NCBI GenBank assembly: GCA_964535655.1
Contig: CAZHTP010000003.1
Location: 1,186 to 65,185 of the forward strand
Source: an uncultured Gammaproteobacteria bacterium
GTDB lineage: Bacteria > Patescibacteriota > Microgenomatia > JALYQM01
Direction of reading: 5' to 3'
DNA length: 64,000 bases
Shown: in pieces, positions 1 to 64,000 of the stretch
Position numbering within the stretch: the first letter of the stretch is position 1
Layout: the number at the start of each line of letters is the position of its first letter
The notes under the pieces: model-generated
Databases searched by the model: none
Told to the model about the DNA's origin: nothing
Seen by the model: only the letters and a program-made list of their open reading frames with translations
Translations under genes and position numbers: made by a program

Positions 1-64
1 TGTTTTATTTTTATTCACTTACATAGCACCCTTTTCGTTTTTGCCAACTCTTACGCTCCTCTAC

Positions 65-1504
65 TTATTTCGAAGGCTGTTTTATAATCGCATAAAGAAT
101 CACACTGCCGCTTTGTAATTTTTTCTTTATATACGAATTTTTTTCAAGATTTTTAAGCCCTTCATTAAATTCATTATGGTTAGCTAAAAGATGGCGAATA
201 TCCCATTCCGCTGAGGTATCTACAATCAAAAATTGAGGATTTCCTGACCATCTAAACCAGTTGCAGGTGTCGGTATTGCAGAGACTATGACCTTGAGAAT
301 TCCGCGTACTAGGCCACAAGGTAAAAATCTTATCTCGATGGTCGGTATGGGGGAGAATGTTATTCTGAGCGACTACAGAGGCATTGCGCGGTATTTTTCC
401 AAGAACAAATTGTAAACTAGCACTAGATTTAGGTTGCGTCCAAAACCATTTTTTTGTTAAATACGTTAACGGTACGTGCAGAGAATATTGTAGAACAGTA
501 ATCACCACTAATACATATATGGTCATATACCGAGAATTTAGCTTCTGATATTTTTTAATTGCTTCAATAAAAGGCCATCCCATTAAAAATGCCAAAGTAA
601 CGCGGTAATGCATAAATAGTCCCTGAGCAGAAACGATATTCTTCCCAATTACAAAAAAACGAAAGATATCTCCAATGGCTGGTAGAAGGTAGATCGGAGC
701 GAATATAGGTATAAAACCGTACCACCCTAAGCTATAAAAATATACCTCTAGCTTGTCTTTATTATCGTAGAGTTGATTAGGTTGAAGATCGTAGAACAAC
801 CCTTTAGGATTGGCATAACGGTAGCCATCGTGCGTGAAATATGGGAAGTAAATTGCAAAGATGCCAATTAAATACATTATGGATACGAACAGAAAATATA
901 AAGCTGCTTTTTTTTGTGTCACTAGATAGAAGACTAGGCTCATTATAGCTGTTAGAAGCGCAACATCTTCGCGCGATAGTATTCCCAGGATAAGGGAGAC
1001 TAACGCCAGATGATAATTTTCTATTTCTAGAAACCAGAGGAACCAGGGAAGGAAGGAAGCTCCTAATACTAAGCTATGGACATCAAACCACAAGGCATTT
1101 TGGATGCCATAAAAGCTTAAGTATGCTACCACTATTGCCAAAGCAAGATCAGTACGGATTCCTTTCTTTTTAGCGAGGAAGTATACCGGTAGACCTGAGA
1201 TGCAACTAAGAAATGCCTGGCTTACGAGTAAGGTAGTTGCGGCTGGAAAAAGCCAATACAGTGGAGAAATAATGGCATAAATTATCTCGACATGATCTGT
1301 TAGTAAAGAAGTAAATGGATAAAATTGAATTGTCGTTATTGGGGCTTTAAAACGACTATATTTCCATACAATCTGATCGGCGATTCCTAAATCAAAACCA
1401 TATGATCCAAAGTGAAAATGTCTTACTACTGACAAGGTGCTGTAGCAAACAAAAAAGAGCAAACAAATTAAATAAGGAATAGCGGAGCTTACTCTCGGGG
1501 ACAT
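65..1504 (-). CDS. Polytopic membrane protein, DUF2079-like (possible membrane glycosyltransferase); paralog of 60399..61808
   Basis: 479 aa, many TM segments. C-terminal 'AQNNILPH...' block is shared with the 469-aa ORF at 60399..61808. Confidence 0.5.
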   Translation of the reverse strand: MSPRVSSAIPYLICLLFFVCYSTLSVVRHFHFGSYGFDLGIADQIVWKYSRFKAPITTIQFYPFTSLLTDHVEIIYAIISPLYWLFPAATTLLVSQAFLSCISGLPVYFLAKKKGIRTDLALAIVVAYLSFYGIQNALWFDVHSLVLGASFLPWFLWFLEIENYHLALVSLILGILSREDVALLTAIMSLVFYLVTQKKAALYFLFVSIMYLIGIFAIYFPYFTHDGYRYANPKGLFYDLQPNQLYDNKDKLEVYFYSLGWYGFIPIFAPIYLLPAIGDIFRFFVIGKNIVSAQGLFMHYRVTLAFLMGWPFIEAIKKYQKLNSRYMTIYVLVVITVLQYSLHVPLTYLTKKWFWTQPKSSASLQFVLGKIPRNASVVAQNNILPHTDHRDKIFTLWPSTRNSQGHSLCNTDTCNWFRWSGNPQFLIVDTSAEWDIRHLLANHNEFNEGLKNLEKNSYIKKKLQSGSVILYAIIKQPSK

Positions 1505-1516
1505 AATTATTACAAT

Positions 1517-1939
1517 CTACTGTTTCCTAGATTGTAGCATATGCACCCAAGATAGCGAAAAAAGTATTGTCGAGACGATTGCTGACACAACACACCAATT
1601 ACATATCGCTTTAATTACAAATACTTCAAGTGAGGTGAAATATACGGAAAAAATGAATCCGATGGTGGCTATCGCAAAAAGCACGGTTTGGTACCGTTTC
1701 TCTTTTTTGACTAAGCAAAAGAGAGCGGTTCCAATAACGGATAGATAAAAAAGAACTCCGTAAAAAGGTACCGGAAGAGTGAAGAGGTGAGAATATTTAC
1801 TGTAACGAACCACTTCACAACCATTACTCCCACAAGGAAGCGGTATACCGAATGCGTAGGTATACCATAAATATCCAGAAACTCCCAATCCTACCAGACC
1901 AAAAAATAACGAAAGTTTAAAAGTTAATGATGCAGTCAT
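1517..1939 (-). CDS. Vitamin K epoxide reductase (VKOR) family protein
   Basis: 140 aa, 4-5 TM helices. Loop Cys pair 'CGSNGC' and TM CXXC 'CNWC' are typical of VKOR-like disulfide oxidoreductases. Confidence 0.6.
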   Translation of the reverse strand: MTASLTFKLSLFFGLVGLGVSGYLWYTYAFGIPLPCGSNGCEVVRYSKYSHLFTLPVPFYGVLFYLSVIGTALFCLVKKEKRYQTVLFAIATIGFIFSVYFTSLEVFVIKAICNWCVVSAIVSTILFSLSWVHMLQSRKQ

Positions 1940-1947
1940 TTGTGTCC

Positions 1948-3081
1948 TTATGCCTTGCCAATGGCCTGACTAATGTGATTAAACCCATCTTTTTTTAATA
2001 GTATAACTAAATCCTGATTAATTTCTGAAATTAGCTGGGGTCCTTTATAGATCATGCCTGTGATGAGCTGCACTATCGATGCTCCCAGCTTTATTTTAGT
2101 ATACGCATCTTCAGCGCTGAAAATTCCTCCGGTTCCAATAATGATAAATCTATCTTTATATAACCTATATGTCAAACTGATTAATTCATTTGATCTTTTT
2201 TGAGTTGGTTTCCCACTAAAATTTCCTTTGGGGAATCGTGCGAGCTCAAGCTGATTAAGTGATTCATCGTGTCGATTTTTTTGTAAGTTTCCAAAAATTA
2301 CACCTTGAACTTTGTGTTTTTGAATAGTGTCTAATAAAGACACTGTGACTTCATTTGTGCATTCAATTGGCATTTTTATATACAGCGGCCTTTTTAAACC
2401 AAGGTTATCAATTGCCTTTAAAAGATTTCCAAGTTCTACTGAATCATAAAATGATATAGAGGTAAGTAAATTAGGGCAACTAATATTTAATTCGTAATAA
2501 GAATGATGCATGTTTATATCTTCGCAGATGATAAATGAAGAAATGATATCTGCAACGCAGTCGCGATGCGTAGTTAAAGACTTTGAATTTGTTCTTCCAA
2601 TACTTATTCCAATAGGAATTTCAAACTTTTGACCTGTTAGTTTTTGTGTAATTTGCTCGACTCCCTTATTTTTGAATCCTTTATTTACCATTAGAGATTG
2701 TGACAAAGGGAGGCGACCGAGGATTGGACCTGGGTTGCCGTTATATTTCTCCCGTGTAATTGTCCCAACTGTGTGAAAGCCAAAGCCGATGCTTGGAGTT
2801 ATTCTTGTTAAGCGGGCATCGTAGTCGAATCCCGCGGAAAGGCCCACTGGCCCAGAAAAATTAATGTTATTAATGGTTTGGTCGAGTTCTTTGTAGTGCT
2901 TTGAATAGATTGCTGCTGTAGCTTTTCTGGCTAAGGGAATATTCCCTAAGAATTCTCCTGCCCCTGTCATTCGTTCATGAACAATTTCTGGATCGATGGT
3001 AAAGAGTACAGGTTTAAGAATATTTTGATATGTTATTCTCGTAATTTTGCGGGTGGCAGAATTAAACATAACTTTTTCCAA
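1948..3081 (-). CDS. pyrD: Dihydroorotate dehydrogenase (quinone), class 2
   Basis: Motifs 'GLSAGFDYDA', 'NKGFKNKG', 'NISCPN', 'IIGTGGIFSAEDA'. Length 377 aa. Confidence 0.8.
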   Translation of the reverse strand: MEKVMFNSATRKITRITYQNILKPVLFTIDPEIVHERMTGAGEFLGNIPLARKATAAIYSKHYKELDQTINNINFSGPVGLSAGFDYDARLTRITPSIGFGFHTVGTITREKYNGNPGPILGRLPLSQSLMVNKGFKNKGVEQITQKLTGQKFEIPIGISIGRTNSKSLTTHRDCVADIISSFIICEDINMHHSYYELNISCPNLLTSISFYDSVELGNLLKAIDNLGLKRPLYIKMPIECTNEVTVSLLDTIQKHKVQGVIFGNLQKNRHDESLNQLELARFPKGNFSGKPTQKRSNELISLTYRLYKDRFIIIGTGGIFSAEDAYTKIKLGASIVQLITGMIYKGPQLISEINQDLVILLKKDGFNHISQAIGKA

Positions 3082-4249
3082 TTTTTTTGATAACTGAGGT
3101 TGCGATGCTCATATCCTCAGTTGAATGTAGAGCGGAAGGCATTAGCCTTAGGCGAGCTTTTCCTTTTGCAACCATTGGGAATACTATTGCAGAAGTGAGT
3201 ATTCCTGCCGTGAATAATTCCTCAGAAAAAGCTTTTGCTTTGTCTTCGTTACCTACCATCAGAGGTGTAATTGGTGTAACTGAATTTCCTATATTGAATC
3301 CTGCCTTAATAAGGCCATCTTTAAGCAATTTAGTATTTTTCCATAATGCTTGAACCCTGTCGTCTGATTCTGAGATAATACGAAGGCTTTCAATTAATGC
3401 GGCTGTATCTGGAATAGATAGTGCATTGGTAAACATATATTGCCTTGCTGAAGAACGAAAATTATCAATAATAGCTGTATCTCCAGCAATGAATCCCCCC
3501 ATTACGCCAAAAGCTTTTGAAAGTGTCCCCACTTCGATATCTACCAATCCATGCATACCGTAGTAATCAACGATTCCTCTTCCATGATCTCCTATTACTC
3601 CTTCGCCGTGAGCATCATCTACGATAAGAATGGCACCAAGTTGCTTAGCTATTATAGCTAGATCGGGTACTCGGGCTAAGTCTCCATCCATGGAGAAAAC
3701 ACCGTCAGTAATGATGACAATAGTGCGATCTTTTCCATCTAATTTTTTATCTCTTTTTAATTCGAAAATTGCAGGAAGAATTGTACGCAAGTGATCAAGA
3801 TCATTATGGTTGTATATAAATCGATGTTGTACTTGTGAAAGTTTTATAGCATCAATGATCGAGGCGTGGTTAAAGGCGTCCGATATAATAATATCTTCTT
3901 TACCAAGTAAGGTTTGCATTACCGCCAAATTGGTAATATAGCCGCCAGTAAGCACTAAGGCGTCTTCTGTTTTTTTAAAATTAGCTAACTCTTTTTCAAG
4001 TGCGATGTGAAGCTGGTGAGTCCCAACGAGAGACCTAACCGATGTAGTGCCTACACCATACTCCTTAATTGCTGCGATAGTTGCTTCTTTTACCCGCGCA
4101 TCTGAGGCTAGGCCTAAATAGTTGTTTGAACATAAATTGAGATATTCTTTGCCATTAATAGTAACGTAGGCGCCTTGTTCAGACTCCAATATTTTTTTAC
4201 TTTGTTTTTCCATATAGTTATCCTTGCGGATAAAGAATAATCTTTCCAC
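3062..4249 (-). CDS. kbl: Glycine C-acetyltransferase / 2-amino-3-ketobutyrate CoA ligase (class II PLP aminotransferase)
   Basis: PLP-lysine region 'GTLSKAFGVMGGFIAG'. 395 aa. Overlaps and is co-oriented with a threonine dehydrogenase gene, matching the kbl-tdh operon logic. Confidence 0.7.
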   Translation of the reverse strand: MERLFFIRKDNYMEKQSKKILESEQGAYVTINGKEYLNLCSNNYLGLASDARVKEATIAAIKEYGVGTTSVRSLVGTHQLHIALEKELANFKKTEDALVLTGGYITNLAVMQTLLGKEDIIISDAFNHASIIDAIKLSQVQHRFIYNHNDLDHLRTILPAIFELKRDKKLDGKDRTIVIITDGVFSMDGDLARVPDLAIIAKQLGAILIVDDAHGEGVIGDHGRGIVDYYGMHGLVDIEVGTLSKAFGVMGGFIAGDTAIIDNFRSSARQYMFTNALSIPDTAALIESLRIISESDDRVQALWKNTKLLKDGLIKAGFNIGNSVTPITPLMVGNEDKAKAFSEELFTAGILTSAIVFPMVAKGKARLRLMPSALHSTEDMSIATSVIKKIGKSYV

Positions 4250-5237
4250 ATTGCCCTTTTTTCATTTGGGCTACTGCTTTTTCAATTTCGTCAAGCTGAT
4301 ATTTGTGGGTTATAAGAGGCTTGAGATTTACTTTTGGATTTTTTAAGATATTTTGTACTTCATACCAAGTATCCCATATTTTCCGCCCAAAAACTGACTT
4401 TATTGTTACTTCTTTGTTAATTAAAGCTTCACCCCAACTAAGGGTTACCGCTTGTTTAGGTATTCCAAAAGCTATATAAACTCCCGCCTGCCTAATATGA
4501 TTAAAACCTGCAACAATAAGTTCCGGATCCCCACTCATTTCTAAGACAACATCAAAATTGCGTGCAAGGGTTGATTCCATTTTTTCATAAACATAGTGGA
4601 TCCCCAGTTTATGTCCTAATTCCCGGCGATATGGCGATTTTTCAATTGCGACTATTTCCTGTGCGCCATATAGTTTAGCAAGAATTCCAGCGCATAAGCC
4701 AACTGGACCCAACCCCAAGAGGAGTACTCTTTTACCTTGTACTTTTGCTTGCTCTAGAACATGAACAGCATTACCAAGTGGCTCCTGAATGCTCATAATT
4801 TCAATAGGGAGAGTGGGGTCGTTTTTCCAGGCGGTTTTAAGTGGAATTGTTGTATATTCAGCGAAACCACCGTTGCGACTGATGCCGAATAGCTCTAGAT
4901 TCTCGCAAATGTGTTTATTACCGGCCATACACTGGCTACAATGATCGCAGTAAATATGTGTTTCAGAAGAAACCATGTCTCCTATTTTGAGCACTGTTTT
5001 TGCACTGCTATTGATAGCTACAATTTCTCCGACCACTTCATGTCCAATTACTTTAGGAGGAATTACGTGAGACTTAGCCCAATCCCCCCAATCGTAAATA
5101 CCGATATCTGTACCACAAATTGATGAACACTTAACTTTTACTAGCGCCTCTTCTTTCTGAGGCTCGGGAATCTCTATTTTCTTTACTTGAATTCCGGGTT
5201 TTGGTTCTGATTTGAGTACTGCCGTCATTAAAGCCAT
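4218..5237 (-). CDS. tdh: L-threonine 3-dehydrogenase (Zn-dependent MDR family)
   Basis: 'CGTDIGIYDWGDW', 'GHEVVGEIV', Rossmann 'LLLGLGPVGL'. 339 aa, adjacent to kbl. Confidence 0.75.
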   Translation of the reverse strand: MALMTAVLKSEPKPGIQVKKIEIPEPQKEEALVKVKCSSICGTDIGIYDWGDWAKSHVIPPKVIGHEVVGEIVAINSSAKTVLKIGDMVSSETHIYCDHCSQCMAGNKHICENLELFGISRNGGFAEYTTIPLKTAWKNDPTLPIEIMSIQEPLGNAVHVLEQAKVQGKRVLLLGLGPVGLCAGILAKLYGAQEIVAIEKSPYRRELGHKLGIHYVYEKMESTLARNFDVVLEMSGDPELIVAGFNHIRQAGVYIAFGIPKQAVTLSWGEALINKEVTIKSVFGRKIWDTWYEVQNILKNPKVNLKPLITHKYQLDEIEKAVAQMKKGQCGKIILYPQG

Positions 5238-5281
5238 AAAAGGATTTTATTCTTCACGCGAGATGCTTACAGTGATATAAG

Positions 5282-5944
5282 TCACTCTAATTTTTTATCA
5301 GAAAGGCTCTGTTTTAATGCTTCCATACTGGAAATTACGTAGTGCCGATCTCGCATATGTATAAGCCCCTCCTGGGTCATTTTTTCTAATTGTCTACTCG
5401 CGGTTTCGCGACGAACGCTCACCCAAGACGCAATATCCTGATGCGTCAGTTCGAGAGTGATAAAAATACCATCAGAAGAAGGGGTGCCAAACTTTTCACC
5501 AACATAGAGGAATAACGAGAGCACTTTAGAGAAGGCCTCCTGGAATGCTAACCCTTCAATTCTTGTTAATAATCCCGTAATGGCTTTTGAGAAGCGAATT
5601 GAAAGATCTATAAGAATTTCAGGATCGCTTCTAACGAAACTGGTCACTTTATCATACGGAGCAATAGCAACTACCGTATCTGAAACAGCCTCGTAATAAT
5701 AGGTGTTTTTTGTTTCACTCAAAAAAAGCATCAGTGGAAAAAATGAATTGTCTCGGAAAATATGCAGTATGATTTCTTCTCCATCCTCTGATACGGCATA
5801 CATCTTAACTGAACCTGATACTAAGTAATAAACGTTTCCCGGGTCTTTTTGAGGTGATATGAGTGTGCTTCCTTGAGAGAATGCTGCTTTCTTGTACGGT
5901 AGAAAGAAATCCTGAACTTTCTTTATTACAGAGCTATTTTCCAT
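5282..5944 (-). CDS. Crp/Fnr family transcriptional regulator
   Basis: N-terminal cNMP-binding-like beta-roll followed by a C-terminal HTH ('IASWVSVRRETASRQLEKMTQEGLI'). Confidence 0.65.
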   Translation of the reverse strand: MENSSVIKKVQDFFLPYKKAAFSQGSTLISPQKDPGNVYYLVSGSVKMYAVSEDGEEIILHIFRDNSFFPLMLFLSETKNTYYYEAVSDTVVAIAPYDKVTSFVRSDPEILIDLSIRFSKAITGLLTRIEGLAFQEAFSKVLSLFLYVGEKFGTPSSDGIFITLELTHQDIASWVSVRRETASRQLEKMTQEGLIHMRDRHYVISSMEALKQSLSDKKLE

Positions 5945-6033
5945 ATATTTAATGTGACCATAGTCACTGCTATTTATAGTTATATTAATTACAATATAAT
6001 TGATTATATCAGTGAATTGGATGAGGAGGGTAT

Positions 6034-7032
6034 ATGCAAAGCACCACGATCAGGCAAAGAGTTGATGTTGAGTCTTATGACAAATTAAAAACACTGGAGG
6101 AAAAGGTCTCTTTTTTATCGCAATTTGCTGAACTTTCGCCCTCTCGGCTAAACACACGGCCCTGGAAATTAGCCGTTACCCATGATCAGATCCAGATTTT
6201 TGCTGATTTTTCTAAACGACTAGATGCTGCCGACCCATATAATCGTGAATTGTATATAAGTTTGGGATGCGTGCTTGCCAACTTAGAAATAGCAGCGGAA
6301 CATTATAGGCTGCATTATGTTACCAGTCTTTTCACTGGAGAGCCCGCACATAACTTGTTTGGAGTTATAACCTTTGACCTAGAACAACCAGCACAATCAA
6401 TTTATCCAAGTTCACTATTCTCGAGTTTACTCAAGCGCCATGTGGATAGAACTAAATTTGTTCAGTTACCTATCGAAAAGAAAGATATTGATGCGCTTTA
6501 TACTTCTATCTGCTGGATTGAAGGGGTTTATCTATATCTAACTAATAATCGCATGATAATTGAGTACCTAGCGAAGTTAACTGAAGAATCTGAGAAAGAG
6601 CAATTTAATAGCAAATCATTCCGTACAGAATTTATTCGTTGGATAAATCGAAACGTTAGCCACGAGGGAATTGAATTAACTGAACTCCAGCTGTCGCCTA
6701 TAAGTTCTTTTATCTTTTCTGTCTACCGTGATTATAATATTGGTCTTGATAAGGCCACTCATGATAAAGATCTAATTCAAAGCTCACCTTATGTCGCGAT
6801 ATTGCTTTCGCGACACGATGAGCATGTCGACTGGGTTGCGACAGGGGTCGCCTTACAAGTACTCACTTTACAGGCAACCGACTTGGGGATTCATTTCCAC
6901 CCTATTACTTCAGGAATGGAAGTACCCTATTATCGGGACAAAATTAAAGACATAATTGAAGCTACTAAGTCTCCCCAAATGTTAGTCCGACTTGGTTATG
7001 AAAGAAGTACTCCACCATCGACAACCAACTGA
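6034..7032 (+). CDS. Putative nitroreductase-family protein (Acg-like)
   Basis: 332 aa. 'TRPWKL' style motif and two-lobed nitroreductase-like architecture. Strong RBS GAGGAGG upstream. Confidence 0.4.
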   Translation: MQSTTIRQRVDVESYDKLKTLEEKVSFLSQFAELSPSRLNTRPWKLAVTHDQIQIFADFSKRLDAADPYNRELYISLGCVLANLEIAAEHYRLHYVTSLFTGEPAHNLFGVITFDLEQPAQSIYPSSLFSSLLKRHVDRTKFVQLPIEKKDIDALYTSICWIEGVYLYLTNNRMIIEYLAKLTEESEKEQFNSKSFRTEFIRWINRNVSHEGIELTELQLSPISSFIFSVYRDYNIGLDKATHDKDLIQSSPYVAILLSRHDEHVDWVATGVALQVLTLQATDLGIHFHPITSGMEVPYYRDKIKDIIEATKSPQMLVRLGYERSTPPSTTN

Positions 7033-7799
7033 GTTCCGGTAATATAGGAAGCCATCTCTGAGGCTAAAAAGAGTGCAACTTTTCCGATATCATCCGGATC
7101 ACCGAGGCGGTGCATAGGGATCTTTTGTAGAAAGGCTTCCATTACTTTTGTCATGTCTATTGATCCTGCCAGATTGTTACTTTGCTGAGCCTGTACACCA
7201 GGAGTCAGAATACCGCCTGGAGCGATAGCGTTTACCCAAATCTTATGTTGAGCTAGTTCAAGTGCGCTATTTTTAGTAAACCCCCATACACCGTGCTTTG
7301 ATGCATCATAATGGGCAAGTCCAATTGCCGAAGGATGTAGTGCGTCAATGGAAGTAATATTTATTATTCTGCCGCCTTTTCCTTGGCGGATCATTTGATT
7401 TGAAATATATTTTGTTGTTAAGTATACACCTTTTAAGTTTACCGATATAACTTTATCAAAATCTTCTGGTTCCATTTGGGCAATGGGCTTAGAAGGATAG
7501 ATTCCGGCATTATTTACCAAGATATCTACTCCACCAAATAAGCTTGTAACTTTTTCTACTATTTTTTGAACATCACTTGCGAGAGAAACATCCGCAACAA
7601 TTCCTTCAACCGTGTATCCTTTAGATTTAAGTTGTGATACTGAGTTTTCAACTTCATCTAAGATATTGCTTGCTATTAAAACTTTTGCGCCCGCCTCAGC
7701 AAAACGTGACGCTATTGATAATCCGATGCCAACCGCTCCGGTAACTACTGCTGATTTGTCGTTTAGGGATAGTAATGAAGAAACTGGTTGATTAGTCAT
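6996..7799 (-). CDS. SDR family NAD(P)-dependent oxidoreductase
   Basis: 'VVTGAVGIGLSIA' Rossmann motif, 'NNAG', catalytic 'YDASK'. Confidence 0.75.
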   Translation of the reverse strand: MTNQPVSSLLSLNDKSAVVTGAVGIGLSIASRFAEAGAKVLIASNILDEVENSVSQLKSKGYTVEGIVADVSLASDVQKIVEKVTSLFGGVDILVNNAGIYPSKPIAQMEPEDFDKVISVNLKGVYLTTKYISNQMIRQGKGGRIINITSIDALHPSAIGLAHYDASKHGVWGFTKNSALELAQHKIWVNAIAPGGILTPGVQAQQSNNLAGSIDMTKVMEAFLQKIPMHRLGDPDDIGKVALFLASEMASYITGTQLVVDGGVLLS

Positions 7800-7917
7800 G
7801 GGGGTGCTCCGGCCTTATAATAAAATTAATGCTTCTGTAAGCGTAAATACAATAGTCAACACAGCTATTATTTGCTGTGATTTTAGTCACAATCTCCTTT
7901 TTTTGTGTGTTTTATTT

Positions 7918-8484
7918 TTATTTCTTATCAGGAACGCCATGAAGCATTGCATCGATTAAGTCGTGTGGAAGAGCTGCAGTATTAAGAAGTGCCTTGCGAA
8001 CAATTCCTCCTGCTTCAGATCCTATTTCGTCAGCAGCATGTAGGGATCCAAGAACCGCACTTTTGGCCATCTCACCAGCATCTCCTCCAATCTCTCCAGC
8101 CGAAGCAATAATACCTTGTACAGATGAAACAGCTGCATTTCCGATGTCTCCACCAACATTATGAATACCCTTTATCACACCTTTGGCTGCGCCCTCAGCG
8201 GTTTTACCCACATCTTTTCCAATATCTCGTGCTCCACCAACAGCCCCTTCAACCAATCCTGTAATTCCTTGTGTTATGGAAACACCGGTATCCGCAACTC
8301 CTTTGATTCCTGACTCAATTACATCGGCCACAGTATCTACTGTTGTTGCAGCAATATCTCCTGTTGCTTTTAATACGCCTTTTACATTGTCTTTGGTAAC
8401 ATCACGAGTTGTTTCTACAACATCGCCTGCTCCAGATACTGCCGAATTAAGCGCGTCACGCAATGATGATGCAATGTCTGTCAT
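7918..8484 (-). CDS. Gly/Ala/Val-rich protein with 11-residue periodicity (LEA/phasin/apolipoprotein-like amphipathic repeat protein)
   Basis: 188 aa. Repeating 11-mers such as GDIAATTVDTV / ADVIESGIKGV / RDIGKDVGKTA / HNVGGDIGNAA / GEIGGDAGEMA. No TM or signal peptide. Confidence 0.5.
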   Translation of the reverse strand: MTDIASSLRDALNSAVSGAGDVVETTRDVTKDNVKGVLKATGDIAATTVDTVADVIESGIKGVADTGVSITQGITGLVEGAVGGARDIGKDVGKTAEGAAKGVIKGIHNVGGDIGNAAVSSVQGIIASAGEIGGDAGEMAKSAVLGSLHAADEIGSEAGGIVRKALLNTAALPHDLIDAMLHGVPDKK

Positions 8485-8565
8485 ACATTCTCCTTCTTAA
8501 ATTAGAATCTTAATAGTATATTAATAATACCACAAAAAAGGGATCCACTTTTATATTGCAAAACA

Positions 8566-9105
8566 CTATTCTACGGTAATTTTACCAACTTGTCCCTTAG
8601 CACGATGTTGTCCAACTGAACAGTAATATTCAAAGGTTCCTGTTTTATCTGGAGTAAAATCAACTGAATTTGTTTCTCCGGACTTTGTGATGGGAAGTTT
8701 TACGCCCAGCTCGTCGATAATAAAGTCATGCATCATATCAGCAGACTTCATAACTATTTTTACCTTCTGGCCTTTTTTAACCGTCATTGCAGTAGGTTTA
8801 TAGTAGAATGCACCTGCTTCAACGTTTACAGTTATAGTATCAGAACTAACCATAGCCGAAGTGATTGGCGATTCAGTTTCTGCCATCATTTTATCGCTGC
8901 CTTTATCTCTATCGGCATCTGCTACCGCTGGAGTTGCATTACTTGCAGCTTTCGTTGTGTCCTTTTTACCTGATACTAATGCCAAGCCTAAACCTAAGAT
9001 AACAAGAATTGCAATAATAGCTACCATGGGTCCTGCCCCACTTCTTTTCTTTTGCTCAGGTACTGGTTGATTAGGCGATGCTTCTTCCATTGAAGTTCCT
9101 TTCAA
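8566..9105 (-). CDS. Membrane-anchored cupredoxin (plastocyanin/azurin-like blue copper protein)
   Basis: N-terminal TM anchor. C-terminal 'HDF...YYCSVGQHRAKGQVGKI' gives the type-1 copper ligand pattern H..C..H..M-like. Confidence 0.7.
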   Translation of the reverse strand: MKGTSMEEASPNQPVPEQKKRSGAGPMVAIIAILVILGLGLALVSGKKDTTKAASNATPAVADADRDKGSDKMMAETESPITSAMVSSDTITVNVEAGAFYYKPTAMTVKKGQKVKIVMKSADMMHDFIIDELGVKLPITKSGETNSVDFTPDKTGTFEYYCSVGQHRAKGQVGKITVE

Positions 9106-9292
9106 AAAATCGTATTTAATTTGTTAGTACTGTATAGGTAATTTTCCTGAGAATAACCTGATTATTTTTACTTTGGAATTCCAGCCGCGGCAATATTCTC
9201 TTCTTAAGTGTGGATACTACTGTCGCTTTATATTATATTCTATTGTTCTTTTTAAAGTAAATCATATAGAATAAGTTTAGGAGGAATCTCAT

Positions 9293-9652
9293 ATGTCGAA
9301 ACTGGTGGTGATTGTTATACTGTTAATAATTATTTTACTGGGTGGTTATATTCTAGCGAAACCAATGACAGCGTCTACGCGGCAAGCGATAGCAGATTGT
9401 TACACTAAAAGTAAGATGATTTCTACTGTCGGTGCAGAAACAAGCAATACCTCAATCGAACAGTGTTCTAAATCGCACGACGCAATTCAGGCATTTAACA
9501 CTTGTATGAACCAAGTTAAAAGCGATTATGGAGGTATTAAAACGACAATTTCAATGACAGTGAGCCCATTGAATAAGGAATTTTCTATTGATACAATTCG
9601 AGATAACCACAACAAAACATGTGCTTCGTATCCGGAAATGAAAGTTATTTAA
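9293..9652 (+). CDS. Small secreted/membrane-anchored hypothetical protein
   Basis: N-terminal hydrophobic segment and four Cys. Strong AGGAGG RBS at 9276-9281. Confidence 0.4.
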   Translation: MSKLVVIVILLIIILLGGYILAKPMTASTRQAIADCYTKSKMISTVGAETSNTSIEQCSKSHDAIQAFNTCMNQVKSDYGGIKTTISMTVSPLNKEFSIDTIRDNHNKTCASYPEMKVI

Positions 9653-9653
9653 T

Positions 9654-10271
9654 ATGCGCTATATCGATCTTTCCCGTACTTTAGATGGTATGCTCCCTGT
9701 TTATCCGGGAGATCCCACGCCCATTATTACCCAAACTAACACTGTGGAAAAAGATGGGTTTACTTTAAGTAAAGTTAATTCGGGAACACATGTTGGTACG
9801 CATATGGATGCTCCATTTCACTTTATCGAAAGCGGTGAGAAGATGGATGCAATCTCTATTGAGCGTTTTTTTGGCCGGGGAATTCTACTTGATGGACGAG
9901 GCAAAACTATTTTTGATGAAACATTACTTGATGGAATAGATCTGAAAAAAGACGATATTGTTCTTATTGTTACAGATTGGGGTAATAGAATTAAGGAAAA
10001 AGCATATTTTACTGATTATCCAGAGATCACTTTATCGCTTGCCGAGCGATTTGTTGCAGCAATGGTATCAATTGTTGGAACAGACAGTGCGAGTCCCGAT
10101 CACGAGCCTTTTGCAACACATAAAAAATTATTAGGGAATGGGATCCTTATACTTGAGAATTTAGTAAATCTCGATCAACTACTTGAATGCTCAGAGTTTT
10201 CGGTTGTCGCATTACCTATAAAATACTCAACGGAAGCCGCACCGGCACGTGTCGTTGCAATACTCCCTTAA
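9654..10271 (+). CDS. Cyclase family protein (kynurenine formamidase-like)
   Basis: Signature 'GTHVGTHMDAPFHF'. 205 aa. Confidence 0.65.
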   Translation: MRYIDLSRTLDGMLPVYPGDPTPIITQTNTVEKDGFTLSKVNSGTHVGTHMDAPFHFIESGEKMDAISIERFFGRGILLDGRGKTIFDETLLDGIDLKKDDIVLIVTDWGNRIKEKAYFTDYPEITLSLAERFVAAMVSIVGTDSASPDHEPFATHKKLLGNGILILENLVNLDQLLECSEFSVVALPIKYSTEAAPARVVAILP

Positions 10272-11213
10272 TGCGATAATGGAAGACCACCATTGCTCAT
10301 TCCCTTGAAGTTTAGACCAATACCAGTATTCACATCCCCATAGAAGGATTGTCTGGAAGTTAAGTTCGGCTAGTTTTTTAACGAGTGCTTCGGTTCGTTG
10401 TGGTGAGGCACTGGGATATTCTGCTTTTTGCGTATGTACCGCTGACTGGTACTCCCACGGTTCTGCTTGTGCTTCTGTTATCCATGGCTCAATCCCCTCG
10501 TGTTGCATCTTTTTTTGCCATTTCGAAAGTTTCCACCAATATAAAAAGGTCGGCTCAATATAATGGTCTGGTGAGACTGGAACTTTAGTATATACATTGA
10601 CTCCTATGGTATCGGCTAGTGCTGTATTTTTATTAAAGGCATTATTATACGAGAAATTCCAATCAAAAGGTGCTAGATTTATGGCATTAGAAAGCAGTAT
10701 TTTCTTTTCTGGAGAGATCACTCTTGTTTGCGCTACTGCCCGCTTAACGAAAGCCCGACTTACAAATTTGTTACCGGTAAAGGGGAAGTTGTTAAACGCT
10801 TCATTTTCAATTTGAATGTGCGAGATTTTTGCATTTTTCTTATACCTTTCCAAAACTTTCTGGATGAAATTAAACGCACATTGGGATAGATCCGCTTGCG
10901 TATCGATGGGAACATGCGCTAAATTGGTGTTATATTTTTTTTTAATCCACTCCGGAAAATGAAATTCTGGCCAGCGCGGAGATTTCATTCCTATTGCGAG
11001 AATAATTTGGGTATTGGTATTTGAGATGGTGTTAATAATGGTATCTAGCTTTGAAAAGTTGTAATGTCCCTCATGAGGCTCAATTTCGCTCCAATATGCA
11101 CAGACGCGAATATAGTTAAATTTTATAGTTAAAACTGACTGCAATGTCTCCCGATAATCGAGATTAAGATACTCGCATTGAATTTGACTAAAAGTAGTGC
11201 CGAGTTGCGCCAT
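10227..11213 (-). CDS. Putative glycoside hydrolase (TIM-barrel, clan GH-A-like)
   Basis: 'IQIENEAFN' resembles the catalytic acid/base NE motif of clan A hydrolases. Aromatic-rich, 328 aa. Confidence 0.4.
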   Translation of the reverse strand: MAQLGTTFSQIQCEYLNLDYRETLQSVLTIKFNYIRVCAYWSEIEPHEGHYNFSKLDTIINTISNTNTQIILAIGMKSPRWPEFHFPEWIKKKYNTNLAHVPIDTQADLSQCAFNFIQKVLERYKKNAKISHIQIENEAFNNFPFTGNKFVSRAFVKRAVAQTRVISPEKKILLSNAINLAPFDWNFSYNNAFNKNTALADTIGVNVYTKVPVSPDHYIEPTFLYWWKLSKWQKKMQHEGIEPWITEAQAEPWEYQSAVHTQKAEYPSASPQRTEALVKKLAELNFQTILLWGCEYWYWSKLQGNEQWWSSIIALREYCNDTCRCGFR

Positions 11214-11239
11214 GGTATCCTTTTTTATGAAAGTGCATT

Positions 11240-12775
11240 CTATTTATCATGGAGGAGTGCGATGTAAACTCCGTTAGTCCAGCCGAATCCTTTTTGAACA
11301 GGATACTCACTGTCTTCCGGTTTATTCCCAACTTTTACGACATTATATTTTTCGTACATAGTACCCGTTTGTTTGAAAGTATTTTCGCAGTTGCGCAGCC
11401 AGCGCGCCTTTATTTCGGCAGCTAAATCCAAGAAGCCATATTTCTTTAACCCTTGAATAGCAATCCACTCAAGTGGGGCCCATCCGTTTGGCGCGTCCCA
11501 CTGTTCTCCCGTATCGTAAAGAGAGGTTATAAGCCCGCCAGGGAAGAGAAACTTTTCTTTTAGAATCTTGGCCATTGATTGAGCTTGCTCCTGAGTCGCA
11601 ATTCCCGCGTACAGTGGGTATACCCCTGCCAACGAATAATAAATGCTTTGTTTTTCTGTTTTATAATTATAATCAAAGAAGAATTTTTCTTTTTTGTTAT
11701 AGAGGTATTGCTGAATGATCATAACCCGATCTGTTCCATTTTTGAGATACCTTTCTGCTTTTTTGTTTTCACCAATTACTTTATACCAATCGTGTAGCTG
11801 TTTTTCATATATATATAAAAGACAATTTAAATCGATAGGAATAATATCTGCCGCTATGCAGTGTGCTAAAGATTTATGGTCAGAAAACCAGCGTCCACTA
11901 AAATCCCAACCCGACTCCGCCGCAGCTCTATTATGGCGATAGTAATTGTGTTTACCTGAGTTTGTTACTTTATGTGCATTGAGTCGCTCCTCTAAATAAG
12001 CTTCCTCACGTGGTGTATTGTCTTGGTCGTAATAGCGGTTTAACGTGAATTTTCCCAATGCTACAGCCCGTTTTTCCATCCAAAATTTATATTCCTTTTC
12101 AATGTATGGTAAGTAGGTATGAAGTAAGGCTGTATCTGTGTTCTCAATTAATAGTTCGATCATCTGCACGAAAAATGGTGGCTGTGAACGCGTAGCTTCG
12201 TAAACTCTATTCCCATTCGGGATGTATCCTATTTTATCAATGAGATAGCAGAAGTTATCGCATATGTTTTTTACCATATCGAGCATTTTGCTGTTTGCTA
12301 GTCCAAGCATTGTAAAATAACTGTCCCAATAATATATTTCGCGGAATCTTCCGCCTGGAACAATATATGGGTTAGGTAAATGGATTAAGGTACTTCCTGG
12401 ATGAGTTGGTCCATCTGGATTGCGGTACAGCACTGACCACAATGAATTTATATGTTGTTCAACTGACCTATTTACAGGAACAGCATCTTCTATAATTGAA
12501 TCTTTGCTTACAGGAATTTGAAAATTGTCTAAAACAAACTGCTTTAAGTTAAAGCCTTTGCTTTTTTTTTCAAGTGCATACTTTTTCAAGATTGTTTTCT
12601 GGTCAAATACCGGGATGCTATCAGTAAATGTTTTAGAATCTGCGAAGATTTTGTTTATCTGGACTCGTTTAAATAATTCACCTGAAAGTTGAATGTACTT
12701 ATTTTTATTGATCTCGATTTTACTTTTCCCTGCTTTTTTATACAACTGTAGTGGGTTAATTCGTAATTCGAACAT
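11240..12775 (-). CDS. Alpha,alpha-trehalase (GH37)
   Basis: Trehalase signature 1 'PGGRFREIYYWDSYFTMLGL' and signature 2 'QWDAPNGWAPLEW'. Confidence 0.85.
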   Translation of the reverse strand: MFELRINPLQLYKKAGKSKIEINKNKYIQLSGELFKRVQINKIFADSKTFTDSIPVFDQKTILKKYALEKKSKGFNLKQFVLDNFQIPVSKDSIIEDAVPVNRSVEQHINSLWSVLYRNPDGPTHPGSTLIHLPNPYIVPGGRFREIYYWDSYFTMLGLANSKMLDMVKNICDNFCYLIDKIGYIPNGNRVYEATRSQPPFFVQMIELLIENTDTALLHTYLPYIEKEYKFWMEKRAVALGKFTLNRYYDQDNTPREEAYLEERLNAHKVTNSGKHNYYRHNRAAAESGWDFSGRWFSDHKSLAHCIAADIIPIDLNCLLYIYEKQLHDWYKVIGENKKAERYLKNGTDRVMIIQQYLYNKKEKFFFDYNYKTEKQSIYYSLAGVYPLYAGIATQEQAQSMAKILKEKFLFPGGLITSLYDTGEQWDAPNGWAPLEWIAIQGLKKYGFLDLAAEIKARWLRNCENTFKQTGTMYEKYNVVKVGNKPEDSEYPVQKGFGWTNGVYIALLHDK

Positions 12776-12800
12776 ATAGGTATTGTCTCTCTGTTAAGAC

Positions 12801-13046
12801 TTAGTAGTGCAAATTTGACGGTGTTGCTGTTTCTGTTTCGGCGCTTGATGATGCGTAAGATGAATCAATGTTCCTCATTGCGCTTGGAACGTCGATAGCG
12901 GTAGGTAGTGGTACTTGTCCGATAGTTTCACCAATTTTCCCCATTACAGGAATCATGCCAATAATGACGATTAGGGCAAGTGCTGCGTAAAGGAGTCCTT
13001 TGTTAGACATAATACATATTCTATAGTTTTTAACTTGAATTGCCAA
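12801..13046 (-). CDS. Small membrane protein (hypothetical)
   Basis: 81 aa with a single TM helix. Confidence 0.3.
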   Translation of the reverse strand: MAIQVKNYRICIMSNKGLLYAALALIVIIGMIPVMGKIGETIGQVPLPTAIDVPSAMRNIDSSYASSSAETETATPSNLHY

Positions 13047-13127
13047 TATGTTTCGAAATTAAAATATATGTGTAATTGACAGACTACTGTTGTTTTTATG
13101 TATCATGTATAAAGTATATCTGATACT

Positions 13128-13871
13128 TTGAAAAGGAAATTTATGGCTCGCAGCAAACAAAACATGTTACCTGTTCATCCACATTTATTGGTGGTTGGAC
13201 TTGGTGTAAGTGTGACGCTCGCCTTGGCAGTAGCACTCTATACTCCTATGCCACGAACGCAATCGCTTGCATCAATTAATAATGTCGACAATTCATACGC
13301 TGCAGCAACGGCTACGCCACCTCCCTCAACTCCACGAGCTTCAGCAACACCTTGTCCAACTTCGTGCCAAGTGATTTCGCTAGCTCCGATGGCAGATGCC
13401 CGCGTAAAACGAGTAGAGCCAAATGAAAACTTTGGGAGTGCGGTTGAACTTCGCGCCGAGAATGACGCGAGTGGAAGTTATTATGAATCGTATTTAAAGT
13501 TTGATTTATCTTTTATTCCTCCAACGGCAACTGTAAAGAAGGCAGAACTAACACTGCACACTATTGATGAATCAAAAAATGGTCCTCAACTTTACCAGGT
13601 AGCGAATACTTTTAAAAACACTACCACCCCTTGGACAGAGTCGGGTCTCACTTGGAACAATAAACCCGCTAAAGTTGGCTCTTCGCTCGGTAATAAGGCT
13701 GCGGTAGTACGTGATGTGTATGTCACTTATGATGTGACGGCATTAGTTAATAAATCTAAGGGTCAAATTTACAGCTTTGGTCTCTTTGCGGATTCAACAG
13801 ATGGGTTAGTGCTTTCATCAAAGGAAAATGGCGTCAACTGGAATATTCCGTATATGACGGTTAATTTCTAA
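13128..13871 (+). CDS. Secreted protein with DNRLRE-like carbohydrate-binding-type domain
   Basis: Signal/TM at N-terminus. 'NENFGSAVELRAEND...YLKFDLSFIPPTATVKKAELTLH' pattern. Followed by a strong terminator. Confidence 0.4.
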   Translation: MKRKFMARSKQNMLPVHPHLLVVGLGVSVTLALAVALYTPMPRTQSLASINNVDNSYAAATATPPPSTPRASATPCPTSCQVISLAPMADARVKRVEPNENFGSAVELRAENDASGSYYESYLKFDLSFIPPTATVKKAELTLHTIDESKNGPQLYQVANTFKNTTTPWTESGLTWNNKPAKVGSSLGNKAAVVRDVYVTYDVTALVNKSKGQIYSFGLFADSTDGLVLSSKENGVNWNIPYMTVNF

Positions 13872-13893
13872 ACCATTGTTTCAGTCTTTTTAA

Positions 13894-13927
13894 AAATACG
13901 GCCTCAAAAAAGGCCGTATTTTTTTGT
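13894..13927 (+). terminator. Rho-independent terminator
   Basis: Hairpin AAATACGGCC-tcaaaaaa-GGCCGTATTT followed by a T-run. Confidence 0.7.
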
Positions 13928-13982
13928 AGAAGCTCGTAATTCTATACTTTACTGGCTATTTTTGGTATACTCTCCCAAGATT

Positions 13983-13998
13983 TTATGGTGGTCGTAGC
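13983..13998 (+). repeat. Duplicate of the tRNA-His 5' end (ATGGTGGTCGTAGC), 107 bp upstream of the intact tRNA
   Basis: Exact 14-15-nt match to 14091-14105. Embedded in a hairpin-rich segment. Confidence 0.4.
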
Positions 13999-14092
13999 CT
14001 GAGGCAGTATCAACTGCCGAAGGTCCCGTGAGTACCACGAACGGGATCAATGGGTGAAAACCGTTGCTAAAGTGTGTTAGTTAGTCAAATAT

Positions 14093-14167
14093 GGTGGTCG
14101 TAGCTCAATGGTAGAGCAGCAGTTTGTGGTACTGCTGGTTGCGGGTTCGAGTCCCGTCGATCACCCA
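14093..14167 (+). tRNA. tRNA-His (anticodon GTG) with genomically encoded G-1
   Basis: Manual fold: 7-bp acceptor plus extra G-1:C73 pair, D-arm GCTC/GAGC, anticodon stem GCAGT/ACTGC with loop TTGTGGT, T-arm GCGGG-TTCGAGT-CCCGT. Confidence 0.8.
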
Positions 14168-14316
14168 TCCATTGTTATATTATTATGATATCCTTTTCTC
14201 GATACTCCTGACTGGACGTTCGAACCTTTTTAGGAAATATATTTTGCTATTACTCTAAATTCTGTATGAATTTGATCTTTTTCGGGAGCATAAAGGACCG
14301 CAGCAAGATCACTATC
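14163..14316 (+). repeat. 154-bp perfect direct repeat, copy 1 (starts in the last 5 nt of tRNA-His)
   Basis: Identical to 25893..26046 base for base. Confidence 0.9.
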
Positions 14317-14364
14317 AGATATTCTCCCGTTTTAATTCCGTATTTATTGTTAAAAATAATAGCA

Positions 14365-16953
14365 TTATATTTCTATTTCGATAGGTATTTGTTGTTGTAC
14401 CTGAACTTGATTTTCTACTTCTATTCTGATTTGATCGTATATTTCGACCTCAGCATCTAATATTTCAAAGCTCACTATAAGTGTATATTCTGCTGGATAT
14501 TTTCCTGCTTTATCCCAACCTTCACGACCTCGTACGGCAATGCAAAAACCATCCGTCAGTTCGTAAGCTTTAATAACCGCCCAATCTTTTTGATTCACTC
14601 CCATAGTTCTTTTTAGGTTTCTAGTCTGTCCAGTATTTTCTTTATCTCCTATTACCCATTTAATCGAATGTCCATTTCGATCTTCATGGCCATCTTCTGA
14701 ATATTTAACACATTTTAGAAATTCTTCTGTACTTTCTCCAATATTACTACTAACCCAATCCACCCTATTTGATAAATACTTTTTGGGATTCTTTCTTGTT
14801 CTTCTTGGTTTAGCTTTATATGCAACTGTCACTTCAACCAGTATGTTGTATTCGTTACCTGCTCTTCTTATCTCTTCTGGTATTGGAATTTTGTAAACGT
14901 GCAGGTCTTTATTTAGTATTCTTATATTGCCCCTGCTATAAAGTGTGACACGACTATCGCTACTATAAAGTGCTCTGTCTAAAGAAGGGACACCATATCC
15001 TATTTTTCGTAGTACTGCCTGATACTGCGACTTATCAATATTTTGCGCCCAGTGAGGCCAGCGAGCAGAGTGTATTAATAATGCACGATACATCAAAGCG
15101 GATTCTTCAGGGTATTGACCTTCAATCTTTCCTAATATATGAGAAACTCTAGGGGTACTAATTGATGTTCCGATGAAGTCTCTTGAAGTTAATGGACCTG
15201 GTGGTGAGGACCTAACGCTTTCTAAACTAAGCTCATTGAGTTGTTGTAATGTTATTGGCTGTGCGTAGTTTACAGCATAACTTCCACCTATTTCTACAAC
15301 ATCTGGTTTGATCACTCCCCAAATTCCTGGACCTGATCTAGAAAATGGAGATGGGTCCCATTTACCGCCAAGAGATTTTAAGTTTTCATTTTGGAAATCT
15401 GCTAGACATATTGCTCCTACTGTAACTCCCATAAAAGCTTGTCCGGGATTTGCAGCTCTCGCTGCATCTTCCAATAAATATTCTGGGTAATTTTTTCCAT
15501 TACGGAGGTAGTTTAATATGCCCGGATTTAATGCCTGCTCTGAGAAAGAACTAATATTGCCGATGCTTTGAACGAACACTATATCATTGTCGTATGATAA
15601 TGAATCCATGCAAGCTGCCCACACAGACATTCTGCTTATTTTACACGCTATAGAGCTAGATATTGAATGATTAAAGATGCGGGTTCTTTGCTCAGTGAAT
15701 TTGTAGTATTTATCAACAATGTTGATTAATAATAGCGCTGGCTGGATAGTTTTTGGTATTACTCCATCTTTATTTAATACTCTTGCATTTTCTAACCAAA
15801 AGGGACTTTGAAAAATTCCATTTTTCGGTATTTCGTTATAGAATTGGATTGCCCCAGCGATTCTAGTTCCATGTCCACCATTTTCAATTTCGTCGCCGAC
15901 ACCATTACCATCTGGCAAAAAATTATAAGAAGCTTCCCTGACAATGGATTCTTTTAAGAGGACGTGCTCTTCATTTATTCCACTATCGATTACGCAGATT
16001 CTTGGTGCGTTTGCTCGTGGAGGTAAAACTGTTAATCCATTTTCGTATAGATTATTGATCTCATTATGATCGTTAATAATCACAATCTCTTCCGCTTCAG
16101 ATATCTCAAAAATATACGGGTAGTTTGCAGCGATATCTTTTAGTCCTTTCCCTGATATTTCAACACGGATGGAGAAACTATCATAAAACTCTACAGCGTT
16201 ATAGGTTTGGTTATCAACGATTTGTAGTATGTTTCCTTTATAGAAGTTCACCAACTGTTGCAATTGGTCTTCACGTTCGCTTTTTAGCTTGTCGTACTCT
16301 TGATATGCAAACGTAAGTTTTTCTTCCCATTTTTCTTTTTTTGCCTGAAATTCTTCTTCCGTTTCACTTTTAGTCTTTTCAATTTTGTTTTGAGGAGGAA
16401 TTGTTGTACCTGTACACTCTATAGAAATATCAACTGTGCAAGCAGTGTCATCTTTGATATGTATCCATTTTTTGTACAACTCTTCGGAAAGTATATGTTG
16501 CAGTTTGTCATGCGGGTTTATATCATATACTTTTGCTACTGACCCACTTTTCTTTTCGTTGTTCTCAAATGCCTTTATGCTCTTAGTTAGCTTGTTTAAC
16601 TCTATATCCTCAGTTGCAACGATTGCAAAACCTTCATCATACTCTGCCACGATTTCAAATCCAAAGGCGGAACGTAAAAACTCTAAATCTACGTCTTCTT
16701 CTATTTGCACAAGAGCTGAGTTTCCCTTTGGAAGTATTCTGCCTACTTCAGTATCACTTCTGTTGAGATTTTCTTCTTTCCAAGTATTACTAAGCATTTG
16801 CAACTTGCCCGTAAGCTCGAACGCATGATCTTTACGATTTTCTAAATTTTGTATTGTCTTTTCGTTTGATTTTCCTTGTGCACGAGGGAAGTATGCTCTA
16901 TCTTTGAGCACCATCTGAATGGGAAGATGATTTAGTTGTCGTTGTGTTGCCAT
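14365..16953 (-). CDS. Subtilisin-like serine protease (peptidase S8) with long N- and C-terminal extensions; ietS-like
   Basis: Catalytic triad motifs 'CVIDSGI' (Asp), 'HGTRIAG' (His), 'GTSISTPRVSHILG' (Ser). 862 aa. Overlaps the upstream AAA gene by 56 nt. Confidence 0.85.
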   Translation of the reverse strand: MATQRQLNHLPIQMVLKDRAYFPRAQGKSNEKTIQNLENRKDHAFELTGKLQMLSNTWKEENLNRSDTEVGRILPKGNSALVQIEEDVDLEFLRSAFGFEIVAEYDEGFAIVATEDIELNKLTKSIKAFENNEKKSGSVAKVYDINPHDKLQHILSEELYKKWIHIKDDTACTVDISIECTGTTIPPQNKIEKTKSETEEEFQAKKEKWEEKLTFAYQEYDKLKSEREDQLQQLVNFYKGNILQIVDNQTYNAVEFYDSFSIRVEISGKGLKDIAANYPYIFEISEAEEIVIINDHNEINNLYENGLTVLPPRANAPRICVIDSGINEEHVLLKESIVREASYNFLPDGNGVGDEIENGGHGTRIAGAIQFYNEIPKNGIFQSPFWLENARVLNKDGVIPKTIQPALLLINIVDKYYKFTEQRTRIFNHSISSSIACKISRMSVWAACMDSLSYDNDIVFVQSIGNISSFSEQALNPGILNYLRNGKNYPEYLLEDAARAANPGQAFMGVTVGAICLADFQNENLKSLGGKWDPSPFSRSGPGIWGVIKPDVVEIGGSYAVNYAQPITLQQLNELSLESVRSSPPGPLTSRDFIGTSISTPRVSHILGKIEGQYPEESALMYRALLIHSARWPHWAQNIDKSQYQAVLRKIGYGVPSLDRALYSSDSRVTLYSRGNIRILNKDLHVYKIPIPEEIRRAGNEYNILVEVTVAYKAKPRRTRKNPKKYLSNRVDWVSSNIGESTEEFLKCVKYSEDGHEDRNGHSIKWVIGDKENTGQTRNLKRTMGVNQKDWAVIKAYELTDGFCIAVRGREGWDKAGKYPAEYTLIVSFEILDAEVEIYDQIRIEVENQVQVQQQIPIEIEI

Positions 16954-17968
16954 TTATTTTTTTTGTACTAGGAGGGGCAATTTCATCCAACGCAATTGTC
17001 AAATGCGTATCGTTCACAGTACTACTCCCATCTAATATAGCCGTCTTTGCTGCATTTTGAGCTACAGATACAACGTCTGCAGCAGATAGCCCTTTTACTT
17101 TTTTAAATAATACGCCCCAATTAATTTTTTTGTTTATATTCAAAGCGGCCAAAGTTGTTTTCAGCAATTGTTCTATTTGTTGTGAGTCGGGTCTTTTGAT
17201 TTCAATTATATCATCAAAACGTCTATATATGGCCTTGTCTAGAGATCCCTCTAAGTTTGTGGTCGCTACAAGTAATCCTGCAGACTCATATTCATCTAAA
17301 AGCATTAGTAGCATATTAACTATCCTTTGTGTTTCTCCAACATCTGAACTACTAGTTCTCGACTTCGCTATAATGTCACATTCATCTAACAATAATACAC
17401 ATGGCGATTTTTGGCTTGCATCGAAAATTGATCTTAAATTTGCTGAAGTTTCACCAAAGTATGAGGAGATTAAACTATCAAATCTAACTTTTAATAGAGG
17501 AAGTCCAACATTCCAAGCTAGTCTCTCAGCTCCCATTGTCTTACCACACCCGGGTGGTCCATAAAGTAATATTTTTTTTCTTGGTTTTAAGTTATGCCTT
17601 GCTAGTCGATCTCTGGCAGCAAATTCTTTTTCTATCCGTTCAAATCTATCTTCAACATCCGATTGCAAGACCATGTAATGTCTTAAAACATGGGCCGGAA
17701 TAAAAGTAGCAAGAGGTTGGTTATTTCTTTGACTTTTAGGAAGTTCGAATAATTTTTTTTCACTTACTTCTGGATTTACATAGTACTTGGTGGTCAACCG
17801 ATTTTGAGCATCAGCAATTATTTTCTCAAGTTGCAAGGATAATTTCTTATGCCCTTTTTTCTTCTCTTCTTCAACGACGGCAGAAGCTATTTTTAATAAA
17901 CTTTCTGAATCGTTTGTCTCAATTGCTCTAAATAGTCTAGTAAGTAATATTGAATTCATATAAGCCAA
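16898..17968 (-). CDS. Classic AAA+ ATPase (CDC48/FtsH-type ATPase domain); ietA-like
   Basis: Walker A 'LLYGPPGCGKTM', Walker B 'VLLLDECD', second region of homology. 356 aa. Translationally coupled to the subtilase. Confidence 0.85.
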   Translation of the reverse strand: MAYMNSILLTRLFRAIETNDSESLLKIASAVVEEEKKKGHKKLSLQLEKIIADAQNRLTTKYYVNPEVSEKKLFELPKSQRNNQPLATFIPAHVLRHYMVLQSDVEDRFERIEKEFAARDRLARHNLKPRKKILLYGPPGCGKTMGAERLAWNVGLPLLKVRFDSLISSYFGETSANLRSIFDASQKSPCVLLLDECDIIAKSRTSSSDVGETQRIVNMLLMLLDEYESAGLLVATTNLEGSLDKAIYRRFDDIIEIKRPDSQQIEQLLKTTLAALNINKKINWGVLFKKVKGLSAADVVSVAQNAAKTAILDGSSTVNDTHLTIALDEIAPPSTKKINGNTTTTKSSSHSDGAQR

Positions 17969-18072
17969 ATCAAAAAAGCTTATCTTTTGAAGAGTTAATT
18001 ATACTGTATCACTCTACTGTTAATTACTCAATAAACTAGTTTCTAAACTCATATACACGAAAGCGATCGTAC

Positions 18073-18671
18073 TTAATAACTACTAATACGCCACTTAAGG
18101 AAATCCTCATCTATTGTTAGCTTGTATATCTTTTTTTTCTCAAATTCTGCTTTTATGACTGAAACAAAAAATATATATCCTTGCTCTGGACTTCTGCCAA
18201 TTACCCAATAAGTAGAGAAATCACTTCTGTCGTGTACAATCTTTTGAAGCTCTTCATGCTCAAATAAACCAAATTTATCTATAAATATAATTAAATCAAG
18301 ATTTCTATAATATTCTGGTCCTTTTTTTGCTTTTTTATCAATAGCATCAATTACTAGAGAAGTAATGTTTCCCTTAGAAAAAGGTGGTATACCTGTTCAG
18401 TGTCCAAAACTATGTTCTTTTTCTCTCCTGCTGTGCAAGCTAATACACCATCTCCTCCAAATCGGTCTGATCCAATAGTCCACTCGTTATCAGGATCTAA
18501 ATGGCGTGCTACAGTGCAAAGTATAAATAATCCAAGTACTTCACGAGGTAATAAATTTATATTTGCTATTTTTTTACCTTTTACTAGTAGCGCTGAATTT
18601 TTCAAAATTGTTTGAATTATATTTTTAAGGAATAAATTAAGATCTTTGACAAGATAAATTGGTGTATGCAT
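18073..18671 (-). pseudogene. Frameshifted hypothetical gene (105-aa ORF plus about 92-aa Met-less continuation in another frame)
   Basis: ORF 18354..18671 is followed by an open frame 18073..18396 with no Met at all. The frames meet at a T5/A5 run near 18378-18382. Confidence 0.45.
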
Positions 18672-18720
18672 ACAGTTTTAAATCTCTAGCATAACTTGTT
18701 ATCTCATGCATATGCATATT

Positions 18721-18796
18721 GCGGAAAGTGGTTCTTCATTCGAAGTATATGGGTTATAATTGATTCCAGTCAAAACCCAACTATCACTTTGTTGCA
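18721..18796 (+). repeat. Degenerate tRNA-3'-half-like element (about 75% similar to 25828..25900)
   Basis: Shares 'GG..ATGGTTC..CATT.CGA..AT.TGGGTTATAATTG.TTCCAG...AACCCA' with the segment preceding repeat copy 2. Confidence 0.4.
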
Positions 18797-19309
18797 CTAT
18801 TCTTTAGAAAATTTCCCTGGACTAATGGAAACAACTTTTGCTTGAACTTTTGCATTTTTAACCTCGTACTCAATTCTATCTCCAGGCTTCTTTCCTAGTA
18901 ACTTCTCACCAAGAGGTGATTCATAAGAAATCCATGATTTATTAGTTCCTGAGTCGTATTTACCGAGGACTGTATATTCTTCAGGCTCGTCCTCGCCTTG
19001 AAAAAGCACACCTACAGTATTTCCGAGACCTACACGATCGACTTCTTGTCTAGGTTCAATAAAGACTGGATCAGTGACCGATTGTCTTAGATTTAAGACA
19101 AATGCGGCATTAATTTGTGTATCTCTTTTAGCTTGATCATAGGCTGCGTTATCATGCCATTCATGGCTTTCACCTGCAGCATCACCTATGTCTTTGCTAG
19201 ATTGAGCTAAGGCTTGCTCTGCAGACTCTAATTCCCTTAGTAATCTGTTATAAGTTTCTCGCGTCATTAAGTTTAATTTGCGAGGTTGCCTCTCTCGATT
19301 TTCTATCAT
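18797..19309 (-). CDS. GreA/GreB-family transcript cleavage factor-like protein
   Basis: N-terminal coiled-coil plus C-terminal FKBP-like domain ('VGLGNTVGVLFQGEDEPEEYTVLG', 'ISYESPLGEKLLGKKPGDRIEY'). Confidence 0.6.
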   Translation of the reverse strand: MIENRERQPRKLNLMTRETYNRLLRELESAEQALAQSSKDIGDAAGESHEWHDNAAYDQAKRDTQINAAFVLNLRQSVTDPVFIEPRQEVDRVGLGNTVGVLFQGEDEPEEYTVLGKYDSGTNKSWISYESPLGEKLLGKKPGDRIEYEVKNAKVQAKVVSISPGKFSKE

Positions 19310-19311
19310 AC

Positions 19312-19986
19312 TTAATTTGACTTAACAAAATTACATCTTAAAACTACTCTTACGCCTGTATTTTCCTGTTTTACATCTTCAGATAATTCTTCCTCCAAGG
19401 TAAAGTTATTTTGTGCCATAATTTTATAAAATAGTTCTTTAGGGAGCAATGTCATTGGTAACCCCTCTTTAGTGATGTATGAGTACTCTTCTCCTGCGAC
19501 CGCTTCATAGGTAGGATCTAACTCTTTGTTAGTAAAGATATTGAGACATACTATCGCCCCAGTTTTTGTAACCCGAGATAGTTCTTTTAAGGCACTTTCA
19601 TATTGATCCAATGTTGCTGCCTGATGGAGTACACCGGTCGTTACTACAACGTCGAAAAAATTGTCGTTGAAAGGAATATGAAGAATGGTTCCCTCTTTTA
19701 TTCTGTTTTCCATTTCATTAGTAGGAATATAATTTTGAACACGCTTTTTTGTTGCAGCGATCATCGCAGGGTTTATATCACAAGCATATGTCTCGAATCC
19801 CATACTGCATAACATTTCAGTATGTCTTCCACCACCACATCCTAAGTCTAATGCCTTCAGTTCACTGGTATCTTTTACTTGAGATAATCTATTTACTATC
19901 TTAGGATCTGCTGGTTTTGACTCGAAATATTCAACAATTTTATCGTCGTTCCAAAACTTTTTTTCTGACTGGGTAGTATCATTCAT
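19312..19986 (-). CDS. Class I SAM-dependent methyltransferase
   Basis: Motif I 'ALDLGCGGGRHT'. Confidence 0.7.
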   Translation of the reverse strand: MNDTTQSEKKFWNDDKIVEYFESKPADPKIVNRLSQVKDTSELKALDLGCGGGRHTEMLCSMGFETYACDINPAMIAATKKRVQNYIPTNEMENRIKEGTILHIPFNDNFFDVVVTTGVLHQAATLDQYESALKELSRVTKTGAIVCLNIFTNKELDPTYEAVAGEEYSYITKEGLPMTLLPKELFYKIMAQNNFTLEEELSEDVKQENTGVRVVLRCNFVKSN

Positions 19987-19989
19987 ATA

Positions 19990-21087
19990 TTATTGCTCCA
20001 CTATTTCATAACGGCTGTTATGGATTTCTGTTATTAATGTCTTCATATTATTCTCTTTGAATACCCTTTCGCACTCCTCCGGGTTCTTAGTGATGGCAAA
20101 CATTCCAGGACCAACTGAGGACACGGTTAATACGTCTGCAATTCCTTTTTCCTTAAGAATGGCGACTTTATTTGCCAAATCTACCATAGGTGGATAAACA
20201 AAAGAGCAATTCTCGATACTGCCCATATGGTAGCGGTAATCGAAAATTAGATCACCGATTACTTTTAAGTCGCCTTCTTCCATAGCAGGTAAGCACTCAT
20301 GGAATAATCTATATGCTATGGTAGGACCATATTTTTTGCCGCACTCCATAAATTTATGTAGGTTTTTTATCTCTTCGTCCATTAAATATTTTGAATCTGG
20401 ATATGTGAAGTCTTCAGGAATTCCGATAACAACCTTATACTCGTCGCTGATATTCATTGTTTTGACAACCGTATTTTCTCCTGCTATTATTACCAACCCG
20501 CCTTCATACATTCCACAAGCAGCTGATCCACCAATACATTGAACTGGATTTATCAAATTATCGTCTCCGTCAATTTCCTCGCCATGATTCTGCGCCATAT
20601 ATCTTACTAAATATTTATCACTTACGGGCTTACCGTAAAGCTCGTTTATTGCGCATGCTACACCTGCAATAGTTGCGCTACTCGATCCAAGTCCACAATG
20701 CCTCAAATTAACTTTATCCTCAACATTGATGTAAAGTCCGTCTGTGAAGCCTAACGCTTTTCTCATTATTTCAGCTGAATGCCTTATCAATGTGGACCGT
20801 TTTGATGTAGGTGAAATTTCAGTAGAACCTTTTTTGTCTGTTATGTTAACTTTTATTGTTTTAAAAATTTTTACACAGAAATCTATTTGACCTGGGGTAT
20901 ATCTCAAATTATTATTCTCTGCGATCTTACTAGGATCAATCGCCATGGCTTCTAACCGACTCGGATACTTAATTATAATTTTATCTTTCTCTCTTTTGAT
21001 CTTCAAATCTTTTTGTTCAAGGTTGTTAAATACAGTGCCTACGTCAAAAGGAGTAAAGTTTGTTTTTGATGAATTAGTGTCTGACAT
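19990..21087 (-). CDS. GHMP kinase family protein (beta-RFAP synthase/homoserine-kinase-like)
   Basis: GHMP ATP-binding motif 'LRHCGLGSSSATIAGVACA'. 365 aa. Confidence 0.55.
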   Translation of the reverse strand: MSDTNSSKTNFTPFDVGTVFNNLEQKDLKIKREKDKIIIKYPSRLEAMAIDPSKIAENNNLRYTPGQIDFCVKIFKTIKVNITDKKGSTEISPTSKRSTLIRHSAEIMRKALGFTDGLYINVEDKVNLRHCGLGSSSATIAGVACAINELYGKPVSDKYLVRYMAQNHGEEIDGDDNLINPVQCIGGSAACGMYEGGLVIIAGENTVVKTMNISDEYKVVIGIPEDFTYPDSKYLMDEEIKNLHKFMECGKKYGPTIAYRLFHECLPAMEEGDLKVIGDLIFDYRYHMGSIENCSFVYPPMVDLANKVAILKEKGIADVLTVSSVGPGMFAITKNPEECERVFKENNMKTLITEIHNSRYEIVEQ

Positions 21088-21147
21088 TTGTATATCTTAT
21101 GGTGATAATATATAATGCGTTTTATTGTACCATAATGGCGCCATCAT

Positions 21148-21768
21148 ATGATAGTATTAACAGGATATAGAGCTGCTGGAAAAACAACGGTAGGGAATAT
21201 ATTGGATAATAAAGGTTACTGGTTATTCGATGTTGGCCCCTATTGGCGTAGTTTGCGTGATAATGAAGCCCCGCATCTAGATGCTGGGCAGTTTTTTTCA
21301 CTTAAAAGAAGTGAAACTAGAAATATTCACTGGGAAGATGACATGGCTGTGGAACATCTGAAGGCAGAATATGCTGCTGGTCGACTTCTTAGTAAAGATC
21401 TTGTTATCTCCGGCTACCGTAACCCCACTAGTTTAGACTATTTGCTCTCCGCCATAAGACCCCATATTTTTCCGAATAAAAGAATATCTATATGGTATGT
21501 ACATTGCGATTTTCAGACCGCATTAACTAGATATAGAGATAGAGACGGCAATAATATAACTGCAGAACAACTCATTCAACATTATAGATATGAAGATGAA
21601 ATGGGTATAGAAAAGTTACGGAATCAAGCAGACGTATTCCTAGATAATTCATCAGACTTGGATAGGTTAAAAGTTCAAATTGATACTGAACTAAAGAGAT
21701 TACTTGAATTAAATGTGGAAGGCGCTATATTGAGTGAGGGATCTCAAGCATTTAAGGAGCGTGCATAA
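21148..21768 (+). CDS. P-loop NTPase / nucleotide kinase-like protein
   Basis: Walker A 'LTGYRAAGKTTVG' at the N-terminus. 206 aa. Confidence 0.5.
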   Translation: MIVLTGYRAAGKTTVGNILDNKGYWLFDVGPYWRSLRDNEAPHLDAGQFFSLKRSETRNIHWEDDMAVEHLKAEYAAGRLLSKDLVISGYRNPTSLDYLLSAIRPHIFPNKRISIWYVHCDFQTALTRYRDRDGNNITAEQLIQHYRYEDEMGIEKLRNQADVFLDNSSDLDRLKVQIDTELKRLLELNVEGAILSEGSQAFKERA

Positions 21769-22343
21769 GCAGAGTACCATTGAGCAAAATCTTCGTACGC
21801 AATACTGTGTGCCGCAACAGGTACACCTTCGTTATGCAGCTCTGCAATTGATTTGCCGTCAGGTGTTAGACTGATAACTGTATCTGAGTTTTTTCCCCGA
21901 CCTCTTTTCTCAAAAAGTATTTTACCTATAACTTCATCTCTAAAAATCCTATGTCCAGTGGAATCGATGAAACAGATTAAATTTTCAAGAATTATTCTTC
22001 GGTCGGAATGTCCAGACATTAGATTAATAAAGTCTTCAGGGCCTAACCAATCATTCATTTCCCTCATGTAAGGTCCAGGGAATCCTTTTAAAGCGGGAAT
22101 ATTCCAGCCCGAATTATTTACTATCAACCTTCGTTGGACTATGCCATAGGCCTTTTGTGCTTTATCTATTGCGGCTTCTTCTAAGGAGAGTCTTCTTAAT
22201 TCGGGGATATCAATTTGGACTGCTTCGAACTCAATTGCATGAGGTTGAAAATGCTCTTTTGCTTTTAAGATCTTATCTTGATTTCCTGTTATATATAGCA
22301 ATCTGTCACTCATACTACTTGTTCGCTTGTACCCACAAAGCAA
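21744..22343 (-). CDS. Ham1/RdgB (ITPase)-like NTP pyrophosphatase family protein, copy 1
   Basis: 'LYITGNQDKILKAKEH' and 'NIPALKGFPGPYM' resemble the ITPase 'ATGNxxKxxE' and 'ALxGxPGxYS' motifs. The acidic residue before the second motif is replaced (NNSG). Confidence 0.45.
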   Translation of the reverse strand: MLCGYKRTSSMSDRLLYITGNQDKILKAKEHFQPHAIEFEAVQIDIPELRRLSLEEAAIDKAQKAYGIVQRRLIVNNSGWNIPALKGFPGPYMREMNDWLGPEDFINLMSGHSDRRIILENLICFIDSTGHRIFRDEVIGKILFEKRGRGKNSDTVISLTPDGKSIAELHNEGVPVAAHSIAYEDFAQWYSAYARSLNA

Positions 22344-22878
22344 ATTCTTTCCAAAGATTATTTTTAGTATCCCTTTTAATATTCATTTCTCTCATTTGGG
22401 CAATTGTATATTTCTCCGTAACAAATGTAATAATTTTATCCGAAGGTTCACCATTCTCACCGTGTTCTTCCTTTAGTATTTCGCCTTCTTGATCGTCAAC
22501 AAATGTCTTTGTCTTTTTACCATCTATATAAACAAGTAGTTGTCTGAATATAATTCTTCTATCAGTTTTATCTTGCATAAGATTTAAAAAATCCTTAGGC
22601 GTGAACCACTTATTTATGAATTTCATATAAGGACCAGGAAATCCGTTTAACGCTGGTATGATCCATCCGGCGTCATTGATGAAAAGAGGCTTTTTAATTA
22701 TTTCAAAAGCTTTTTGTGCCTTGTCTAATGCGATATCCTCTATAGAATCGGATTGTATTTCATCAACTTTCTCTGACTGTTGCACAAGATCAATGTTATA
22801 TGCTTTGAGCACTTCTTTTGCATGCTCAAATTTTGATTTATTGCCGGTTATGTATAAAAGCGATTGAACATCATCCAT
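22315..22878 (-). CDS. Ham1/RdgB (ITPase)-like NTP pyrophosphatase family protein, copy 2 (tandem paralog)
   Basis: 'LYITGNKSKFEHAKEV', 'IIPALNGFPGPYM'. Overlaps copy 1 by 29 nt. Confidence 0.45.
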   Translation of the reverse strand: MDDVQSLLYITGNKSKFEHAKEVLKAYNIDLVQQSEKVDEIQSDSIEDIALDKAQKAFEIIKKPLFINDAGWIIPALNGFPGPYMKFINKWFTPKDFLNLMQDKTDRRIIFRQLLVYIDGKKTKTFVDDQEGEILKEEHGENGEPSDKIITFVTEKYTIAQMREMNIKRDTKNNLWKEFALWVQANK

Positions 22879-22891
22879 ATATTTTCCCGTT

Positions 22892-24040
22892 TTATTCTTT
22901 CCGTTCTAGAACTCTAAATGATTGATAAAAGGTTTTTGATCTTTCTCTAAGATCCAATAGCATTTTATCATAACTGAATGTGCCATCTGGACGAAGCCCT
23001 CTATTATTTGAACGTATGTGAGTAGAAACTGCACTGTTATGAAAGCTTCTCCATTGCCACATCCCTTTATATACCTTGAATAACTCATCTTTTACTGCTG
23101 CAGTCTGTTCATCATTTGGTTCCTTTAAAAACCGGTCGGCAAGCGAGTCAGGCTGAGTGTGTTCTATCTCCTGTAATAAGGCTCTCTTTGAATTTGGAAG
23201 GTGCGGATAAATCTTGTTATGTAGATGCAGAGCATAATCAGCATCAATTCCGTACAATAACGCATCCGTGAGCGATATATTTATATCAGCAGATTGAGAT
23301 TTGGGAATTAAAGTCGTAGGGTTACCATGTTTATCAATCCATATAGTATCTCCCACTTCAAAAGGACTTGCAAAAATAGCTGTATCTATAAAATAACTAG
23401 GAGCAACCTTACCTCTTACTTCGAGCATTAATCTGGCAATGATTTCCATACTTTGTGCAGCTGTTTGCGCTCTTTCTCTCTGGACTGATTCTCCCCATCT
23501 TTCTTCTCCCAAAAGCCCTTGTATCGCACTTATAGCTTTTCTGAATTCGCGCACAAATTCTCCGTTATAGTAGATAAACCTTCTTTCGTCATCAGTACCT
23601 ACAAACGTTCTGGCGTCTTTCCCCGGTGGATTTAATTCTGTAAATGAATAGTACGTATCCCGTGGCGGGAGTCCAGTGCATTTTCCAAGCACAACAAGTT
23701 GTCTCACAAGTGCTGGCAATTGCTCATTTAAGTTTATACCTTTTACTGCTAATGAGCTTGCAAACATGCCAAGATCTCCAAGCGCTAGAGCAGCTCTATC
23801 TTCTGAATGGGCTGCTACCCCTCCTATAACGTCATCTGAAGGCAATAATTGCATACCCCGTCGTATTAGATCTGTTACGTCTACAGAAGCAGTATTGAAA
23901 ACGTGTAGTTCTTCAACCACGAAATGACTAAATGCTCCTAGAGGATATCGACTCTCATTATTTACAACTTCTGTAGCTCGTTGTTCTGGTAACATTTTAC
24001 CGCCTTTATGCGCTTTGTTGGACTCTGCGCCGTGATACAC
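22892..24040 (-). CDS. Hypothetical protein (tandem paralog A, function unknown)
   Basis: 382 aa. Shares 'PRDT..Y.....NP.G...R.F...D.ERRFI' and other blocks with 24006..25106. Confidence 0.5.
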   Translation of the reverse strand: MYHGAESNKAHKGGKMLPEQRATEVVNNESRYPLGAFSHFVVEELHVFNTASVDVTDLIRRGMQLLPSDDVIGGVAAHSEDRAALALGDLGMFASSLAVKGINLNEQLPALVRQLVVLGKCTGLPPRDTYYSFTELNPPGKDARTFVGTDDERRFIYYNGEFVREFRKAISAIQGLLGEERWGESVQRERAQTAAQSMEIIARLMLEVRGKVAPSYFIDTAIFASPFEVGDTIWIDKHGNPTTLIPKSQSADINISLTDALLYGIDADYALHLHNKIYPHLPNSKRALLQEIEHTQPDSLADRFLKEPNDEQTAAVKDELFKVYKGMWQWRSFHNSAVSTHIRSNNRGLRPDGTFSYDKMLLDLRERSKTFYQSFRVLERKE

Positions 24041-25106
24041 TTGTTAAATCTATAAGCCTTTGTAATATATCTGTTGTATATCCTCCACTGCCCAAGGAAC
24101 CTTCCTGTCTAATTGCCATATTATCATCCGCTACTTTCTTATGAGGAAATCGAAACTTTTGGATTGTATTGAGTAGATTTACTAATGCAGACACGCCAGG
24201 TATAGGTTCTCCTGATGCCGTTCGAGTTGCTCTCAGCTCTTCCTCTACTTTATTCAGAATTGACGCAGATCCTCTTTTACTCTCGGCAATCTGCCGTAAC
24301 TCCGGAGGTAAGTACTGAAGATTATCGTAAAAATAATGAGTATACTCAGGACTATCTATTATTGAGGATCCCCATAACAAATAATCAACGAGAATGACTG
24401 GCATTTGAGCACCCCCAGGACCTACATACTCTTTTCCTCCTATTACAAAAGTTGGAAAATAAGGACGTAATTCATAGGTAAAGACCTGCGGAGTAATTTT
24501 TCTTCGAACTTCAACTATTGAGCCGACCATGTTACTAAATCTTTCTTCCGCTTGCTTTACTTCATACGCGAATTGCTCATCATGGATCGATAAAGTAGAA
24601 GCTCTTACCAATGCTTCGATACTATGTGGCAACTCCTGCATTCCCAATCTAAAACTATCAATAAATATTCTTTCTTCTGGCTGGTCCGTGAAGAGCCTCA
24701 TTCTCGCGCCTTTAGGATTTCTGGGACCATACGTAAAGACTGTATCTCTTGGGACTTCATCTGTGCGCAATCCTAGTTCAATCAATTGATCTTCCAATCC
24801 TGGAACTGTCCTCGGATCTATACCGTGCGTTGCAATCGATCCTGCAAGGAACCCGAGATCGCGTAGGGATGCTCTTGCACTTAATATATCAATGCTTGTT
24901 AGTTGTTTGGACTTTAATACAAATTGAACGGTATTTGCGAATAAAGCTTCTATGTCGGCAGATCTGTTGACATTTGGTAATTTATTGCTCAAAAAATCAT
25001 CCGCTCTAAGTGGATCTAGCGCAGCTACTCTTTGGTCATCTTCTGTACATTTAACGTAGGTGTAAGCTTCTTGTGCTGTGGCCGTTTTAATATCTGGACT
25101 TAACAT
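24006..25106 (-). CDS. Hypothetical protein (tandem paralog B, function unknown)
   Basis: 366 aa. Paralogous to 22892..24040. Motifs 'VGPGGAQMP', 'EGSLGSGGYTTD'. Confidence 0.5.
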   Translation of the reverse strand: MLSPDIKTATAQEAYTYVKCTEDDQRVAALDPLRADDFLSNKLPNVNRSADIEALFANTVQFVLKSKQLTSIDILSARASLRDLGFLAGSIATHGIDPRTVPGLEDQLIELGLRTDEVPRDTVFTYGPRNPKGARMRLFTDQPEERIFIDSFRLGMQELPHSIEALVRASTLSIHDEQFAYEVKQAEERFSNMVGSIVEVRRKITPQVFTYELRPYFPTFVIGGKEYVGPGGAQMPVILVDYLLWGSSIIDSPEYTHYFYDNLQYLPPELRQIAESKRGSASILNKVEEELRATRTASGEPIPGVSALVNLLNTIQKFRFPHKKVADDNMAIRQEGSLGSGGYTTDILQRLIDLTSVSRRRVQQSA

Positions 25107-25182
25107 AATACGCCATTATGGCGCCATTCAAGTATATTACAAGGAGTCCAATTTAGTCAATTAAATATACGGTTGGAGAATA

Positions 25183-25755
25183 CTATGCTTTTTTCATTTC
25201 TATCCATTCCTTAATAATTTTTCTAAGGAATTGAGATTTTGATAGCTCTTGTTTTTTAGATTCAATTTCCAAAAAGTTATTGATTTGTGGAGTAGAAATA
25301 AAATTAAATTTTGCAAATTGTTTACTGCTTATCTTGGTTACTTCACGAGAGAGTATGTCTTCGAGATTCTGGGCGTTATACGAGATAATTTTTATATTAT
25401 CATCCTTATCCATATGAAACGTGAATTGCGATTGTTTTTGAGGATCGGAGATATTTTCATCATAAAGGCAAAGAATAGGTATATGCCAATTTGTGGCTAG
25501 TGTAATTTGTTGTCCTACCCCTATTGAAGGATATGTTATTTCTGCAATTACTAGGTCGCTTTTTTTAATTGATTCTATAGATTTATCGTAAATTTCTTTA
25601 TCGTGGATTTCGCTAGACTCGTACCAATTTAGTGTTTCTTTGTATCCTATCTTTTTTAAGATATTACTAATGTTCTGCAATATCCCACTTTTTTGCCTTG
25701 CTATTGTAGAAGAAGCTGAAATAAAAAAGTTTAAACTGGAAGTATTTGTTTTCAT
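25183..25755 (-). CDS. Hypothetical protein (possible Rossmann-like nucleoside-binding fold)
   Basis: 190 aa. 'VIAEITYPSIGVGQQITLA' is weakly reminiscent of nucleoside 2-deoxyribosyltransferase-like proteins. This is speculative. Confidence 0.35.
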   Translation of the reverse strand: MKTNTSSLNFFISASSTIARQKSGILQNISNILKKIGYKETLNWYESSEIHDKEIYDKSIESIKKSDLVIAEITYPSIGVGQQITLATNWHIPILCLYDENISDPQKQSQFTFHMDKDDNIKIISYNAQNLEDILSREVTKISSKQFAKFNFISTPQINNFLEIESKKQELSKSQFLRKIIKEWIEMKKA

Positions 25756-25827
25756 TGGTGCCTATATTATATCTTAATTCTCATTTTAATATAAAGATAA
25801 GCTTAATTTATGGAGCAAATGAATATT

Positions 25828-25892
25828 GAGGAAAATGGTTCCGCATTTCGAGCATGTGGGTTATAATTGGTTCCAGATACAAATCGTCAAGA
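25828..25892 (+). repeat. Degenerate tRNA-3'-half-like element immediately preceding repeat copy 2
   Basis: 'GGTTCCAG....CGTCAAGAACCCA' parallels the tRNA-His T-arm/acceptor 'GGTTCGAGTCCCGTCGATCACCCA'. Similar to 18721..18796. Confidence 0.4.
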
Positions 25893-26046
25893 ACCCATCC
25901 ATTGTTATATTATTATGATATCCTTTTCTCGATACTCCTGACTGGACGTTCGAACCTTTTTAGGAAATATATTTTGCTATTACTCTAAATTCTGTATGAA
26001 TTTGATCTTTTTCGGGAGCATAAAGGACCGCAGCAAGATCACTATC
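25893..26046 (+). repeat. 154-bp perfect direct repeat, copy 2
   Basis: Identical to 14163..14316. Also encodes the C-terminal 29 codons of the minus-strand ORF 25960..26478. Confidence 0.9.
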
Positions 26047-26478
26047 TTCCAAAATCCCTCTCGTGTCATTTGCGAATGCAGAATATCCTTGATTATCAGG
26101 TTGTACATCATTGTCGACTTCCACGCATAATACAAAAGATTTGAAATCTACTCCTGCATCATCAGGTTTATCAATAGCATCATCTACCCAATAGTCTTCT
26201 CCATATTTACTCGATAGTTCAGCAGCTTTTTCTTCTCCTATTCCTTCACGAACGGCCATTTCAATAGCTTTTCGTGGATCGAACCCTTCGGCAGTTACTC
26301 TGACGGTAACTGGCTTGATACCATTTTCTTGAAGTATCTCTTTTGCTTTATCAAAAACGTGTCTATCATTTGTTGTAACACTAGAACGAGGTTCAGAATA
26401 TATTAAAGCTGTTTCTATACGATTGAATTTTTTGTTAAGCTCAGGTGCTGGAACTGGTTGACCTTCATTATCATTCAT
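25960..26478 (-). CDS. Hypothetical acidic protein
   Basis: 172 aa. Its 3' end lies inside repeat copy 2. Confidence 0.45.
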   Translation of the reverse strand: MNDNEGQPVPAPELNKKFNRIETALIYSEPRSSVTTNDRHVFDKAKEILQENGIKPVTVRVTAEGFDPRKAIEMAVREGIGEEKAAELSSKYGEDYWVDDAIDKPDDAGVDFKSFVLCVEVDNDVQPDNQGYSAFANDTRGILEDSDLAAVLYAPEKDQIHTEFRVIAKYIS

Positions 26479-26561
26479 ATATTTAGAAGTTGCTTATAAT
26501 AATGTTGATTTTATTACTAAATAGGGTAATTGGGAATTAGATAAAGTGTACTATATTCTAT

Positions 26562-27041
26562 TTACTCCTCAATGATGAAATTCTCTTTAGGGATAATATA
26601 CTCAGGCAACGATGCTCGAGAGCCAAGTAAGTAGGCATCTAAGCTTGTTGAATTTCTTCTATGCTCTTCCTCTCGACCAAGCATAACCAAGCCATCCCCA
26701 GCAGATACACCAATATTTGATTCGAGGTTACAGTTTCTGAAAATCTTTACATCAACCAAAGGTCCTGATCCCCATGAATCTATTTTATCGAAAATCCAAA
26801 CATCGGTCATAATGTCTATTGATTGAGCTTCTTTATCATCCGATGCTTCGTCCCAGAGTATAACAATATGATAAGTTCCAACATTCAAAAATGAGATATT
26901 TAACTCATATAATTTATTCAAATGATTCTGAATACTATCCTTATCTGTTCTGGTAAGCACCTTCTCTAAGCCTACGCAAGGATAAACAATAAAGGGCTTC
27001 TCTTTAACATGCGTTGTAAACGGTTTGTAGAATCCAGCCAT
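26562..27041 (-). CDS. Hypothetical protein
   Basis: 159 aa. No recognisable motif. Confidence 0.4.
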   Translation of the reverse strand: MAGFYKPFTTHVKEKPFIVYPCVGLEKVLTRTDKDSIQNHLNKLYELNISFLNVGTYHIVILWDEASDDKEAQSIDIMTDVWIFDKIDSWGSGPLVDVKIFRNCNLESNIGVSAGDGLVMLGREEEHRRNSTSLDAYLLGSRASLPEYIIPKENFIIEE

Positions 27042-27043
27042 AT

Positions 27044-27682
27044 TTAATTCCTTTCCTGGTGCGATTTCCTTGCTATGGTATAAATTACTTTATCACTCCC
27101 CGAATCTGGGTCTAGAGAGGCTGTCTCTAATTGGTATACAACTTGAAAACCTGCAATTTGCAGGAAAGTACTCAACCTCTCTTTTGTAAAGAAATTGAAG
27201 AACATCTTTTCACTAGGCATAAATCCCTCGTCTATAACTCTGTCGGCCTCCCCACTTTGTGCAATTATTTCAAGATAGCCATTAGGTTTTAGTATTCTAT
27301 TGAACCCAATTAATGTTCTTGGAATATCTTCTGATGGAATATGAATTAACGAATATGCAATAAGTAATCCATCAAAATATTCATTCTCAAAACCGATATC
27401 TCTCATATCACGCTTATAAAACTTGGTCTCAGGAGTCATTTTCTCAGCAATTTTAAGCATCTCATCTGAGTAATCAGTACCGATTACATCAAAGTTCTTA
27501 TTCAACATATATTTTGTGAACTGACCAGGACCGCTTCCAACATCAAGTATTTTTGACTGAGGGGCAAGCTTTTCTAAAAACTTATCGATATATGGTGTAT
27601 CCGTAAGATCTGTGAAATACTGCTCTGTATATATCTTGGCAATTTTTTCATATGTATTAATTGCAATGTTATTTTTATCCAT
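27044..27682 (-). CDS. Class I SAM-dependent methyltransferase
   Basis: Motif I 'ILDVGSGPGQFT'. 212 aa. Confidence 0.7.
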   Translation of the reverse strand: MDKNNIAINTYEKIAKIYTEQYFTDLTDTPYIDKFLEKLAPQSKILDVGSGPGQFTKYMLNKNFDVIGTDYSDEMLKIAEKMTPETKFYKRDMRDIGFENEYFDGLLIAYSLIHIPSEDIPRTLIGFNRILKPNGYLEIIAQSGEADRVIDEGFMPSEKMFFNFFTKERLSTFLQIAGFQVVYQLETASLDPDSGSDKVIYTIARKSHQERN

Positions 27683-27896
27683 ATTAACTTATCTGCATTA
27701 TACTATTATGTGTAAGTTGGGAAAGGATGTTAGTTGAAATTCAACAAATGAGGTTCGAGTTGAGTCCAGCCACTGCCCCCAATCCTCCTAAACATATTCC
27801 TTTGTTTGATATAATATCGTCACGATTAAAATCGCATTATTTGATTTAGATGGTGTTATCATCGCTCCTTGCACGCGTTGGTAATACATTAATTTT

Positions 27897-28496
27897 ATGT
27901 CCGCAAATATAATTCCTACAGATTCTCGGTATACTCCCCTCACCCAACAGCGTTGGTGTTGTGTACCGACATGTATCCAAATAGTCATGTTGCGACATTC
28001 GATTCCTCTCGTTTCAGCAGAACTAATCGGTTATCATATGGGATTAGTTGTTCCCAAAGATGAGCTGGTTTATTTCTGGAAAGGTAGAACCGGTGAAATG
28101 CCCCCTGCAGGGTACGGAACTCAGGCAGGTAAAGCGAAATATGGACCCAATGCAGTTTTTAAAAAACTTACTATTCCGCTTAAAATGAATTGGTCTTTAA
28201 TTAATAAATTCCCTACTATAAATTCGTTCTATGAATACTTAAAGAAATGCTCGTCTACCGATGCTGATGTATTAGTTTGCTATGACTGGGGAACTTTGTT
28301 TGATTCTGATTATCATGGAGGTCATGTTTGTGTCCTAGATATAGTGGATATTTCTAAAGGCGAAGTGCGGATTATTGACCCTGAGTATAAAGCATCAAAA
28401 TGGAAAGTTGTCTCAATTAATAAATTATATGAAGCAATGCTTTTTCATGGCAAAGAAAAAAGTGGTGGATTTTGGGAAATTTCGCTAAAAAGTTAA
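27897..28496 (+). CDS. Putative papain-like cysteine peptidase (C39-like)
   Basis: Candidate catalytic Cys in 'CCVPTCIQIVM' and His in 'YHGGHVCVLD', spaced about 100 aa apart. Confidence 0.35.
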   Translation: MSANIIPTDSRYTPLTQQRWCCVPTCIQIVMLRHSIPLVSAELIGYHMGLVVPKDELVYFWKGRTGEMPPAGYGTQAGKAKYGPNAVFKKLTIPLKMNWSLINKFPTINSFYEYLKKCSSTDADVLVCYDWGTLFDSDYHGGHVCVLDIVDISKGEVRIIDPEYKASKWKVVSINKLYEAMLFHGKEKSGGFWEISLKS

Positions 28497-28948
28497 TATA
28501 GTCTAGACATTCTCACTCCTTCCAGTATGCCTGATTTGAAGTAGTCTGAATCGTTACTTGGTGTAATTCTCAACCAGTCATATCCACTATGTTCGTCGCT
28601 AATAGTAATCTCTCCACCTCGATATTCAGCCATAAAGAAAACGTAAAATATATGAATATCCTTGCCATAAGGATTTTGTTTAATTGTATTTGGGACGTTG
28701 TGGCGCCCAATAGCGATTGGTGCGGACTGCATGCTGAACTGGATATTACCTAGTTCTTCTTGTACTTCTCGTTTTAATAATTCCTCGTATGGAGTATTAA
28801 ATTCGTCTTCGTTAATACGCCCACCCGGCAGATCATAATATCCGGCATAAGTACCTTGCGGATGCCCTTTAAGAGCAAGTATCTCACCTGCAGTGTTTTT
28901 TAATAGTAGCTTGAGTGAAATTTGATAAAAATCTATAGGAGTTGCCAT
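28493..28948 (-). CDS. NUDIX hydrolase
   Basis: Nudix box 'GGRINEDEFNTPYEELLKREVQEELG'. Confidence 0.75.
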   Translation of the reverse strand: MATPIDFYQISLKLLLKNTAGEILALKGHPQGTYAGYYDLPGGRINEDEFNTPYEELLKREVQEELGNIQFSMQSAPIAIGRHNVPNTIKQNPYGKDIHIFYVFFMAEYRGGEITISDEHSGYDWLRITPSNDSDYFKSGILEGVRMSRLY

Positions 28949-28962
28949 AGTGGATTAACTTG

Positions 28963-29388
28963 TTAGAGTATGTAATGACTAATTTTTTCCATATTATTAT
29001 CTAGGATAATATCTTTAATTTTTTGTGGCCGGATATCAAGATTTCCTATTTCTTCTTTTGTCACTTCAATTAATCCAAACTCTTCAGCAATCTTATCAAT
29101 TTTAGGTGCTAAATAGACAAATGTTATTTCTTGTATGTTAGCTTGGCCGTTATTGTAGAAATTTTCTATTACTGAAATTAATTTAAAAGCTGAAATAGGT
29201 AATCCCGTTTCCTCAAGCATTTCTCTTTTTGCCGCTTCCGTTGAACTTTCATTTAGCTTCATTCTGCCACCAATAAAAAAGTAATAACCGTTCTTATGCT
29301 TCTGAATAAGGAATCCCTTATCTGTTTCCATAATTATAGTTACTCTAATATTTAGCGTGGTGCCGTCTAGCGGTATAGTTAAATCCAT
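28963..29388 (-). CDS. NUDIX hydrolase
   Basis: Nudix box 'GGRMKLNESSTEAAKREMLEETG'. Confidence 0.75.
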   Translation of the reverse strand: MDLTIPLDGTTLNIRVTIIMETDKGFLIQKHKNGYYFFIGGRMKLNESSTEAAKREMLEETGLPISAFKLISVIENFYNNGQANIQEITFVYLAPKIDKIAEEFGLIEVTKEEIGNLDIRPQKIKDIILDNNMEKISHYIL

Positions 29389-29406
29389 GGAGTGATTGTA
29401 TCAAAA

Positions 29407-29757
29407 TTACCTAATTAGAATGTGTTTAAAATATTGTTCCTGGAAATGAACTCCCTTTTCAATATCTTCATCTGAGATATTTGATTGTGAATCTGGCACA
29501 ACTATTAACTTATCATCATTGTCATCAAGCCGGTGAAGTATCGCAATACACGTTCCAGTAAATTCATCTACTGATTCATTAACTCCTAAAACATAGGCAT
29601 CCAGCTCTTCCCCATCCGCAGATTGAGTGTTTTCTATATACCCGTAATTCACCGGATAAATATATCCGTGCTTTGGATGTTTGCTGCCCTGCGGTCTATC
29701 AATTTTTACGGTTACTATTTGGGAGATATATTTTCGGTTGTTATCTAAATCAGACAT
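29407..29757 (-). CDS. Short inorganic-pyrophosphatase-like protein (family I PPase fold fragment/minimal form)
   Basis: 'YPVNYGYIENTQSADGEELDAYVL' matches the PPase 'YPxNYGxIxxTxxxDGDPxDVLV' core. Only 116 aa. Confidence 0.5.
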   Translation of the reverse strand: MSDLDNNRKYISQIVTVKIDRPQGSKHPKHGYIYPVNYGYIENTQSADGEELDAYVLGVNESVDEFTGTCIAILHRLDDNDDKLIVVPDSQSNISDEDIEKGVHFQEQYFKHILIR

Positions 29758-29943
29758 ACTTTGTCATTTCCTAACTCACGATCTTAAGTAACCTTAAGTA
29801 TTATTTTACCATCCTGTTTAGTCGGACAGAAACTCCGCACTGGCACTAGACCCAAAAACTATGAAAAATTAGGGATGGGGTAGAAAAAATCAGTTTGGAT
29901 AAAAGAAGTACGAACAAGATCCAGCCACTGACCCCAAGTGGAT

Positions 29944-29969
29944 ACCGTTCAAAAACGGTCACTTTTTTT
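29944..29969 (+). terminator. Rho-independent terminator-like hairpin on the plus strand
   Basis: ACCGTT-caaa-AACGGT followed by CACTTTTTTT. No plus-strand CDS precedes it. Confidence 0.45.
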
Positions 29970-30322
29970 CTTAAAATTGTCTAAAAATTCTCTTATGGGT
30001 AGAGGATTGTTCGAGTGATGTTGTTCCATTTAAGTGTTTAAATTTACCTCGACAATCTGTAAACGGCATGGTTCTTCTTTTAAGAAAATAGCCATTTAAC
30101 CAGAGGTCAGCGTGCTCAAATGTGACAGGTACCTGGTAACTCGCCCACTTCCTGTCATTGCTCCACTATATGGCTCAATAGCCGACGGACTATTGTGGGT
30201 CTCAACTTTTCCGCAGATTGTTTGTCCGTCATAAAATCTAATTACTCCTTAATTATCTACAAATTAGGTTTGAATTTTATTTGTGATTTACATCACCTTA
30301 TCTCGATTCAATATTAGATATA

Positions 30323-30394
30323 ATGAGCTATTATATGAACCGCATTTCGTATGTCACAACAAACGGAAGTACCTGCTTTTGTACTACGCACTGA
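30323..30394 (+). CDS. Candidate 23-aa small peptide ORF (MSYYMNRISYVTTNGSTCFCTTH), possible RiPP precursor
   Basis: Cys/Thr-rich C-terminus, immediately at the 5' edge of the SPASM radical SAM gene. Speculative: no clear RBS, and it overlaps the annotated rSAM start in another frame. Confidence 0.15.
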   Translation: MSYYMNRISYVTTNGSTCFCTTH

Positions 30395-31712
30395 AAATTC
30401 TGGTGACTTACTGTGGAGTCATAGTCGAGACACCTATTTTTTTGTTTCTCAAGCTGCTCACACAACCGCAATAAGACAGGTTGCTCAAGGCGACTTATCG
30501 ATCGAAAATATTGACGACCCTCAGCTTCAAGCTGAACTGATGCAAATAGGATTTGATGGCTCACAAAAAACCCGAATAGTGGATAGCCCGATACCTGGTA
30601 GATTAAGCGCTCCGCTTGAAACATATTTTGATTACACTTGGGCGTGTAACTTACGATGCAGTTATTGTTATAATTTCGATGTTCCGCGGGCGACAACCTT
30701 ACCTTCACAACAAATCCGCCACGTATTTGCAGAGCTTGCACAAAATGGCGTGATGCGAACACACTTGGCTGGTGGAGAACCAATGATTAACCCTCGAGGA
30801 CTTCGTACCTATTTGGAGAGTGCGGCTGAGAATGGACTTCGCGCTTCAGTTAATTCGAATGGTACCTTGTTTACTGACGAAATTGCTGATTTTGTATTCG
30901 GACAAAATTTAGTCTCACTTACTTTTAGTGTTGATGGCCCTTCTTCACAGCTGCATGATCATTGGAGAGGCCCTGGTAGTTTCGATATTACAACGGCTGC
31001 GGTGAGGCGTGCCGTGGCGAAAAAGCAGGCTACTGGTAGCGATACACGAATTCAGATAAAGGCGGTATGGTTCCCTACAACATCTCATGAAGAACTCGCA
31101 GGACTGGTTGCTTTAGGAATTAATCTTGGTGCTGATGTTGTACAGTTTCACAACCCTGAACGGTGTACAAATCATCCGAATGGATACTACTCGAAGCTAG
31201 TACCGGATTATTACGACAAGCTTAGCTATATAACTCAGTTACAAGAGAAGTACGCTGACCGAATCGCTGTCTGGAATGTATGTAATCCACTTGCGACACA
31301 AATGCCAATTGGTATTCCTGGAGGGCATGGGTGTATCGGAGGGCAGGAGTTGATTGCGATTAATCCCGATGGAAGCATGTCTCCCTGCTTAATGCACCAC
31401 GCTAATCTCGGGAATTTATTTACTGATTGGGGTGGTTCTTTTTCTGATTTTTGGAGAAACTCTGAAGTATTGGCAGAATTCCAAGCAAAAGTACAAAGAG
31501 TTGATGCAACATGTATGAATTGCGCAGTGTATAGCGCCTGTCGCGGAGGTAGCAAAACGAGAGTGATCGCTGATAGTGGTAATGCATGGAAAGATGGTGC
31601 TCGAGATCCATTTTGCCCGGCAGATTATGCCCAGAACGCACGGATACCACTAACTCCAGTACCATCTAGCTCCAAAATATTACAAAGAATCTCAGTGGCA
31701 CATTCACTCTAG
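30351..31712 (+). CDS. Radical SAM / SPASM-domain protein with about 90-aa N-terminal extension (possible RRE-fused peptide maturase)
   Basis: 'CNLRCSYCYN' (CX3CX2C) at residues ~98-105. C-terminal Cys-rich SPASM region 'CMNCAVYSACRGG...CPADY'. GC visibly higher than flanks. Confidence 0.75.
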   Translation: MSQQTEVPAFVLRTENSGDLLWSHSRDTYFFVSQAAHTTAIRQVAQGDLSIENIDDPQLQAELMQIGFDGSQKTRIVDSPIPGRLSAPLETYFDYTWACNLRCSYCYNFDVPRATTLPSQQIRHVFAELAQNGVMRTHLAGGEPMINPRGLRTYLESAAENGLRASVNSNGTLFTDEIADFVFGQNLVSLTFSVDGPSSQLHDHWRGPGSFDITTAAVRRAVAKKQATGSDTRIQIKAVWFPTTSHEELAGLVALGINLGADVVQFHNPERCTNHPNGYYSKLVPDYYDKLSYITQLQEKYADRIAVWNVCNPLATQMPIGIPGGHGCIGGQELIAINPDGSMSPCLMHHANLGNLFTDWGGSFSDFWRNSEVLAEFQAKVQRVDATCMNCAVYSACRGGSKTRVIADSGNAWKDGARDPFCPADYAQNARIPLTPVPSSSKILQRISVAHSL

Positions 31713-31724
31713 TTGTAGGTTAAG

Positions 31725-32975
31725 ATGGAACGTATTAACTTAATAAATTTTTATCCTCCCCAGCGTATTGATCGTTATCCGACCCCACTTACACTTGGAG
31801 TTGCTCGGTTAGGAGCATATCTCTCGCATAGACAGCAGGAAGTTCGGATCATTAGCTTACCACTCGGAGAGGCGGCTCCGAACGATGTGCTAATGCGCGG
31901 TGATCCAACAATTGTCGGGTTCACTGTAAATTTCTGGGATAGAACACATGTCTTGCGGACCTTAGAGGAGATAAGAGCAGGTGGCTTCAATGGAGATATC
32001 CTGCTTGGTGGACCCGAGGCAGGTATTTTACGTCTTCAACAGACACCACTCCCGACCCCTGATAAAACGTTTATCGTGCCCTACGACGGTGAGCCAGCCA
32101 TGGATAGTTACCTTGATCGTCGTCATCTACTGCAGCGCAATGAAATGCAAGCTCTTCTTGCTACTCCAGTACGAATGCACGGCCGAGTAGCGCTACCTGT
32201 GGGACTAACGCTTTTTTCTCCCGCATTTCAGGAATTACTCACCTCTGATTTTCAACGAGATTCTTCTTATACCTGGTATGATACCGTGCGAGGATGTCCC
32301 TATACCTGCGGATATTGTGATCACGGCAGGAATAGGCGAAATGTCTCAGCATATCCAGAAGAGCATGTCGAAGAAGAAATCACGAATATAGGACGTAAAT
32401 ACCAAGATGCATTCGTAATAGATCCAATTATAGGAGGTGGAAATCCTCATGCGGCAGTACATCGACTTCGTCAATTTAATTCTTTAGCTCCCAGCACAGC
32501 TCTTGAGTATTATCTTCGACCTGAGATGATAACAGAAGAGGTAGTTGCTGCTGCGAAAGTGACCAATACTCGGAATATTTTCGTTGGATTACAAACACTC
32601 AACCCCGCTGTCCCTCATTGGCTGAGAAAGAATAATCCATCATCATTACCGCGAATTACTGAACTTTGTCAGGGTGCGCCGGTCACGGTTGAGTTAATTG
32701 TTGGTCTACCAGGTGACACACTTGAAGGACTAAAAGTAACACTGCGTCGTGTGGCTGAGGAACTACATCCGCGCCATATCGCTGCATATTCATTAAGTGT
32801 CTTGGATGGAACCCAGCTACGAGAAAACCTTGACGCACATGATTCAGAAATTTGGGTTGAGCGTAATCCAGAAACGCATCGAGCAACAGCATCTTCATCA
32901 TATTCTTCAGCTGATCTTCAAACAATGACTAGGTATGCTGCAGAATTTGTTGCTGAATATAACTTATTTTCTTGA
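31725..32975 (+). CDS. B12-binding-domain radical SAM protein (class B rSAM, putative methyltransferase)
   Basis: N-terminal Rossmann-like B12-binding region. 'VRGCPYTCGYCDHG' CX3CX2C variant. 416 aa. Confidence 0.6.
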   Translation: MERINLINFYPPQRIDRYPTPLTLGVARLGAYLSHRQQEVRIISLPLGEAAPNDVLMRGDPTIVGFTVNFWDRTHVLRTLEEIRAGGFNGDILLGGPEAGILRLQQTPLPTPDKTFIVPYDGEPAMDSYLDRRHLLQRNEMQALLATPVRMHGRVALPVGLTLFSPAFQELLTSDFQRDSSYTWYDTVRGCPYTCGYCDHGRNRRNVSAYPEEHVEEEITNIGRKYQDAFVIDPIIGGGNPHAAVHRLRQFNSLAPSTALEYYLRPEMITEEVVAAAKVTNTRNIFVGLQTLNPAVPHWLRKNNPSSLPRITELCQGAPVTVELIVGLPGDTLEGLKVTLRRVAEELHPRHIAAYSLSVLDGTQLRENLDAHDSEIWVERNPETHRATASSSYSSADLQTMTRYAAEFVAEYNLFS

Positions 32976-33792
32976 GATACATTTCGTATAATTCCGAATC
33001 TTCTTGCGTAGCTTCTTGTTGTTTGATTCTTTTATAGAAAAAACTTGCCCCAATCCAAGCACGTGCAAGCATTCCGGTTAAAATGGAGGAGGTGTTTAGT
33101 GGCTCTTGCCAATATCTTTGCAATTGCTGCAGATCAAACTGCTCCTCGGGCAAGTACAAATAGAAACACGACATAAATAAACAAGCAGCTTGGAAATCCG
33201 GTGGTGCGTATATAACGGCTTCGGCATCTACGAAAAATGCCTGGTTATTGTCAATTAAGATATTCCCTCTGTGCAGGTCATAATGTGTCAGTACAAGGTC
33301 TGAGGCGGACAAATACTGGTTCGTGTAAAGATAGTCACCAATTTGCGATAAATACTCATCTTCGATCACTCGTTCCTGACAATTTTTTATCAAATCGTGT
33401 AGCGTTTTACCTGAATGTGGCCTACTATTTTTAGCACTTTTTTTAAACTCTTTTACGACTGTGAAAATGGCTTGTGTCTGCGGATCACTAAGGGTGCCGT
33501 AACAATGCTTTCCTTGAAAGTAGGTCAGTATCTGTATGTATCTATTTTCACTACAACGTATAGTGCCTAATAACCGAGGTAATATATCTGGAGCGATATT
33601 TTTCAAGACATTTTTCTGGTGTTCTATCTCCCCTGAGGTTCGTTGCTTTAAATCTTTTATAACTAGTGTTTTACCAAAAATTGTTACGAAATAAACATCA
33701 GATGCTTTTGCTACTTGAGACTTTTCTATAGCAAAGAACTTTCTCTGCTTGTTAGCGTGCGGTTCTTTTTTGTATCTCATGGTCCAGCCCAT
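32929..33792 (-). CDS. Aminoglycoside-phosphotransferase/choline-kinase-like protein kinase
   Basis: Brenner motif 'HYDLHRGNILID' and 'FVDAE'. 287 aa. Confidence 0.55.
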   Translation of the reverse strand: MGWTMRYKKEPHANKQRKFFAIEKSQVAKASDVYFVTIFGKTLVIKDLKQRTSGEIEHQKNVLKNIAPDILPRLLGTIRCSENRYIQILTYFQGKHCYGTLSDPQTQAIFTVVKEFKKSAKNSRPHSGKTLHDLIKNCQERVIEDEYLSQIGDYLYTNQYLSASDLVLTHYDLHRGNILIDNNQAFFVDAEAVIYAPPDFQAACLFMSCFYLYLPEEQFDLQQLQRYWQEPLNTSSILTGMLARAWIGASFFYKRIKQQEATQEDSELYEMYLKKISYIQQQILQHT

Positions 33793-35032
33793 CTATACTA
33801 TCTATTGGTTGAAGGAAGGTCTCAAACGTTCCTGTTCGACTTTTCACTTCAAATGAATTTGTTTCAAGTGTTTTGTTTGATACGATGAGTACTACTGGAC
33901 ATCCAATTAACTCCGCGTCCCTAAACTGTTCTCCTGCGCTGACGGTAGTTCTATCATCGTAGAGCAAGTCACTTTTTAACTGTGTGTATATTTTCTCTGC
34001 TGTTTCATGGGACTTGTCCCCTTTCAGTGCAACGAGGTGATATAGATATGGTGATACTTCTTTTGGCCAACAAAGACCTCTATCGTCCGAGAATTTCTCA
34101 GCAATAATGGCCATCAAGCGACTGGTGCCGATACCATAGCAGCCCATGTAGACGTCTGATAAACTATTTTTATCGTTCATATATTGATAGCCAAAAGATT
34201 TTGAGAATTTGGTATTAAGTGGAAAAATGTTACCTACTTCGCTTGCACTTACAATCTCGAGTTGAGAGAAATCGACACCTAGTTTTTTGGCGTCTTCCTC
34301 AGTAGTAACTTCTTTGTTGTAGGCTATTTTGTTTTTTCTATCCAGATAGATTGTGTCCTCTCCTGTTGAAAGTAACGTCTGGAACTCATGCGAATATTCT
34401 GTCGTGAAGTCTCCTCCAGAGGCATAGGTAATGAAAGTAGATTCACCAATTCCAACATTATTAAAAATATTCATGTAGTGGATTTTCACCTTCTCGTAAA
34501 AGTGGAGTAAATCTTCCTCAGAGACATGGAAACTGTACAGATCTTTCATTCGAAATTCACGACAGCGTAGAAGACCGGACTTAGCTCGAGCTTCGTTTCG
34601 AAATTTAGTTTGGATTTGATACACACATACCGGCAGATCTTTATATGACTGCGCATAGTGCTGTACGAGTGGAGTAACCAGTTCTTCGTGGGTAGAATTC
34701 AAGATATATTCAGTACTGTTTCTCAAGGCTGATTCTTTGTTCGCACCACTAACTTTGAAAAGAACATCAACTTTTTCTAACCGTTTTGTTTTTTCCCAGC
34801 TGCTGGTATTGGATAGTGATGGCATAAGCACTTCAACCCCGATTTTGTTCATTTCTTCGCGAACTACCTGTTCTATTTTATTCAGGACACGCAATCCAAG
34901 CGGAAGGAAGGTATACACTCCGGCAATCTCCTGATAGATGTAGCCTGCTTGCATGAGCAACCGTGCGTTTACTGATTCAATATTTTGGTCTATTGATCGC
35001 TTGGTTTTAACAAAGTTTTCACTGAATTTCAT
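33752..35032 (-). CDS. proS: Proline--tRNA ligase (compact form lacking insertion/editing domain)
   Basis: Class II motif 2 'RCREFRMKDLYSFH'. N-terminus 'ARLLMQAGYIYQEIAGVYTFLPLGLRVLNKIEQVVREEMN' is typical of ProRS. Only 426 aa. Confidence 0.75.
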   Translation of the reverse strand: MKFSENFVKTKRSIDQNIESVNARLLMQAGYIYQEIAGVYTFLPLGLRVLNKIEQVVREEMNKIGVEVLMPSLSNTSSWEKTKRLEKVDVLFKVSGANKESALRNSTEYILNSTHEELVTPLVQHYAQSYKDLPVCVYQIQTKFRNEARAKSGLLRCREFRMKDLYSFHVSEEDLLHFYEKVKIHYMNIFNNVGIGESTFITYASGGDFTTEYSHEFQTLLSTGEDTIYLDRKNKIAYNKEVTTEEDAKKLGVDFSQLEIVSASEVGNIFPLNTKFSKSFGYQYMNDKNSLSDVYMGCYGIGTSRLMAIIAEKFSDDRGLCWPKEVSPYLYHLVALKGDKSHETAEKIYTQLKSDLLYDDRTTVSAGEQFRDAELIGCPVVLIVSNKTLETNSFEVKSRTGTFETFLQPIDSIDGLDHEIQKRTAR

Positions 35033-35048
35033 AGTTTGTCTGATCTCC

Positions 35049-35534
35049 TTACAATAAAATTTTTATTATTTGATTCCATCGCATGGCAAAATCACTTTTC
35101 GTTAAAGGACCTTCAAACAGGATGGTCTGAATACTCGTGTTATTTTTTTGTTTAATCAATGTATATAGCTCGACGCTATCGTCAATCATTAATGATAATA
35201 AAGCCTCTTCTGTTATGTTACTTGTTTCGAGGGAACGTGCTGTAATGTATCCCTTAAGATACTCCTGTTCATGTAAAGGATGTAATGACTCTAAACAATT
35301 TTCCATTAGAGGCATATCGCGATAATAATCATCTCTTTTACGAATATGTTCGTAAAAATCTTCGTGAATGCCATAAGAATCATAGGTTTGTGAAATGCTC
35401 TTAGTTATAAGGACTTCTTCATAGGTTGGTACTTTTATAAATCCCTGATCTAGCGCTAGTCGGTTTATAATCGCTACTTTGTGAATAACGTCGTTAAAGA
35501 TGGTCTGATCAAGGTCAAGATATATTGATTTCAT
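35049..35534 (-). CDS. Hypothetical protein, possibly HAD-like
   Basis: N-terminal 'IYLDLDQTIF' resembles HAD motif I. 161 aa. Confidence 0.35.
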   Translation of the reverse strand: MKSIYLDLDQTIFNDVIHKVAIINRLALDQGFIKVPTYEEVLITKSISQTYDSYGIHEDFYEHIRKRDDYYRDMPLMENCLESLHPLHEQEYLKGYITARSLETSNITEEALLSLMIDDSVELYTLIKQKNNTSIQTILFEGPLTKSDFAMRWNQIIKILL

Positions 35535-36243
35535 TATAACTGCCTTATTTTACACCTTTTTATTCTTCCTGCACACCGTCCAGCGAACTGGATCTCTCTT
35601 ACCCCTTTTGTAGCCGAATTATAGCAAAACTGCTTGTAATACGGTACTCACTACAAGGTTCGAAATTACTAGGAACTAAATTCTACCCTGCGGTTGCTGT
35701 CACTATAAAAGTTCAGGAAATGCTGGTTAAGAAGTTTAAACTTGATAGCGGGTTAATTAAAGTTTTAGTTGATTGGTACCCCGTATAGTGAGAGAAGATT
35801 CTGAGAAAAATAATATAATCTCAGGACAAAGAAAGCGGGGTGACAAAACAAATGCAGAGAAAAATATTCTCAAAAGAGATCAAAGCGGAAATAGATTGTG
35901 AACCAATAATATAGTTAACTGTTTTTTTATCATTGGCTGCTATGTCTTTTATAAACCCTGAAGTTAGATTGAAAAAGGAATTTTTGGAAGAAGCTACACA
36001 ATTTGCACGAGGATTACTTTCACGAAAACATCGGGTAAATCTTGCTCAAAGGGAGCAGCATCTATAGAATGGGTGTCTAGTATCATTTAGAAGGCGCTGG
36101 GCTTGGTGCGGGCACTGGCTCATCATCATAGTTACCATCCTCTTTACCCGGTACATCATCTGGATCTTCAGGTTCGACTTCGGGTAATTCTTCTCCTAAA
36201 TAGATTGTGTATGGTGTTGAAAGCATAAGTACTCCTTTGTGCT

Positions 36244-37332
36244 CTATTTTATACGTATTATTTCTTCTTGCAACTGTTTTTTATTTGTAATTATTTTTTT
36301 AGATATATTTGCTTGAAGGCCAATTACTTCCAAACCGCTATTGGTTTTTTTGAATGCTAAGTTATATAAAATTGGCCGATTTACGGAAAAACCGCCGGAT
36401 ATCCATAAGATATCGTTGGTTCTAATTATATTATTGATTGTATTATAAATTAGCTTATTTTTTTCTCTAAAATGAACTAGAATATTATGTAGTCCGAAAA
36501 TATATTGTTCTCTATTTCTTTGAATTCTTAATTCTAATGGCTCGATTTGAATGTCGTGATTAAAGAGTTGTAGATCGATTTGACTTTCCACCTCTAAGTA
36601 TTTTTTATGATCAATTTCAATCTTACTATTTGTTTTAAAATTAATGTAGGATTTTATTTCTTTGATCTGCGCTTTACTTAAGATATCGGTTGTAATAAGG
36701 TATTTAGATTTTAAATGTTTTTTTATTTCAACTGCCTGAATACCTACAGATGCGCCGACTTCAAGATACGTGTTATTCTCTTTAATGTCTTTTTTGAGTA
36801 TGTTAAAGAATGCTATATCTATGCGATTTATACCTGTTGTAGTAAGAATTCGAGTGATTGGGTATAGGTTGAGTAATGAATCTCTGCTTACCTTGTTACA
36901 GATCTTAATTGCTTCTCTGGCTAATTGTCTGTCCCACTGGGGTGGGGCAATGTTAGTTCTTAGATAGACTGATTTTATAAAACTAATTATCGGAACTGGT
37001 GTGATAATCCCAGCGTGATCTCTTTGTTTTGAAATAAATTCAAGAAGGTTGCGGAACTGGGAATTTGAGTTAATATGATTTATAATTTCGTCAATAAATT
37101 CTTGTGTATAGTCTTTGTTTTGAATTAATTTAAAGGATACTAATTGCCGTGTTAGAATATCTGTAGACATTAAATAAAGCATGTCAGGATCTTGGCAATT
37201 TGAGCTACACAGATTTGAAAGTATATTACAAATTTCAGGAATGCTGGCTTCTTCCAATTGTATCAACAGTTTCCAGATGTGGTTAGTATGGGAATCAGCA
37301 TCATCCCAATAATTAGGCTCGTGTTTACTCAT
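36244..37332 (-). CDS. Hypothetical protein with C-terminal methyltransferase-like region
   Basis: 'YLEVGASVGIQAVE' resembles SAM-MTase motif I. 362 aa. Confidence 0.35.
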   Translation of the reverse strand: MSKHEPNYWDDADSHTNHIWKLLIQLEEASIPEICNILSNLCSSNCQDPDMLYLMSTDILTRQLVSFKLIQNKDYTQEFIDEIINHINSNSQFRNLLEFISKQRDHAGIITPVPIISFIKSVYLRTNIAPPQWDRQLAREAIKICNKVSRDSLLNLYPITRILTTTGINRIDIAFFNILKKDIKENNTYLEVGASVGIQAVEIKKHLKSKYLITTDILSKAQIKEIKSYINFKTNSKIEIDHKKYLEVESQIDLQLFNHDIQIEPLELRIQRNREQYIFGLHNILVHFREKNKLIYNTINNIIRTNDILWISGGFSVNRPILYNLAFKKTNSGLEVIGLQANISKKIITNKKQLQEEIIRIK

Positions 37333-37377
37333 AGATACTTTTGTTATAATTTATAAGGCATTGAAGGTTCAATAGTT

Positions 37378-37917
37378 ATGTCAGAGATTAGATTTCAATC
37401 CCAACTGTATACCATAGGATCCAAAATAATACTGCACTTACCATCAGAGGCTAGCGCTCACCTACCTACTCGGGGGATGGCCATGGTATCTGGGACTTTA
37501 AATGAAATTCCCTTTAAAACATTACTTGAGCCAGATGGCCGGTACGGAGTGGGTAAAAAGCCGAGCCATTGGTTTAGTCCCGATAAGAAGTTACTTAGCC
37601 AAGCGCATGCTACGAATGGAGATATTGTATCTGTTTCACTTGAACCAACAAAGGAATGGATTGAACCAGAAATTCCAGATGATTTTAAAAAAGCCTTGGC
37701 AACTTCAGCCAAGGCCACCGCAATTTGGGAAGAAATTACTCCTCTTGCTCATTGGGATTGGATTCGGTGGATTCGTGCAGTAAAAACTTCCGAGACTCGA
37801 AAAAAACACATTGAGGTTGCACTTGATAAAATGAATAAGGGAATGCGCCGCCCCTGCTGTTTTAATCGTAATCTTTGTAGCGATCCCGAAGTGTCTCATA
37901 ACTGGGTGCTTCTTTAA
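37378..37917 (+). CDS. DUF1905 / YdeI-OmpD-associated family protein
   Basis: C-terminal 'WEEITPLAHWDWIRWIRAVKTSETRKKHIE' block typical of the YdeI family. Confidence 0.5.
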   Translation: MSEIRFQSQLYTIGSKIILHLPSEASAHLPTRGMAMVSGTLNEIPFKTLLEPDGRYGVGKKPSHWFSPDKKLLSQAHATNGDIVSVSLEPTKEWIEPEIPDDFKKALATSAKATAIWEEITPLAHWDWIRWIRAVKTSETRKKHIEVALDKMNKGMRRPCCFNRNLCSDPEVSHNWVLL

Positions 37918-37925
37918 GAGTACTA

Positions 37926-38630
37926 TTAAAAGTTTCCAAATGGATATTTTACTTTATTCGCTAACTTAAATTGGTTAAAAAAGAATAGTAGAGATAATAC
38001 TGAATACAAAGAAATCATGTAGACTAGACCATATTTTTTAAAGCGACGATCGGAAACATACACTGTTACCGGAAGAATTCCGTATTTCCCTTTATGAGAC
38101 ACCCTGCGAATTAACTCGATATCATCATAGGTATATTCCCTGTTAAATTTGCCGTGAGAATCAAATACTTCTTTTTTAATAATTATTCCACAGCCAGCAC
38201 CAGAAGGGCTAATTTTTTGAAACAAATAAAAAAGTCTATTAAAGAATATAAAGAATCCATTGATTAGCGGTATTGAGTTTATTGGAGTGTAACGAGGTAT
38301 GGCGATATCCAATTTTTTTTTCTCAAATTCAGTTACTATTTTTTCAATAAAACTACTAGTAACGTGTGTATCAGCGTCTAGGAAAATAAGTACTTCGCCC
38401 GTGGCTTCCTCTGCTCCGCTATTTCGTTGCTCAGCAACTTGAGGTGTTTTTTCAAGTAACTTTACCTTTCTGAATTGCCGTATAGCTGCTGTTGTCTGAT
38501 CGCGAGAATTTCCGTCTACTACAATAACTTCGTGTGGAGCAAAGGTTTGCTGTGATAGATCTGATAAGATTGTCGAAATATACTTTTCTTCATTTAGCGT
38601 TGGGATAATTACGCTTACTCTGTTACTCAT
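37926..38630 (-). CDS. Family 2 glycosyltransferase (carotenoid glycosyltransferase candidate)
   Basis: 'VSVIIPTLNEE', 'FLDADT' DXD. Last gene of the crt operon. Confidence 0.7.
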   Translation of the reverse strand: MSNRVSVIIPTLNEEKYISTILSDLSQQTFAPHEVIVVDGNSRDQTTAAIRQFRKVKLLEKTPQVAEQRNSGAEEATGEVLIFLDADTHVTSSFIEKIVTEFEKKKLDIAIPRYTPINSIPLINGFFIFFNRLFYLFQKISPSGAGCGIIIKKEVFDSHGKFNREYTYDDIELIRRVSHKGKYGILPVTVYVSDRRFKKYGLVYMISLYSVLSLLFFFNQFKLANKVKYPFGNF

Positions 38631-39472
38631 TTTCCTCCCATAATTAATAGATATGTTACAAAGCCTGCTATGTTATTTATGTAGGGATATCCCCAATATA
38701 CTTTACTGATATTACTACTAGGTTTAACTAAAAGCACTAAAGGAATACTTGGATAAATTAAAGTGAGTAAATTAAAAGGGTTAAGAACTGATTTATATAT
38801 AAGTATCGCACTAAAAATTCCCCAGAAAATTGTACATACTATAAGACTTTTACTTTTTCCTAAAAAAACCGCTGAAGTGATGATCTTAGCTTTGCTGTCC
38901 GGCTCGATATCTGGAATCGCTGAGAATAAATGCATAGCAAAAGCCCAACTTGCGAAAGCTACTATAAGCATGATCTCTGGAAGATGTCTTGTCGCTTGTA
39001 CATAGCCAATGATGCCAGGAAGGATATATAGGATATTGGAAAGGAAGTCAAAAAAAGGACGTGATTTAAAGCGAACTGGTGGGGCGCTATAGCAATAGCT
39101 TAGTAGTACAAATAATAGAAACAACAATTTAAGTAGTAGGTTACTTTGAGTAACTGCTATCGTTGCGCTAAGAATTGTAGTTATCATGAGAATGTTGCGC
39201 AGATATAGCTTCTGGGAACTTTGAAGTAACAGTTCTTTATCTTTTTTTTTGGGGTTAAGCACATCTGTATCACTATCAAAATAATCGTTGATACCATATA
39301 AAAATATATTTGCGATAAAGAGAAAATATGTTACATTCATAATAAAATTTAGGCTTGTGTATGATTCGATACTACGAATCCCCGCTGAAAATCCAATCAT
39401 GTACGTACCACCTAAATATAACCAAAAACGCGGTCTTGAAAGCTTAACCAGATCGTTAAAACTAAATCTCAT
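38627..39472 (-). CDS. UbiA-family prenyltransferase (lycopene elongase-like)
   Basis: Asp-rich 'NDYFDSDTD' and second 'DIEPD' motif. 8-9 TM segments. Overlaps crtB and GT2. Confidence 0.6.
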   Translation of the reverse strand: MRFSFNDLVKLSRPRFWLYLGGTYMIGFSAGIRSIESYTSLNFIMNVTYFLFIANIFLYGINDYFDSDTDVLNPKKKDKELLLQSSQKLYLRNILMITTILSATIAVTQSNLLLKLLFLLFVLLSYCYSAPPVRFKSRPFFDFLSNILYILPGIIGYVQATRHLPEIMLIVAFASWAFAMHLFSAIPDIEPDSKAKIITSAVFLGKSKSLIVCTIFWGIFSAILIYKSVLNPFNLLTLIYPSIPLVLLVKPSSNISKVYWGYPYINNIAGFVTYLLIMGGK

Positions 39473-40301
39473 AGCGATTTCCTTTTAAAGTATTTACTAT
39501 AATTTGAATTAGAACTTTACTCTTTGATGGTTTTAGGCTCTTTTTGTATATGAGAAATGGGTTTTTTGAAATTTTCTCGATTGTCCATTTATACATATCT
39601 GAAGCGGTCTGAATTGGTATACTGTAGCGAACAGGAATGTATTTAAAACCTTTTTCAGCTTCATTTTGCCAGCACCAGTAGTGGTCAATTTGCAGGGCCA
39701 TGAATTTTTTAAAAAGATTTTCATTGTCTCTTGCTGTCTGTTCACTTAACTCTTTGAGTCCTATATTTTTCATTTCTTCTACGGGGAGATATTGTCTTCC
39801 TAGTTGAATATCTTCTGCAATATCACGAATAAAGTTAGCATACTGCATTGACTTTCCGAGAAGTTGAGCGTAACGATACGATTCTGGACTTAACGAAAGT
39901 ATTTTTGCCATAAACAAACCGATTACTTCTGCTGAACCGTACATGTATTTTTCGGAGTCTTGAAGCGTCATACAAGGAATGGCCTGCAAATCTGATTCCA
40001 TACTGTATAGAAATGATCTGACCCATTCGTCATTAAACCCGTATTTTTTAGAGAGTTGAAAAAAATTAGAAATAGTTGGATTATTCGTGTATTTGTTGCT
40101 CAGAGCATTTTCCGTTTCTTGTTTAAAATTTAAAAATTCTACTTTTTTTTGCGGGATTGTGTCGACTAAATTATCTGCCTCTCTGACATATCGATATAGT
40201 GTAAATACATCAGATTTAACTGGCTCGGGAAAAAAGAGACTCGAATAAAAGTAAGTCCTGCTTCCATTTTTGAATGTTTTATATGCGTCTTTGTCGATCA
40301 T
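39462..40301 (-). CDS. crtB: Phytoene/squalene synthase family (phytoene synthase)
   Basis: Isoprenoid synthase fold. 'YMYGSAEVIGLFM', 'IRDIAEDIQLGRQYLP'. Confidence 0.75.
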   Translation of the reverse strand: MIDKDAYKTFKNGSRTYFYSSLFFPEPVKSDVFTLYRYVREADNLVDTIPQKKVEFLNFKQETENALSNKYTNNPTISNFFQLSKKYGFNDEWVRSFLYSMESDLQAIPCMTLQDSEKYMYGSAEVIGLFMAKILSLSPESYRYAQLLGKSMQYANFIRDIAEDIQLGRQYLPVEEMKNIGLKELSEQTARDNENLFKKFMALQIDHYWCWQNEAEKGFKYIPVRYSIPIQTASDMYKWTIEKISKNPFLIYKKSLKPSKSKVLIQIIVNTLKGNRYEI

Positions 40302-41764
40302 ATCTTTTTTTCAATTTCCTTAGCGACAACTGTAGAAGAAATAATGGTCATTGGTAAGCCAATACCTGGATGAGTATATTGACCAGTGTAAAAAAGATTC
40401 CTTACTTTTTTACTCTGATGCTTAGGGCGAAAAATTGCGCTCTGCATTAATGTATGGGTAAGCCCTAATGCCGTTCCTTTATATGCGTTATACCGGCTAG
40501 TAAAATCGTTATGCGCAAATATTTTTTTAAACACGATGTGTGACTTTAGATCCTCTTCGAGTAAGTTTTCAAGGTGCGTCATTATTTTTGTGTAATATTT
40601 TTCGCGAATTTCTTCAGTATCTTCAAGTCCTGGAGCGACTGGAACTAAGATAAAAATATTTTCTGATCCAGCTGGCGCCACTGTTGAGTCAGTTTTTGAT
40701 GGACAGCATACATAGTAAGAAGGGCGATCAGGCCATTCCGGTTTTTCAAAAATTGAATCAAAATGTTTAATCCAATCATTCTCTAAGAATAAATTATGAT
40801 GATTAAGTTTTGGTAATTTCTTGTTAACACCTAAGTAGATAATAAATGCTGAAGGAGCAATAGTTTTTTTCTTCCAATATTTTTCCGGATATGTTTGATA
40901 TTTTTTCTCGAGTAATTTTGTTTCTGCAAAAGCATAATCTGCATTAACTACTACATAGTCGGCACTATATTCTTGGTCTTTAGTAATTACTTTTTTTGCA
41001 ACCCCGTTTTCCACCACTATTTTCTGTACTTCTTGATTGTAGTTAATCGCAACTCCTTGTTCTTTGGCAACCGAAACTAGCCCTTCTACAATCTTCCCGA
41101 ATCCTCCCATTGGATAAAAGACGCCTTGATTAAAATCAATATGTGCCATTAGTGCATATAAGGCAGGGGTATTTTTAGGTGTACCTCCAAGAAAAACAAT
41201 GTTATATTGCAAAATCTTCCTTACTTTGTCTGTCGAAAAATATCGTCGAGTGTATTTATCGATGCTATCAAAAATGTGTAAGGTTGATCCTTCTTTAGCA
41301 AGCTTTGCATCAAAAAAATCAAAAATTGAACCATACTCCCGATACAAGAAGCGTTCCATTGATACATTAAATTGATATTCTGCAATTTTTAAATAGTCTT
41401 TTAGTTTCTCTGCACTTCCCGATTCTAGTGATTCAAATAATTGTAGGTTTTTTTCTAAAGACGCACTTATATCTACGCTTTCAGTTTTATTAAAGAAAAT
41501 TCGGTAGGAAGGGTCGAGTCGAACTGGATCGTAGTAATCATTCTCAGTTTTGCCAAATTCAGCAAAATATCTTTGAAATACTTCACGAATAAGATACCAC
41601 GATGGGCCCATGTCAAAACGGAATCCATTTTCCTCAAAAACAGATGCCCGACCTCCGGCACTTTCATTCTTTTCTAAAATGGTTACTTGATGTCCTTGTT
41701 TTGCCAGTAAAGCAGCGGCAGAAAGCCCTCCGAAACCTGCACCGATTACAATACACTTTTTCAT
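40298..41764 (-). CDS. crtI: Phytoene desaturase (FAD-dependent)
   Basis: N-terminal 'KKCIVIGAGFGGLSAAALLAKQGHQVTILEKNESAGGRA'. 488 aa. Confidence 0.8.
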   Translation of the reverse strand: MKKCIVIGAGFGGLSAAALLAKQGHQVTILEKNESAGGRASVFEENGFRFDMGPSWYLIREVFQRYFAEFGKTENDYYDPVRLDPSYRIFFNKTESVDISASLEKNLQLFESLESGSAEKLKDYLKIAEYQFNVSMERFLYREYGSIFDFFDAKLAKEGSTLHIFDSIDKYTRRYFSTDKVRKILQYNIVFLGGTPKNTPALYALMAHIDFNQGVFYPMGGFGKIVEGLVSVAKEQGVAINYNQEVQKIVVENGVAKKVITKDQEYSADYVVVNADYAFAETKLLEKKYQTYPEKYWKKKTIAPSAFIIYLGVNKKLPKLNHHNLFLENDWIKHFDSIFEKPEWPDRPSYYVCCPSKTDSTVAPAGSENIFILVPVAPGLEDTEEIREKYYTKIMTHLENLLEEDLKSHIVFKKIFAHNDFTSRYNAYKGTALGLTHTLMQSAIFRPKHQSKKVRNLFYTGQYTHPGIGLPMTIISSTVVAKEIEKKI

Positions 41765-41772
41765 TTTTCTCC

Positions 41773-42351
41773 TTATGTATATTTAATTGCTCGCAAAATA
41801 AATGAATGAATTTCATCAACTAGCTTCACAGCATTTTCACCTTTAGGGACATGCGGATAATATTCGAGAACAAATCCATTTATGGCATGTGCAATAAATT
41901 TAGCGTCTTTTTTTACGTCGACACAATTAAATTCTCGATTCTTTTCGCCCTTCTTAAGCACCTCTTCAATATGTAAGTATGCTTTTTCCGGAATATAGCC
42001 ACTACCAATCGCTGGAAAAATATCACGGGTATATAAATAGTATTTTAAAATTGCTACGACTTGTGTAGCATGTTCGAACTGAAATTGTATTCGTTGCTTC
42101 AAATCCTCGCTTGCAGTATTGGTTGAGTGAAGTTTTTTTCTTTGGATTCCTAAATCTTTACTCACAATACGAAACATTTTTTTTAGGAGTTGATCTTTGT
42201 TTATAAAGTAATGATAGATAACCGATGGTACAATTCCAACTTTGTCGGCAAGATCTCGAATATTAAATCCTTCCTCACCTCGCAATGCGAACATCTTTGT
42301 TGTCTCTTGGATTATTCTTTCTTCAGTAGTACTATTTTTATCGTAGAACAT
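41773..42351 (-). CDS. TetR/AcrR family transcriptional regulator
   Basis: N-terminal HTH 'FNIRDLADKVGIVPSVIYHYFINKDQLL'. Confidence 0.7.
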   Translation of the reverse strand: MFYDKNSTTEERIIQETTKMFALRGEEGFNIRDLADKVGIVPSVIYHYFINKDQLLKKMFRIVSKDLGIQRKKLHSTNTASEDLKQRIQFQFEHATQVVAILKYYLYTRDIFPAIGSGYIPEKAYLHIEEVLKKGEKNREFNCVDVKKDAKFIAHAINGFVLEYYPHVPKGENAVKLVDEIHSFILRAIKYT

Positions 42352-42396
42352 TTGTTCTATTTTACTTAATTTATTTTAGTAAAGCAATAAAGTGTT

Positions 42397-42867
42397 CTAA
42401 TTGAGCCACCAAATGGCAGCATTTAGAATTGTAGCGAAAGATACCCACCCAGCGTACGGTAAGAGGAGATAGGCAGCTGTTTTTGATGTTTTTTTGAACG
42501 TATGGATTGTCATAACTATCGTGAATAAGAATAGAAGAATCTCTATCAGGGCAATTCCAGGACTTTTTAATCCAAAAAATAAAAATGACCATAAGACATT
42601 CAATACTAATTGGATCCAGAACCAGAATAAATTGCCATTTTTACGCCATACTATTCCTAAAGAAATTCCCATAAGAAGAAACAATATTGTCCATACTGGT
42701 CCAAATAACCAGTTGGGAGGATTAAAGAATGGTTTATTGAGGTATAGATACCAAGAATTGATTGAGTTTATGGTAGCGGGTGTGGGAATGTTTCCTACTA
42801 ACTCACAAAAGAGAATTGAGCATATATATGTTATAACCGGATATTTTTTAAATAGTTGAGTAGCCAT
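42397..42867 (-). CDS. tspO: TspO/MBR (tryptophan-rich sensory protein, CrtK-like)
   Basis: Five TM segments. 'NPPNWLFGPVWTILFLLMG' and the Trp-rich pattern. Confidence 0.75.
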   Translation of the reverse strand: MATQLFKKYPVITYICSILFCELVGNIPTPATINSINSWYLYLNKPFFNPPNWLFGPVWTILFLLMGISLGIVWRKNGNLFWFWIQLVLNVLWSFLFFGLKSPGIALIEILLFLFTIVMTIHTFKKTSKTAAYLLLPYAGWVSFATILNAAIWWLN

Positions 42868-42934
42868 GTATAGAGTATATTCGATTTCTTTGGATTATTG
42901 CTATTCCTAATTTGTTTACCTTATAATTACTATA

Positions 42935-43965
42935 ATGAAATCATTATTGGTAGGTATATTCGTGCTGGTAATTGGAGTACTTGCCGGGTGTGTTCCAAAA
43001 ACTAATTCTACATCTATTCCGTCAACTACCCCCTCACCTACGGCTCAAACGTCTTTATTACTTAAACTTCGAGTCCATCGCCAAGTGCAACGATCAAGGT
43101 CACTTCCAAAGCTTCATCAACTGCTTCCCCTACTAAAACTGCAGCTGCAACAGCTAAGCCTTCTAGTACCCAAAGCTCTGCAACATCGTCTCCATCCTCG
43201 AGTTCAACAACAGTGACTGCAACTTCAACGCCTACCAGGTATCCCACTCCGGTTACAACCGCTACTCCGCCCAATAATTCTGGAACTATAACAGTGTCCC
43301 CTACTTCAATAACGCAAACCGTAGATAGGTCTCAATCAGGTGGTGGTGTAATTGCGCTTAACTCTTATACAATCACCAGTCAAGGAGCTGACTACTATAA
43401 TATTATTCGGGTTGGTAGCGGATCAGCCTTTTCTAGTACTGGTGGAAGTGGCGGGATGACTACTGGTCTTTCTCGAACAATTCCAGTAAACCTCAATGAA
43501 TCGGGTATCTCAAATGGCACGTATACCCAGTCGTTTATTGTTCAATATGGCAAAAATGGTACTACTTACAGTGGTCCGACTGTTACATACACTGTGACAT
43601 TAACAGGATCTTCACCTTCTCATTTACTTACAACGAGCACCACGTCAATTAACGAAACATTGAGTAAATCGAGCCCAGGCGCTTCGACCGCTGTTCAAGG
43701 CAATGGTTTTACTTTGACCAGTTTAGGAGCTGACTCGTACTCGATTGATACTCATTATGCAGATACTGATACTTTTCATACTATTGCTTTTGATCCGCTC
43801 AGCGGAAATTTAACTTCCGGGCAAACGGTAACCATTCGCCCACGAGCTGGTATAGGAATGCCAAATGGAACCTATAGTAGTTATGTACTCGTTAGGTATT
43901 ATAAGAATAGTTTAACCGTCGAGAATCCAATTACTGTCAACTATACAATTACAGTAACCGATTAA
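42935..43965 (+). pseudogene. Lipoprotein with S/T/P-rich linker and two ~100-aa repeat domains, interrupted by a frameshift near 43055-43066
   Basis: Lipobox 'LAGC'. Frame 1 (42935..) makes sense up to 'PSTTPSPTAQTS' and then reads 'LLLKLRVHRQ'. Frame 2 is open from 43066 ('TSSPSPSATIKVTSKASSTASP...') and continues into the 250-aa ORF. Confidence 0.45.
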
Positions 43966-43992
43966 AACGAGGCTTAAAATATACTTATAAAG

Positions 43993-44826
43993 ATGAACCG
44001 TACATATAAAAAGATTTTTATTATCCTTTTTACCTTATTAATTTTAGCTGCTATATATATTTATGTCATTCTAAAACCAAGTAATTCCCGTAACTGGGAA
44101 TTTGGTATGGAAACCCTTCCTCATTTTAAGATAACTGATTCGACGGTAACCGTTTCTCATATTCGCGACAATGAATATACTGGGAAAGAATTTAAGCTTC
44201 ACTTTTTTGACCACGAGTATGAAACGAAAAATATTTCAAAGGTCTGGTTTGTAGTTTCTAAATTTTCTGGATTTAGTGGAATTGCCCATACTTATTTCAT
44301 TTTTGATATGAAAGATTCGGATCCAATAACGGTTTCAGTTGAGGCTCGTCGTGAGAAAGGTGAAGATTACAGTATTCCAGGTGGACTATTTAACAAATTT
44401 GAATTGATGTATGTTTGGGCAAGTGAACGTGATTCTGTCGTTCGGCGAACAGTTATTGGAAAGGATAAAGTATACATGTATCCATTGGCGATATCTGATT
44501 CAGCAGCACAGCAATTATTTTTACAGTTAGCACGAAGATCAGAATCGATTGAAACTGCTCCTCGCTTTTATAATACGCTATTAAGTAACTGTACGAACGA
44601 ACTAGCAAAAAGTGCAAATGATGTGAAGCCAGGAACAATTCCTCTTACTATCTCGCTTATTCTACCGGGATATTCGGCAAGAGATTTGTATAAACTCGGC
44701 TATATTACTGGAGAAGGTTCAATTGAGCAGATTGAATCAAAACATTATATTACTGATTTTGTATCGCACCATTATATGGATGGCGATTTAACGAATGAAA
44801 TTCGTTCATTTCTTCTTAACAATTAA
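43993..44826 (+). CDS. Membrane-anchored hypothetical protein (DUF4105-like)
   Basis: N-terminal TM anchor, 277 aa. Family assignment is tentative. Confidence 0.35.
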   Translation: MNRTYKKIFIILFTLLILAAIYIYVILKPSNSRNWEFGMETLPHFKITDSTVTVSHIRDNEYTGKEFKLHFFDHEYETKNISKVWFVVSKFSGFSGIAHTYFIFDMKDSDPITVSVEARREKGEDYSIPGGLFNKFELMYVWASERDSVVRRTVIGKDKVYMYPLAISDSAAQQLFLQLARRSESIETAPRFYNTLLSNCTNELAKSANDVKPGTIPLTISLILPGYSARDLYKLGYITGEGSIEQIESKHYITDFVSHHYMDGDLTNEIRSFLLNN

Positions 44827-44882
44827 TTTTTACGCTTACGAAGTAGCACTAGTTCATAAAATCGCTCTATATCTCTCTTGCA

Positions 44883-45581
44883 TTGAGTACCAAACTCTTT
44901 CTATACTATAGGTACATATTTTTTATGAATCGTATTTTACTTCAGATTACTTTTTACTCTCTTGCTGGATTTCTCATTGTCTTTGGCTATTTATACATGG
45001 ACAAATCGAGCGTTGCGTATTCTCTACGCAAGCAGTCAGAATCTTACGCCGATTCTGAACCTTCAGCAGCACCAAAATCTTTAATTTTATACGCAGATCA
45101 GGTAGTAAACTTTGATGGGTTGACTCTTGTTGATGGTGGACGAGCTAATGCTTGGATCGGAACTAGGGCAAAAGACACCTCAATTTTAGGATTACATTTT
45201 AGTAATCTAAAAATTCCACCTCAAACAAATGTCTCTCAAGCGACGTTAACCCTAACTGCTGCGACCGGGAAAGCATCTCCTTTTTCGGCAATTCTTTTTG
45301 CAGAAAAATCCGATTCTCCCCTTCTTTTTAGTAAAGAGAACGCGCCTTCAACGAGGCTTTTAACTCAAAACTTTCTACCAATTGAAAGACTTGCTGCCGT
45401 GCAAAACGGAGAAGCTATCGTATCAGGAAACATCAATGCAGTAGTAAATGAAGCGCTGCATATGTCTCCGGCTCCTACTACTCTCAATTTAATTATTTCA
45501 GGCGTTGGATTAAAAAATGCATACCGAGTTATTGAATCTATTGACCCTGATATTCGCCCTTCTTTGAGTGTTACTTATTAG
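44883..45581 (+). CDS. Secreted hypothetical protein (DNRLRE-like domain, distant paralog of 13128..13871)
   Basis: N-terminal TM/signal. 'SQATLTLTAATGK' block parallels 'KAELTLHTIDESKNG' of the earlier protein. Confidence 0.3.
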   Translation: MSTKLFLYYRYIFFMNRILLQITFYSLAGFLIVFGYLYMDKSSVAYSLRKQSESYADSEPSAAPKSLILYADQVVNFDGLTLVDGGRANAWIGTRAKDTSILGLHFSNLKIPPQTNVSQATLTLTAATGKASPFSAILFAEKSDSPLLFSKENAPSTRLLTQNFLPIERLAAVQNGEAIVSGNINAVVNEALHMSPAPTTLNLIISGVGLKNAYRVIESIDPDIRPSLSVTY

Positions 45582-46945
45582 TGGAGATATCTGAGCCAAA
45601 GCACGAAAAAAGTGACAATTGAGTTAATAACGACAAGAGGAAGCCCAATCATTAAATATTTCATAAATGGAATATGTATGCCTTCTTTTTCTCCTTGCCC
45701 GAGAGCCACCACATTGCACGCAGCCCCAATTGGAGACCCAGCTCCTCCTAACGATGTTCCAAGGTTCAGTGCCCACCAAAGTGGGTATACTGCTAGGCCT
45801 TGGGCGGCCATTTGTTGCACTGCGCCGACCATCGTTATGTTATAGGGAACGTTATCAATAAAGGTTGAGATAATTCCTGACCCAATAGATAAGAAACCTA
45901 GTAAGTATGAAATATTTCCTCCCGTAACCGAGACTAAGGTTTGAGCTAGCAAGTCAATGACTTTTGTAAATTCGAGCGCACCAACTATTATGAATAACCC
46001 CGAGAAAAAGAAAATTATTTCCCAATCAATTAATCTTGAAAAAACTTCTTTAGGCTCGTTTCGAAACAGGAACATAACTAGGAAGGCGGCGCACAAGGAG
46101 ATGCTCGCATTATCAAGTGTTATGTTAAAAATATTTTTGATTGTCTCTTTTAAGACCATTAACAAAATAGTGAGGAATAAAATTGGTATACCAAATTTTA
46201 GTACTTTTTTGTTTTTTATTGCCGATTTTGGATCAAACAATGCTACATCGGACTCTGATATTTTAACTGCAGATAGTTGCTTCCGAAAAACAAGTATTAA
46301 GTACGTGATTGAAACTACCGAGAGAATTAGTACCGTTAAGCCTGAATTCTCTACTACTTCAAAAAACTTCAGCCCTACTACTTTTGCTTGATAATATGTG
46401 GTTGGATCCGAAATAGGTGACATTGCACCACCAATGTTTGCCATAGTAATTATTGCTATAAAATACGGCATGGCAGGGAGCTTTAGCTCTTTTATGAGGA
46501 CTAACAGAATTGGGGTTACGATCAAAACAGTTGGGATATTTGAAAGAGTGGCGGTCATGAATAAAGTTAAATAGCTCATGGCGATTAAGAGTGGAATTGG
46601 CTTTCCTTTAACTTTTTTTACTATCCAGATTGCTATTGCCTCGAATAGACCCGATTCTCTTACTATCCCCACCAGAATCATCATACCTACTACAAATCCT
46701 AATACATCCAAATTACGACTTATAAATTCGAAAGCCTGTTCTTGCGAGGTATGCGTTGCCGTTCTAAAAACCTGCATAAAAATTAGGAAACAAGCGCCAA
46801 ATACCGCAACAATTACCTTATTGATTTTTTCAGTAATAAGAAGTGAATAAACAACCACAAGCACTAGGATTGAAAGGAAAGAAAAAGAAGTTAAGGCGAT
46901 ATGCTCCATACTCTTATTATTGCTGTAAATCCATTCCGAGAGCAA
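45578..46945 (-). CDS. ArsB/NhaD-superfamily anion permease
   Basis: 12+ TM. 'LNLGTSLGGAGSPIGAACNVVALG' hairpin-type motif. 455 aa. Confidence 0.55.
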   Translation of the reverse strand: MLSEWIYSNNKSMEHIALTSFSFLSILVLVVVYSLLITEKINKVIVAVFGACFLIFMQVFRTATHTSQEQAFEFISRNLDVLGFVVGMMILVGIVRESGLFEAIAIWIVKKVKGKPIPLLIAMSYLTLFMTATLSNIPTVLIVTPILLVLIKELKLPAMPYFIAIITMANIGGAMSPISDPTTYYQAKVVGLKFFEVVENSGLTVLILSVVSITYLILVFRKQLSAVKISESDVALFDPKSAIKNKKVLKFGIPILFLTILLMVLKETIKNIFNITLDNASISLCAAFLVMFLFRNEPKEVFSRLIDWEIIFFFSGLFIIVGALEFTKVIDLLAQTLVSVTGGNISYLLGFLSIGSGIISTFIDNVPYNITMVGAVQQMAAQGLAVYPLWWALNLGTSLGGAGSPIGAACNVVALGQGEKEGIHIPFMKYLMIGLPLVVINSIVTFFVLWLRYLH

Positions 46946-47372
46946 GGGCTTTTTTAATTTCGGTTCGAGTTATAATGCCAACTAACTTTCCGTTTTCAAC
47001 TACAGGCACTATATACAAATCATTTTTTAAAAAATCAGCGGTAACTGCAAGAATATTTGTTGACATTGTAACTTGAGTGTACGAAGTTCTCATAAGTTCT
47101 TTAACTTTTTTACCTTTTATAGACCGGCATTGCTCATGGAAAAATCCTTTTTTGTACATGGCTAAGGATAAATTAAGATTATCTTGAAATTCTATCGGTA
47201 CCGTGGCTGCTGCTACATCCTGAAGTGATAATATGCCAACAATTTTATTATTTTTATCGACGACAACATATCCATTATGATCGTTATTTAGTATACCTTT
47301 AACGGCCATTTCAATAGTTTGATCTTCGTTAATTGTAGTTACCTCGGGATGGTAAATATCTGATATAAGCAT
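46917..47372 (-). CDS. CBS-pair domain protein
   Basis: Two CBS motifs ('VVVDKNNKIVGILSLQDV', 'VPVVENGKLVGIITRTEI'). Confidence 0.7.
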   Translation of the reverse strand: MLISDIYHPEVTTINEDQTIEMAVKGILNNDHNGYVVVDKNNKIVGILSLQDVAAATVPIEFQDNLNLSLAMYKKGFFHEQCRSIKGKKVKELMRTSYTQVTMSTNILAVTADFLKNDLYIVPVVENGKLVGIITRTEIKKALALGMDLQQ

Positions 47373-47448
47373 TTAAAAGTATTATATACTCTTTTTATGG
47401 AGAAGGAATATGTCTGTGTGTTTGTGCCAAAGCATTAAACTTATTTGT

Positions 47449-47482
47449 ACAAAAAACTCCCGGGTTATCGGGAGTCTTTTTA
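47449..47482. terminator. Bidirectional rho-independent terminator
   Basis: A6-CTCCCG-ggttat-CGGGAG-TCTTTTT. Serves the minus-strand gene ending at 47494. Confidence 0.6.
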
Positions 47483-47493
47483 TATGTTTTTAA

Positions 47494-47880
47494 TCATTGA
47501 ATATCTATATTATTCTGCTTCGCCCAGACTTCAAGCTCGGTTCGCTTCTTAAGCGTAGCTGCTTTTCGCTCTTCGTGCGTCATATTTTTCATATTCTGCA
47601 TATCTGTTTTTTGTAAAGAAATTATTTCTTTATGTTTGGCTAAGATTAAGTCTTTTTGTGCCTTGGTAATTTTACCAATCGTAACATTCTGCGTTAGCTG
47701 TGCATCATATTTATTTTCTCGCTGTGCTTTCCTATCGGCATGGTCCTGGTCAAAAACTGCCTGAACGTCCGACTGATTTAAATTGAACTTTACTGAGATT
47801 TTTTGTACTAGTGAAGATACAGGATTTGCCGTATCAGTCGTTGCGGCACTTGTCGCTTTCGTGACTCCCAAAAAATCCAA
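47494..47880 (-). CDS. Hypothetical helical protein (possible frameshifted secreted protein extending to 47953)
   Basis: 128-aa ORF with TTG start. A 38-aa ORF starting at ATG 47951-47953 encodes a signal/TM peptide and runs into the same region in a different frame across an A6/T6 run (47870-47875). Confidence 0.4.
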   Translation of the reverse strand: MDFLGVTKATSAATTDTANPVSSLVQKISVKFNLNQSDVQAVFDQDHADRKAQRENKYDAQLTQNVTIGKITKAQKDLILAKHKEIISLQKTDMQNMKNMTHEERKAATLKKRTELEVWAKQNNIDIQ

Positions 47881-48066
47881 CCCCAGTAATTATTACAGCC
47901 AAAGTGGCAATTCCAATTTTTTTCTTAACATCTATGCTTTTATTCTTTTCCATATAGTTACTTCTGTTTTATTACCTATAATTTAGACTTCCAGCCGGTT
48001 GTCTGCCCCCTTTGTCAGGGTAGACACACTGTACCAGTTGGACCTTGGGATTAGCTGAAAGACTCG

Positions 48067-49749
48067 TTATTTTAAATAGTGGTTCTGTAAATATTGCAAG
48101 TGTTGTTGTTTTTCTTTTTTAAATTTCTCACTATTTATATCTAAATCTGCAATGAGTTGTGATGCATACTGTGCTCCAAGGTAGTGAGGCATAATCACAT
48201 AATTTGCGCCTAGCTCATATAACTCTTGTGCGTGATGGATGGTATGGCTAAGGACCATAATAATTCCTTTTTTATTAACTCTTCGAATTGTTTTGACTAG
48301 CAGTTTACTTACGCGATCTTCCGGGATTGTCGAAACAAATAATTTAACATTGGCTAAATCGAGCTCTTCCAAAAATTCTATATCTTCGGCATCACCAAAT
48401 TTAAAAGGTATTCCTTCTTCGGTTAGTGTTTTAATTGATTCAGGATTAAAATCGATTACTACAAAAGGCCGATTATTTTTTTGAAACGCTTTAACAAATT
48501 CTTTTCCTACACGGTGATAGCCAAATAAAATAGCTTCGTAGGGATGTTCTTGTTCTTTAGTATGTTTATGCGTTTTCTTGAATTCAAACAGAGATAGCAA
48601 AGGAGATAGCTTTGTATATAGATAGTCATCGTGCATGATAAAATATGTAGATCCACCAATAGTTATTAGCCCAACAATCGTAATAATTGATAAAACTTCT
48701 TGATTAATCTGCCCTAACTGGAACCCCATCGTTGCAAGAATTAAAGAAAATTCGCTAATTTGCGCGACTGTTAATCCAGCTTTAAATCCTACTTTTTTAC
48801 TAAAACCTAACAAATTCATGATTACGATCATGATAATTGGATTACCAATTAATACAAAAAGGGAAAGAATTACAATTGGTAAAATTGTATTCTCTACATT
48901 GGTAAAAGTGATTTGAGAGCCGATTAAAATAAAGAACAAGAGAACAAAAAAGTCTCGAAGAGGCTTTAAACGGGAACTAATTTCATAGGCGTATGGAGTA
49001 ACTGCCAACGTAACTCCTGCAACAAGAGCGCCTATCTCGACTGAGAATCCTGCTAAATAAAAGAGTGTTGCAATGGATAATCCCCAACCAAGAGAAAAAA
49101 GAAACAATAATTCTTGGGACTGGGCGATCGAACGAATTGTTTTGCCTATAACATAATTACTAATGAAAATGATTCCAAAAGTTAAGGCAAAGCCCTTAAT
49201 TAGCGTTAAGCTAATAACGAGCCCGAGCTCACTTTGCGAAGAATTCTCTAATGTTGTAATCAATACTAATACAACTGTTGCAATGATATCTTGTACAACC
49301 AAAAGTCCGATGATTATTTTCGCGTACAGTGCGTTTATATCACCTTTATCAGACAATAACTTCAAAATTATAATCGTACTTGAGAAAGTAAGCGCAATGC
49401 TAACATAAAGCGCCGCCGTGTGATCTAATCCTAAGCTAATCGAAATAATAAACCCGATAAGGGTGGTAACAATAACTTGCGCTACTCCTGAGGCTATCGA
49501 AACTTTTCCAACCTCTTTAATAACTTGTGGGTTCAGATTTAGTCCGACTATAAATAGTAGGATTACTACGCCTATCTTCGAAAATATTTCGATTGTTGTG
49601 CCTGCCTTAATTACATCGAAAAAATATGGTCCACAGATTAGCCCTGTTAGAATATAGCCAATTATTAATGGCTGTTTCAAAAATCTAATTATCATAGCAA
49701 CTATCGTTGCAATAATAATTACAATACTTATTTCGAGAAAGATTTCCAT
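48067..49749 (-). CDS. Monovalent cation:proton antiporter-2 (Kef-type) with C-terminal RCK/TrkA-N domain
   Basis: About 12 TM plus Rossmann 'ILFGYHRVGKEFVKAF...VVIDFNPE'. 560 aa. Confidence 0.75.
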   Translation of the reverse strand: MEIFLEISIVIIIATIVAMIIRFLKQPLIIGYILTGLICGPYFFDVIKAGTTIEIFSKIGVVILLFIVGLNLNPQVIKEVGKVSIASGVAQVIVTTLIGFIISISLGLDHTAALYVSIALTFSSTIIILKLLSDKGDINALYAKIIIGLLVVQDIIATVVLVLITTLENSSQSELGLVISLTLIKGFALTFGIIFISNYVIGKTIRSIAQSQELLFLFSLGWGLSIATLFYLAGFSVEIGALVAGVTLAVTPYAYEISSRLKPLRDFFVLLFFILIGSQITFTNVENTILPIVILSLFVLIGNPIIMIVIMNLLGFSKKVGFKAGLTVAQISEFSLILATMGFQLGQINQEVLSIITIVGLITIGGSTYFIMHDDYLYTKLSPLLSLFEFKKTHKHTKEQEHPYEAILFGYHRVGKEFVKAFQKNNRPFVVIDFNPESIKTLTEEGIPFKFGDAEDIEFLEELDLANVKLFVSTIPEDRVSKLLVKTIRRVNKKGIIMVLSHTIHHAQELYELGANYVIMPHYLGAQYASQLIADLDINSEKFKKEKQQHLQYLQNHYLK

Positions 49750-49788
49750 AGTATAATTGAGTTTATTATATAATGGTATGATTTTACA

Positions 49789-50613
49789 ATGAGACGACCC
49801 CGCGCTCGTTCAACTCTCTCCCGTATTCTCTATCGTTTACACCCTGACAGGCCCAAAGTTGGTGCAGAATTATTACAAGTGCAATCTAAGGCAAAACAAC
49901 AATTTTTTTTATCGGGACAGCGATTACGAATTGTTTCCTGGAATACACACAAAGGCACGCGTTCAGGATATCGGGAGCACTTAGAACGAGAAGTTTTGGG
50001 TGCAGACTTGATATTGCTTCAAGAGTTCAAGCAAGGGCAAGCATTTGACTCTATTCACCAAACTGTATTTCATGACAAAGATTCCTTAATGGCAGTAAGT
50101 TATTTCACTTTACAAAGTAACCTTTCTCCTACCGGAGTATATACGGCATCTACCGTTCCTCACTCTCAGGCAGTTGTTGTAACCTCTCGTTCACTTGAGC
50201 CACTTACTAAGACCCCTAAAATGGCCCTCTGTTCCTGGTATCCGCTACATAATTCATATGATTCAGTACACTCTTTACTTGTTTTGAACTGTCATGGCAT
50301 AAACTTCAGGCTGCGCAAGTCTTTTGAATCGCATATGTCACAACTGCGTGAACAACTTACGCAACATATGGGCCCTATAATTTTTATTGGCGACTTTAAC
50401 ACTTGGGAATCCGGTAGGGAAAGAATACTTGATAGTCTTGCTGGTGAATTATCTTTACAACAGGTTCAATTCCCTAGAGGTATAAAACGAGTCGGCTCAC
50501 ATGAATTGGATCGTGTATATGTAAGAGGTGGAGTCTGTGAAAATTGCCGAGTATCAATTAATAGACATGCTTCTGATCATTCTCTGCTTTCTTTCGATTT
50601 TATTCTTGCATAA
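49789..50613 (+). CDS. Endonuclease/exonuclease/phosphatase (EEP) family protein
   Basis: 'RIVSWNTHKG' N-terminal and 'HASDHSLLSFDF' C-terminal signatures. Confidence 0.55.
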   Translation: MRRPRARSTLSRILYRLHPDRPKVGAELLQVQSKAKQQFFLSGQRLRIVSWNTHKGTRSGYREHLEREVLGADLILLQEFKQGQAFDSIHQTVFHDKDSLMAVSYFTLQSNLSPTGVYTASTVPHSQAVVVTSRSLEPLTKTPKMALCSWYPLHNSYDSVHSLLVLNCHGINFRLRKSFESHMSQLREQLTQHMGPIIFIGDFNTWESGRERILDSLAGELSLQQVQFPRGIKRVGSHELDRVYVRGGVCENCRVSINRHASDHSLLSFDFILA

Positions 50614-51023
50614 GAGATGAGTACATCTTTACTCGGAACGTATTCTAAGGAAGCAGAATTGATACAATACCGCTCTCCGGTTGGTGGAGGACCATCATTA
50701 AAAACATGACCCAAATGGGCTCCGCAATTGCTACACTCTACTTCTGTTCTTTGCATACCAAAACTGTTATCGTCAATCCGTTCAATATTGGCGTTTTTAT
50801 CTTCCTGAGAGAATGCGGGCCATCCACAATGTGCTTCAAACTTGTCGGCAGAATGAAAGAGTACTTTTCTACAATTAGAACACGCAAAACTTCCCGGTTC
50901 CCAAAAATCATCGTATTTACCGGTAAATGGCGCTTCAGTACCTCTCTCACGGGTCACTTGGTATTGTTCGGGCGTTAATTTTTCTTTCCAATATGAATCA
51001 GGCACGTTCTTAAAATCTGTCAT
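50577..51023 (-). CDS. msrB: Peptide-methionine (R)-S-oxide reductase
   Basis: 'CGWPAF', 'RTEVECSNCGAHLGHVFNDGP'. Two CxxC zinc motifs. Confidence 0.85.
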   Translation of the reverse strand: MTDFKNVPDSYWKEKLTPEQYQVTRERGTEAPFTGKYDDFWEPGSFACSNCRKVLFHSADKFEAHCGWPAFSQEDKNANIERIDDNSFGMQRTEVECSNCGAHLGHVFNDGPPPTGERYCINSASLEYVPSKDVLISYARIKSKESRE

Positions 51024-52240
51024 GAGTCTCCTTTTGATGGGCGAGCTTTAAGGTACCATGCTGATAATAAAGTAGAAACAGGTACCCCGAGAATGAGAGC
51101 AATACTACCAACCACAGTACGAACAATTTCTTCTACAAATTGCTCACTATTTAGTATTGCCCACAATGGTTGCCCGTGCGGTTGAGAGAGCAAAATAAAG
51201 AGTGGTAATGATGCTCCTGCATAGGCCAAAAATAATGTATTAACTAAGGAGGCGATATGTTCATGACCAACATTGATCCCCCGATTGTATAGATCAGTAA
51301 AACTTAACGACGGATTCGCTTTACTGATTTCATCGACAGCTGCCGCTTGACTGGTAGTGATATCGTCTAACACTCCAAGAGTACCAATTAGGATTCCGCC
51401 CAACAACAATCCTTTTAAGTTAACACTTCCTAGTGCTCCCGCCTGGAGAAACATCGCTTCTTCGCTGCCTAATCCGTTGAGTTGAGTCATATTAACAGCA
51501 AGCCTTGCTAATAGAATTGAAATTCCTAAGGTACCCAAAGTACTAACCAGGGCAACTGTAGTTCGTTTATTAAAACCATGTGCCAGATAAAGAGAGATGA
51601 CAGCAATTAGTAAGATTCCCACTAAGGTTACAAAAAAAGGATTACTTCCTCCAAGAATTTGCGGAATAATATATTGCACGATAATGAGAACACTCACTCC
51701 CAAACCTACCGTTGCCATTACACCTTTTAATCGTCCGAATGCTACGATAAGAATAAAGAAAGCCACCAGAAGCACTATCACGGAGTGTAATCTATACCGA
51801 TCGCTAATTACGTACGTCGCTTCCGCGCCAGTTTGAGATTTCATCACAACAACAGTTTCACCTTGCTTAGGAACGGAAATAGTATCTTTAGCATCTGCTT
51901 GAGTATATTTTATAATAATCGTTTTATTTTTATCGGGTCCATCAAGAAGTTGTACCGAGATATCTTGTGAAATGGATTTAAATCCTTGAAACTGGCTAAT
52001 GGTTGCCTTGCCTACTTTAAGGATTTTAGCCGTATAGAATTCGTCTTTGGGGAACACCTCGGGAACCTGCGCCTCAGGCTCACCAGAGTTGGTAGCAGGT
52101 ACGCCTTCTATTGCACTATCTTGTTGAGCCCTTACCGGCACAGAAAATAGGGAGGAACAGAGCAATAGACTTAAAATTAAGACAATTACAATTCTTTTCA
52201 TTTGTCTATTATAACTTTTTATCATTGACAATGCAGGCAA
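51020..52240 (-). CDS. YibE/F-family membrane protein
   Basis: N-terminal secreted region plus multiple TM. 'GTLGVLDDITTSQAAAV' motif. Confidence 0.5.
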   Translation of the reverse strand: MPALSMIKSYNRQMKRIVIVLILSLLLCSSLFSVPVRAQQDSAIEGVPATNSGEPEAQVPEVFPKDEFYTAKILKVGKATISQFQGFKSISQDISVQLLDGPDKNKTIIIKYTQADAKDTISVPKQGETVVVMKSQTGAEATYVISDRYRLHSVIVLLVAFFILIVAFGRLKGVMATVGLGVSVLIIVQYIIPQILGGSNPFFVTLVGILLIAVISLYLAHGFNKRTTVALVSTLGTLGISILLARLAVNMTQLNGLGSEEAMFLQAGALGSVNLKGLLLGGILIGTLGVLDDITTSQAAAVDEISKANPSLSFTDLYNRGINVGHEHIASLVNTLFLAYAGASLPLFILLSQPHGQPLWAILNSEQFVEEIVRTVVGSIALILGVPVSTLLSAWYLKARPSKGDS

Positions 52241-52665
52241 AGACCGAAAAATTCTAACGTATGACTTTTAATTTTAAATTTACTTTTTATCTTTACTTTT
52301 TGCTCAATCTCCTGTAAATCATCTTTTATAATGATATCCTCAATATGATCGCATTTTTCACAAATTAAGTGATGGTGATGTTCGCGGGAAGATAATTCGT
52401 ACCGTTTACGCACATCGCCGAAATCCAAACTATCAAGATAACCCAGCTCTACTAGCGAATCTATTTCGCGATATATGGTAGTTTTATTGGGATTCATTCC
52501 ATCTTTGGAAAGGAAGTCCAGTATATCGTTTACTGACAAGGGGCGCGCATGATTAAAAAATAGATTAAGCAACGCTTTTCTATATCTTGTTACTTTTAAT
52601 CCACTCTCTCTTAATCGTGCAAGAATTTCATCGGTATCCATGAAATAATGATACCATTTATGCAA
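52222..52665 (-). CDS. Fur-family metalloregulator (Zur-like)
   Basis: 'HHHLICEKCDHI' and C-terminal 'CLHCQ' metal sites. Divergent from the metal ABC importer. Confidence 0.7.
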   Translation of the reverse strand: MHKWYHYFMDTDEILARLRESGLKVTRYRKALLNLFFNHARPLSVNDILDFLSKDGMNPNKTTIYREIDSLVELGYLDSLDFGDVRKRYELSSREHHHHLICEKCDHIEDIIIKDDLQEIEQKVKIKSKFKIKSHTLEFFGLCLHCQ

Positions 52666-52675
52666 CTAACTTGCA
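52661..52675. promoter_or_regulatory. Imperfect palindrome TGCAAcTAAcTTGCA (candidate Zur/Fur box) overlapping the regulator gene start
   Basis: 5-5-5 inverted repeat in the zur/znuA divergent intergenic region. Confidence 0.35.
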
Positions 52676-52704
52676 AATTATTTTTTTTTGTATACAATTG
52701 ATTA

Positions 52705-53613
52705 ATGAAGAAATTAAGTCTTTTGATCGTGATGCTTATTTTACTTACCTTTGGGGCATTTGTTATCGATCGAGTATATAGGACGACCAACACCACTTCT
52801 AACAAAATGCAAATTGTAGCAACCTTTTACCCTTTGGGTGAGTTTGCCCAAGTCGTGGGAGGAGAGTTAGTTAGCGTTACCGTCTTGGTACCTCCCGGAA
52901 GCGAACCACACGACTTTGAGCCGACACCTAAGCAAATTGCAAATCTCTTGCGTTCACAAATCTTTATTTATAATGGTGCAGGATTTGAACGATGGGTAGA
53001 TAAAATACTACCTCAATTACAGGCTAAGAATATACCTATTATAAACGCCAGCTCTACTGTTTCGCTTGAAGCCGCTGATCGGACTCAAGTTAATCCACAT
53101 TTTTGGCTTGATCCTGTTTTAGCACAACACGAAGTTGCCGAAATCCGAGATACTCTTATGCGTATTGATCCGATCCATGTAGAAACTTATAAGAAAAATG
53201 CTTCGCAGTATCTATCACAACTTTCAGCCCTCGACGCCGAGATTCGTACTGGACTGACAAATTGTAATAAGCGTATGGTTATCGCGTCTCATGATGCCTT
53301 CGGGTATTATGCAAAGCGCTATGATATCGAAGTTACGGCAATTTCTGGCCTTTCTCCGGATGATGAGCCGTCACCTGCAAAAATGGCGGCAATTGCAAAT
53401 TTAGCACGCACAAATAATATAAAGTACATCTTTTTTGAGTCTTTAGTTACCCCTCGATTATCCGATACAATAGCTATGGAAGTAGGCGCACAGACATTAG
53501 TATTTAACCCATTAGAAGGATTATCTTCAAGCGAAATCACAATGGGCAAGAATTACTTTAGTATTCAAAAGGATAATTTGCAGAACTTGAAGACTGCACT
53601 GGAGTGTAATTAA
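52705..53613 (+). CDS. Metal (Zn/Mn) ABC transporter substrate-binding protein (TroA/ZnuA-like)
   Basis: TM anchor. 'HDFEP', 'HFWLDP', 'SHDAFGYY' metal-binding helix motifs. Confidence 0.7.
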   Translation: MKKLSLLIVMLILLTFGAFVIDRVYRTTNTTSNKMQIVATFYPLGEFAQVVGGELVSVTVLVPPGSEPHDFEPTPKQIANLLRSQIFIYNGAGFERWVDKILPQLQAKNIPIINASSTVSLEAADRTQVNPHFWLDPVLAQHEVAEIRDTLMRIDPIHVETYKKNASQYLSQLSALDAEIRTGLTNCNKRMVIASHDAFGYYAKRYDIEVTAISGLSPDDEPSPAKMAAIANLARTNNIKYIFFESLVTPRLSDTIAMEVGAQTLVFNPLEGLSSSEITMGKNYFSIQKDNLQNLKTALECN

Positions 53614-54371
53614 TGGAGCATCTCGTACATTTTGAACATGTTCATTTTGCTTACAACGGGGAAGAAGTTCTTTCGGATATTTCTTTGGATATCGATAAGG
53701 GAGATTTCCTAGGGATTATCGGCCCAAACGGCAGTGGTAAAACAACGTTGCTGAGGTTGTTACTTGGACTTTTGCACCCCCAACAAGGAAGAATCTCTTT
53801 ATTTAACACTGCAGTGCAAAATTTTCATAATTGGACAAAGATTGGATATGTCCCGCAAAAAGCTACTCAGTTTGAATCGAAAATACCAGTCACCGTCCGT
53901 GAAGTAGTTGGCATGGGCAGGGTTGCGAAAGCAGGGCTTTTTAAACGTTTATCTTTGAACGACTATCATGCCATTGATTCAGCTTTAGAAGCTGTGGGAT
54001 TAAAAAACTTTGACGAGCGGTTGATTACCGAACTTTCAGGAGGGCAGCAGCAACGGGTTTTTATAGCTAAAGCGCTTGCTAACGAGCCAGAGCTACTCAT
54101 TCTTGACGAGCCTACTGTTGGTGTAGATATTGAAGTTCAGGATGAGTTTTATCAATTGCTGGCTGAACTAAATAAAAATTCGCTTAACAGGAATCCATTA
54201 ACTCTTATCATTGTCTCTCATGATATCGATGTAATTGTTAACGAAGTAAACAAAGTTGCCTGTCTAAATAAAACTCTGGTTTATGAGGGAACGCCGAAAG
54301 ACTTTATTAAAGAAGATTATATAGAAAAATTATACGGTAAAACACGCAAATTTATTTTGCATGCACACTAA
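53613..54371 (+). CDS. Metal ABC transporter ATP-binding protein
   Basis: Walker A 'GPNGSGKTT', signature 'LSGGQQQR', Walker B 'ILDEPT'. Confidence 0.8.
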   Translation: MEHLVHFEHVHFAYNGEEVLSDISLDIDKGDFLGIIGPNGSGKTTLLRLLLGLLHPQQGRISLFNTAVQNFHNWTKIGYVPQKATQFESKIPVTVREVVGMGRVAKAGLFKRLSLNDYHAIDSALEAVGLKNFDERLITELSGGQQQRVFIAKALANEPELLILDEPTVGVDIEVQDEFYQLLAELNKNSLNRNPLTLIIVSHDIDVIVNEVNKVACLNKTLVYEGTPKDFIKEDYIEKLYGKTRKFILHAH

Positions 54372-55176
54372 ATATATGTTGGAAATATTTGAGTATGATT
54401 TCATGATCAGGGCTTTTATTGTTGGAAGTACTATTGCCTTTATTGCGCCAATGATCGGAATTTTTCTTGTTAGCAAGCGTTATTCGCTGATGGCGGATAC
54501 TCTTTCGCATGTTAGCTTAGCAGGAGTAGCACTAGGATTGTTGCTCAATATTTATCCTGTGTATACTGCTTTACTTGTTTCAGTGATGGCGGCAATTTGT
54601 ATTCAGAGATTAAGCCGCTCCAGAAAAATTTCAGGTGAATCGACCCTGGCATTGTTCCTTTCTGGAGGGTTGGCTGTGGCAACGGTATTAATTAGTTTCG
54701 CACGAGGTTTTACTGTAGACCTTTTTTCTTACTTATTTGGAAGTATAACTACTGTTTCAACTGGGGATGTCCTTATCACTTTAATACTTGCCTTTATTGT
54801 TGTCTGTGTCATTATGATTTTATACAAACAACTATTTTACGTAGCATTTGATGAAGAGTCTGCACGAGTAAGTGGTTTACCAGTATCGCAAATAAATTAT
54901 ATTTTTATGATATTGGCCGCAGTTACTATTGCACTGGCAATTAGAATAGTTGGGGTATTACTTATTAGTGCGCTTATTGTTATACCAGTCTTAAGCGGAT
55001 CACTCGTAGCGCGAAGTTTTAAGCAAACCTTGCTTATATCAATTGTTTTTAGCTTATTTGTCGTTCTTACTGGTTTATTTTTATCTTACTATTTTAATTT
55101 AGCTGCAGGCGGAGCTATCGTTTTACTTTCGCTTATTGGATTTGGATTTTTTCACTTGCTCTCTCATGCTTCTTAA
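54361..55176 (+). CDS. Metal ABC transporter permease (ZnuB/TroC-like)
   Basis: 8 TM. Overlaps the ATPase gene. 271 aa. Confidence 0.75.
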   Translation: MHTKYMLEIFEYDFMIRAFIVGSTIAFIAPMIGIFLVSKRYSLMADTLSHVSLAGVALGLLLNIYPVYTALLVSVMAAICIQRLSRSRKISGESTLALFLSGGLAVATVLISFARGFTVDLFSYLFGSITTVSTGDVLITLILAFIVVCVIMILYKQLFYVAFDEESARVSGLPVSQINYIFMILAAVTIALAIRIVGVLLISALIVIPVLSGSLVARSFKQTLLISIVFSLFVVLTGLFLSYYFNLAAGGAIVLLSLIGFGFFHLLSHAS

Positions 55177-55825
55177 ATTTGGTATACTCGTACGTATGAA
55201 GAAAATAATTATTGCCCCTTTAGTATTATTAACTATTATATTGGCAGGTTGCACTGGTAATCAGGCAAAGCCGACAAGTAAGCCGGTTGTTACCATTGAA
55301 CCATTGCCAATAGCCACACCGGAGATACGGAATATGAACCGAGATACTGTTACTGTTGAAACAAACAAAGGTACTATTGTAATTGAAATGTATAACGAAG
55401 ACGCTCCCAAAACCGTAGCGAACTTTGAGAAGCTCGCTCAACAGGGTTTTTATAATAACTTAACATTCCACCGAGTGATAAAAGACTTTATGATTCAAGG
55501 TGGAGACCCCAGTGGTAATGGGACAGGTGGACCTGGATATAAATTTGAAGATGAACTTAACCCAAACGCAGAATCGTATAAGCGAGGTTATAAAAGGGGT
55601 GTTGTAGCAATGGCCAATGCCGGTCCGAATACCAACGGAAGCCAATTTTTTATAATGCATAAGGATTATCCGCTACCTAATGCTTATACCATATTTGGTC
55701 ATGTAATCTCTGGTCAGGAAGTTGTCGATGAAATTGCCCGAACAGAGACAGATATGAGCGACAAACCTAAGGAACCAGTTGTTATGAAGACCCTTAGCGT
55801 TGACCCGGCTACGGGTAAAAAGTAA
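55136..55825 (+). CDS. Peptidyl-prolyl cis-trans isomerase, cyclophilin type (lipoprotein)
   Basis: 'FHRVIKDFMIQGGDP', 'GPNTNGSQFFI'. Lipobox 'LAGC'. Confidence 0.85.
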   Translation: MDLDFFTCSLMLLKFGILVRMKKIIIAPLVLLTIILAGCTGNQAKPTSKPVVTIEPLPIATPEIRNMNRDTVTVETNKGTIVIEMYNEDAPKTVANFEKLAQQGFYNNLTFHRVIKDFMIQGGDPSGNGTGGPGYKFEDELNPNAESYKRGYKRGVVAMANAGPNTNGSQFFIMHKDYPLPNAYTIFGHVISGQEVVDEIARTETDMSDKPKEPVVMKTLSVDPATGKK

Positions 55826-55876
55826 CCAAATCACTTAGATTTGGATCCGTTCCTGCATTGCTTGTGTGATACCAAT

Positions 55877-56293
55877 TCATTTTGTATCCAATTTTTCAAG
55901 AATGGAGATTATTTTATCTAGTTTCTCAATTTCAATTCTTGAAAGAGCTTGCTGCAGCTGCTCTATCTCTTTTTTAGCCTTTATATTCGTATGAAAATCT
56001 TCTTCTGCTTGCACTCGATCACGGTCTGCCTGGCGATTTTGCGCCATCATAATAATTGGTGCTGCATACGCAGCTTGAGTTGAGAAAAGTAAGTTTAGGA
56101 GAATAAATGGATATGGGTCCCAATGCTGAAATAACGCAATCAAATTAATTATAATCCAAAATCCGACAAAGATAGATTGGGCAATAATAAATGTCCAACT
56201 CCCCATTCCATTTGCTACTCCATCGGCAATTCTTTGCCCTATAGAAAGCTGCTCTTTATGTTTGCTGTGCCAGTTTTTTTCTTGGTGATCCAT
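55877..56293 (-). CDS. DUF1003 family membrane protein
   Basis: Two TM plus 'FSTQAAYAAPIIMMAQNRQADRDR' and a C-terminal coiled-coil. Confidence 0.5.
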   Translation of the reverse strand: MDHQEKNWHSKHKEQLSIGQRIADGVANGMGSWTFIIAQSIFVGFWIIINLIALFQHWDPYPFILLNLLFSTQAAYAAPIIMMAQNRQADRDRVQAEEDFHTNIKAKKEIEQLQQALSRIEIEKLDKIISILEKLDTK

Positions 56294-56299
56294 ATATTA

Positions 56300-58036
56300 C
56301 TATAAAGATAATGATAAATTTGTTCCTGTTTCGAATAGATCAGGGTCTGTACCTCCGTCATTGGCTGCCCAATGTTTGTTTGAAGGGTCTTCGATATATG
56401 TGGCTAGTTTGTATGTTGTCCCGTTTGATCTAAAAATGTAACGCGCTGATACTTTTTTACCAGATAGCGTAATCATCTGCTCATCGTTAGAAGGATCAAT
56501 TGGTTGTGATGCAATATACTCATGTAGATCTGCGGGAATCCATGAAACATCGCCATTGTATTTTGTAGAATCATACCCCATTGATGAACACTTTTTCTGA
56601 TCTGATGTGGGAGTACAAACTGGAAGTTTAAAAGAAGTATTCATAACCTGGGATGCATCGATTGCATTTCGAAGTGCTGTCAAATCGGAGAGTCGTTTAG
56701 AATCTCTGGCCTTTGCGTATAGTGAGCTCGTTCCTGCAAGCCCGCTTTCAAGAACCTGACTACGTAGATCGTCAATACTTTTTGCATCGGTTGGTTCGGT
56801 TATATTTATAGGTTTATTGTAGTCTTTGAACTCCACTTCTGTATTTAACTGAACTGAAGTCTTTTGCTGATCACTACTCATCGTTAATGCCAGTTTCAAT
56901 TTATAAGGTAACGTATCTGCTTTACCGACCCAAATTTCTCCATTAATACTTTTTACATAATCAAAGTAATCGGTTTCGCTTTCGTTAATTTTCGAGTCAG
57001 TCAACATTGCAAAAAACTCGAGATAAAATTCTTTTAACTTTTTTTTATCTATAGAGAACGAATAATGTTTGGTCTCCACTGAGTTAACAGTTTCCGTTGA
57101 GACCGTTTTGTCAAACACAATGAATTTATGTTTTGCATAGGTTTGTTTTATTTTCTCTTTATTTTCTTTTATTTTTGTTATTTCTGCTGAATCAGTAGCC
57201 ATTGCAAACTCGCTCCCGAACGGATAAACCGATCTTGCGGCACTTGAGTCTAATTTAATCCACTGATTTTGGAGAACACCAAGACCATTCATTTCAGGTA
57301 AATCGGGAATTTTATTTACTTTCAGATACAGCGATTTGTTTATCGCCCGCATTTCTAGGCCAGCATTAACCTCGGCATCATTGGCTGGCTTATAGTGTAA
57401 CGAAATGGTAGCGGCGCTTTTTTGATTTTCTTTTAACGTTTTATCCCACTGGCCATCAATACCGATGCTCATGTCGTAGACTGAGTTTGCACCAAGTGCT
57501 GTTTCAACCTGTTGGAGTGGTTTTAAAAATGAAACGGTGTCTGTTGAAGGATCGTTCGCAGTAACAGTTGCTGACAAGGATCCTTTATATGAATATGATT
57601 TAACCATTTCTAGATTATTTTCCATTCGATTTAGCATGTTTTCAGGGGTATTGAAAATATAGATGTAGGCGAGGAAACTTCCTGCACCGATAATGCAGAA
57701 AATGCATATTGAAAGTAGGAGTAATGAATTCATTCCCGATTTTTTTGGCATGAGTGCAAGTTCTGTTTTTAATTCCTGGAGTGATTCATCAATTATCTGT
57801 TCTGGCCACCCTCCGCTGAGCATAGCTTGCTTTATTTCTTCCGAACTTTTCTTTTTATTGAGTTCCTGAAGAAGGTACTTGCGTAGATCTGGTGTCATGA
57901 ATTTTATTGTATAGAAGTAATTATTAAAAGTATACTTACTCTTTAACCGGAATACATTATCCCGTTGGTAAGGAGGAGTTGGATTTCTATTTGCAACGAA
58001 TTCAGTACTAATGGGCGCAGAGATAATTATGATCAA
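56300..58036 (-). CDS. Large membrane-anchored hypothetical protein
   Basis: 578 aa. Cytoplasmic N-terminus, one TM, large extracytoplasmic domain. Overlaps the next gene. Confidence 0.4.
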   Translation of the reverse strand: MIIIISAPISTEFVANRNPTPPYQRDNVFRLKSKYTFNNYFYTIKFMTPDLRKYLLQELNKKKSSEEIKQAMLSGGWPEQIIDESLQELKTELALMPKKSGMNSLLLLSICIFCIIGAGSFLAYIYIFNTPENMLNRMENNLEMVKSYSYKGSLSATVTANDPSTDTVSFLKPLQQVETALGANSVYDMSIGIDGQWDKTLKENQKSAATISLHYKPANDAEVNAGLEMRAINKSLYLKVNKIPDLPEMNGLGVLQNQWIKLDSSAARSVYPFGSEFAMATDSAEITKIKENKEKIKQTYAKHKFIVFDKTVSTETVNSVETKHYSFSIDKKKLKEFYLEFFAMLTDSKINESETDYFDYVKSINGEIWVGKADTLPYKLKLALTMSSDQQKTSVQLNTEVEFKDYNKPINITEPTDAKSIDDLRSQVLESGLAGTSSLYAKARDSKRLSDLTALRNAIDASQVMNTSFKLPVCTPTSDQKKCSSMGYDSTKYNGDVSWIPADLHEYIASQPIDPSNDEQMITLSGKKVSARYIFRSNGTTYKLATYIEDPSNKHWAANDGGTDPDLFETGTNLSLSL

Positions 58037-58760
58037 AATTATCTACTGTATATTGCACCATCACTACCTTTCCACCAGTAAACGCGTATGCATCCTGACA
58101 ACGTAGTGATGCGGTGTCTTTGTTTTTTGCTCCTGCTGCCCAAACAGGTACATTAGGCTTAAAATCTCCGGCAATTGTTTTCCACTGAAAATTGGTAGAG
58201 TATATCCCCACTTGTTGATTTTGCTTATGAAGGAAATCTAAGGCTCCCTCTATTACTAATTTATTTAATTCCTTATCTTCCGACCAGGTGTTCATGATTT
58301 CTATATCCAACCACCACATGCTTGGTTTAGTTTTTATCTCTTCTACATTGTCGTAGGCAAAAACTGCAGCCTGATATCCATGGTTGTATGCTAAACAGGA
58401 TTCATTCGATTCATCGCACGGCCATGGCCCATTAAAAGCATATTGACGATTTTTCTCACTGATATAGCTCAAATTCATATACACAGCTGGTTTTGCATAG
58501 TTTTTTACCCCCCACTGATATTGATGAGCGAAGCATGGGTTGTCTGTAAAAGGTTTTCCCCCATTTATTCCAATTACGGCAAAGGCCGGGTTTTCGGGAT
58601 ACTCTTTATTACACTGTGGATACGAGATATCAAAACCGGTGATATTATTATGATATGCACTAGATGCGTAAATAACGTGATTAAAAATCATTGGTATGAA
58701 GAGTAGTGAGATTATAAGTGAGTTGATTAGTTTTTCGGTAATACGGATAACTGTGAACAC
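58008..58760 (-). CDS. Secreted glycoside-hydrolase-like protein (Rv2525c/GH25-like, possible cell-wall hydrolase)
   Basis: Signal peptide. 'GFDISYPQC', 'WWLDIE' blocks. Confidence 0.4.
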   Translation of the reverse strand: MFTVIRITEKLINSLIISLLFIPMIFNHVIYASSAYHNNITGFDISYPQCNKEYPENPAFAVIGINGGKPFTDNPCFAHQYQWGVKNYAKPAVYMNLSYISEKNRQYAFNGPWPCDESNESCLAYNHGYQAAVFAYDNVEEIKTKPSMWWLDIEIMNTWSEDKELNKLVIEGALDFLHKQNQQVGIYSTNFQWKTIAGDFKPNVPVWAAGAKNKDTASLRCQDAYAFTGGKVVMVQYTVDNFDHNYLCAH

Positions 58761-58879
58761 GTGAGTGATTATTGAACATTATACGGCATAAGTCAATTGC
58801 AAATTGTCACCGCGCATAAATATGCTAAAATAATTTTTATGCAGACTACAGAATCCCTTTATATCGCCTCTTAGATGGC

Positions 58880-59234
58880 ATGTTCCTGCGCGGGGTGGGG
58901 AATGTCGGCGCTTCAGTGTATGGAGTAGATGTCAATGAAGCCATTATCTCATCTCAGCATGATCCTCGATTACAAGTAATGTCGGGAACGGCCCTACAAT
59001 TTCCGGATTCAAGCTTTGATACTGTTTATAGTTTTGAACTTATTGAACATATTCCTGAAATAAAAGCCTATTTTAGCGAAGTTTCGCGGGTGTTAAAAAA
59101 TCATGGAAAACTGATTGTTTCATTTCCTTAGCTTTCTCCAGAAAAAATAAAAGGATTTCTTGAAGGAACTGCTCTTCACATTGAGTCAAGTCGCGTGCTT
59201 TTTGCGCCTTTTCCTACGTATCTGATGATTCTCA
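58880..59234 (+). pseudogene. Decayed class I SAM-methyltransferase remnant (lacks motif I; in-frame amber stop)
   Basis: 'VYSFELIEHIPEIKAYFSEVSRVLKNHGKLIVSFP' then TAG, then the in-frame continuation 'LSPEKIKGFLEGTALHIESSRVLFAPFPTYLMILTKQ'. Confidence 0.45.
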
Positions 59235-60338
59235 CTAAGCAATAAATTCGACTGCGTGTTCGATTTGGCTAATTAAATCTGATATTCCCTCTCTATTCTG
59301 AACTGAAATAAAGACGGGATGATATTCATTATATATATGTTGAAGTTCGCTTTTGTCTTTAGTCATGACTCCGTCAATTTTATTAAAAACATAGATTTTC
59401 TTTTTATCGCTAACTCCCAGTTCATTTAAAATAGATTCAACCGCATGAATTTTTTCTTCTAGTTTCTCGTCGGTGCTATCGATTACATGCAACAGGACAT
59501 TAGCATTTACTGATTCCATTAGTGTCGATTTGAAAGCATCAATTAACTGTGGAGGTAAGTTCTGAATAAAACCAATGGTGTCGGATATGAGAATTTGTGA
59601 CTGAAGTCCTGGGAGATATACCTGCCCTACCGCACTGTCCAGAGTCGCAAAGAGTGCGTTTTCCACTAATTTCTGTTTTTTGGTGAGTAAATTAAATAAT
59701 GATGTTTTCCCTGCGTTGGTGTACCCGACAATTGAAGCTGTTTTTAAACCAATTTCCTTACGTCTCTCGAGTTGTTTCTCTCGTTCAGCATTTAATTTTT
59801 TGAGTTTATCCTCTGTTTGCTTTATTTCGCGTTGCCAATGACGTTTCATTAATTCCGTATTTGTTTCACCTATACCTCGCGTGCCGATTCCACCACCCTG
59901 CCTGGAAAGCACTGATCCTAAGCCGAACATGCGTGGACCCATATGCCGCATGTGAGCTAAGTCTATTTGTAATTTGGCTTCTGCCGTATTCGCATGTTTT
60001 GAAAAAATATTTAAGATCAAGTCGACACGATCCCATACTGCGACATCTTCGCGCGTTTCTGTAATGAGTCTTTGCAAATTATATTTTTGGGTAGGCTTAA
60101 CAACCGCATTTAGTACAATTGCGTTAATTTTCTCGGACTTTATGAGATCTTTAATTTCATCTGCTTTTCCTTTGCCTACAAATGTATCATGATCAGGCTC
60201 GTCTCTGCGCTGTAACACCTTCACTATTGTGGCCCCACCAAACGTTGTAACAAGAGACATTACTTCTTCTAAGCCTTTTTCCGTCTGCTCTTTATCCATT
60301 TTCGACGGAACTAAATTAACTAAAATAAATCTTTCCAT
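59235..60338 (-). CDS. hflX: GTPase HflX
   Basis: HflX N-terminal domain plus G1 'GYTNAGKTSLFN', G3 'DTIGF', G4 'NKID'. Confidence 0.8.
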   Translation of the reverse strand: MERFILVNLVPSKMDKEQTEKGLEEVMSLVTTFGGATIVKVLQRRDEPDHDTFVGKGKADEIKDLIKSEKINAIVLNAVVKPTQKYNLQRLITETREDVAVWDRVDLILNIFSKHANTAEAKLQIDLAHMRHMGPRMFGLGSVLSRQGGGIGTRGIGETNTELMKRHWQREIKQTEDKLKKLNAEREKQLERRKEIGLKTASIVGYTNAGKTSLFNLLTKKQKLVENALFATLDSAVGQVYLPGLQSQILISDTIGFIQNLPPQLIDAFKSTLMESVNANVLLHVIDSTDEKLEEKIHAVESILNELGVSDKKKIYVFNKIDGVMTKDKSELQHIYNEYHPVFISVQNREGISDLISQIEHAVEFIA

Positions 60339-60398
60339 TATCCTATTATACCGTAAAAGATATCACCTTTTTGCTTGTAGCCTAGGAATTGGAATATA

Positions 60399-61808
60399 TC
60401 ACTTTTTGACATACAGATAGATGTATTTATTTCCTGTAAAGACATTATTATACTTAGGATCTTTTTCTAGTTTACCCATAACATCAATTACAACTTGCTT
60501 ATCGGTTCCATAAAAATTATTAATATTTTGGCTTTCGGAGAGGTCGAGAACTACTACTTTGGGAGATTTCCCTTCATAATTCATAGTAGTTAAGAAAGCT
60601 TCATCAGTTCTATTTACCAAATACGGCAAAATATTATTTTGTGCCATCACACTCCCGGATTTAGGAACGACACGAAGCGCATTGAATAAGGAAGATCTTG
60701 GGTTCAATTCATGCCAGAAGGTTTTGTTTACTGCGAGATTTATTGGCGATCCGGTAATTTTCCTTGCTACATAGAATGAGATGAGCAGTACATACAAAGA
60801 AAAGGCATATTCTGGAAAAGCATTGTTTTTAGTCCATTTTTGGATATTTTTTATTCCATATGTTGTGGCAAGGGCTAAATATACTCCCAACAAAACATTA
60901 TAATGTTGCCCTAGGCTTATATTATTAAAAATTGTGGTGTTAGGTACTAAGCGTTGCGCCAGTTCAGTGATTATGGGGATTAGCCCAACCCCTGAAATTA
61001 GCGGAAGATAGCCAAAAGAAAGCAGAGAGTTGTTCATTAACCGTATCTTTGATTCTGAATTTACAAAATTTTGAGCAATTTTAAGTGGTGAATAGGGAAT
61101 ATTAGGCGAATAGATATAGGATTGATGGGCGAAATATGGAATGGCGATTTTCACCGCGAAGAGAAAATACAGGATAGAAAAAGCAAACATGACAGCAATT
61201 GATCTGCGTTTTTCCTGAAGTATTGTGAAAGCAAAAATAAACAACGCAAGGATACTCATTGCATTACTTTCTTTTAGAGAAAGAAATAGCACTAGAGCTA
61301 CAAATGTGGTTTTTTCCCTATTCGTAAAAGCAAGAAAGTAATAAAAAAGTAGCACAAGAAATGCCGCAGTTAGTTCGGGATGCCAATCGGTAACTAACGG
61401 GTTTTCTGTTCCAGCAAAAAGCATGTAGACTATCGCTCCGATAAGGCAGGTACTATAGCGAAGTCCTAATTTCTGAGCAATTTTATAGAGAAGAAATCCT
61501 GACGCCACTAATGCAGCCGCTTGCTCAATCAGTAGTATGCGTAAATCTGAAGTTATCCAGAAAAGAGGAGCAAGCAATGCTAATCCAGGGTTGAAATGAT
61601 CCCCTAGGAAAACGATTTTACCTAATACCAAGTGATTTATAACCGGTATTTGAAAGCGTGATAGTTGCCAAATGATATGAGCAAATATACCGAAGTCATA
61701 ATAAAACACTTGTCCAATGTTATATCTGTAAACTCCTATCGCGCTAAATGCGACTAAAAACGAGGCAAAAAAAAGTATCGTAATTGCATTTCGAAATTTA
61801 GTCTGCAT
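60399..61808 (-). CDS. Polytopic membrane protein, DUF2079-like (paralog of 65..1504)
   Basis: 469 aa. Shares the 'MAQNNILPY' C-terminal block and overall TM layout with the first gene of the window. Confidence 0.5.
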   Translation of the reverse strand: MQTKFRNAITILFFASFLVAFSAIGVYRYNIGQVFYYDFGIFAHIIWQLSRFQIPVINHLVLGKIVFLGDHFNPGLALLAPLFWITSDLRILLIEQAAALVASGFLLYKIAQKLGLRYSTCLIGAIVYMLFAGTENPLVTDWHPELTAAFLVLLFYYFLAFTNREKTTFVALVLFLSLKESNAMSILALFIFAFTILQEKRRSIAVMFAFSILYFLFAVKIAIPYFAHQSYIYSPNIPYSPLKIAQNFVNSESKIRLMNNSLLSFGYLPLISGVGLIPIITELAQRLVPNTTIFNNISLGQHYNVLLGVYLALATTYGIKNIQKWTKNNAFPEYAFSLYVLLISFYVARKITGSPINLAVNKTFWHELNPRSSLFNALRVVPKSGSVMAQNNILPYLVNRTDEAFLTTMNYEGKSPKVVVLDLSESQNINNFYGTDKQVVIDVMGKLEKDPKYNNVFTGNKYIYLYVKK

Positions 61809-61844
61809 TTTCTTAATTATACCTTTTTTGTATACTAAAGGCAG

Positions 61845-62864
61845 ATGAAGAACCCGATTATTATTATCTTACTTGTTTTATTGGGATTTACCTGCACTTT
61901 CTTTACCGGATTTTATGTGCATGCAATGCTACAGACCGAACGGCATACGCCAAACAGGATTCCTACTCCTTCAGCTCCTGAAGCAACCGGCAGCGCGGGT
62001 ATTTCAACTCAGTTTTTGCCCGATACTTTTTATTTTGACGATACCGCTATCTTCGTAACTAAGAACGAACCCCATTATTCTGTTGCAGCTACAGTTAACC
62101 GATCACAGGTTACTAGCGGATACTCCCAATCAACCCGAATAAGTTATTTTGATGGGAATAATTGGATACGAAAAACAGCAAATAACGCAACCCGGGATTC
62201 TAGGATGGTGAAGAATTCTCTTCTCAAAAAATGGGATATTGTTACTGACCCTTCGCGAGTACTCAAAGAATCTATTACCGGCTCTTTTATGCTTGATGGC
62301 ACAGCTATAGATTTTGAAACAGGCTCGATTACCAACGAGATCGGAATGAGAAGCTTACCTGGCTATACAAAATTTATGTCACGCGGTACTGGATTTCTTA
62401 GCCTTAATGGCAAAAAATATGCCGCACATGTGTTGTATACTCGAATATACTCTCTTAATGCTCATGACATTCAGTTTTATGATACTCCCCTTGGACTTAC
62501 AACTGATTGGGTAGCATTTTGGGGTACTGACGGTAATTTTTATCATATAGATAAAACTAGTGTTGGTAAACCTACTGAGAAATATCAAACACATGAAATT
62601 GCAGTCCTTGAGGATCCTCAAGGACGTGTCGCAAAGACGTTTACCATTGATTCCGCGTATGATGTTCCTACTTCACCTCAATTGTTTTCTTATAATTTGC
62701 ATGACCCATTGAATGTGCAACTTTCATTACAAATGAAAAATCAATTCAATAAGTACCCCAGTACGCCTTATACCTGGTTTATGGGTCAAATAACAGGAAG
62801 CGTGACAAAATCTGACGGGTCGAAGTCAACCGGGTTTGGCTTGGTTGAATATATACACGACTAA
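61845..62864 (+). CDS. Membrane-anchored/secreted hypothetical protein
   Basis: N-terminal TM, then 310-aa beta-rich domain. No motif recognised. Confidence 0.4.
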   Translation: MKNPIIIILLVLLGFTCTFFTGFYVHAMLQTERHTPNRIPTPSAPEATGSAGISTQFLPDTFYFDDTAIFVTKNEPHYSVAATVNRSQVTSGYSQSTRISYFDGNNWIRKTANNATRDSRMVKNSLLKKWDIVTDPSRVLKESITGSFMLDGTAIDFETGSITNEIGMRSLPGYTKFMSRGTGFLSLNGKKYAAHVLYTRIYSLNAHDIQFYDTPLGLTTDWVAFWGTDGNFYHIDKTSVGKPTEKYQTHEIAVLEDPQGRVAKTFTIDSAYDVPTSPQLFSYNLHDPLNVQLSLQMKNQFNKYPSTPYTWFMGQITGSVTKSDGSKSTGFGLVEYIHD

Positions 62865-62890
62865 TATGTAAGAGGCGTTGATTCTTTCAT

Positions 62891-63280
62891 TTAAAAAAGT
62901 GGACGGGCTGGATTTTCAATTTTTAATATAACTGTGACTAGTACTGCGATTATTATTAAGCTACCTAAAATAACCACTATTGTTCGCTTTAAAGATTTTT
63001 TAGTTAAGCTACTCCAAAGAGCACCAATTGATACTGCTGGTATTGAGAGCCCACCTATAAGTGCAGCAACAATCTTTGCAATGGGAATTAAAATTAAGGC
63101 TGGAAGAAAAATCACCGCGTGAGCATGCCTGGGGAATAGGAAGAATAAACTTATAATTGCAATTGATAATAGTAGTTTATTCTTCATATCGGTATTATAG
63201 TAGCATGAAACCACAAAATCCAGCTTCACCAACAGATCAATTTTATAGCGGTGGATTAGCGGAAACCGTTTCAAAACCAA
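62891..63280 (-). CDS. Small membrane protein
   Basis: 129 aa, 3-4 TM helices. Confidence 0.3.
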   Translation of the reverse strand: MVLKRFPLIHRYKIDLLVKLDFVVSCYYNTDMKNKLLLSIAIISLFFLFPRHAHAVIFLPALILIPIAKIVAALIGGLSIPAVSIGALWSSLTKKSLKRTIVVILGSLIIIAVLVTVILKIENPARPLF

Positions 63281-64000
63281 CTCGCCTTACCTATTCATTT
63301 CTTGCTCACTGGTTCTGTGGTAAACGTAGCCTTGGAATTGCAATGCGAAAACTCGGGTTACCTTGTGAAGAAACTGCCGAACCACTTGTTGTAATGCATG
63401 AAGGGGACCTTTTGGTGGATTTAAAAGCTGAAGAGAAAACGCTTTATTCACAAACTGTTTTTAGGTATAAAAAACAAGAACAATTTCATGCACTTCCTGT
63501 TCTTCAAATCGCTTATGAACGACTATTCTCGCCACGCTGTTTACTTAATACTATTAAAATAGTTTTGTACCAATCGCAATTAATCTCTGATCCTCAGAAA
63601 TATATCGCACTTTCTAAAGGGTATATTGCCCACATGCCAAGTAATTTGCATAGCACTTCTCTTCGCGATATTGATCGCGTGCTAACTGAGGAAATATGGC
63701 CGGCAGTTATTGGAATTGGTGCTCTTTGTGAATTTTATTCGCGGCTCCTTGAACAAGCCGTTCCTAATCAACGTGAATATGCCGCCATTCTTTCGTATAT
63801 AGGATCGCGTGTTTGTGTTAATGATTGGTTCTTTACTTCATTGTCTCATCAAGCTAAAGTACGCTTGGGTAAGATGTCTTTTGAAGAATATCTCGAACAT
63901 TACGGAATTCGAGCACGGAAAGATTATGAGATAAGTTGCCCTCGTTGGTATGAAGAACGGGAACACATTTATTCACAAATCAAAGATACTAACAGTAAAG
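63205..64000 (+). CDS. Partial CDS (runs off window end): possible PEP-utilising/pyruvate-phosphate-dikinase N-terminal-domain protein
   Basis: Open frame from ATG 63205 to the window edge with no stop, which probably explains its absence from the ORF track. 'GKMSFEEYLEHYGIRARKDYEISCPRWYEE' resembles the PPDK_N/PEP synthase nucleotide-binding domain. Confidence 0.35.
   Translation, partial: MKPQNPASPTDQFYSGGLAETVSKPTRLTYSFLAHWFCGKRSLGIAMRKLGLPCEETAEPLVVMHEGDLLVDLKAEEKTLYSQTVFRYKKQEQFHALPVLQIAYERLFSPRCLLNTIKIVLYQSQLISDPQKYIALSKGYIAHMPSNLHSTSLRDIDRVLTEEIWPAVIGIGALCEFYSRLLEQAVPNQREYAAILSYIGSRVCVNDWFFTSLSHQAKVRLGKMSFEEYLEHYGIRARKDYEISCPRWYEEREHIYSQIKDTNSK

Follow-up and report, generated by a model that had tools for sequence, protein, structure and literature searches.

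A probable composite genomic island array beside tRNA-His in an uncultured gammaproteobacterium, flanked by a perfect 154-bp repeat and with no detectable integration enzyme of its own

In a stretch of 64,000 nucleotides from an uncultured gammaproteobacterium, referred to here as the window, a tRNA-His gene and a perfect 154-bp direct repeat border an island of 11.7 kb, raising the question of how, and in how many steps, this DNA came to lie there. Two modules can be distinguished in the island, segment A and segment B, both of which read towards tRNA-His. The tRNA gene, reported as intact in an earlier note on this DNA, is indeed present at 14094-14166 on the plus strand (tRNA-His (GTG), called by ARAGORN; Rfam tRNA, 65.6 bits). 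It is preceded on the same strand by a leader (13984-14089) comprising a 15-nt copy of the tRNA 5' acceptor strand and two hairpins, with a fold z of -3.9 and no match in an Rfam search. This duplicate of the tRNA 5' end (13984-13998, identical to 14090-14104) had been taken as a trace of insertion. The duplication itself is real, at 15 nt, but it is not an insertion scar, since the relatives L005/L006 (84% over 187 nt) and, in a shortened form, L007 keep both the copy and the ~90 nt of leader that separate it from its counterpart. The upstream copy is an ancestral leader feature that has nothing to do with the island.

The last base of tRNA-His is a synteny breakpoint. The nearest relatives, L004 and L005/L006, in which the trehalase is 72-74% identical, are syntenic with the window through the trehalase region as far as the tRNA 3' end. 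Beyond it divergence is complete, with homology to L004 and L005 stopping at 14166/14167. Directly next to the tRNA-His 3' end, L004 and L006 carry ORFs for large serine recombinases that read into the tRNA, and the L004 island carries a Gabija system. In L007, a metagenomic genome from a distant host (one other shared protein was seen, ~55% identical), tRNA-His is followed by a 108-nt spacer and then by GreA and segment B, with no segment A and with flanks that are otherwise non-homologous. The window interval is bordered by the tRNA (start 14163-14167), and the content at the site differs in L004, L005/L006 and L007. Judging from these comparisons, in this uncultured lineage the tRNA-His 3' end is probably a hot spot for foreign DNA, and such an integration site is documented here for a lineage of which only a few metagenome assemblies are known.

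The left end of the 154-bp repeat (14163) lies within 4 nt of the breakpoints found in the relatives (14166/14167). The left copy (14163-14316) consists of the last 4-5 nt of tRNA-His, the tRNA trailer and, as a dead fragment on the minus strand (14230-14316), the 3' 87 nt of a gene designated gene X, while the right copy (25893-26046) provides the functional 3' end of that gene. The perfect identity described earlier was borne out, with 154 of 154 positions identical; the 20-nt blocks flanking the copies, compared in register, match at 4-7 of 20 positions on each side, which is the chance level, so that both boundaries are sharp. With no difference in 154 nt, divergence is bounded below about 2%, against 17% at third codon positions between segment B and its L007 counterpart and ~30% between the two copies of an element, D2, described below. 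The repeat is therefore the youngest feature of the locus, being identical where segment B and the D2 copies have diverged, and it represents a duplication, very recent in date, of the tRNA trailer together with the gene X 3' end. The first ~65 nt (14167-14235) are homologous to the tRNA trailer of L007 (score 16.5 against 9.5 +/- 1.6, with 5 of 2000 shuffles reaching 16.5), a likeness that fits neither an origin that is purely native nor one that is purely element-borne.

Gene X (25960-26478, minus strand, ORF call) encodes a 172-aa ORFan for which family searches gave no match and no homologues were found among 5.8 billion proteins or in contig collections. It shares an operon with a methyltransferase and a 159-aa ORF. 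The boundary of the repeat (26046/26047) falls in gene X exactly between codons 144 and 145, and the last 28 codons and the stop codon come from repeat copy 2. It might be supposed that gene X, rather than the tRNA, was the target, an element having inserted 87 nt before the stop codon with a replacement 3' end, and the identity block having reached the tRNA end by happenstance. The position of the right edge on a codon boundary (after 144 codons) and the dependence of an intact gene X on copy 2 speak for such an event, as do the long target-restoring att identity blocks known in other elements, about 112 bp in SLP1 and about 180 bp in HP1. However, the left edge falls at the tRNA-end breakpoint of three relatives, an ORFan is an unlikely conserved target, and the 67 nt of non-coding identity past the stop codon would be left unaccounted for, which makes this explanation highly improbable.

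An exact repeat of 154 bp is longer than common assembler k-mers, and the order of segments depends on the use of read pairs by the original assembler. The source could then be an empty-site chromosome accompanied by a separate 11.73-kb circle with one repeat copy, or two strains, the circle having been threaded in by the assembler; the four junctions of the repeat do not distinguish integration from an empty site plus circle, and the usual maximum k-mer does not span it. The earlier note had named read data as a means of exposing such an artefact. The same run has been assembled independently at k=31 (Logan SRR8893623), and contig L002 of that assembly, corresponding to window positions 26017-35808, begins at a break that lies within copy 2, exactly 30 nt from its right end. 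Both right-hand repeat junctions thus exist in the reads, but phasing is impossible with unitigs that break at the repeat. The contig of the depositor (232.7 kb) does span both copies, and no replication, partition (Pfam, PADLOC, NCBIfam) or recombination function was found in the 11.6 kb, which makes a stable plasmid unlikely. An artefact is accordingly given little credence here, and even if it were real the biology would be that of the same element in its excised form.

Further information on the number of events comes from the internal junctions. The middle junction (18677-18801, plus strand), which ends at the GreA stop codon and lies directly upstream of the segment A operon, is a diverged copy of the sequence to the left of repeat copy 2, comprising a D2 element, AACCCA and ~20 nt resembling the start of the trailer. 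The distal copy of D2 (25784-25892, plus strand), directly left of copy 2, precedes the segment B operon and represents an att-arm-like sequence or else a promoter region. Ungapped, the D2 copies near 18.7 and 25.8 kb match over 93 nt at 71%, with a 20-nt core for which 0.01 occurrences would be expected by chance, and a gapped local alignment of 18677-18801 with 25784-25914 scores 44 against 12.2 +/- 2.1 in shuffles (z = 15), the similarity extending through AACCCA and ~20 nt into the 154-bp repeat. Both elements had been described as degenerate tRNA remnants, that at 25.8 kb as a T-arm and acceptor. The 18.7-kb element is a genuine repeat of the other, but in local alignment with the tRNA neither does better than shuffled sequence (z <= 2), and a tRNA origin is not supported.

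This bears on the central proposal of the earlier note, namely two successive site-specific insertions into tRNA-His, A and then B, with degenerate tRNA 3' copies as att scars and integrases that were later lost. Two separable acquired modules without a recombinase in cis are retained from it: L007 has B without A, and for segment A its locus amounts to an empty site; at the end distal to the tRNA, each module carries a related element terminating in (A/C)CCCA; and the tRNA 3' end is a breakpoint in relatives. What finds no support is the origin and equivalence of the scars. Their similarity to the tRNA is at chance level, and the outer repeats are 100% identical against ~70% for the middle junction, whereas the same att site used twice would give three comparable copies. 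Moreover, only 4-5 nt of the perfect repeat belong to the tRNA and 87 nt to a neighbouring gene, whereas in tyrosine-integrase islands the repeats are of the tRNA 3' end. Large serine recombinases, the kind seen at this site in relatives, normally use short att sites with 2-12 bp of identity, and by themselves would neither create nor need a 154-bp repeat. The double insertion is thus considered unlikely, and the 154-bp repeat, perfect where the middle junction is only ~70% identical, appears to mark one recent event covering the whole 11.6 kb rather than two equivalent insertion scars.

Another family of short elements is found beyond the island. A conserved element, GAGGTTCGA..TCCAGCCACTGCCCCCA, occurs at 27746-27782 (plus strand), co-oriented with the tRNA and upstream of the operon of the methyltransferase, the 159-aa ORF and gene X, and a second copy at 29901-29937 (plus strand), upstream of a pyrophosphatase/NUDIX/NUDIX operon, may mark the far edge of the variable region. 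The same element is located upstream of segment B in L007. It is conceivable, if on balance doubtful, that D2 and the TCCAGCCACTG-type short elements are promoter or operator sequences of the module operons with no role in recombination. Each of the five element copies precedes the first gene of a minus-strand operon, at a distance of 6-150 nt, D2 contains promoter-like hexamers on the minus strand, and segment B sits behind D2 in the window and behind the other element type in L007. Against this, a promoter scan showed no enrichment (45 sites, with 43.5 expected in shuffles), the D2 similarity runs through AACCCA into the trailer in the shape of an att junction, and the 154-bp repeat is left unexplained. 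The borders have in common only (A/C)CCCA and two families of adjacent elements, which are statistically inseparable from promoter elements, and the shared core ACCCA is too short for significance by itself. As every arm element falls within the promoter region of a minus-strand operon, these elements could serve in regulation and not in recombination.

Segment A is predicted to encode an anti-phage pair resembling IetAS, a defence system reportedly described by Gao et al. in 2020, together with a frameshifted gene. An IetS-like S8 peptidase (14365-16953, minus strand) matches Pfam Peptidase_S8 (1e-29) and PADLOC IetS (8e-58), and an IetA-like AAA ATPase (16898-17968, minus strand) matches Pfam AAA (6e-31) and PADLOC IetA (7e-79). 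The genes are side by side, overlapping at 16898-16953, and as in IetAS an AAA ATPase adjoins an S8 peptidase, with matches over most of both PADLOC models. However, the scores are far under the NCBI equivalog cut-offs (NCBIfam IteS, 110.7 bits against 900; IteA, 232 bits against 510), which makes the pair a distant variant. Upstream of ietA, six-frame reading revealed a frameshifted gene of ~199 aa (18073-18671, minus strand), for which family searches gave no match.

Segment B (18798-25760, minus strand) is a horizontally transferred nucleotide-handling operon block of nine genes, with Pfam and PDB matches. These encode a GreA-like protein (18797-19309), a SAM methyltransferase (19312-19986), a GHMP-kinase-like protein (19990-21087), a P-loop kinase, on the plus strand (21148-21768), two Ham1 proteins (21744-22343 and 22315-22878), two PrnB-like proteins (22892-24040 and 24006-25106) and a DNPH1/Rcl-like protein (25183-25755), all others being on the minus strand. 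The block is 92.2% identical to that of L007 over 6,940 nt and 87% identical to that of L009 at the nucleotide level, with identity falling sharply at both ends; in L009 it occupies a third genomic context and is interrupted by a DDE transposase. Codon positions 1, 2 and 3 are 96, 98 and 83% identical to those of L007, and segment B is under purifying selection. Since it is 92.2% identical in a distant host with non-homologous flanks, there is direct evidence that segment B moves horizontally, and it has done so recently between distantly related hosts. A mobile and selected operon with no described function, it could reasonably be considered a candidate for a system of defence or nucleoside metabolism.

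The lack of an integrase or recombinase in the interval, pointed out previously, was confirmed by Pfam, NCBIfam and PHROG searches, none of which gave a match, and the serine recombinases of the relatives, used as tblastn queries, detected no remnant anywhere in the window. Ten further large ORFs at 36-64 kb likewise contained no recombinase. A prophage or phage satellite was rejected, with no informative PHROG matches and no relatives in viral contigs, as was an integron cassette array, with no tyrosine recombinase, no attC or other Rfam match, and repeated elements placed at operon 5' ends. The GC content is flat, at 0.32-0.41 in the island and ~0.37 around it, and the composition is not atypical.

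Taken together, the interval is probably a composite genomic island array, horizontally acquired beside tRNA-His without an integration enzyme of its own, and its latest event was probably one reciprocal recombination. In the older history, modules would have accreted one after another next to tRNA-His, each retaining a junction built as [arm]-(A/C)CCCA-[trailer-like sequence]. The latest event would then have joined the chromosome and a circular intermediate that already bore a copy of the 154-bp segment, with the tRNA end, the trailer and the gene X 3' end. The likeliest origin of this circle would be an imprecise excision or unequal exchange that also deleted the tRNA-proximal end, which is the site of the serine recombinase gene in relatives. 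The recombination would have placed 11.6 kb between identical 154-bp copies, regenerating an intact tRNA-plus-trailer site on the left and preserving gene X on the right. We infer this event from structure, as neither an empty site nor a circular junction was observed; an empty site, with tRNA-His abutting the 25960-26478 gene as the earlier note had envisaged, was sought in relatives and not found because no close relative of the source genome is present in any collection searched. Against this reading also stand the flat GC content, the short att sites that are normal for large serine recombinases, and the resemblance between the trailers of the window and L007. With no recombinase in cis, further movement would be expected only through a recombinase acting in trans or through RecA recombination between the 154-bp repeats. 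The island would thus represent a concrete case of an element immobilised without a recombinase, yet flanked by a recombinogenic perfect repeat.

The architecture, which would not surprise specialists, resembles that of several known systems. With tRNA islands of the tyrosine-integrase (pathogenicity-island) type it shares the tRNA border, flanking direct repeats, accessory or defence cargo, absence from relatives, and a tandem accretion in which the element closest to the tRNA is the newest. It differs in having no integrase and no atypical GC, in a repeat that holds the last 4-5 nt of the tRNA and extends 150 nt downstream into another gene, and in the recombinases found at this site in relatives, which are serine rather than tyrosine enzymes. 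The logic of lambda gal/bio transducing phages, Campbell-type integration after aberrant excision, offers a parallel to the latest event: an element with flanking host DNA and one of its own ends lost re-inserts, host sequence is duplicated on both sides and the functions of the lost end are missing. Here, no phage genes were found (PHROGs), and the event is deduced from structure only. Composite islands of the staphylococcal cassette chromosome, including ccr-less elements such as ACME, have been defined (PMC7029136). These similarly form cassette arrays at the 3' end of one conserved gene, with short degenerate repeats at each cassette border and with large serine recombinases in some cassettes only, the recombinase-less ones being thought to have moved in trans. 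In contrast, the target here is a tRNA and not rlmH, the outer repeat measures 154 bp where about 18 bp is typical, the border repeats of the window are not demonstrably one sequence, and the recombinases of the relatives bear only a distant resemblance to Ccr (82 bits, with the cut-off at 900).

A more far-reaching and decidedly speculative possibility, to which only a slim chance is accorded, is that the region from 14.2 to ~29.9 kb is a cassette array in which whole operons are swapped behind a few conserved slot elements by large serine recombinases encoded in some genomes of the lineage only, segment B being a mobile operon that destroys or makes unusual nucleotides. We know of no cassette array of this type outside staphylococcal and enterococcal cassette chromosomes. 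If it were true, segment B could be a new anti-phage or nucleoside-antibiotic system. The practical value of the locus lies in its cargo, an IetAS-like defence module and an uncharacterised nucleotide operon that appear to be exchanged at the tRNA-His hot spot. The swapped operons of such an array would be tight-ended, with limits ~25 nt ahead of the first ATG and at the final stop codon, and the contents of segment B behind the nucleotide reading are its two Ham1 proteins, a DNPH1-like N-hydrolase, kinases, two PrnB-like haem enzymes and a GreA-like factor.

The only tRNA gene in the window, tRNA-His(GTG), lies at 14094-14166 on the + strand, where ARAGORN and Rfam concur that it is intact, as the earlier note had claimed. 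The perfect 154-bp repeat described alongside it was also recovered: a repeat search aligned 14155-14316 with 25885-26046 at 98% identity, and from 14163 and 25893 onward 154/154 positions are identical, with no third copy in the 64-kb window. Both edges of the repeat are sharp, since the flanking 20-nt blocks, compared in register, match at only 4-7/20 positions. The left copy begins, as had been proposed, within the final 4-5 nt of the tRNA gene, and continues through a non-coding trailer into a copy of the last 87 nt of gene X (25960-26478, minus strand), an ORFan of 172 aa whose duplicated 3' end had likewise been correctly recognised. The real 3' end of gene X comes from the right copy, and the right edge of the repeat coincides exactly with the boundary of codons 144 and 145. 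Gene X was considered as a serine recombinase remnant, an origin ruled out by BLASTP, which shows no similarity.

No protein more than 90% identical to the trehalase or to HisRS was found among 15 billion sequences, and no homologue of gene X was detected in genome contigs, metagenome contigs or a 5.8-billion protein set. A search for an empty site, with tRNA-His abutting gene X, found none, gene X being without relatives; a same-species empty site is therefore beyond reach in these collections. The nearest trehalases, 72-74% identical, are encoded on three contigs, L004 (GCA_964403585.1), L005 (GCA_030855825.1) and L006 (Logan SRR18933249), which share the order cupredoxin, cyclase, GH42-like protein, trehalase, small ORF and tRNA-His. 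Nucleotide homology of these relatives to the window ends at 14166/14167, the last tRNA bases, and the left edge of the repeat (14163) lies within 4 nt of this breakpoint. Past tRNA-His, the relatives carry large serine recombinase genes of 517 aa (L006) and 597 aa (L004), together with a clear Gabija pair in L004 (GajA, 8e-157; GajB, 6e-139). The occurrence of islands at this breakpoint makes the 3' end of tRNA-His a hot spot, in this lineage, of defence islands carried by recombinases. In L004, tRNA-His is followed by at least three genes of the resolvase family. Within L004 1-8400 and L006 6850-8900, the large serine recombinase ORFs run into the antisense strand of tRNA-His, which therefore places the element end at or inside the 3' end of the recombinase gene. 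The relatives' loci contain neither the 154-bp repeat nor D2, the element to the left of its second copy (25784-25892).

Relatives of the cargo were traced through segment B, a block of nine genes at 18797-25755, whose PrnB-like protein has relatives at 93% and 86% identity. On two contigs, L007 and L008 (Logan SRR30654423 and SRR30654422), positions 9372-16310 correspond to window 25734-18798 (6,940 nt, 92.2% identity). On L007 this is followed directly by a match to tRNA-His (L007 16416-16499 against window 14169-14086, 94%), and segment B therefore stands 108 nt from tRNA-His in that contig, in a locus without IetAS, gene X or the duplication. Set against L007, window 14170-18797 is inserted sequence that separates segment B from the tRNA. 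The rest of L007 shares with the window only a ~55% identical protein of 156 aa and a weak methyltransferase match. Identity of ~90% collapses to chance level only a few bases from the GreA stop codon, and likewise about 25 nt before the first ATG of segment B. Codon positions 1, 2 and 3 of the block are 96, 98 and 83% identical, a pattern indicating purifying selection with modest synonymous divergence, at which co-inherited flanks should still align, but they do not. The distal half of the block recurs at 87% in a third context, on L009 (JGI 3300044940), where it is cut by a DDE transposase. Identity of 87-92% across three unrelated contexts shows that segment B (9342-16311 in L007) moves horizontally; it adjoins tRNA-His in two distantly related genomes. 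Two more distant PrnB loci, L010 and L012, showed no linkage to tRNA-His or a recombinase; the GreA-like protein had no match in the metagenome contig collection, and searches of viral contigs with PrnB-like and IetA proteins gave nothing useful. A distant version of segment B, with a PLP decarboxylase, is present at L012 5641-13238.

The comparison with L007 also bears on the repeat itself. Its first ~65 nt (14167-14235) resemble the spacer of L007, aligned at an equal distance from where the tRNA stops (score 16.5 against 9.5 +/- 1.6 in shuffles, reached by 5/2000 shuffles). This part is thus a trailer that accompanies tRNA-His, or segment B, in both genomes, and may be either native or brought in by the element; the remainder of the repeat is gene X sequence. 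The earlier note had further treated a duplicate of the tRNA 5' end as an island scar. The copy exists (15 nt, 13984-13998 = 14090-14104), but together with the ~90 nt between the copies it is shared by the nearest relatives, at 84% identity over 187 nt, and L005 and L006 have two copies of the exact 15-mer 100 nt apart; it is therefore an old feature of the tRNA-His leader, unrelated to the island. L007 has the leader in a shortened form, far more diverged than that of L005. The leader (13984-14089) comprises two hairpins plus TGGGTGA, which is complementary to the 3' end of the tRNA, and in its predicted fold the upstream 15-nt copy of the 5' acceptor strand pairs with the 3' acceptor strand of the tRNA (z = -3.9). 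Rfam searches of the whole window and of the leader returned nothing except the tRNA, leaving the leader without a family; its role may lie in processing or regulation, or it could be a half-tRNA of great age.

Genes between 14.3 and 29.8 kb are oriented towards the tRNA, with one exception. In segment A (14.3-18.7 kb), the S8 peptidase encoded at 14365-16953 matches PADLOC IetS (8e-58) and the AAA ATPase encoded at 16898-17968 matches IetA (7e-79), each over most of the model length, with scores far below the NCBI equivalog cut-offs, which makes them a putative, distant IetAS-like defence pair. Upstream of ietA, a frameshifted gene of ~199 aa (18073-18671, minus strand) has no family match in Pfam, PHROGs or PADLOC; one frameshift near a T-run splits its reading frame. 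Segment B encodes a GreA-like factor, a SAM methyltransferase, a GHMP-kinase-like protein, a P-loop kinase, two Ham1/ITPase proteins, two PrnB-like proteins (PDB PrnB, 1e-53) and a last member resembling the 2'-deoxynucleoside 5'-phosphate N-hydrolase DNPH1/Rcl. No paper joining PrnB, Ham1 and GHMP was found in the literature, and the block may serve in breaking down or making unusual nucleotides. A TATAAT-like box ~7-12 nt before its first ATG is kept in all three versions (window 25756-25780; L007 9342-9372; L009 280-303), a proximity which suggests a leaderless transcript or one with a very short leader. The main value of the locus lies in this uncharacterised mobile operon and in the conserved tRNA-His leader.

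Family searches found no recombinase, transposase or phage protein in the interval, in agreement with the reported lack of integrase, recombinase and transposase. Using serine recombinases as tblastn queries, no pseudogene remnant was detected anywhere in the window, intergenic DNA included, and ten further large ORFs of the window yielded no recombinase. GC content is flat across the interval. The region has neither the integrase nor the atypical base composition of integrase islands, and in these two respects it differs from tRNA-linked genomic and defence islands, which are among its closest kinds. Composite staphylococcal cassette arrays at rlmH are also among these, with serine recombinases in some cassettes only and short degenerate border repeats (PMC7029136).

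At the internal junctions, 18677-18769 repeats 25784-25876 at 71% without gaps, including a 20-nt core, TGGGTTATAATTGRTTCCAG, with a chance expectation of 0.01 occurrences. Gapped alignment of 18677-18801 with 25784-25914 scores 44, against 12.2 +/- 2.1 in shuffles, and its similarity crosses AACCCA and continues ~20 nt inside the perfect repeat. What stands at the middle site is therefore a diverged version of the entire junction preceding gene X. The proposed kinship of the 18.7-kb and 25.8-kb elements thus holds, but their description as degenerate tRNA remnants fails, tRNA ancestry being ruled out by local alignments that score like shuffled sequence under two scoring schemes. A comparison with E. 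coli tRNA-His was also negative. A 105-aa ORF and a 190-aa protein, considered as paralogues behind the two D2 copies, were ruled out for lack of similarity. Another family of short elements, GAGGTTCGA..TCCAGCCACTGNCCCCA, has copies at 27746-27782 and 29901-29937 in the same orientation as the tRNA. This conserved element of ~37 nt is also found at L007 9254-9290, occupying the place of D2 in the window; every copy shares the orientation of tRNA-His and precedes an operon. Since every D2 or TCCAGCCACTGNCCCCA-type element sits just 5' of the first gene in a minus-strand operon, these elements could be recombination arms or promoter regions. Promoters and terminators were not enriched over shuffles in a scan for both, and the motif GGTTCGAN6TCCAGCCACTGNCCCCA had 0 matches in the genome contig collection.

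An assembly artefact as the source of the duplication was assessed with an independent k=31 Logan assembly of run SRR8893623, the window itself belonging to a 232,710-nt NCBI contig. Three Logan contigs are identical to the window (L001, 1240-14139; L003, 18539-22363; L002, 26017-35808), and L002 ends within copy 2 of the repeat, at exactly 30 nt (k-1) from its right edge. Such a stop is a de Bruijn break where the repeat runs into two sequences, and the repeat-to-IetS and repeat-to-gene X junctions are therefore both present in the reads. An 11.6-kb segment integrated in the chromosome and an 11.6-kb circle beside an empty site would yield identical sets of four junctions. L001 terminates within tRNA-His at 14139/14140, ahead of the T arm, and the run must therefore hold a second tRNA-His variant with the same anticodon arm.

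These comparisons show that the variable region begins at the tRNA end, that segments A and B are separate modules, the latter horizontally mobile, and that segment A is absent where segment B alone is present, with no recombinase in cis. The 154-bp repeat is the youngest feature, because its divergence (< ~2%) is lower than that of segment B between hosts (17% at third positions) and of the D2 copies (~30%). The original observation is thus partly confirmed and its interpretation partly supported: of the two insertions envisaged at tRNA-His, the separable modules stand, L007 having B without A, but the tRNA-derived scars, with alignments at shuffle level, do not. In the history we propose, modules would have accreted beside the tRNA, each leaving a junction of the form arm-(A/C)CCCA-trailer-like sequence. 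The last event would have been a single reciprocal exchange of the chromosome with a circle already bearing the 154-bp segment. This circle could have arisen by imprecise excision or unequal exchange, taking 149 nt of right-hand flank and losing the tRNA-proximal end, where the recombinase gene stands in the relatives. Such an exchange would leave an intact tRNA-plus-trailer site to the left and an intact gene X to the right, with a new joint created at 14316/14317; a site-specific recombinase acting in trans could have catalysed it, as could RecA. Some tyrosine-integrase elements have long att identity blocks; large serine recombinases are not known to need them.

Further along the window, a single NUDIX gene (141 aa) with 25 nt upstream (28963-29413) matches L009 5476-5926 at 85% nucleotide identity; its neighbours differ on L009, making it another small block with tight ends. 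Just past the last short element, two adjacent radical-SAM/SPASM genes (30351-32975) with a GC content of ~45%, against ~37% in the rest of the window, could be a further block of foreign origin. HisRS is encoded at 33752-35032, 20 kb away from tRNA-His.

Follow-up and report, generated by a model that had tools for sequence, protein, structure and literature searches.

The closest described relatives of the locus studied here are the IetAS modules, in which a gene for an AAA+ ATPase (IetA) is followed by a gene for an S8 protease (IetS). The founding ietAS pair was first described on the Ti plasmid of Agrobacterium as a plasmid-stability toxin-antitoxin (Yamamoto et al. 2009, cited by PMC8562856; this role is also cited in PMC13069673). 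IetS is the toxin and IetA is the antitoxin; the protease is needed for defence, and attempts to construct ietA mutants failed (PMC13069673, PMC8562856). The phenotype of IetAS is abortive infection, for which the SPbeta yosG product is the trigger (10.1101/2022.08.27.505566). The same logic of an ATPase antitoxin and an S8 toxin is seen in the Mycoplasma TA132/133 module (AAA-ATPase/subtilisin-like) and in the three-gene ietHAS. For the Mycoplasma AAA-ATPase/subtilisin-like modules, flanking direct repeats have also been reported (PMC8562856). The original prediction made for our locus had called the IetAS mechanism still unknown, and the literature agrees (PMC13069673).

We examined a pair of genes with this composition in a window of 64,000 nt (the whole stretch of DNA that was analysed). 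The features of the locus were as follows.

14094..14166, forward strand: tRNA-His (GTG), found by ARAGORN (Rfam tRNA, 65.6 bits)
14163..14316: direct repeat, left copy, 154 nt (blastn 100% to the right copy)
14365..16953, reverse strand: ietS-like gene, S8 protease of 862 aa (PADLOC IetS)
16898..17959, reverse strand: ietA-like gene, AAA+ ATPase of 353 aa (PADLOC IetA, Pfam AAA)
25893..26046: direct repeat, right copy, 154 nt (blastn 100%)

The two genes are co-directional, and the 3' end of ietA overlaps ietS by 56 nt, so the overlapping arrangement that had been predicted was upheld, with both ORFs at the positions given for them. The ATPase had been described as a protein of 356 aa. An ORF of this length does exist if one starts from a TTG at 17968 (16898-17968, reverse strand), but the gene callers of both NCBI and Logan begin at an ATG and give 353 aa. 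The NCBI call for the protease is likewise 862 aa, and the family-conserved 'HLP' motif (IetS aa 9-11) precedes the alternative start at Met14. The ATPase was directly upstream of the protease in all 88 of the 88 family loci that had enough upstream sequence. Overlap between the genes is rare (3 of 90 family loci), the usual gap being 2-20 nt; the 56 nt seen here is due to a longer, low-complexity tail of IetA. A natural fusion of the AAA and S8 parts also occurs (P0108).

We then compared both proteins with the defence-system profiles. The match of the ATPase to the IetA profiles extended along most of the protein, with PADLOC IetA PDLC02196 as the top match (E 7.1e-79, aa 9-330 against profile positions 7-321 of 374) and three more PADLOC IetA models at E values of 1.6e-70 to 1.7e-38. 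For the protease the top match was PADLOC IetS PDLC02198 (E 7.7e-58, aa 296-856), while the matches to PDLC02197 and PDLC04233 extended back to aa ~190, beyond the generic subtilase core; the generic 'subtilase' PADLOC model itself scored only 3.3e-4. The proposed ietAS-like identity was thus borne out by the profile search, IetA and IetS models being the top matches for the two proteins. The genes are adjacent and co-directional, the ATPase comes first, and the catalytic residues are intact in both proteins. The best NCBIfam matches were IteA_antiphage (NF042959) for the ATPase, at 232.1 bits against an equivalog cut-off of 510, and IteS_antiphage (NF042956) for the protease, at 110.7 bits against a cut-off of 900. 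Since both scores are far under the cut-offs, the pair is assigned to a divergent subfamily and not to the equivalog. By its sequence, the locus is a copy of the known IetAS pair that is intact but has diverged; it adds one member to the family, and we consider its assignment to the IetAS type, in family and in class of function, to be highly probable.

The two-gene order is identical to that of PADLOC IetAS (Gao_Iet) and of a large full-length subfamily from the Bacillus cereus group, cyanobacteria, Planctomycetota and others, with which the pair shares all catalytic residues. The IetS described here is 38-43% identical to hundreds of proteins of ~850 aa that have the same architecture end to end, and no relative above 43% identity was found in the databases searched. 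For IetA, the identity to relatives is 50-62%. An IetS of the B. cereus group, encoded beside restriction-modification (RM) and GmrSD genes, is 37% identical over aa 1-859. As judged from ~500 nt of the clone (61 aa of IetA), the B. cereus m1293 system that was tested experimentally is a different locus from L178/L179. The founding pair of the Ti plasmid is more distant. Its IetA aligns full-length at 34% identity, and its IetS aligns at 24% identity over aa 252-850 (from plait 2 onwards, with both the catalytic and the C-terminal domain), whereas the first ~250 aa of our IetS do not align. The Ti pair is plasmid-borne and has a role in plasmid stability, whereas the pair here is chromosomal and lies next to a tRNA. 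Unlike ietHAS, which has an SNF2 helicase gene (PMC13069673), the pair has none, its upstream neighbour being an unrelated frameshifted ORF.

One way in which the predicted identity could have failed was for the pair to be conserved as core genes in related genomes. We observed instead that it recurs in unrelated contexts, including plasmids and viral contigs. Relatives were found on conjugative plasmids as well as on 10 IMG/VR contigs, and also next to integrases and RM/GmrSD genes, and two PHROGs (phrog_3757 and phrog_3964) match the pair full-length. More than 5,000 IetA-like proteins were counted at E <= 1e-10, the threshold by which the family was judged to be widespread.

The ATPase could be divided into two parts.

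IetA aa 1-~100: N-terminal helical region
IetA aa ~125-330: classical-clade AAA module

Pfam AAA was found at aa 133-258, and the nearest solved structures were the p97/Cdc48 D2 and NSF modules (E ~1e-53). The residues that are invariant in the family include Walker A G134, G137, G139 and K140 (GPPGCGKT at 134), Walker B D192 and E193, the sensor-1 N235, the arginine fingers R246 and R247, and G169 of the pore loop ('YFG', 167-169). With its ATPase and substrate-threading pore-loop residues intact and p97/Cdc48/NSF as the closest structures, IetA is predicted from its sequence to be of the unfoldase type.

For the protease, an AlphaFold model was obtained with a pLDDT of 86.7 and a pTM of 0.90, from which the following domains could be read.

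IetS aa 1-305 (16039..16953, reverse strand): N-terminal region
IetS aa 31-68: long helix ahead of plait 1 (AlphaFold model)
IetS aa ~76-148: ferredoxin-like plait 1
IetS aa ~170-288: ferredoxin-like plait 2, with a long helix (199-237)
IetS aa 289-305: disordered linker
IetS aa ~306-660 (14974..16038, reverse strand): S8 subtilase catalytic domain
IetS aa 661-862 plus the stop codon (14365..14973, reverse strand): C-terminal beta-sandwich

The catalytic residues D323 (DSG), H361 (HGT) and S597 (GTS) and the oxyanion N466 are at family-invariant columns; the Walker A and D/H/S motifs pointed out in the original prediction are therefore real. Two of its structural statements had to be given up. 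The N-terminal ~300 aa had been taken for a coiled-coil, but the AlphaFold model has mixed alpha/beta domains there, with just two long helices (40-66 and 199-237), and the C-terminal extension is not 250 aa long but ~200 aa (661-862), and forms a conserved beta-sandwich. This sandwich carries two family-invariant motifs, R717-R718-T719-R720 (RRTR) and Q788-K789-D790-W791 (QKDW). Pfam recognised Peptidase_S8 and no other domain in IetS. The Pfam family PF27160 is annotated on many homologues. The fold and the order of plait, S8 core and beta-sandwich predicted for IetS are those of pro-subtilisin E, Tk-SP and PCSK9, whose propeptides act as intramolecular chaperones or inhibitors, and of the KP-43-type subtilases, which have a C-terminal beta domain, and as modelled, with two propeptide-like plaits, IetS resembles an unprocessed pro-subtilisin. 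Because the best PADLOC IetS model gives little coverage of the first ~250 aa, the sensor or regulatory specificity may differ from that of the tested systems.

The original prediction had also considered that a signal peptide would make the subtilase a secreted nutritional protease. A hydropathy scan, used in place of a dedicated predictor, detected no signal peptide, lipobox, TM or other hydrophobic segment in IetS (maximum KD19 1.18) and neither a signal peptide nor a TM segment in IetA (maximum KD19 1.31), and the N-termini of both proteins are hydrophilic. On sequence grounds, IetS is an intracellular protease that is predicted to be cytoplasmic. Many secreted S8 proteases are encoded by Bacteroidota (the phylum to which the host was assigned), and the presence of glycoside hydrolase genes upstream of the tRNA might also suggest a nutritional or degradative enzyme that lies beside an unrelated AAA ATPase by chance. 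However, throughout the family the protease is obligately paired with the ATPase and fusions of the two are known, the IetS profiles match far past the catalytic domain, and Pfam sees only the peptidase. The lack of an export signal and the conserved pairing refute a secreted enzyme, which we regard as wholly improbable. It was also considered that the protease might process or mature a product of the adjacent biosynthetic-looking cluster, for instance as the leader peptidase of a radical-SAM/SPASM-modified peptide, and that the ATPase might serve it as a chaperone, but this RiPP-leader-peptidase role was rejected as very improbable.

The surroundings of the pair were examined for signs of a mobile island. 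The tRNA-His is convergent with ietS and 198 nt from its stop codon, in keeping with the predicted adjacency of a tRNA gene. The 154-nt repeats bound a segment of 11.6 kb, with ietAS at its edge. The left copy consists of the last 4 nt of the tRNA-His, a 63-nt spacer and a second copy of the 29 codons that end the gene at 25960-26478, and the right copy overlaps the 3' end of this intact ORF (25960-26478, reverse strand). As a test of a tRNA-derived repeat the result was mixed: a perfect repeat flanks 11.6 kb, yet it shares just the last 4 nt of the tRNA-His. Degenerate tRNA-His 3' halves (by the right repeat and at ~18.7 kb; MAFFT) were tried as signs of tandem island accretion, and this idea was dropped since the local alignment scores equalled the shuffle mean. 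Glycoside hydrolase genes are also present in the region, upstream of the tRNA.

The proposal of an insertion bounded by direct repeats was correct as to the repeat, which is perfect, but neither an integrase nor an empty site could be found to support an insertion. Among the ORFs of >=90 aa from 9.6 to 39.5 kb, none had an integrase or recombinase domain. A search of genome_contigs for an empty site, with the flanking trehalase as anchor, gave only relatives of <=48% identity; metagenome_contigs contained 0 matches to an exact 26-nt pattern taken from the repeat, and an exact-protein look-up of ORF172 had no match. The Logan contigs (SRR8893623) tile the identical arrangement only, and one of them stops 30 nt into the repeat, as expected at a repeat boundary. 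The GC content was 0.33-0.41 inside the segment against 0.37-0.41 outside, with no compositional anomaly. When PADLOC was run on the neighbouring genes, nothing was seen except weak methyltransferase and kinase matches, and no other recognised defence genes were present. The description of the site as typical defence-island real estate therefore holds only in part, there being no integrase, no adjacent defence genes and an unremarkable GC content.

ORF105 (18354-18671) was evaluated as a third component of the system and rejected, as it had no Pfam, PADLOC or PHROG match and none of 94 family loci carried a homologue. It corresponds to the 5' half of a gene of ~200 aa that is frameshifted, and it is not paralogous to ORF172 or to the NDT-like gene. 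A scan for sigma-70 promoters and terminators was not above chance, and the sigma-70 model does not suit Bacteroidota.

The position of the pair bears on whether it serves phage defence at all. It lies at the edge of a segment that would be deleted if the 154-nt repeats recombined with each other, no defence genes adjoin it, and plasmid stability was the first described role of ietAS (as cited in PMC13069673 and PMC8562856). It might thus be chiefly an addiction (post-segregational killing) module that stabilises its DNA segment. However, phage defence by abortive infection has been demonstrated for members of the family, the relatives adjoin RM/GmrSD systems and sit on prophage-like contigs, and the two roles can coexist. 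We consider a chiefly addictive role here to be unlikely. By analogy with the described systems, the locus is probably a functional-looking cytoplasmic toxin-antitoxin or abortive-infection module directed against phage.

How such a module would operate can be proposed only tentatively. In the uninfected cell, IetA would use ATP to hold IetS inactive, either by remodelling or unfolding it or by keeping a prodomain-like inhibitor in place. A trigger encoded by the phage, or the loss or blockage of IetA upon infection, would then free IetS, and the freed protease would cleave essential cellular and/or phage proteins, so that the infection is aborted. We find this specific sequence, in which IetA restrains IetS until infection releases the protease, possible, though we would not place it at even odds. 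We infer the manner of the restraint, what the prodomain-like plaits do and which substrates are cut, and restraint by unfolding is one of several models compatible with the genetics. A still more specific and rather doubtful version is that IetS is a cytoplasmic pro-subtilisin whose plait blocks the active site, and that the pore loops of an IetA hexamer set the switch between the latent and the lethal state. If this were true, IetAS would be a case of ATP-driven zymogen control in immunity, with an unfoldase as the gate of a protease that is inhibited by its prodomain, and the pair described here, for which the model is confident, would offer a usable template for tests of the mechanism.

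IetAS is widespread and has been validated experimentally as an abortive-infection system, and the present locus leaves that picture unchanged. It documents a divergent member in a lineage of Bacteroidota that has no close sequenced relatives. What is added here is a family-wide structural reading of the plaits, of the beta-sandwich with its RRTR and QKDW motifs and of a partner with an intact pore loop, which narrows the question of the IetAS mechanism to a few point-mutant experiments.

The original prediction of a 356-aa ATPase and an 862-aa subtilase sharing a 56-nt overlap was borne out by the ORF table, in which both genes lie on the minus strand close to a tRNA gene:

14094-14166, plus strand: tRNA-His (GTG), 198 nt from the IetS stop codon
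14365-16953, minus strand: IetS ORF, 862 aa, ATG start
16898-17968, minus strand: IetA ORF, 356 aa from TTG

We observed that by far the top PADLOC matches of the two proteins were the IetA (7.1e-79) and IetS (7.7e-58) models, with several sister models matching each, as expected from the proposed ietAS assignment. Pfam found only generic AAA and Peptidase_S8 domains in the pair. The best NCBIfam matches were IteA_antiphage for IetA (232 bits vs an equivalog cut-off of 510) and IteS_antiphage for IetS (111 bits vs 900), and each protein matched a PHROGs family along its whole length (phrog_3757 and phrog_3964). Identity to the founding Ti-plasmid pair was 34% for IetA, over its full length, and 24% for IetS, between aa 252 and the C-terminus. 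A secreted nutritional protease, the alternative reading of the subtilase, would carry a signal peptide; neither a signal peptide nor a hydrophobic segment was seen in IetA or IetS. The pair is thus a genuine but divergent IetAS family member, as first assigned, and both its family and its function class are well supported.

IetS aligned end to end at 37-43% identity with hundreds of S8 proteins of ~850 aa, found in many metagenomes as well as in Cyanobacteria, Planctomycetota, Bacillota and Pseudomonadota; the relatives of IetA were at 50-62%. We sampled 94 family loci from metagenomes, viral contigs, plasmids and genomes. In each of the 88 loci that extended far enough upstream, an IetA homologue directly preceded IetS on the same strand, usually with a gap of 2-20 nt (overlap in 3 of 90). 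The metagenomic protein P0108 (1316 aa) is a natural single-chain fusion of an IetA-type AAA domain and an IetS-type protease, which supports physical coupling of the two. The neighbourhoods differed widely: IetAS lies between housekeeping genes (locus L002), or adjoins a type I-like RM system and an integrase (L004), an integrase on a conjugative Burkholderia plasmid (L086), or RM and GmrSD genes in the B. cereus group (L178). The pair was also found on 10 IMG/VR contigs. A tRNA gene was present somewhere in the fetched locus in 8 of 95 family loci (flanks up to 5-10 kb), and in two related metagenome contigs (L088, L089) IetAS lay directly downstream of a 15-tRNA array including one tRNA-His. 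The window pair, from a sparsely sampled Bacteroidota lineage, is divergent (at most 43% identity to anything but itself), yet built to the usual plan of a very large family.

For IetA, the ATG at 17959, three codons inside the TTG ORF, gives the 353 aa that public collections list (P0121; NCBI, Logan), and is more likely the start than the TTG at 17968. For IetS, one gene caller started at Met14, giving 849 aa (P0001), against 862 aa in the NCBI record (P0241). As a family-conserved F-x-H-L-P motif (aa 7-11) lies upstream of Met14, we prefer the 862-aa protein and with it the 56-nt overlap, which is due simply to a longer IetA tail of low complexity.

The catalytic motifs named in the original prediction, Walker A GPPGCGKT (134-141) of IetA and the D323, H361 and S597 triad of IetS, were all present on family-invariant columns. 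The same holds for Walker B D192/E193, sensor-1 N235 and Arg fingers R246/R247 in IetA and for the oxyanion-hole N466 in IetS. IetA has a helical, family-specific N-terminal region of ~100 aa and a classical pore-loop YFG (167-169), an aromatic-hydrophobic-Gly motif conserved in the family. Among solved structures, its AAA module came nearest to p97/Cdc48 D2 and NSF (E ~1e-53), and by NCBIfam it was also near proteasome-activating nucleotidases and FtsH. All of these are protein-threading unfoldases.

The AlphaFold model of IetS, built from a 47-sequence alignment (pLDDT 86.7, pTM 0.90), replaced the presumed ~300-aa N-terminal coiled coil with the following layout over the first 305 residues, also seen in a separate model of aa 1-312:

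aa 31-68: long helix
aa ~76-148: first plait, beta-alpha-beta-beta-alpha-beta
aa ~170-288: second plait, with a very long first helix (199-237)
after the second plait: disordered linker

Mature-only subtilases aligned with the full-length model over 235-264 residues. From these alignment lengths we infer that plait 2 would pack on the catalytic domain at the propeptide position, because additional residues align in the fold comparison. The ferredoxin-like fold is a common one. Neither sequence nor fold searches turned up an IetS relative among solved structures.

We also evaluated the proposed defence-island setting. A perfect 154-nt direct repeat (14163-14316 and 25893-26046), beginning in the last 4 nt of tRNA-His, brackets 11.6 kb. 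The left copy is a gene fragment: at 14230-14316 (minus strand) it repeats, as an orphan, the final 29 codons of ORF 25960-26478. The 3' end of a gene was thus duplicated as the segment arose. Such a pattern would be expected after a single-crossover (Campbell-type) insertion or a duplication-associated rearrangement. The window had no recombinase between 9.6 and 39.5 kb, the segment showed no compositional shift, and PADLOC gave only weak methyltransferase/kinase matches among the IetAS neighbours. Genome, metagenome and Logan contig searches found no close relative in which an empty site could be looked for. The analysis therefore confirms a repeat-bounded segment beside a tRNA, but not a defence island.

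The idea of decayed tRNA halves marking tandem accretion failed a shuffle test. Directly upstream of tRNA-His, the 110 nt at 13984-14093 (plus strand) share their first 15 nt with the tRNA region (TATGGTGGTCGTAGC); after these the two sequences differ, the 110-nt stretch continuing as two G+C-rich hairpins with a predicted folding energy of -32.8 kcal/mol (z = -2.3 against shuffled sequences). Neither Rfam nor ARAGORN recognised this stretch, a possible leftover of a tRNA or a leader element.

After IetAS, the segment continues with a frameshifted gene of ~200 aa and then with nucleotide-/secondary-metabolism-like genes, a theme that runs on past the right repeat. ORF105 (18354-18671) is the 5' half of the frameshifted gene (18079-18671, minus strand; uncharacterised family). 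Its homologues (205-220 aa) keep aligning in another frame to ~18079, with the switch near 18390, indicating either a pseudogene or a sequencing frameshift; this gene type was not co-conserved with IetAS elsewhere. A 63-nt element occurs in two copies (82.5% identity, blastn E 1.4e-7), one just upstream of this gene (18708-18769) and one just upstream of the nucleoside-deoxyribosyltransferase-like gene (25815-25876), the latter 16 nt from the right repeat. The former copy holds the region's best sigma-70-like promoter match, in a scan overall not above chance. The long, mostly minus-strand cluster at 18797-35032 comprises a GreA-like factor, two SAM methyltransferases, a GHMP-kinase-like gene, an AAA_18/CoaE-like kinase, two Ham1/ITPase, two PrnB-like and two NUDIX genes, a pyrophosphatase-like ORF, the nucleoside-deoxyribosyltransferase-like gene (weak match), a radical SAM/SPASM gene, a radical SAM gene, an APH-like kinase and a short ProRS-type tRNA ligase (426 aa; TIGR00409, 361.9 bits vs cut-off 306.7). 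Its PADLOC matches were weak methyltransferase/kinase ones only. A nucleoside-type natural-product or nucleotide-modification cluster is one possible reading.

In earlier work, IetS behaved as a toxin and IetA as its antitoxin, protease activity was needed for defence, and ietA mutants could not be constructed; the anti-phage mechanism, as the original prediction also held, "remains unknown" (PMC13069673). A Mycoplasma AAA/subtilisin pair showed the same toxin/antitoxin behaviour (PMC8562856), and one B. cereus IetAS protects by abortive infection and becomes toxic once the SPbeta yosG product is co-expressed (10.1101/2022.08.27.505566). Combining this literature with the anatomy of both proteins suggests that IetS may be a latent cytoplasmic pro-subtilase restrained by IetA acting as an ATP-dependent unfoldase. 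Infection would lift the restraint, either by way of a phage protein or because IetA is lost or blocked, and the freed protease would destroy essential proteins. This specific mode of restraint is put forward tentatively. The residual value of the window pair is a family-wide structural hypothesis, testable with a handful of mutants.

Follow-up and report, generated by a model that had tools for sequence, protein, structure and literature searches.

Near a tRNA-His gene in the 64,000-nt stretch of DNA analysed here (the window), nine genes form a discrete 6.9-kb block, of which no description was found in the literature searched. The question is what these genes do together. An earlier note on this DNA had proposed an undescribed nucleotide-derivative or defence module lying between two att-like remnants. 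All nine open reading frames that it claimed were present at the positions it gave, and the remnants proved to be real. A 93-nt imperfect direct repeat with 71% identity (D2; 18677..18769 on the left and 25784..25876 on the right) aligns with the 3' half of the tRNA-His gene (14094..14166, + strand, ARAGORN), and these decayed halves border the block. A 162-nt repeat (14155-14316 and 25885-26046, 98% identical) begins within the tRNA-His gene, and its second copy stands right after the right remnant. The tRNA-His gene is the integration site of tandem islands: island A is the IetAS defence system (14365-17968; IetS 7.7e-58, IetA 7.1e-79), which adjoins the cassette, and island B is the cassette itself. 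The PADLOC candidate PDC-M51A is also found near the cassette. In a related contig (L002), the cassette (92% DNA identity, 6,940 bp) lies directly against tRNA-His without IetAS. Two Nudix genes and another methyltransferase gene are seen just beyond the block edges, and a kynurenine-formamidase-family gene (PF04199) is located at 9654-10271; other kynurenine-pathway enzymes are absent. A promoter scan gave a signal no higher than chance.

All genes of the block lie on the - strand except that of the P-loop kinase. Their family assignments were largely upheld, with the exception of the two ~370-aa paralogs. These had been described as lacking a recognisable fold, yet both belong to the PrnB family (PF08933) of IDO/TDO-like heme enzymes, which is a family of secondary metabolism and not a housekeeping one. 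PrnB1 (24006..25106; PF08933 E 1.5e-34) matched the PrnB structures 9dfg and 2v7i with E-values of 1.1e-53 and 3.5e-53. It contains the invariant R319...H322 (FRFPH), and its GPGGAQMP and GSGGY motifs align to Gly210/Gly211/Ser319 of FbPrnB (PMC11791213). As judged from these alignments, PrnB1 retains the proximal His and the elements that bind the tryptophan carboxylate. PrnB2 (22892..24040) is a divergent paralog with 27% identity to PrnB1 over 210 aa; it matched 2v7i at E 7.6e-8 and PF08933 at E 6e-6 with 25.7 bits, slightly below the Pfam cut-off of 27 bits. Its WRSFH aligns to FRxPH, so the proximal His is retained, but LRPYFP, GGAQMP and GSGGY are missing, the substrate-binding motifs are replaced and an 11-residue insertion is present. 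The orthologues in L002 and L004 indicate that its true start is likely the internal ATG at 23995. Since the PrnB2 clade is also found in L009, the duplication is old. The cassette differs from the pyrrolnitrin pathway, whose PrnB is monodechloroaminopyrrolnitrin synthase, in having neither the prnA or prnC halogenase nor the prnD N-oxygenase and in carrying a tandem, strongly diverged second copy with a remodelled pocket. Its PrnB proteins are also accompanied by different partners, namely the GHMP enzyme, a methyltransferase, Ham1, an NMP kinase and a Gre-like factor.

The first gene of the block (25183..25755) encodes a 190-aa protein with an Rcl/MilB/nucleoside-deoxyribosyltransferase-like domain followed by a ribbon-helix-helix (RHH)-like tail at the C-terminus. 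In structure it comes nearest to two NMP N-glycosidases, Rcl and MilB, but the nucleophile is mutated, the catalytic Glu being replaced by Gln. This protein is probably a nucleoside-monophosphate-sensing regulator.

The two tandem Ham1/RdgB-like proteins were confirmed as such, Ham1a (22315..22878) matching PF01725 at E 4.7e-26 and Ham1b (21744..22343) at E 1.2e-16. The remark that an acidic residue before the PG motif was replaced in them is imprecise: the Mg-binding Asp, invariant in the family, is replaced by Asn in Ham1b (NNSGW) but kept in Ham1a (NDAGW). Ham1a also keeps TGNxxK, EIQ and PGPY, and the SHR motif is missing from both. The best PDB matches of Ham1a were Mj0226 (8e-19), PH1917 (5e-17) and KomB of the Kongming system (1.3e-15), and its score against the NCBIfam equivalog, 129.7 bits, is under the 203-bit cut-off. 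Judging by these motifs, Ham1a is probably an active member of a cassette-specific Ham1 subfamily, and Ham1b is probably inactive or a partner subunit. The likely start of Ham1b is the internal ATG at 22313, as judged from the L002 (189 aa) and L004 orthologues. Convergent with Ham1b is the only + strand gene, which encodes the P-loop NMP-kinase-like protein (PLK; 21148..21768). As a single sequence it gave weak CoaE and AAA_18 matches, but a family profile of 30 sequences matched the AdkA-like 3lw7 (6.6e-17), SSO1041 (7.6e-17), UMP-CMP kinases (1e-10) and adenylate kinases (2e-9), which bears out its assignment as a kinase.

No member of the cassette is better conserved than the GHMP-fold enzyme (19990..21087), a kinase or else a PRPP-dependent C-/N-glycoside (nucleotide) synthase. 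By structure it stands equally near to homoserine kinase and to ForT, a C-nucleotide synthase. Its likeness to the GHMP-fold, PRPP-dependent C-nucleotide synthases ForT, PyfQ and beta-RFA-P (RHP) synthase is marginal (30.5 bits against the 328-bit cut-off of NF040726; PDB E 0.13), and homoserine kinase matches as well or better: the profile search against the PDB returned homoserine kinase only (6e-6), and NCBIfam puts homoserine kinase slightly ahead of beta-RFA-P synthase (E 2e-13 vs 2e-7). The enzyme could therefore just as well be a plain kinase. The GEE motif aligns to the region of homoserine kinase with Glu130, which we take to be its Mg-binding residue. The ForT catalytic residues Arg19, His99 and Glu211 could not be placed in the cassette protein. 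Some homologues are labelled 'predicted sugar kinase' in their source annotations. The class I SAM-dependent methyltransferase gene (19312..19986; Methyltransf_11 E 7.5e-20, as had been proposed) starts 3 nt past the GHMP gene, and the Gre-like gene (18797..19309) starts 2 nt past that of the methyltransferase; with these gaps, the Gre-like factor is translationally coupled to the GHMP-methyltransferase pair.

Both Gre domains were recognised in this factor (C-terminal PF01272 E 5.9e-19; N-terminal PF03449 E 3e-5), and the coiled-coil and C-terminal globular architecture is common to it and to GreA/GreB, Gfh1 and Rnk. These paralogs bind the secondary channel of RNA polymerase. The cassette protein, in contrast to them, is encoded within a metabolic cassette, and its 90.9 bits against TIGR01462 are under the GreA equivalog cut-off of 139. 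Its coiled-coil tip, E-W-H-D-N-A-A-Y, is non-canonical: GreA has D-x-x-E-N-A-E-Y, whereas a cassette-linked clade of 10 loci has x-x-H-D-N and a second clade of 15 loci (PF01272 E 6e-8) has H-S-D-T-S-K.

The conservation of the cassette was examined in 79 loci from other genomes, collected with the GHMP protein alone as the seed, with neighbours counted within 5 kb. The gene set was not dispersed: dozens of genomes that are unrelated to each other carry it as a tight group, and it occurs in many uncultured ultrasmall bacteria, in Firmicutes and in Streptomyces. The nine genes are one copy of a widely distributed, horizontally mobile cassette. In single-sequence phmmer searches of the 79 loci, the methyltransferase was found in 58, Ham1 in 50, PrnB in 41 and PLK in 28. 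Clustering of the 60 non-actinomycete loci gave Ham1 in 50, the NMP-kinase-like protein in 46, the methyltransferase in 40 and the Gre-like factor in 25. The whole gene order is kept in L002 and L003 (92% DNA identity) and partly kept in L007, L008 and L009 (PrnB identity 44-50%) as well as in Saccharimonadales and other CPR contigs (L011, L012). The GHMP enzyme and the methyltransferase are fused in some proteins. PrnB is exchanged for a U32 protein in anaerobes: 41 loci contain PrnB only, 22 contain U32 only (identified by Pfam), none contains both and 16 contain neither (Fisher p 1e-9, with loci treated without phylogeny correction). Hydroxylation by U32 proteins depends on prephenate and needs no O2 (PMC10990095, PMC6599085). 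In a locus without GHMP (L005), PrnB lies close to a weak U32 match.

What the data show is to which families the proteins belong, which motifs they keep and how the genes are linked; every step of the pathway below is inferred from this. We favour, with a probability of about 0.4, that the cassette converts an aromatic compound, probably a tryptophan-like one, into a non-canonical small molecule resembling a nucleotide, which it also manages. The PrnB-type heme enzymes, one with tryptophan-binding features and one with a remodelled pocket, would oxidise or rearrange this precursor, and the U32-type hydroxylase would substitute for them in anaerobic lineages. The GHMP-fold enzyme might then couple the activated aromatic to PRPP, as ForT and beta-RFA-P synthase do, or phosphorylate the new hydroxyl, and the adjacent methyltransferase would methylate the product. 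Further phosphorylation of the monophosphate may be performed by the P-loop kinase. The divergent Ham1 could return the triphosphate to the monophosphate, excluding the compound from the producer's own nucleic acids or setting its level. The Rcl/MilB-like-RHH protein would sense the monophosphate and control transcription of the block, and the Gre-like factor, at the NTP-entry channel of RNA polymerase, may protect or modulate the polymerase when the analogue is present. The earlier idea of a nucleotide-derivative module is strengthened by the NMP-kinase-like protein, the divergent Ham1 and the Rcl/MilB-like sensor, to which the recurrent, cassette-specific Gre-like factor adds; the interpretation as a whole is partly supported. 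One objection to the favoured reading is that the NMP kinase and the NTP pyrophosphatase, encoded together, would run a futile cycle if both worked on the same compound.

In the actinomycete loci, the PrnB-GHMP-methyltransferase trio is accompanied by a HAD phosphatase and by a PLP decarboxylase, as would suit a nucleoside-type natural-product cluster. Ham1, PLK and the Gre-like factor are absent from these loci, so the nucleotide module may be an add-on and not the core. The psilocybin pathway comprises a decarboxylase, a hydroxylase, a kinase and a methyltransferase acting on tryptophan. By such logic, which we consider doubtful here though worth keeping in sight, no nucleotide is made: PrnB, or U32 in anaerobes, would hydroxylate tryptophan or tryptamine, the GHMP enzyme would be a true kinase on the new hydroxyl, the coupled methyltransferase would act on the phosphorylated intermediate and the PLP decarboxylase, where present, would remove the carboxylate, giving a phosphorylated, methylated indole-amine. 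The same enzyme classes are linked in 19/19 actinomycete loci (PLP decarboxylase in 16/19) and in L007, L009, L037 and L039. The closeness to homoserine kinase, with GEE at the Glu130 region, agrees with this route, the kinase-methyltransferase fusions suit a methyltransferase that acts on a phosphorylated product, and the exchange of PrnB for U32 would make sense if both were hydroxylases. The likeness is in logic only, as the protein families are entirely different, and the copy in the window has no PLP enzyme, hence no decarboxylase, although many relatives do. Known PrnB chemistry is a ring rearrangement, not a simple hydroxylation (PMC11791213). Ham1, the NMP kinase and the Gre factor, peripheral additions by this logic, have no counterpart in the psilocybin pathway, nor does the Rcl-like sensor, and their linkage in CPR and Firmicutes is left unaccounted for.

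Alternatively, the cassette could be an anti-phage or inter-bacterial conflict system built on a base-modified nucleotide, which would work through Ham1 signalling as in Kongming or as a toxic or chain-terminating NTP analogue from which Ham1 and the Gre-like factor guard the host. We regard this as unlikely. The genomic context, a tRNA-His island with IetAS and PDC-M51A, speaks for it, as do the conjugation genes (L012) and the ParE/Phd toxin-antitoxin pair (L007) that adjoin related cassettes, but PADLOC gave no relevant match for any cassette protein and the GHMP enzyme, used alone, found no relatives in viral contigs. Kongming (KomA deaminase, Ham1-like KomB, SIR2 protein KomC) employs a nucleotide kinase and a base-modified nucleotide (10.1101/2024.12.20.629578, PMC13454610), as the cassette is proposed to do. 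The kinase of Kongming, however, comes from a phage and the one here from the cassette, Ham1a is equally near to archaeal house-cleaning NTPases and to KomB, and the cassette has no KomA deaminase, no KomC and none of the known types of effector (SIR2, nuclease, TIR or pore-former). Moreover, its actinomycete version resembles an ordinary natural-product cluster. A chance gathering, in a variable region, of nucleotide-pool sanitation genes (Ham1, the kinase and the Nudix neighbours), a surplus GreA and a dioxygenase of tryptophan catabolism is very improbable. Every protein's family has housekeeping members, and the genes outside the block, including that of PF04199, would fit, although the rest of the kynurenine pathway is missing. 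The linkage data disfavour it: in different phyla the same genes stand together, closely spaced, in a conserved order and in part fused. Scores fell far short of every NCBIfam equivalog cut-off, the Ham1 and Gre sequences group into clades that are specific to the cassette and have altered motifs, and in L022 and L035 a canonical GreA is present besides the cassette copy.

The cassette at positions 18797-25755 of the window consists of nine open reading frames (ORFs), eight of which lie on the minus strand and the ninth on the plus strand. The block opens with a minus-strand gene (25183-25755) that encodes a 190-aa protein. Two tandem pairs lie on the same strand, namely PrnB1 (24006-25106; PF08933, E 1.5e-34) with PrnB2 (22892-24040; PF08933, E 6e-6), and Ham1a (22315-22878; PF01725, E 4.7e-26) with Ham1b (21744-22343; PF01725, E 1.2e-16), the genes of each pair abutting or overlapping. 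The plus-strand gene encodes a P-loop kinase, PLK (21148-21768), and the remaining minus-strand genes encode a GHMP-fold protein (19990-21087), a class I SAM methyltransferase (19312-19986) and a Gre-factor-like protein (18797-19309; PF01272, E 5.9e-19; PF03449, E 3e-5). The Pfam and NCBIfam searches agreed with most of the family assignments made in the earlier note (the Gre-like factor, the methyltransferase, the GHMP protein, the P-loop kinase and the tandem Ham1 pair). The genes are closely spaced: 3 nt separate the GHMP gene from the methyltransferase gene, which is followed after 2 nt by the Gre-like gene. Since a scan of the cassette for consensus promoters and terminators gave nothing above the shuffled expectation, the operon structure is that indicated by gene spacing alone.

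The neighbouring tRNA-His gene is located at 14094-14166. A 162-nt repeat with 98% identity between its copies occurs at 14155-14316, beginning within tRNA-His, and at 25885-26046. The cassette itself is bracketed by a 93-nt imperfect repeat (18677-18769 and 25784-25876), and the alignment indicated that both copies are decayed 3' halves of tRNA-His. In the window, the tRNA is separated from the cassette by an IetAS defence system, a 3.6-kb gene pair lying immediately downstream of the tRNA on the minus strand (14365-17968) and coding for an S8 subtilase of 862 aa and an AAA ATPase of 356 aa (PADLOC, IetS E 7.7e-58 and IetA E 7.1e-79). The related contig L002 has no such pair; its cassette, 92% identical over 6,940 bp (window 18798-25734), adjoins tRNA-His directly. 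As the repeats are tRNA-derived, the L002 cassette adjoins the tRNA and IetAS intervenes in the window, we conclude that tRNA-His carries two stacked islands and that the cassette is one of them, as had been proposed. We found no integrase in any part of the island. The stretch of ~0.8 kb from IetA to the cassette (17969-18796), which has a low GC (0.33) and a single 105-aa ORF (18354-18671; no family match), may be what is left of a decayed integration module. In a Saccharimonadales MAG (L012/L016, 1-21000), the cassette is the cargo of an integrative conjugative element and is flanked by a serine recombinase and a relaxase at one end and by conjugation genes of the TraG/VirB4 type at the other.

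The two tandem proteins of ~370 aa, previously described as unknown, proved to be PrnB-family heme proteins. PrnB1 matched PF08933 with 119.9 bits (cut-off 27 bits) and the solved PrnB structures with an E of about 1e-53. PrnB2, which is 27% identical to PrnB1, scored 25.7 bits, just under the 27-bit cut-off, and is supported by structure 2v7i (E 7.6e-8) and by the family alignment. R319 and H322 of the FRxPH motif were invariant in the alignment of 18 sequences covering both paralog clades, and the proximal heme-ligand His of this motif is kept by both. The G-G-A and GSGGY motifs of PrnB1 align with Gly210, Gly211 and Ser319 of FbPrnB when an inferred numbering offset of 20 residues is used; these residues of FbPrnB bind the tryptophan carboxylate (PMC11791213). 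PrnB2 has neither of the carboxylate-binder motifs and carries an insertion. As the PrnB2 clade was also found in the distant locus L009, the duplication must be old.

In the pyrrolnitrin cluster (prnABCD), prnB is accompanied by prnA, prnC and prnD, whereas no match to the prnA and prnC halogenases or to the prnD Rieske N-oxygenase was found among the nine cassette genes or their neighbours. A kynurenine pathway was also rejected, since the block contains no formamidase, no kynureninase and no monooxygenase. Outside the island, ~9 kb from the PrnB genes, lies a gene for a PF04199 "cyclase" family protein (9654-10271, plus strand; E 3.6e-24). This family includes kynurenine formamidase, and the protein could be relevant if the PrnB enzymes are dioxygenases, or else a coincidence. 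PrnB domains were also seen in fusions. The protein P0040 (627 aa) is a HAD-PrnB fusion, and in P0087 and P0095-P0099 (505-538 aa, on large contigs) the PrnB domain is fused to PF13581, the anti-sigma-kinase-like domain HATPase_c_2. The PF13581 fusions suggest that some PrnB-family domains act as heme-based or ligand sensors and not as enzymes.

No other member of the cassette is as conserved as the GHMP protein, which has 478 homologues that are 53-70% identical across Patescibacteria and are in some cases fused to the methyltransferase. Its GHMP fold includes the phosphate-binding loop (motif II, GLGSS) and motif III, and its scores fell far short of every equivalog cut-off. The homoserine kinase (ThrB) models NF002288 and TIGR00191 gave 50 and 38.7 bits (cut-offs 194 and 168), and the beta-RFA-P synthase/ForT model NF040726 gave 30.5 bits (cut-off 328), which would place the protein marginally nearer to homoserine kinase. 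In ForT and beta-RFA-P synthase, the same fold serves to join an activated aromatic acid to PRPP (PMC8183095, PMC9832568). When the PRPP-binding and catalytic residues of ForT (Arg19, His99, Arg135, Thr138 and Glu211) were considered, the family-invariant R44 and H130 were found at plausible positions, as candidate counterparts only. The GHMP enzyme may be a kinase or a PRPP-dependent nucleotide synthase.

The Ham1 subfamily of the cassette keeps TxNxxK, the Glu of EIQ, the Mg-binding Asp and PGPY. The catalytic core (TGNxxK, Glu and the Mg-binding Asp) is kept in Ham1a; Ham1b, in which Asn replaces the invariant Mg-binding Asp, is probably a non-catalytic partner. The SHR motif, which in ITPases contacts the 6-oxo purine, is missing from the entire subfamily by comparison with RdgB and ITPA reference sequences. 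Given this loss, the cassette Ham1 proteins likely act on a different base than ITPases. They scored 129.7 and 99.7 bits against the RdgB equivalog model NF011396 (cut-off 203), and Ham1a was about equally similar to KomB of the Kongming system (E 1.3e-15) and to archaeal NTPases.

PLK contains a Walker A motif and the conserved residues G6, G11, K12, R91 and R132. Along its full length, its profile matched the AdkA-like 3lw7 (E 6.6e-17 over profile positions 2-181) and SSO1041 (E ~7e-17); it also matched UMP-CMP and adenylate kinases (E 1e-10 to 1e-9), ahead of dephospho-CoA kinase, and on the basis of these profile matches PLK is classed as an NMP-kinase-like protein. A CoA-like pathway made up of a pantoate-kinase-like GHMP protein, a CoaE-like kinase, a decarboxylase and an ATP-grasp protein was dropped, since the PLK profile fits NMP kinases over CoaE.

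The 190-aa protein has the Rcl/MilB/nucleoside 2-deoxyribosyltransferase fold, with a pLDDT of 79 in its AF2 model, which was built with database homologues. At the putative nucleophile position of the Rcl and NDT motifs, the catalytic Glu is not kept: Q82-Q83 of GVGQQ is invariant in close homologues, and Q or E occurs in more distant ones. The C-terminus forms a conserved strand-helix-helix resembling a ribbon-helix-helix DNA-binding module. In our own reading, we take the protein to be a putative non-catalytic regulator that senses a nucleotide.

Both Gre domains are present in the Gre-like protein (PF01272, 68.3 bits; PF03449, 24.6 bits with a cut-off of 24.5), which scored 90.9 bits against TIGR01462 (cut-off 139). 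The canonical tip of E. coli GreA is D41-x-x-E44 followed by NAEY. The tip in the window reads E-W-H-D-N-A-A-Y, with acidic residues at both canonical positions but swapped, so this protein could still be cleavage-competent. In most members of its clade, the first acidic residue is missing. The tip of clade 1 (10 loci, Clostridia included) is x-x-H-D-N-x-x-x-E in comparison with the canonical D-x-x-E-N-A-E-Y, and that of clade 2 (15 loci; PF01272 E 6e-8) is H-S-D-T-S-K. The loci L022 and L035 have a canonical GreA (SLGDLSENAEY) a few kb from a separate cassette Gre-like copy. The Gre-like gene is a true cassette member and not a stray.

The PrnB1 homologues with 93%, 50% and 44% identity were located within the same or a similar cassette, and the nearest cassette homologues came from MAGs labelled Patescibacteria or Saccharibacteria and some labelled Gammaproteobacteria. 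A GHMP-seeded scan of one genome per species yielded 80 loci, in all of which ORFs were called and searched with the window proteins, and the neighbours were clustered de novo. The loci originated from Patescibacteria, Saccharibacteria, Clostridia (including the isolate Lachnotalea glycerini), Bacilli, Mycoplasmatota, Streptomyces, Micromonospora and Dactylosporangium; some MAGs were labelled Gammaproteobacteria or archaea. At the non-actinomycete loci, Ham1 was present in 50/60, PLK in 46/60, the methyltransferase in 40/60, the Gre-like factor in 25/60 and the Rcl-like regulator in 10/60. This linkage, calculated with loci treated without phylogenetic correction, confirmed that the cassette genes are co-localised elsewhere.

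All 19 actinomycete loci contained PrnB, GHMP and the methyltransferase, 16 of the 19 contained a PLP decarboxylase, and a HAD-like family recurred in 17 loci; Ham1, PLK and the Gre-like factor were found in none of the 19. With its trio, HAD phosphatase and PLP decarboxylase, the actinomycete form looks like a nucleoside-type natural-product cluster.

The oxygenase content of the loci was split: PrnB occurred in 41, Peptidase_U32 (U32) in 22, both in 0 and neither in 16, some of the latter being on contigs of a few kb. The exclusivity of PrnB and U32 gave a Fisher p of 1e-9 with loci treated without phylogenetic correction. The PrnB version was found in 19/19 actinomycete loci and some CPR loci, and the U32 version in Clostridia, Bacilli and Mycoplasmatota MAGs and several other CPR loci, where either an Asp/Glu racemase or an aminotransferase-fold protein of class I/II accompanies U32. 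Known U32 proteins, UbiU/UbiV and TrhP among them, hydroxylate aromatic rings in an O2-independent, prephenate-dependent manner (PMC10990095, PMC6599085). We read this distribution as a putative non-orthologous displacement, in which an O2-independent oxygenase would have taken over a pathway step from an O2-dependent one. The sole place with PrnB and a U32-like gene as neighbours was L005 (5225-11104), which has no GHMP gene; here, a PrnB1 homologue (49% identity) lies with an aminotransferase, a DAHP-synthase-family gene, a weak U32 match, an Asp/Glu racemase and a D-Ala-D-Ala ligase.

We infer a pathway, each step of which is conditional, and give the overall model a probability of about 0.4. 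The oxygenase (PrnB1/PrnB2 in the window, U32 elsewhere) would activate a tryptophan-like aromatic, which the GHMP enzyme and the coupled methyltransferase would convert to a methylated phospho- or phosphoribosyl derivative. PLK would add a further phosphate, Ham1 would cleave the triphosphate form back to the monophosphate, the Rcl-like protein with its RHH tail would sense this monophosphate, and the Gre-like factor would cope with the consequences at the NTP channel of RNA polymerase. The core genes and the PrnB/U32 swap would be accounted for by a psilocybin-like route of hydroxylase, kinase and methyltransferase (with or without decarboxylase) to a phosphorylated indole-amine; as this leaves the nucleotide proteins unexplained, we consider it possible but doubtful. 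That the genes are housekeeping genes brought together by chance is contradicted by the linkage data and is very improbable.

A defence or conflict system using a base-modified nucleotide is unlikely in our view. All that speaks for it is the setting of the cassette in the island and a loose parallel with Kongming; the cassette has no PADLOC match and no recognisable effector. In Kongming, the Ham1-like KomB is partnered by the adenosine-deaminase-like KomA and the SIR2 protein KomC, and neither domain is present in the cassette block or its flanks; nor did the cassette match Kongming in the 2023 PADLOC release, which may predate that system. A catalogued defence system was ruled out by the PADLOC scan of all cassette proteins, which gave generic methyltransferase and P-loop matches only, and the GHMP profile scan revealed no relatives in viral contigs. 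A similarly speculative form of our pathway would have the cassette make a non-canonical NTP, a methylated aromatic C- or N-nucleotide from a PrnB-rearranged or U32-hydroxylated precursor. This would hit the RNA polymerases of competitors, hosts or phages, with the producer shielded by Ham1 as a dedicated NTP pyrophosphatase and by a dedicated secondary-channel Gre-like factor; if this is true, genome-reduced episymbiotic bacteria would carry a weapon-and-immunity module of a new kind, based on a nucleotide analogue.

The defining gene combinations of the cassette were not found in PMC and bioRxiv, and PADLOC does not list it. All parts belong to known families, and mobile islands are already known to carry small-molecule pathway cassettes, so it is not categorically new. 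It stands out for its breadth across phyla, for having a heme enzyme where genomes are reduced, for the swap of PrnB and U32 and for the embedded Gre-like factor. If the model is true, Patescibacteria, thought to have almost no biosynthetic capacity, would have an uncharacterised small-molecule pathway in common with anaerobic Firmicutes and Streptomyces. Genome-reduced episymbiotic bacteria of this kind usually have no heme synthesis of their own, and a PrnB-type heme enzyme would be present in such lineages. The model would also imply a clean apparent exchange of an O2-dependent heme oxygenase for a U32-type O2-independent hydroxylase, and the GHMP-fold enzyme may be a hitherto undescribed C-nucleotide synthase. 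That a non-canonical Gre-like factor is encoded within a metabolic operon would point to a small molecule acting at the RNA polymerase NTP channel.

The product could be identified in culturable organisms by way of the Streptomyces version or in the tractable Lachnotalea glycerini DSM 28816, and the 7-kb cassette is convenient for heterologous expression. The locus of this cultured Clostridium-class isolate (L039, 5307-17109) is of the U32 type and contains genes for a methyltransferase, a MatE exporter, a PLP decarboxylase, U32, GHMP, an aminotransferase, a HAD protein, a second methyltransferase, two radical SAM enzymes (one B12-binding) and a CAT-family acetyltransferase.

Just beyond the cassette in the window, 25960-29388 holds three ORFs (172, 159 and 199 aa) without a Pfam match, and a second SAM methyltransferase gene (27044-27682) and two NUDIX genes (28493-28948 and 28963-29388) also lie outside it. 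In L002 the cassette is likewise flanked by a methyltransferase gene and NUDIX genes, and in L004 by a NUDIX gene. An imperfect repeat of 37 nt (27746-27782 and 29901-29937) may be the trace of another insertion. Two radical SAM genes (30351-32975, plus strand) occupy a patch with a GC of 0.45 (surroundings ~0.37). The first has a SPASM domain, and its pVip matches look like generic radical-SAM similarity; the second matched the PADLOC candidate family PDC-M51A (E 1.9e-29).
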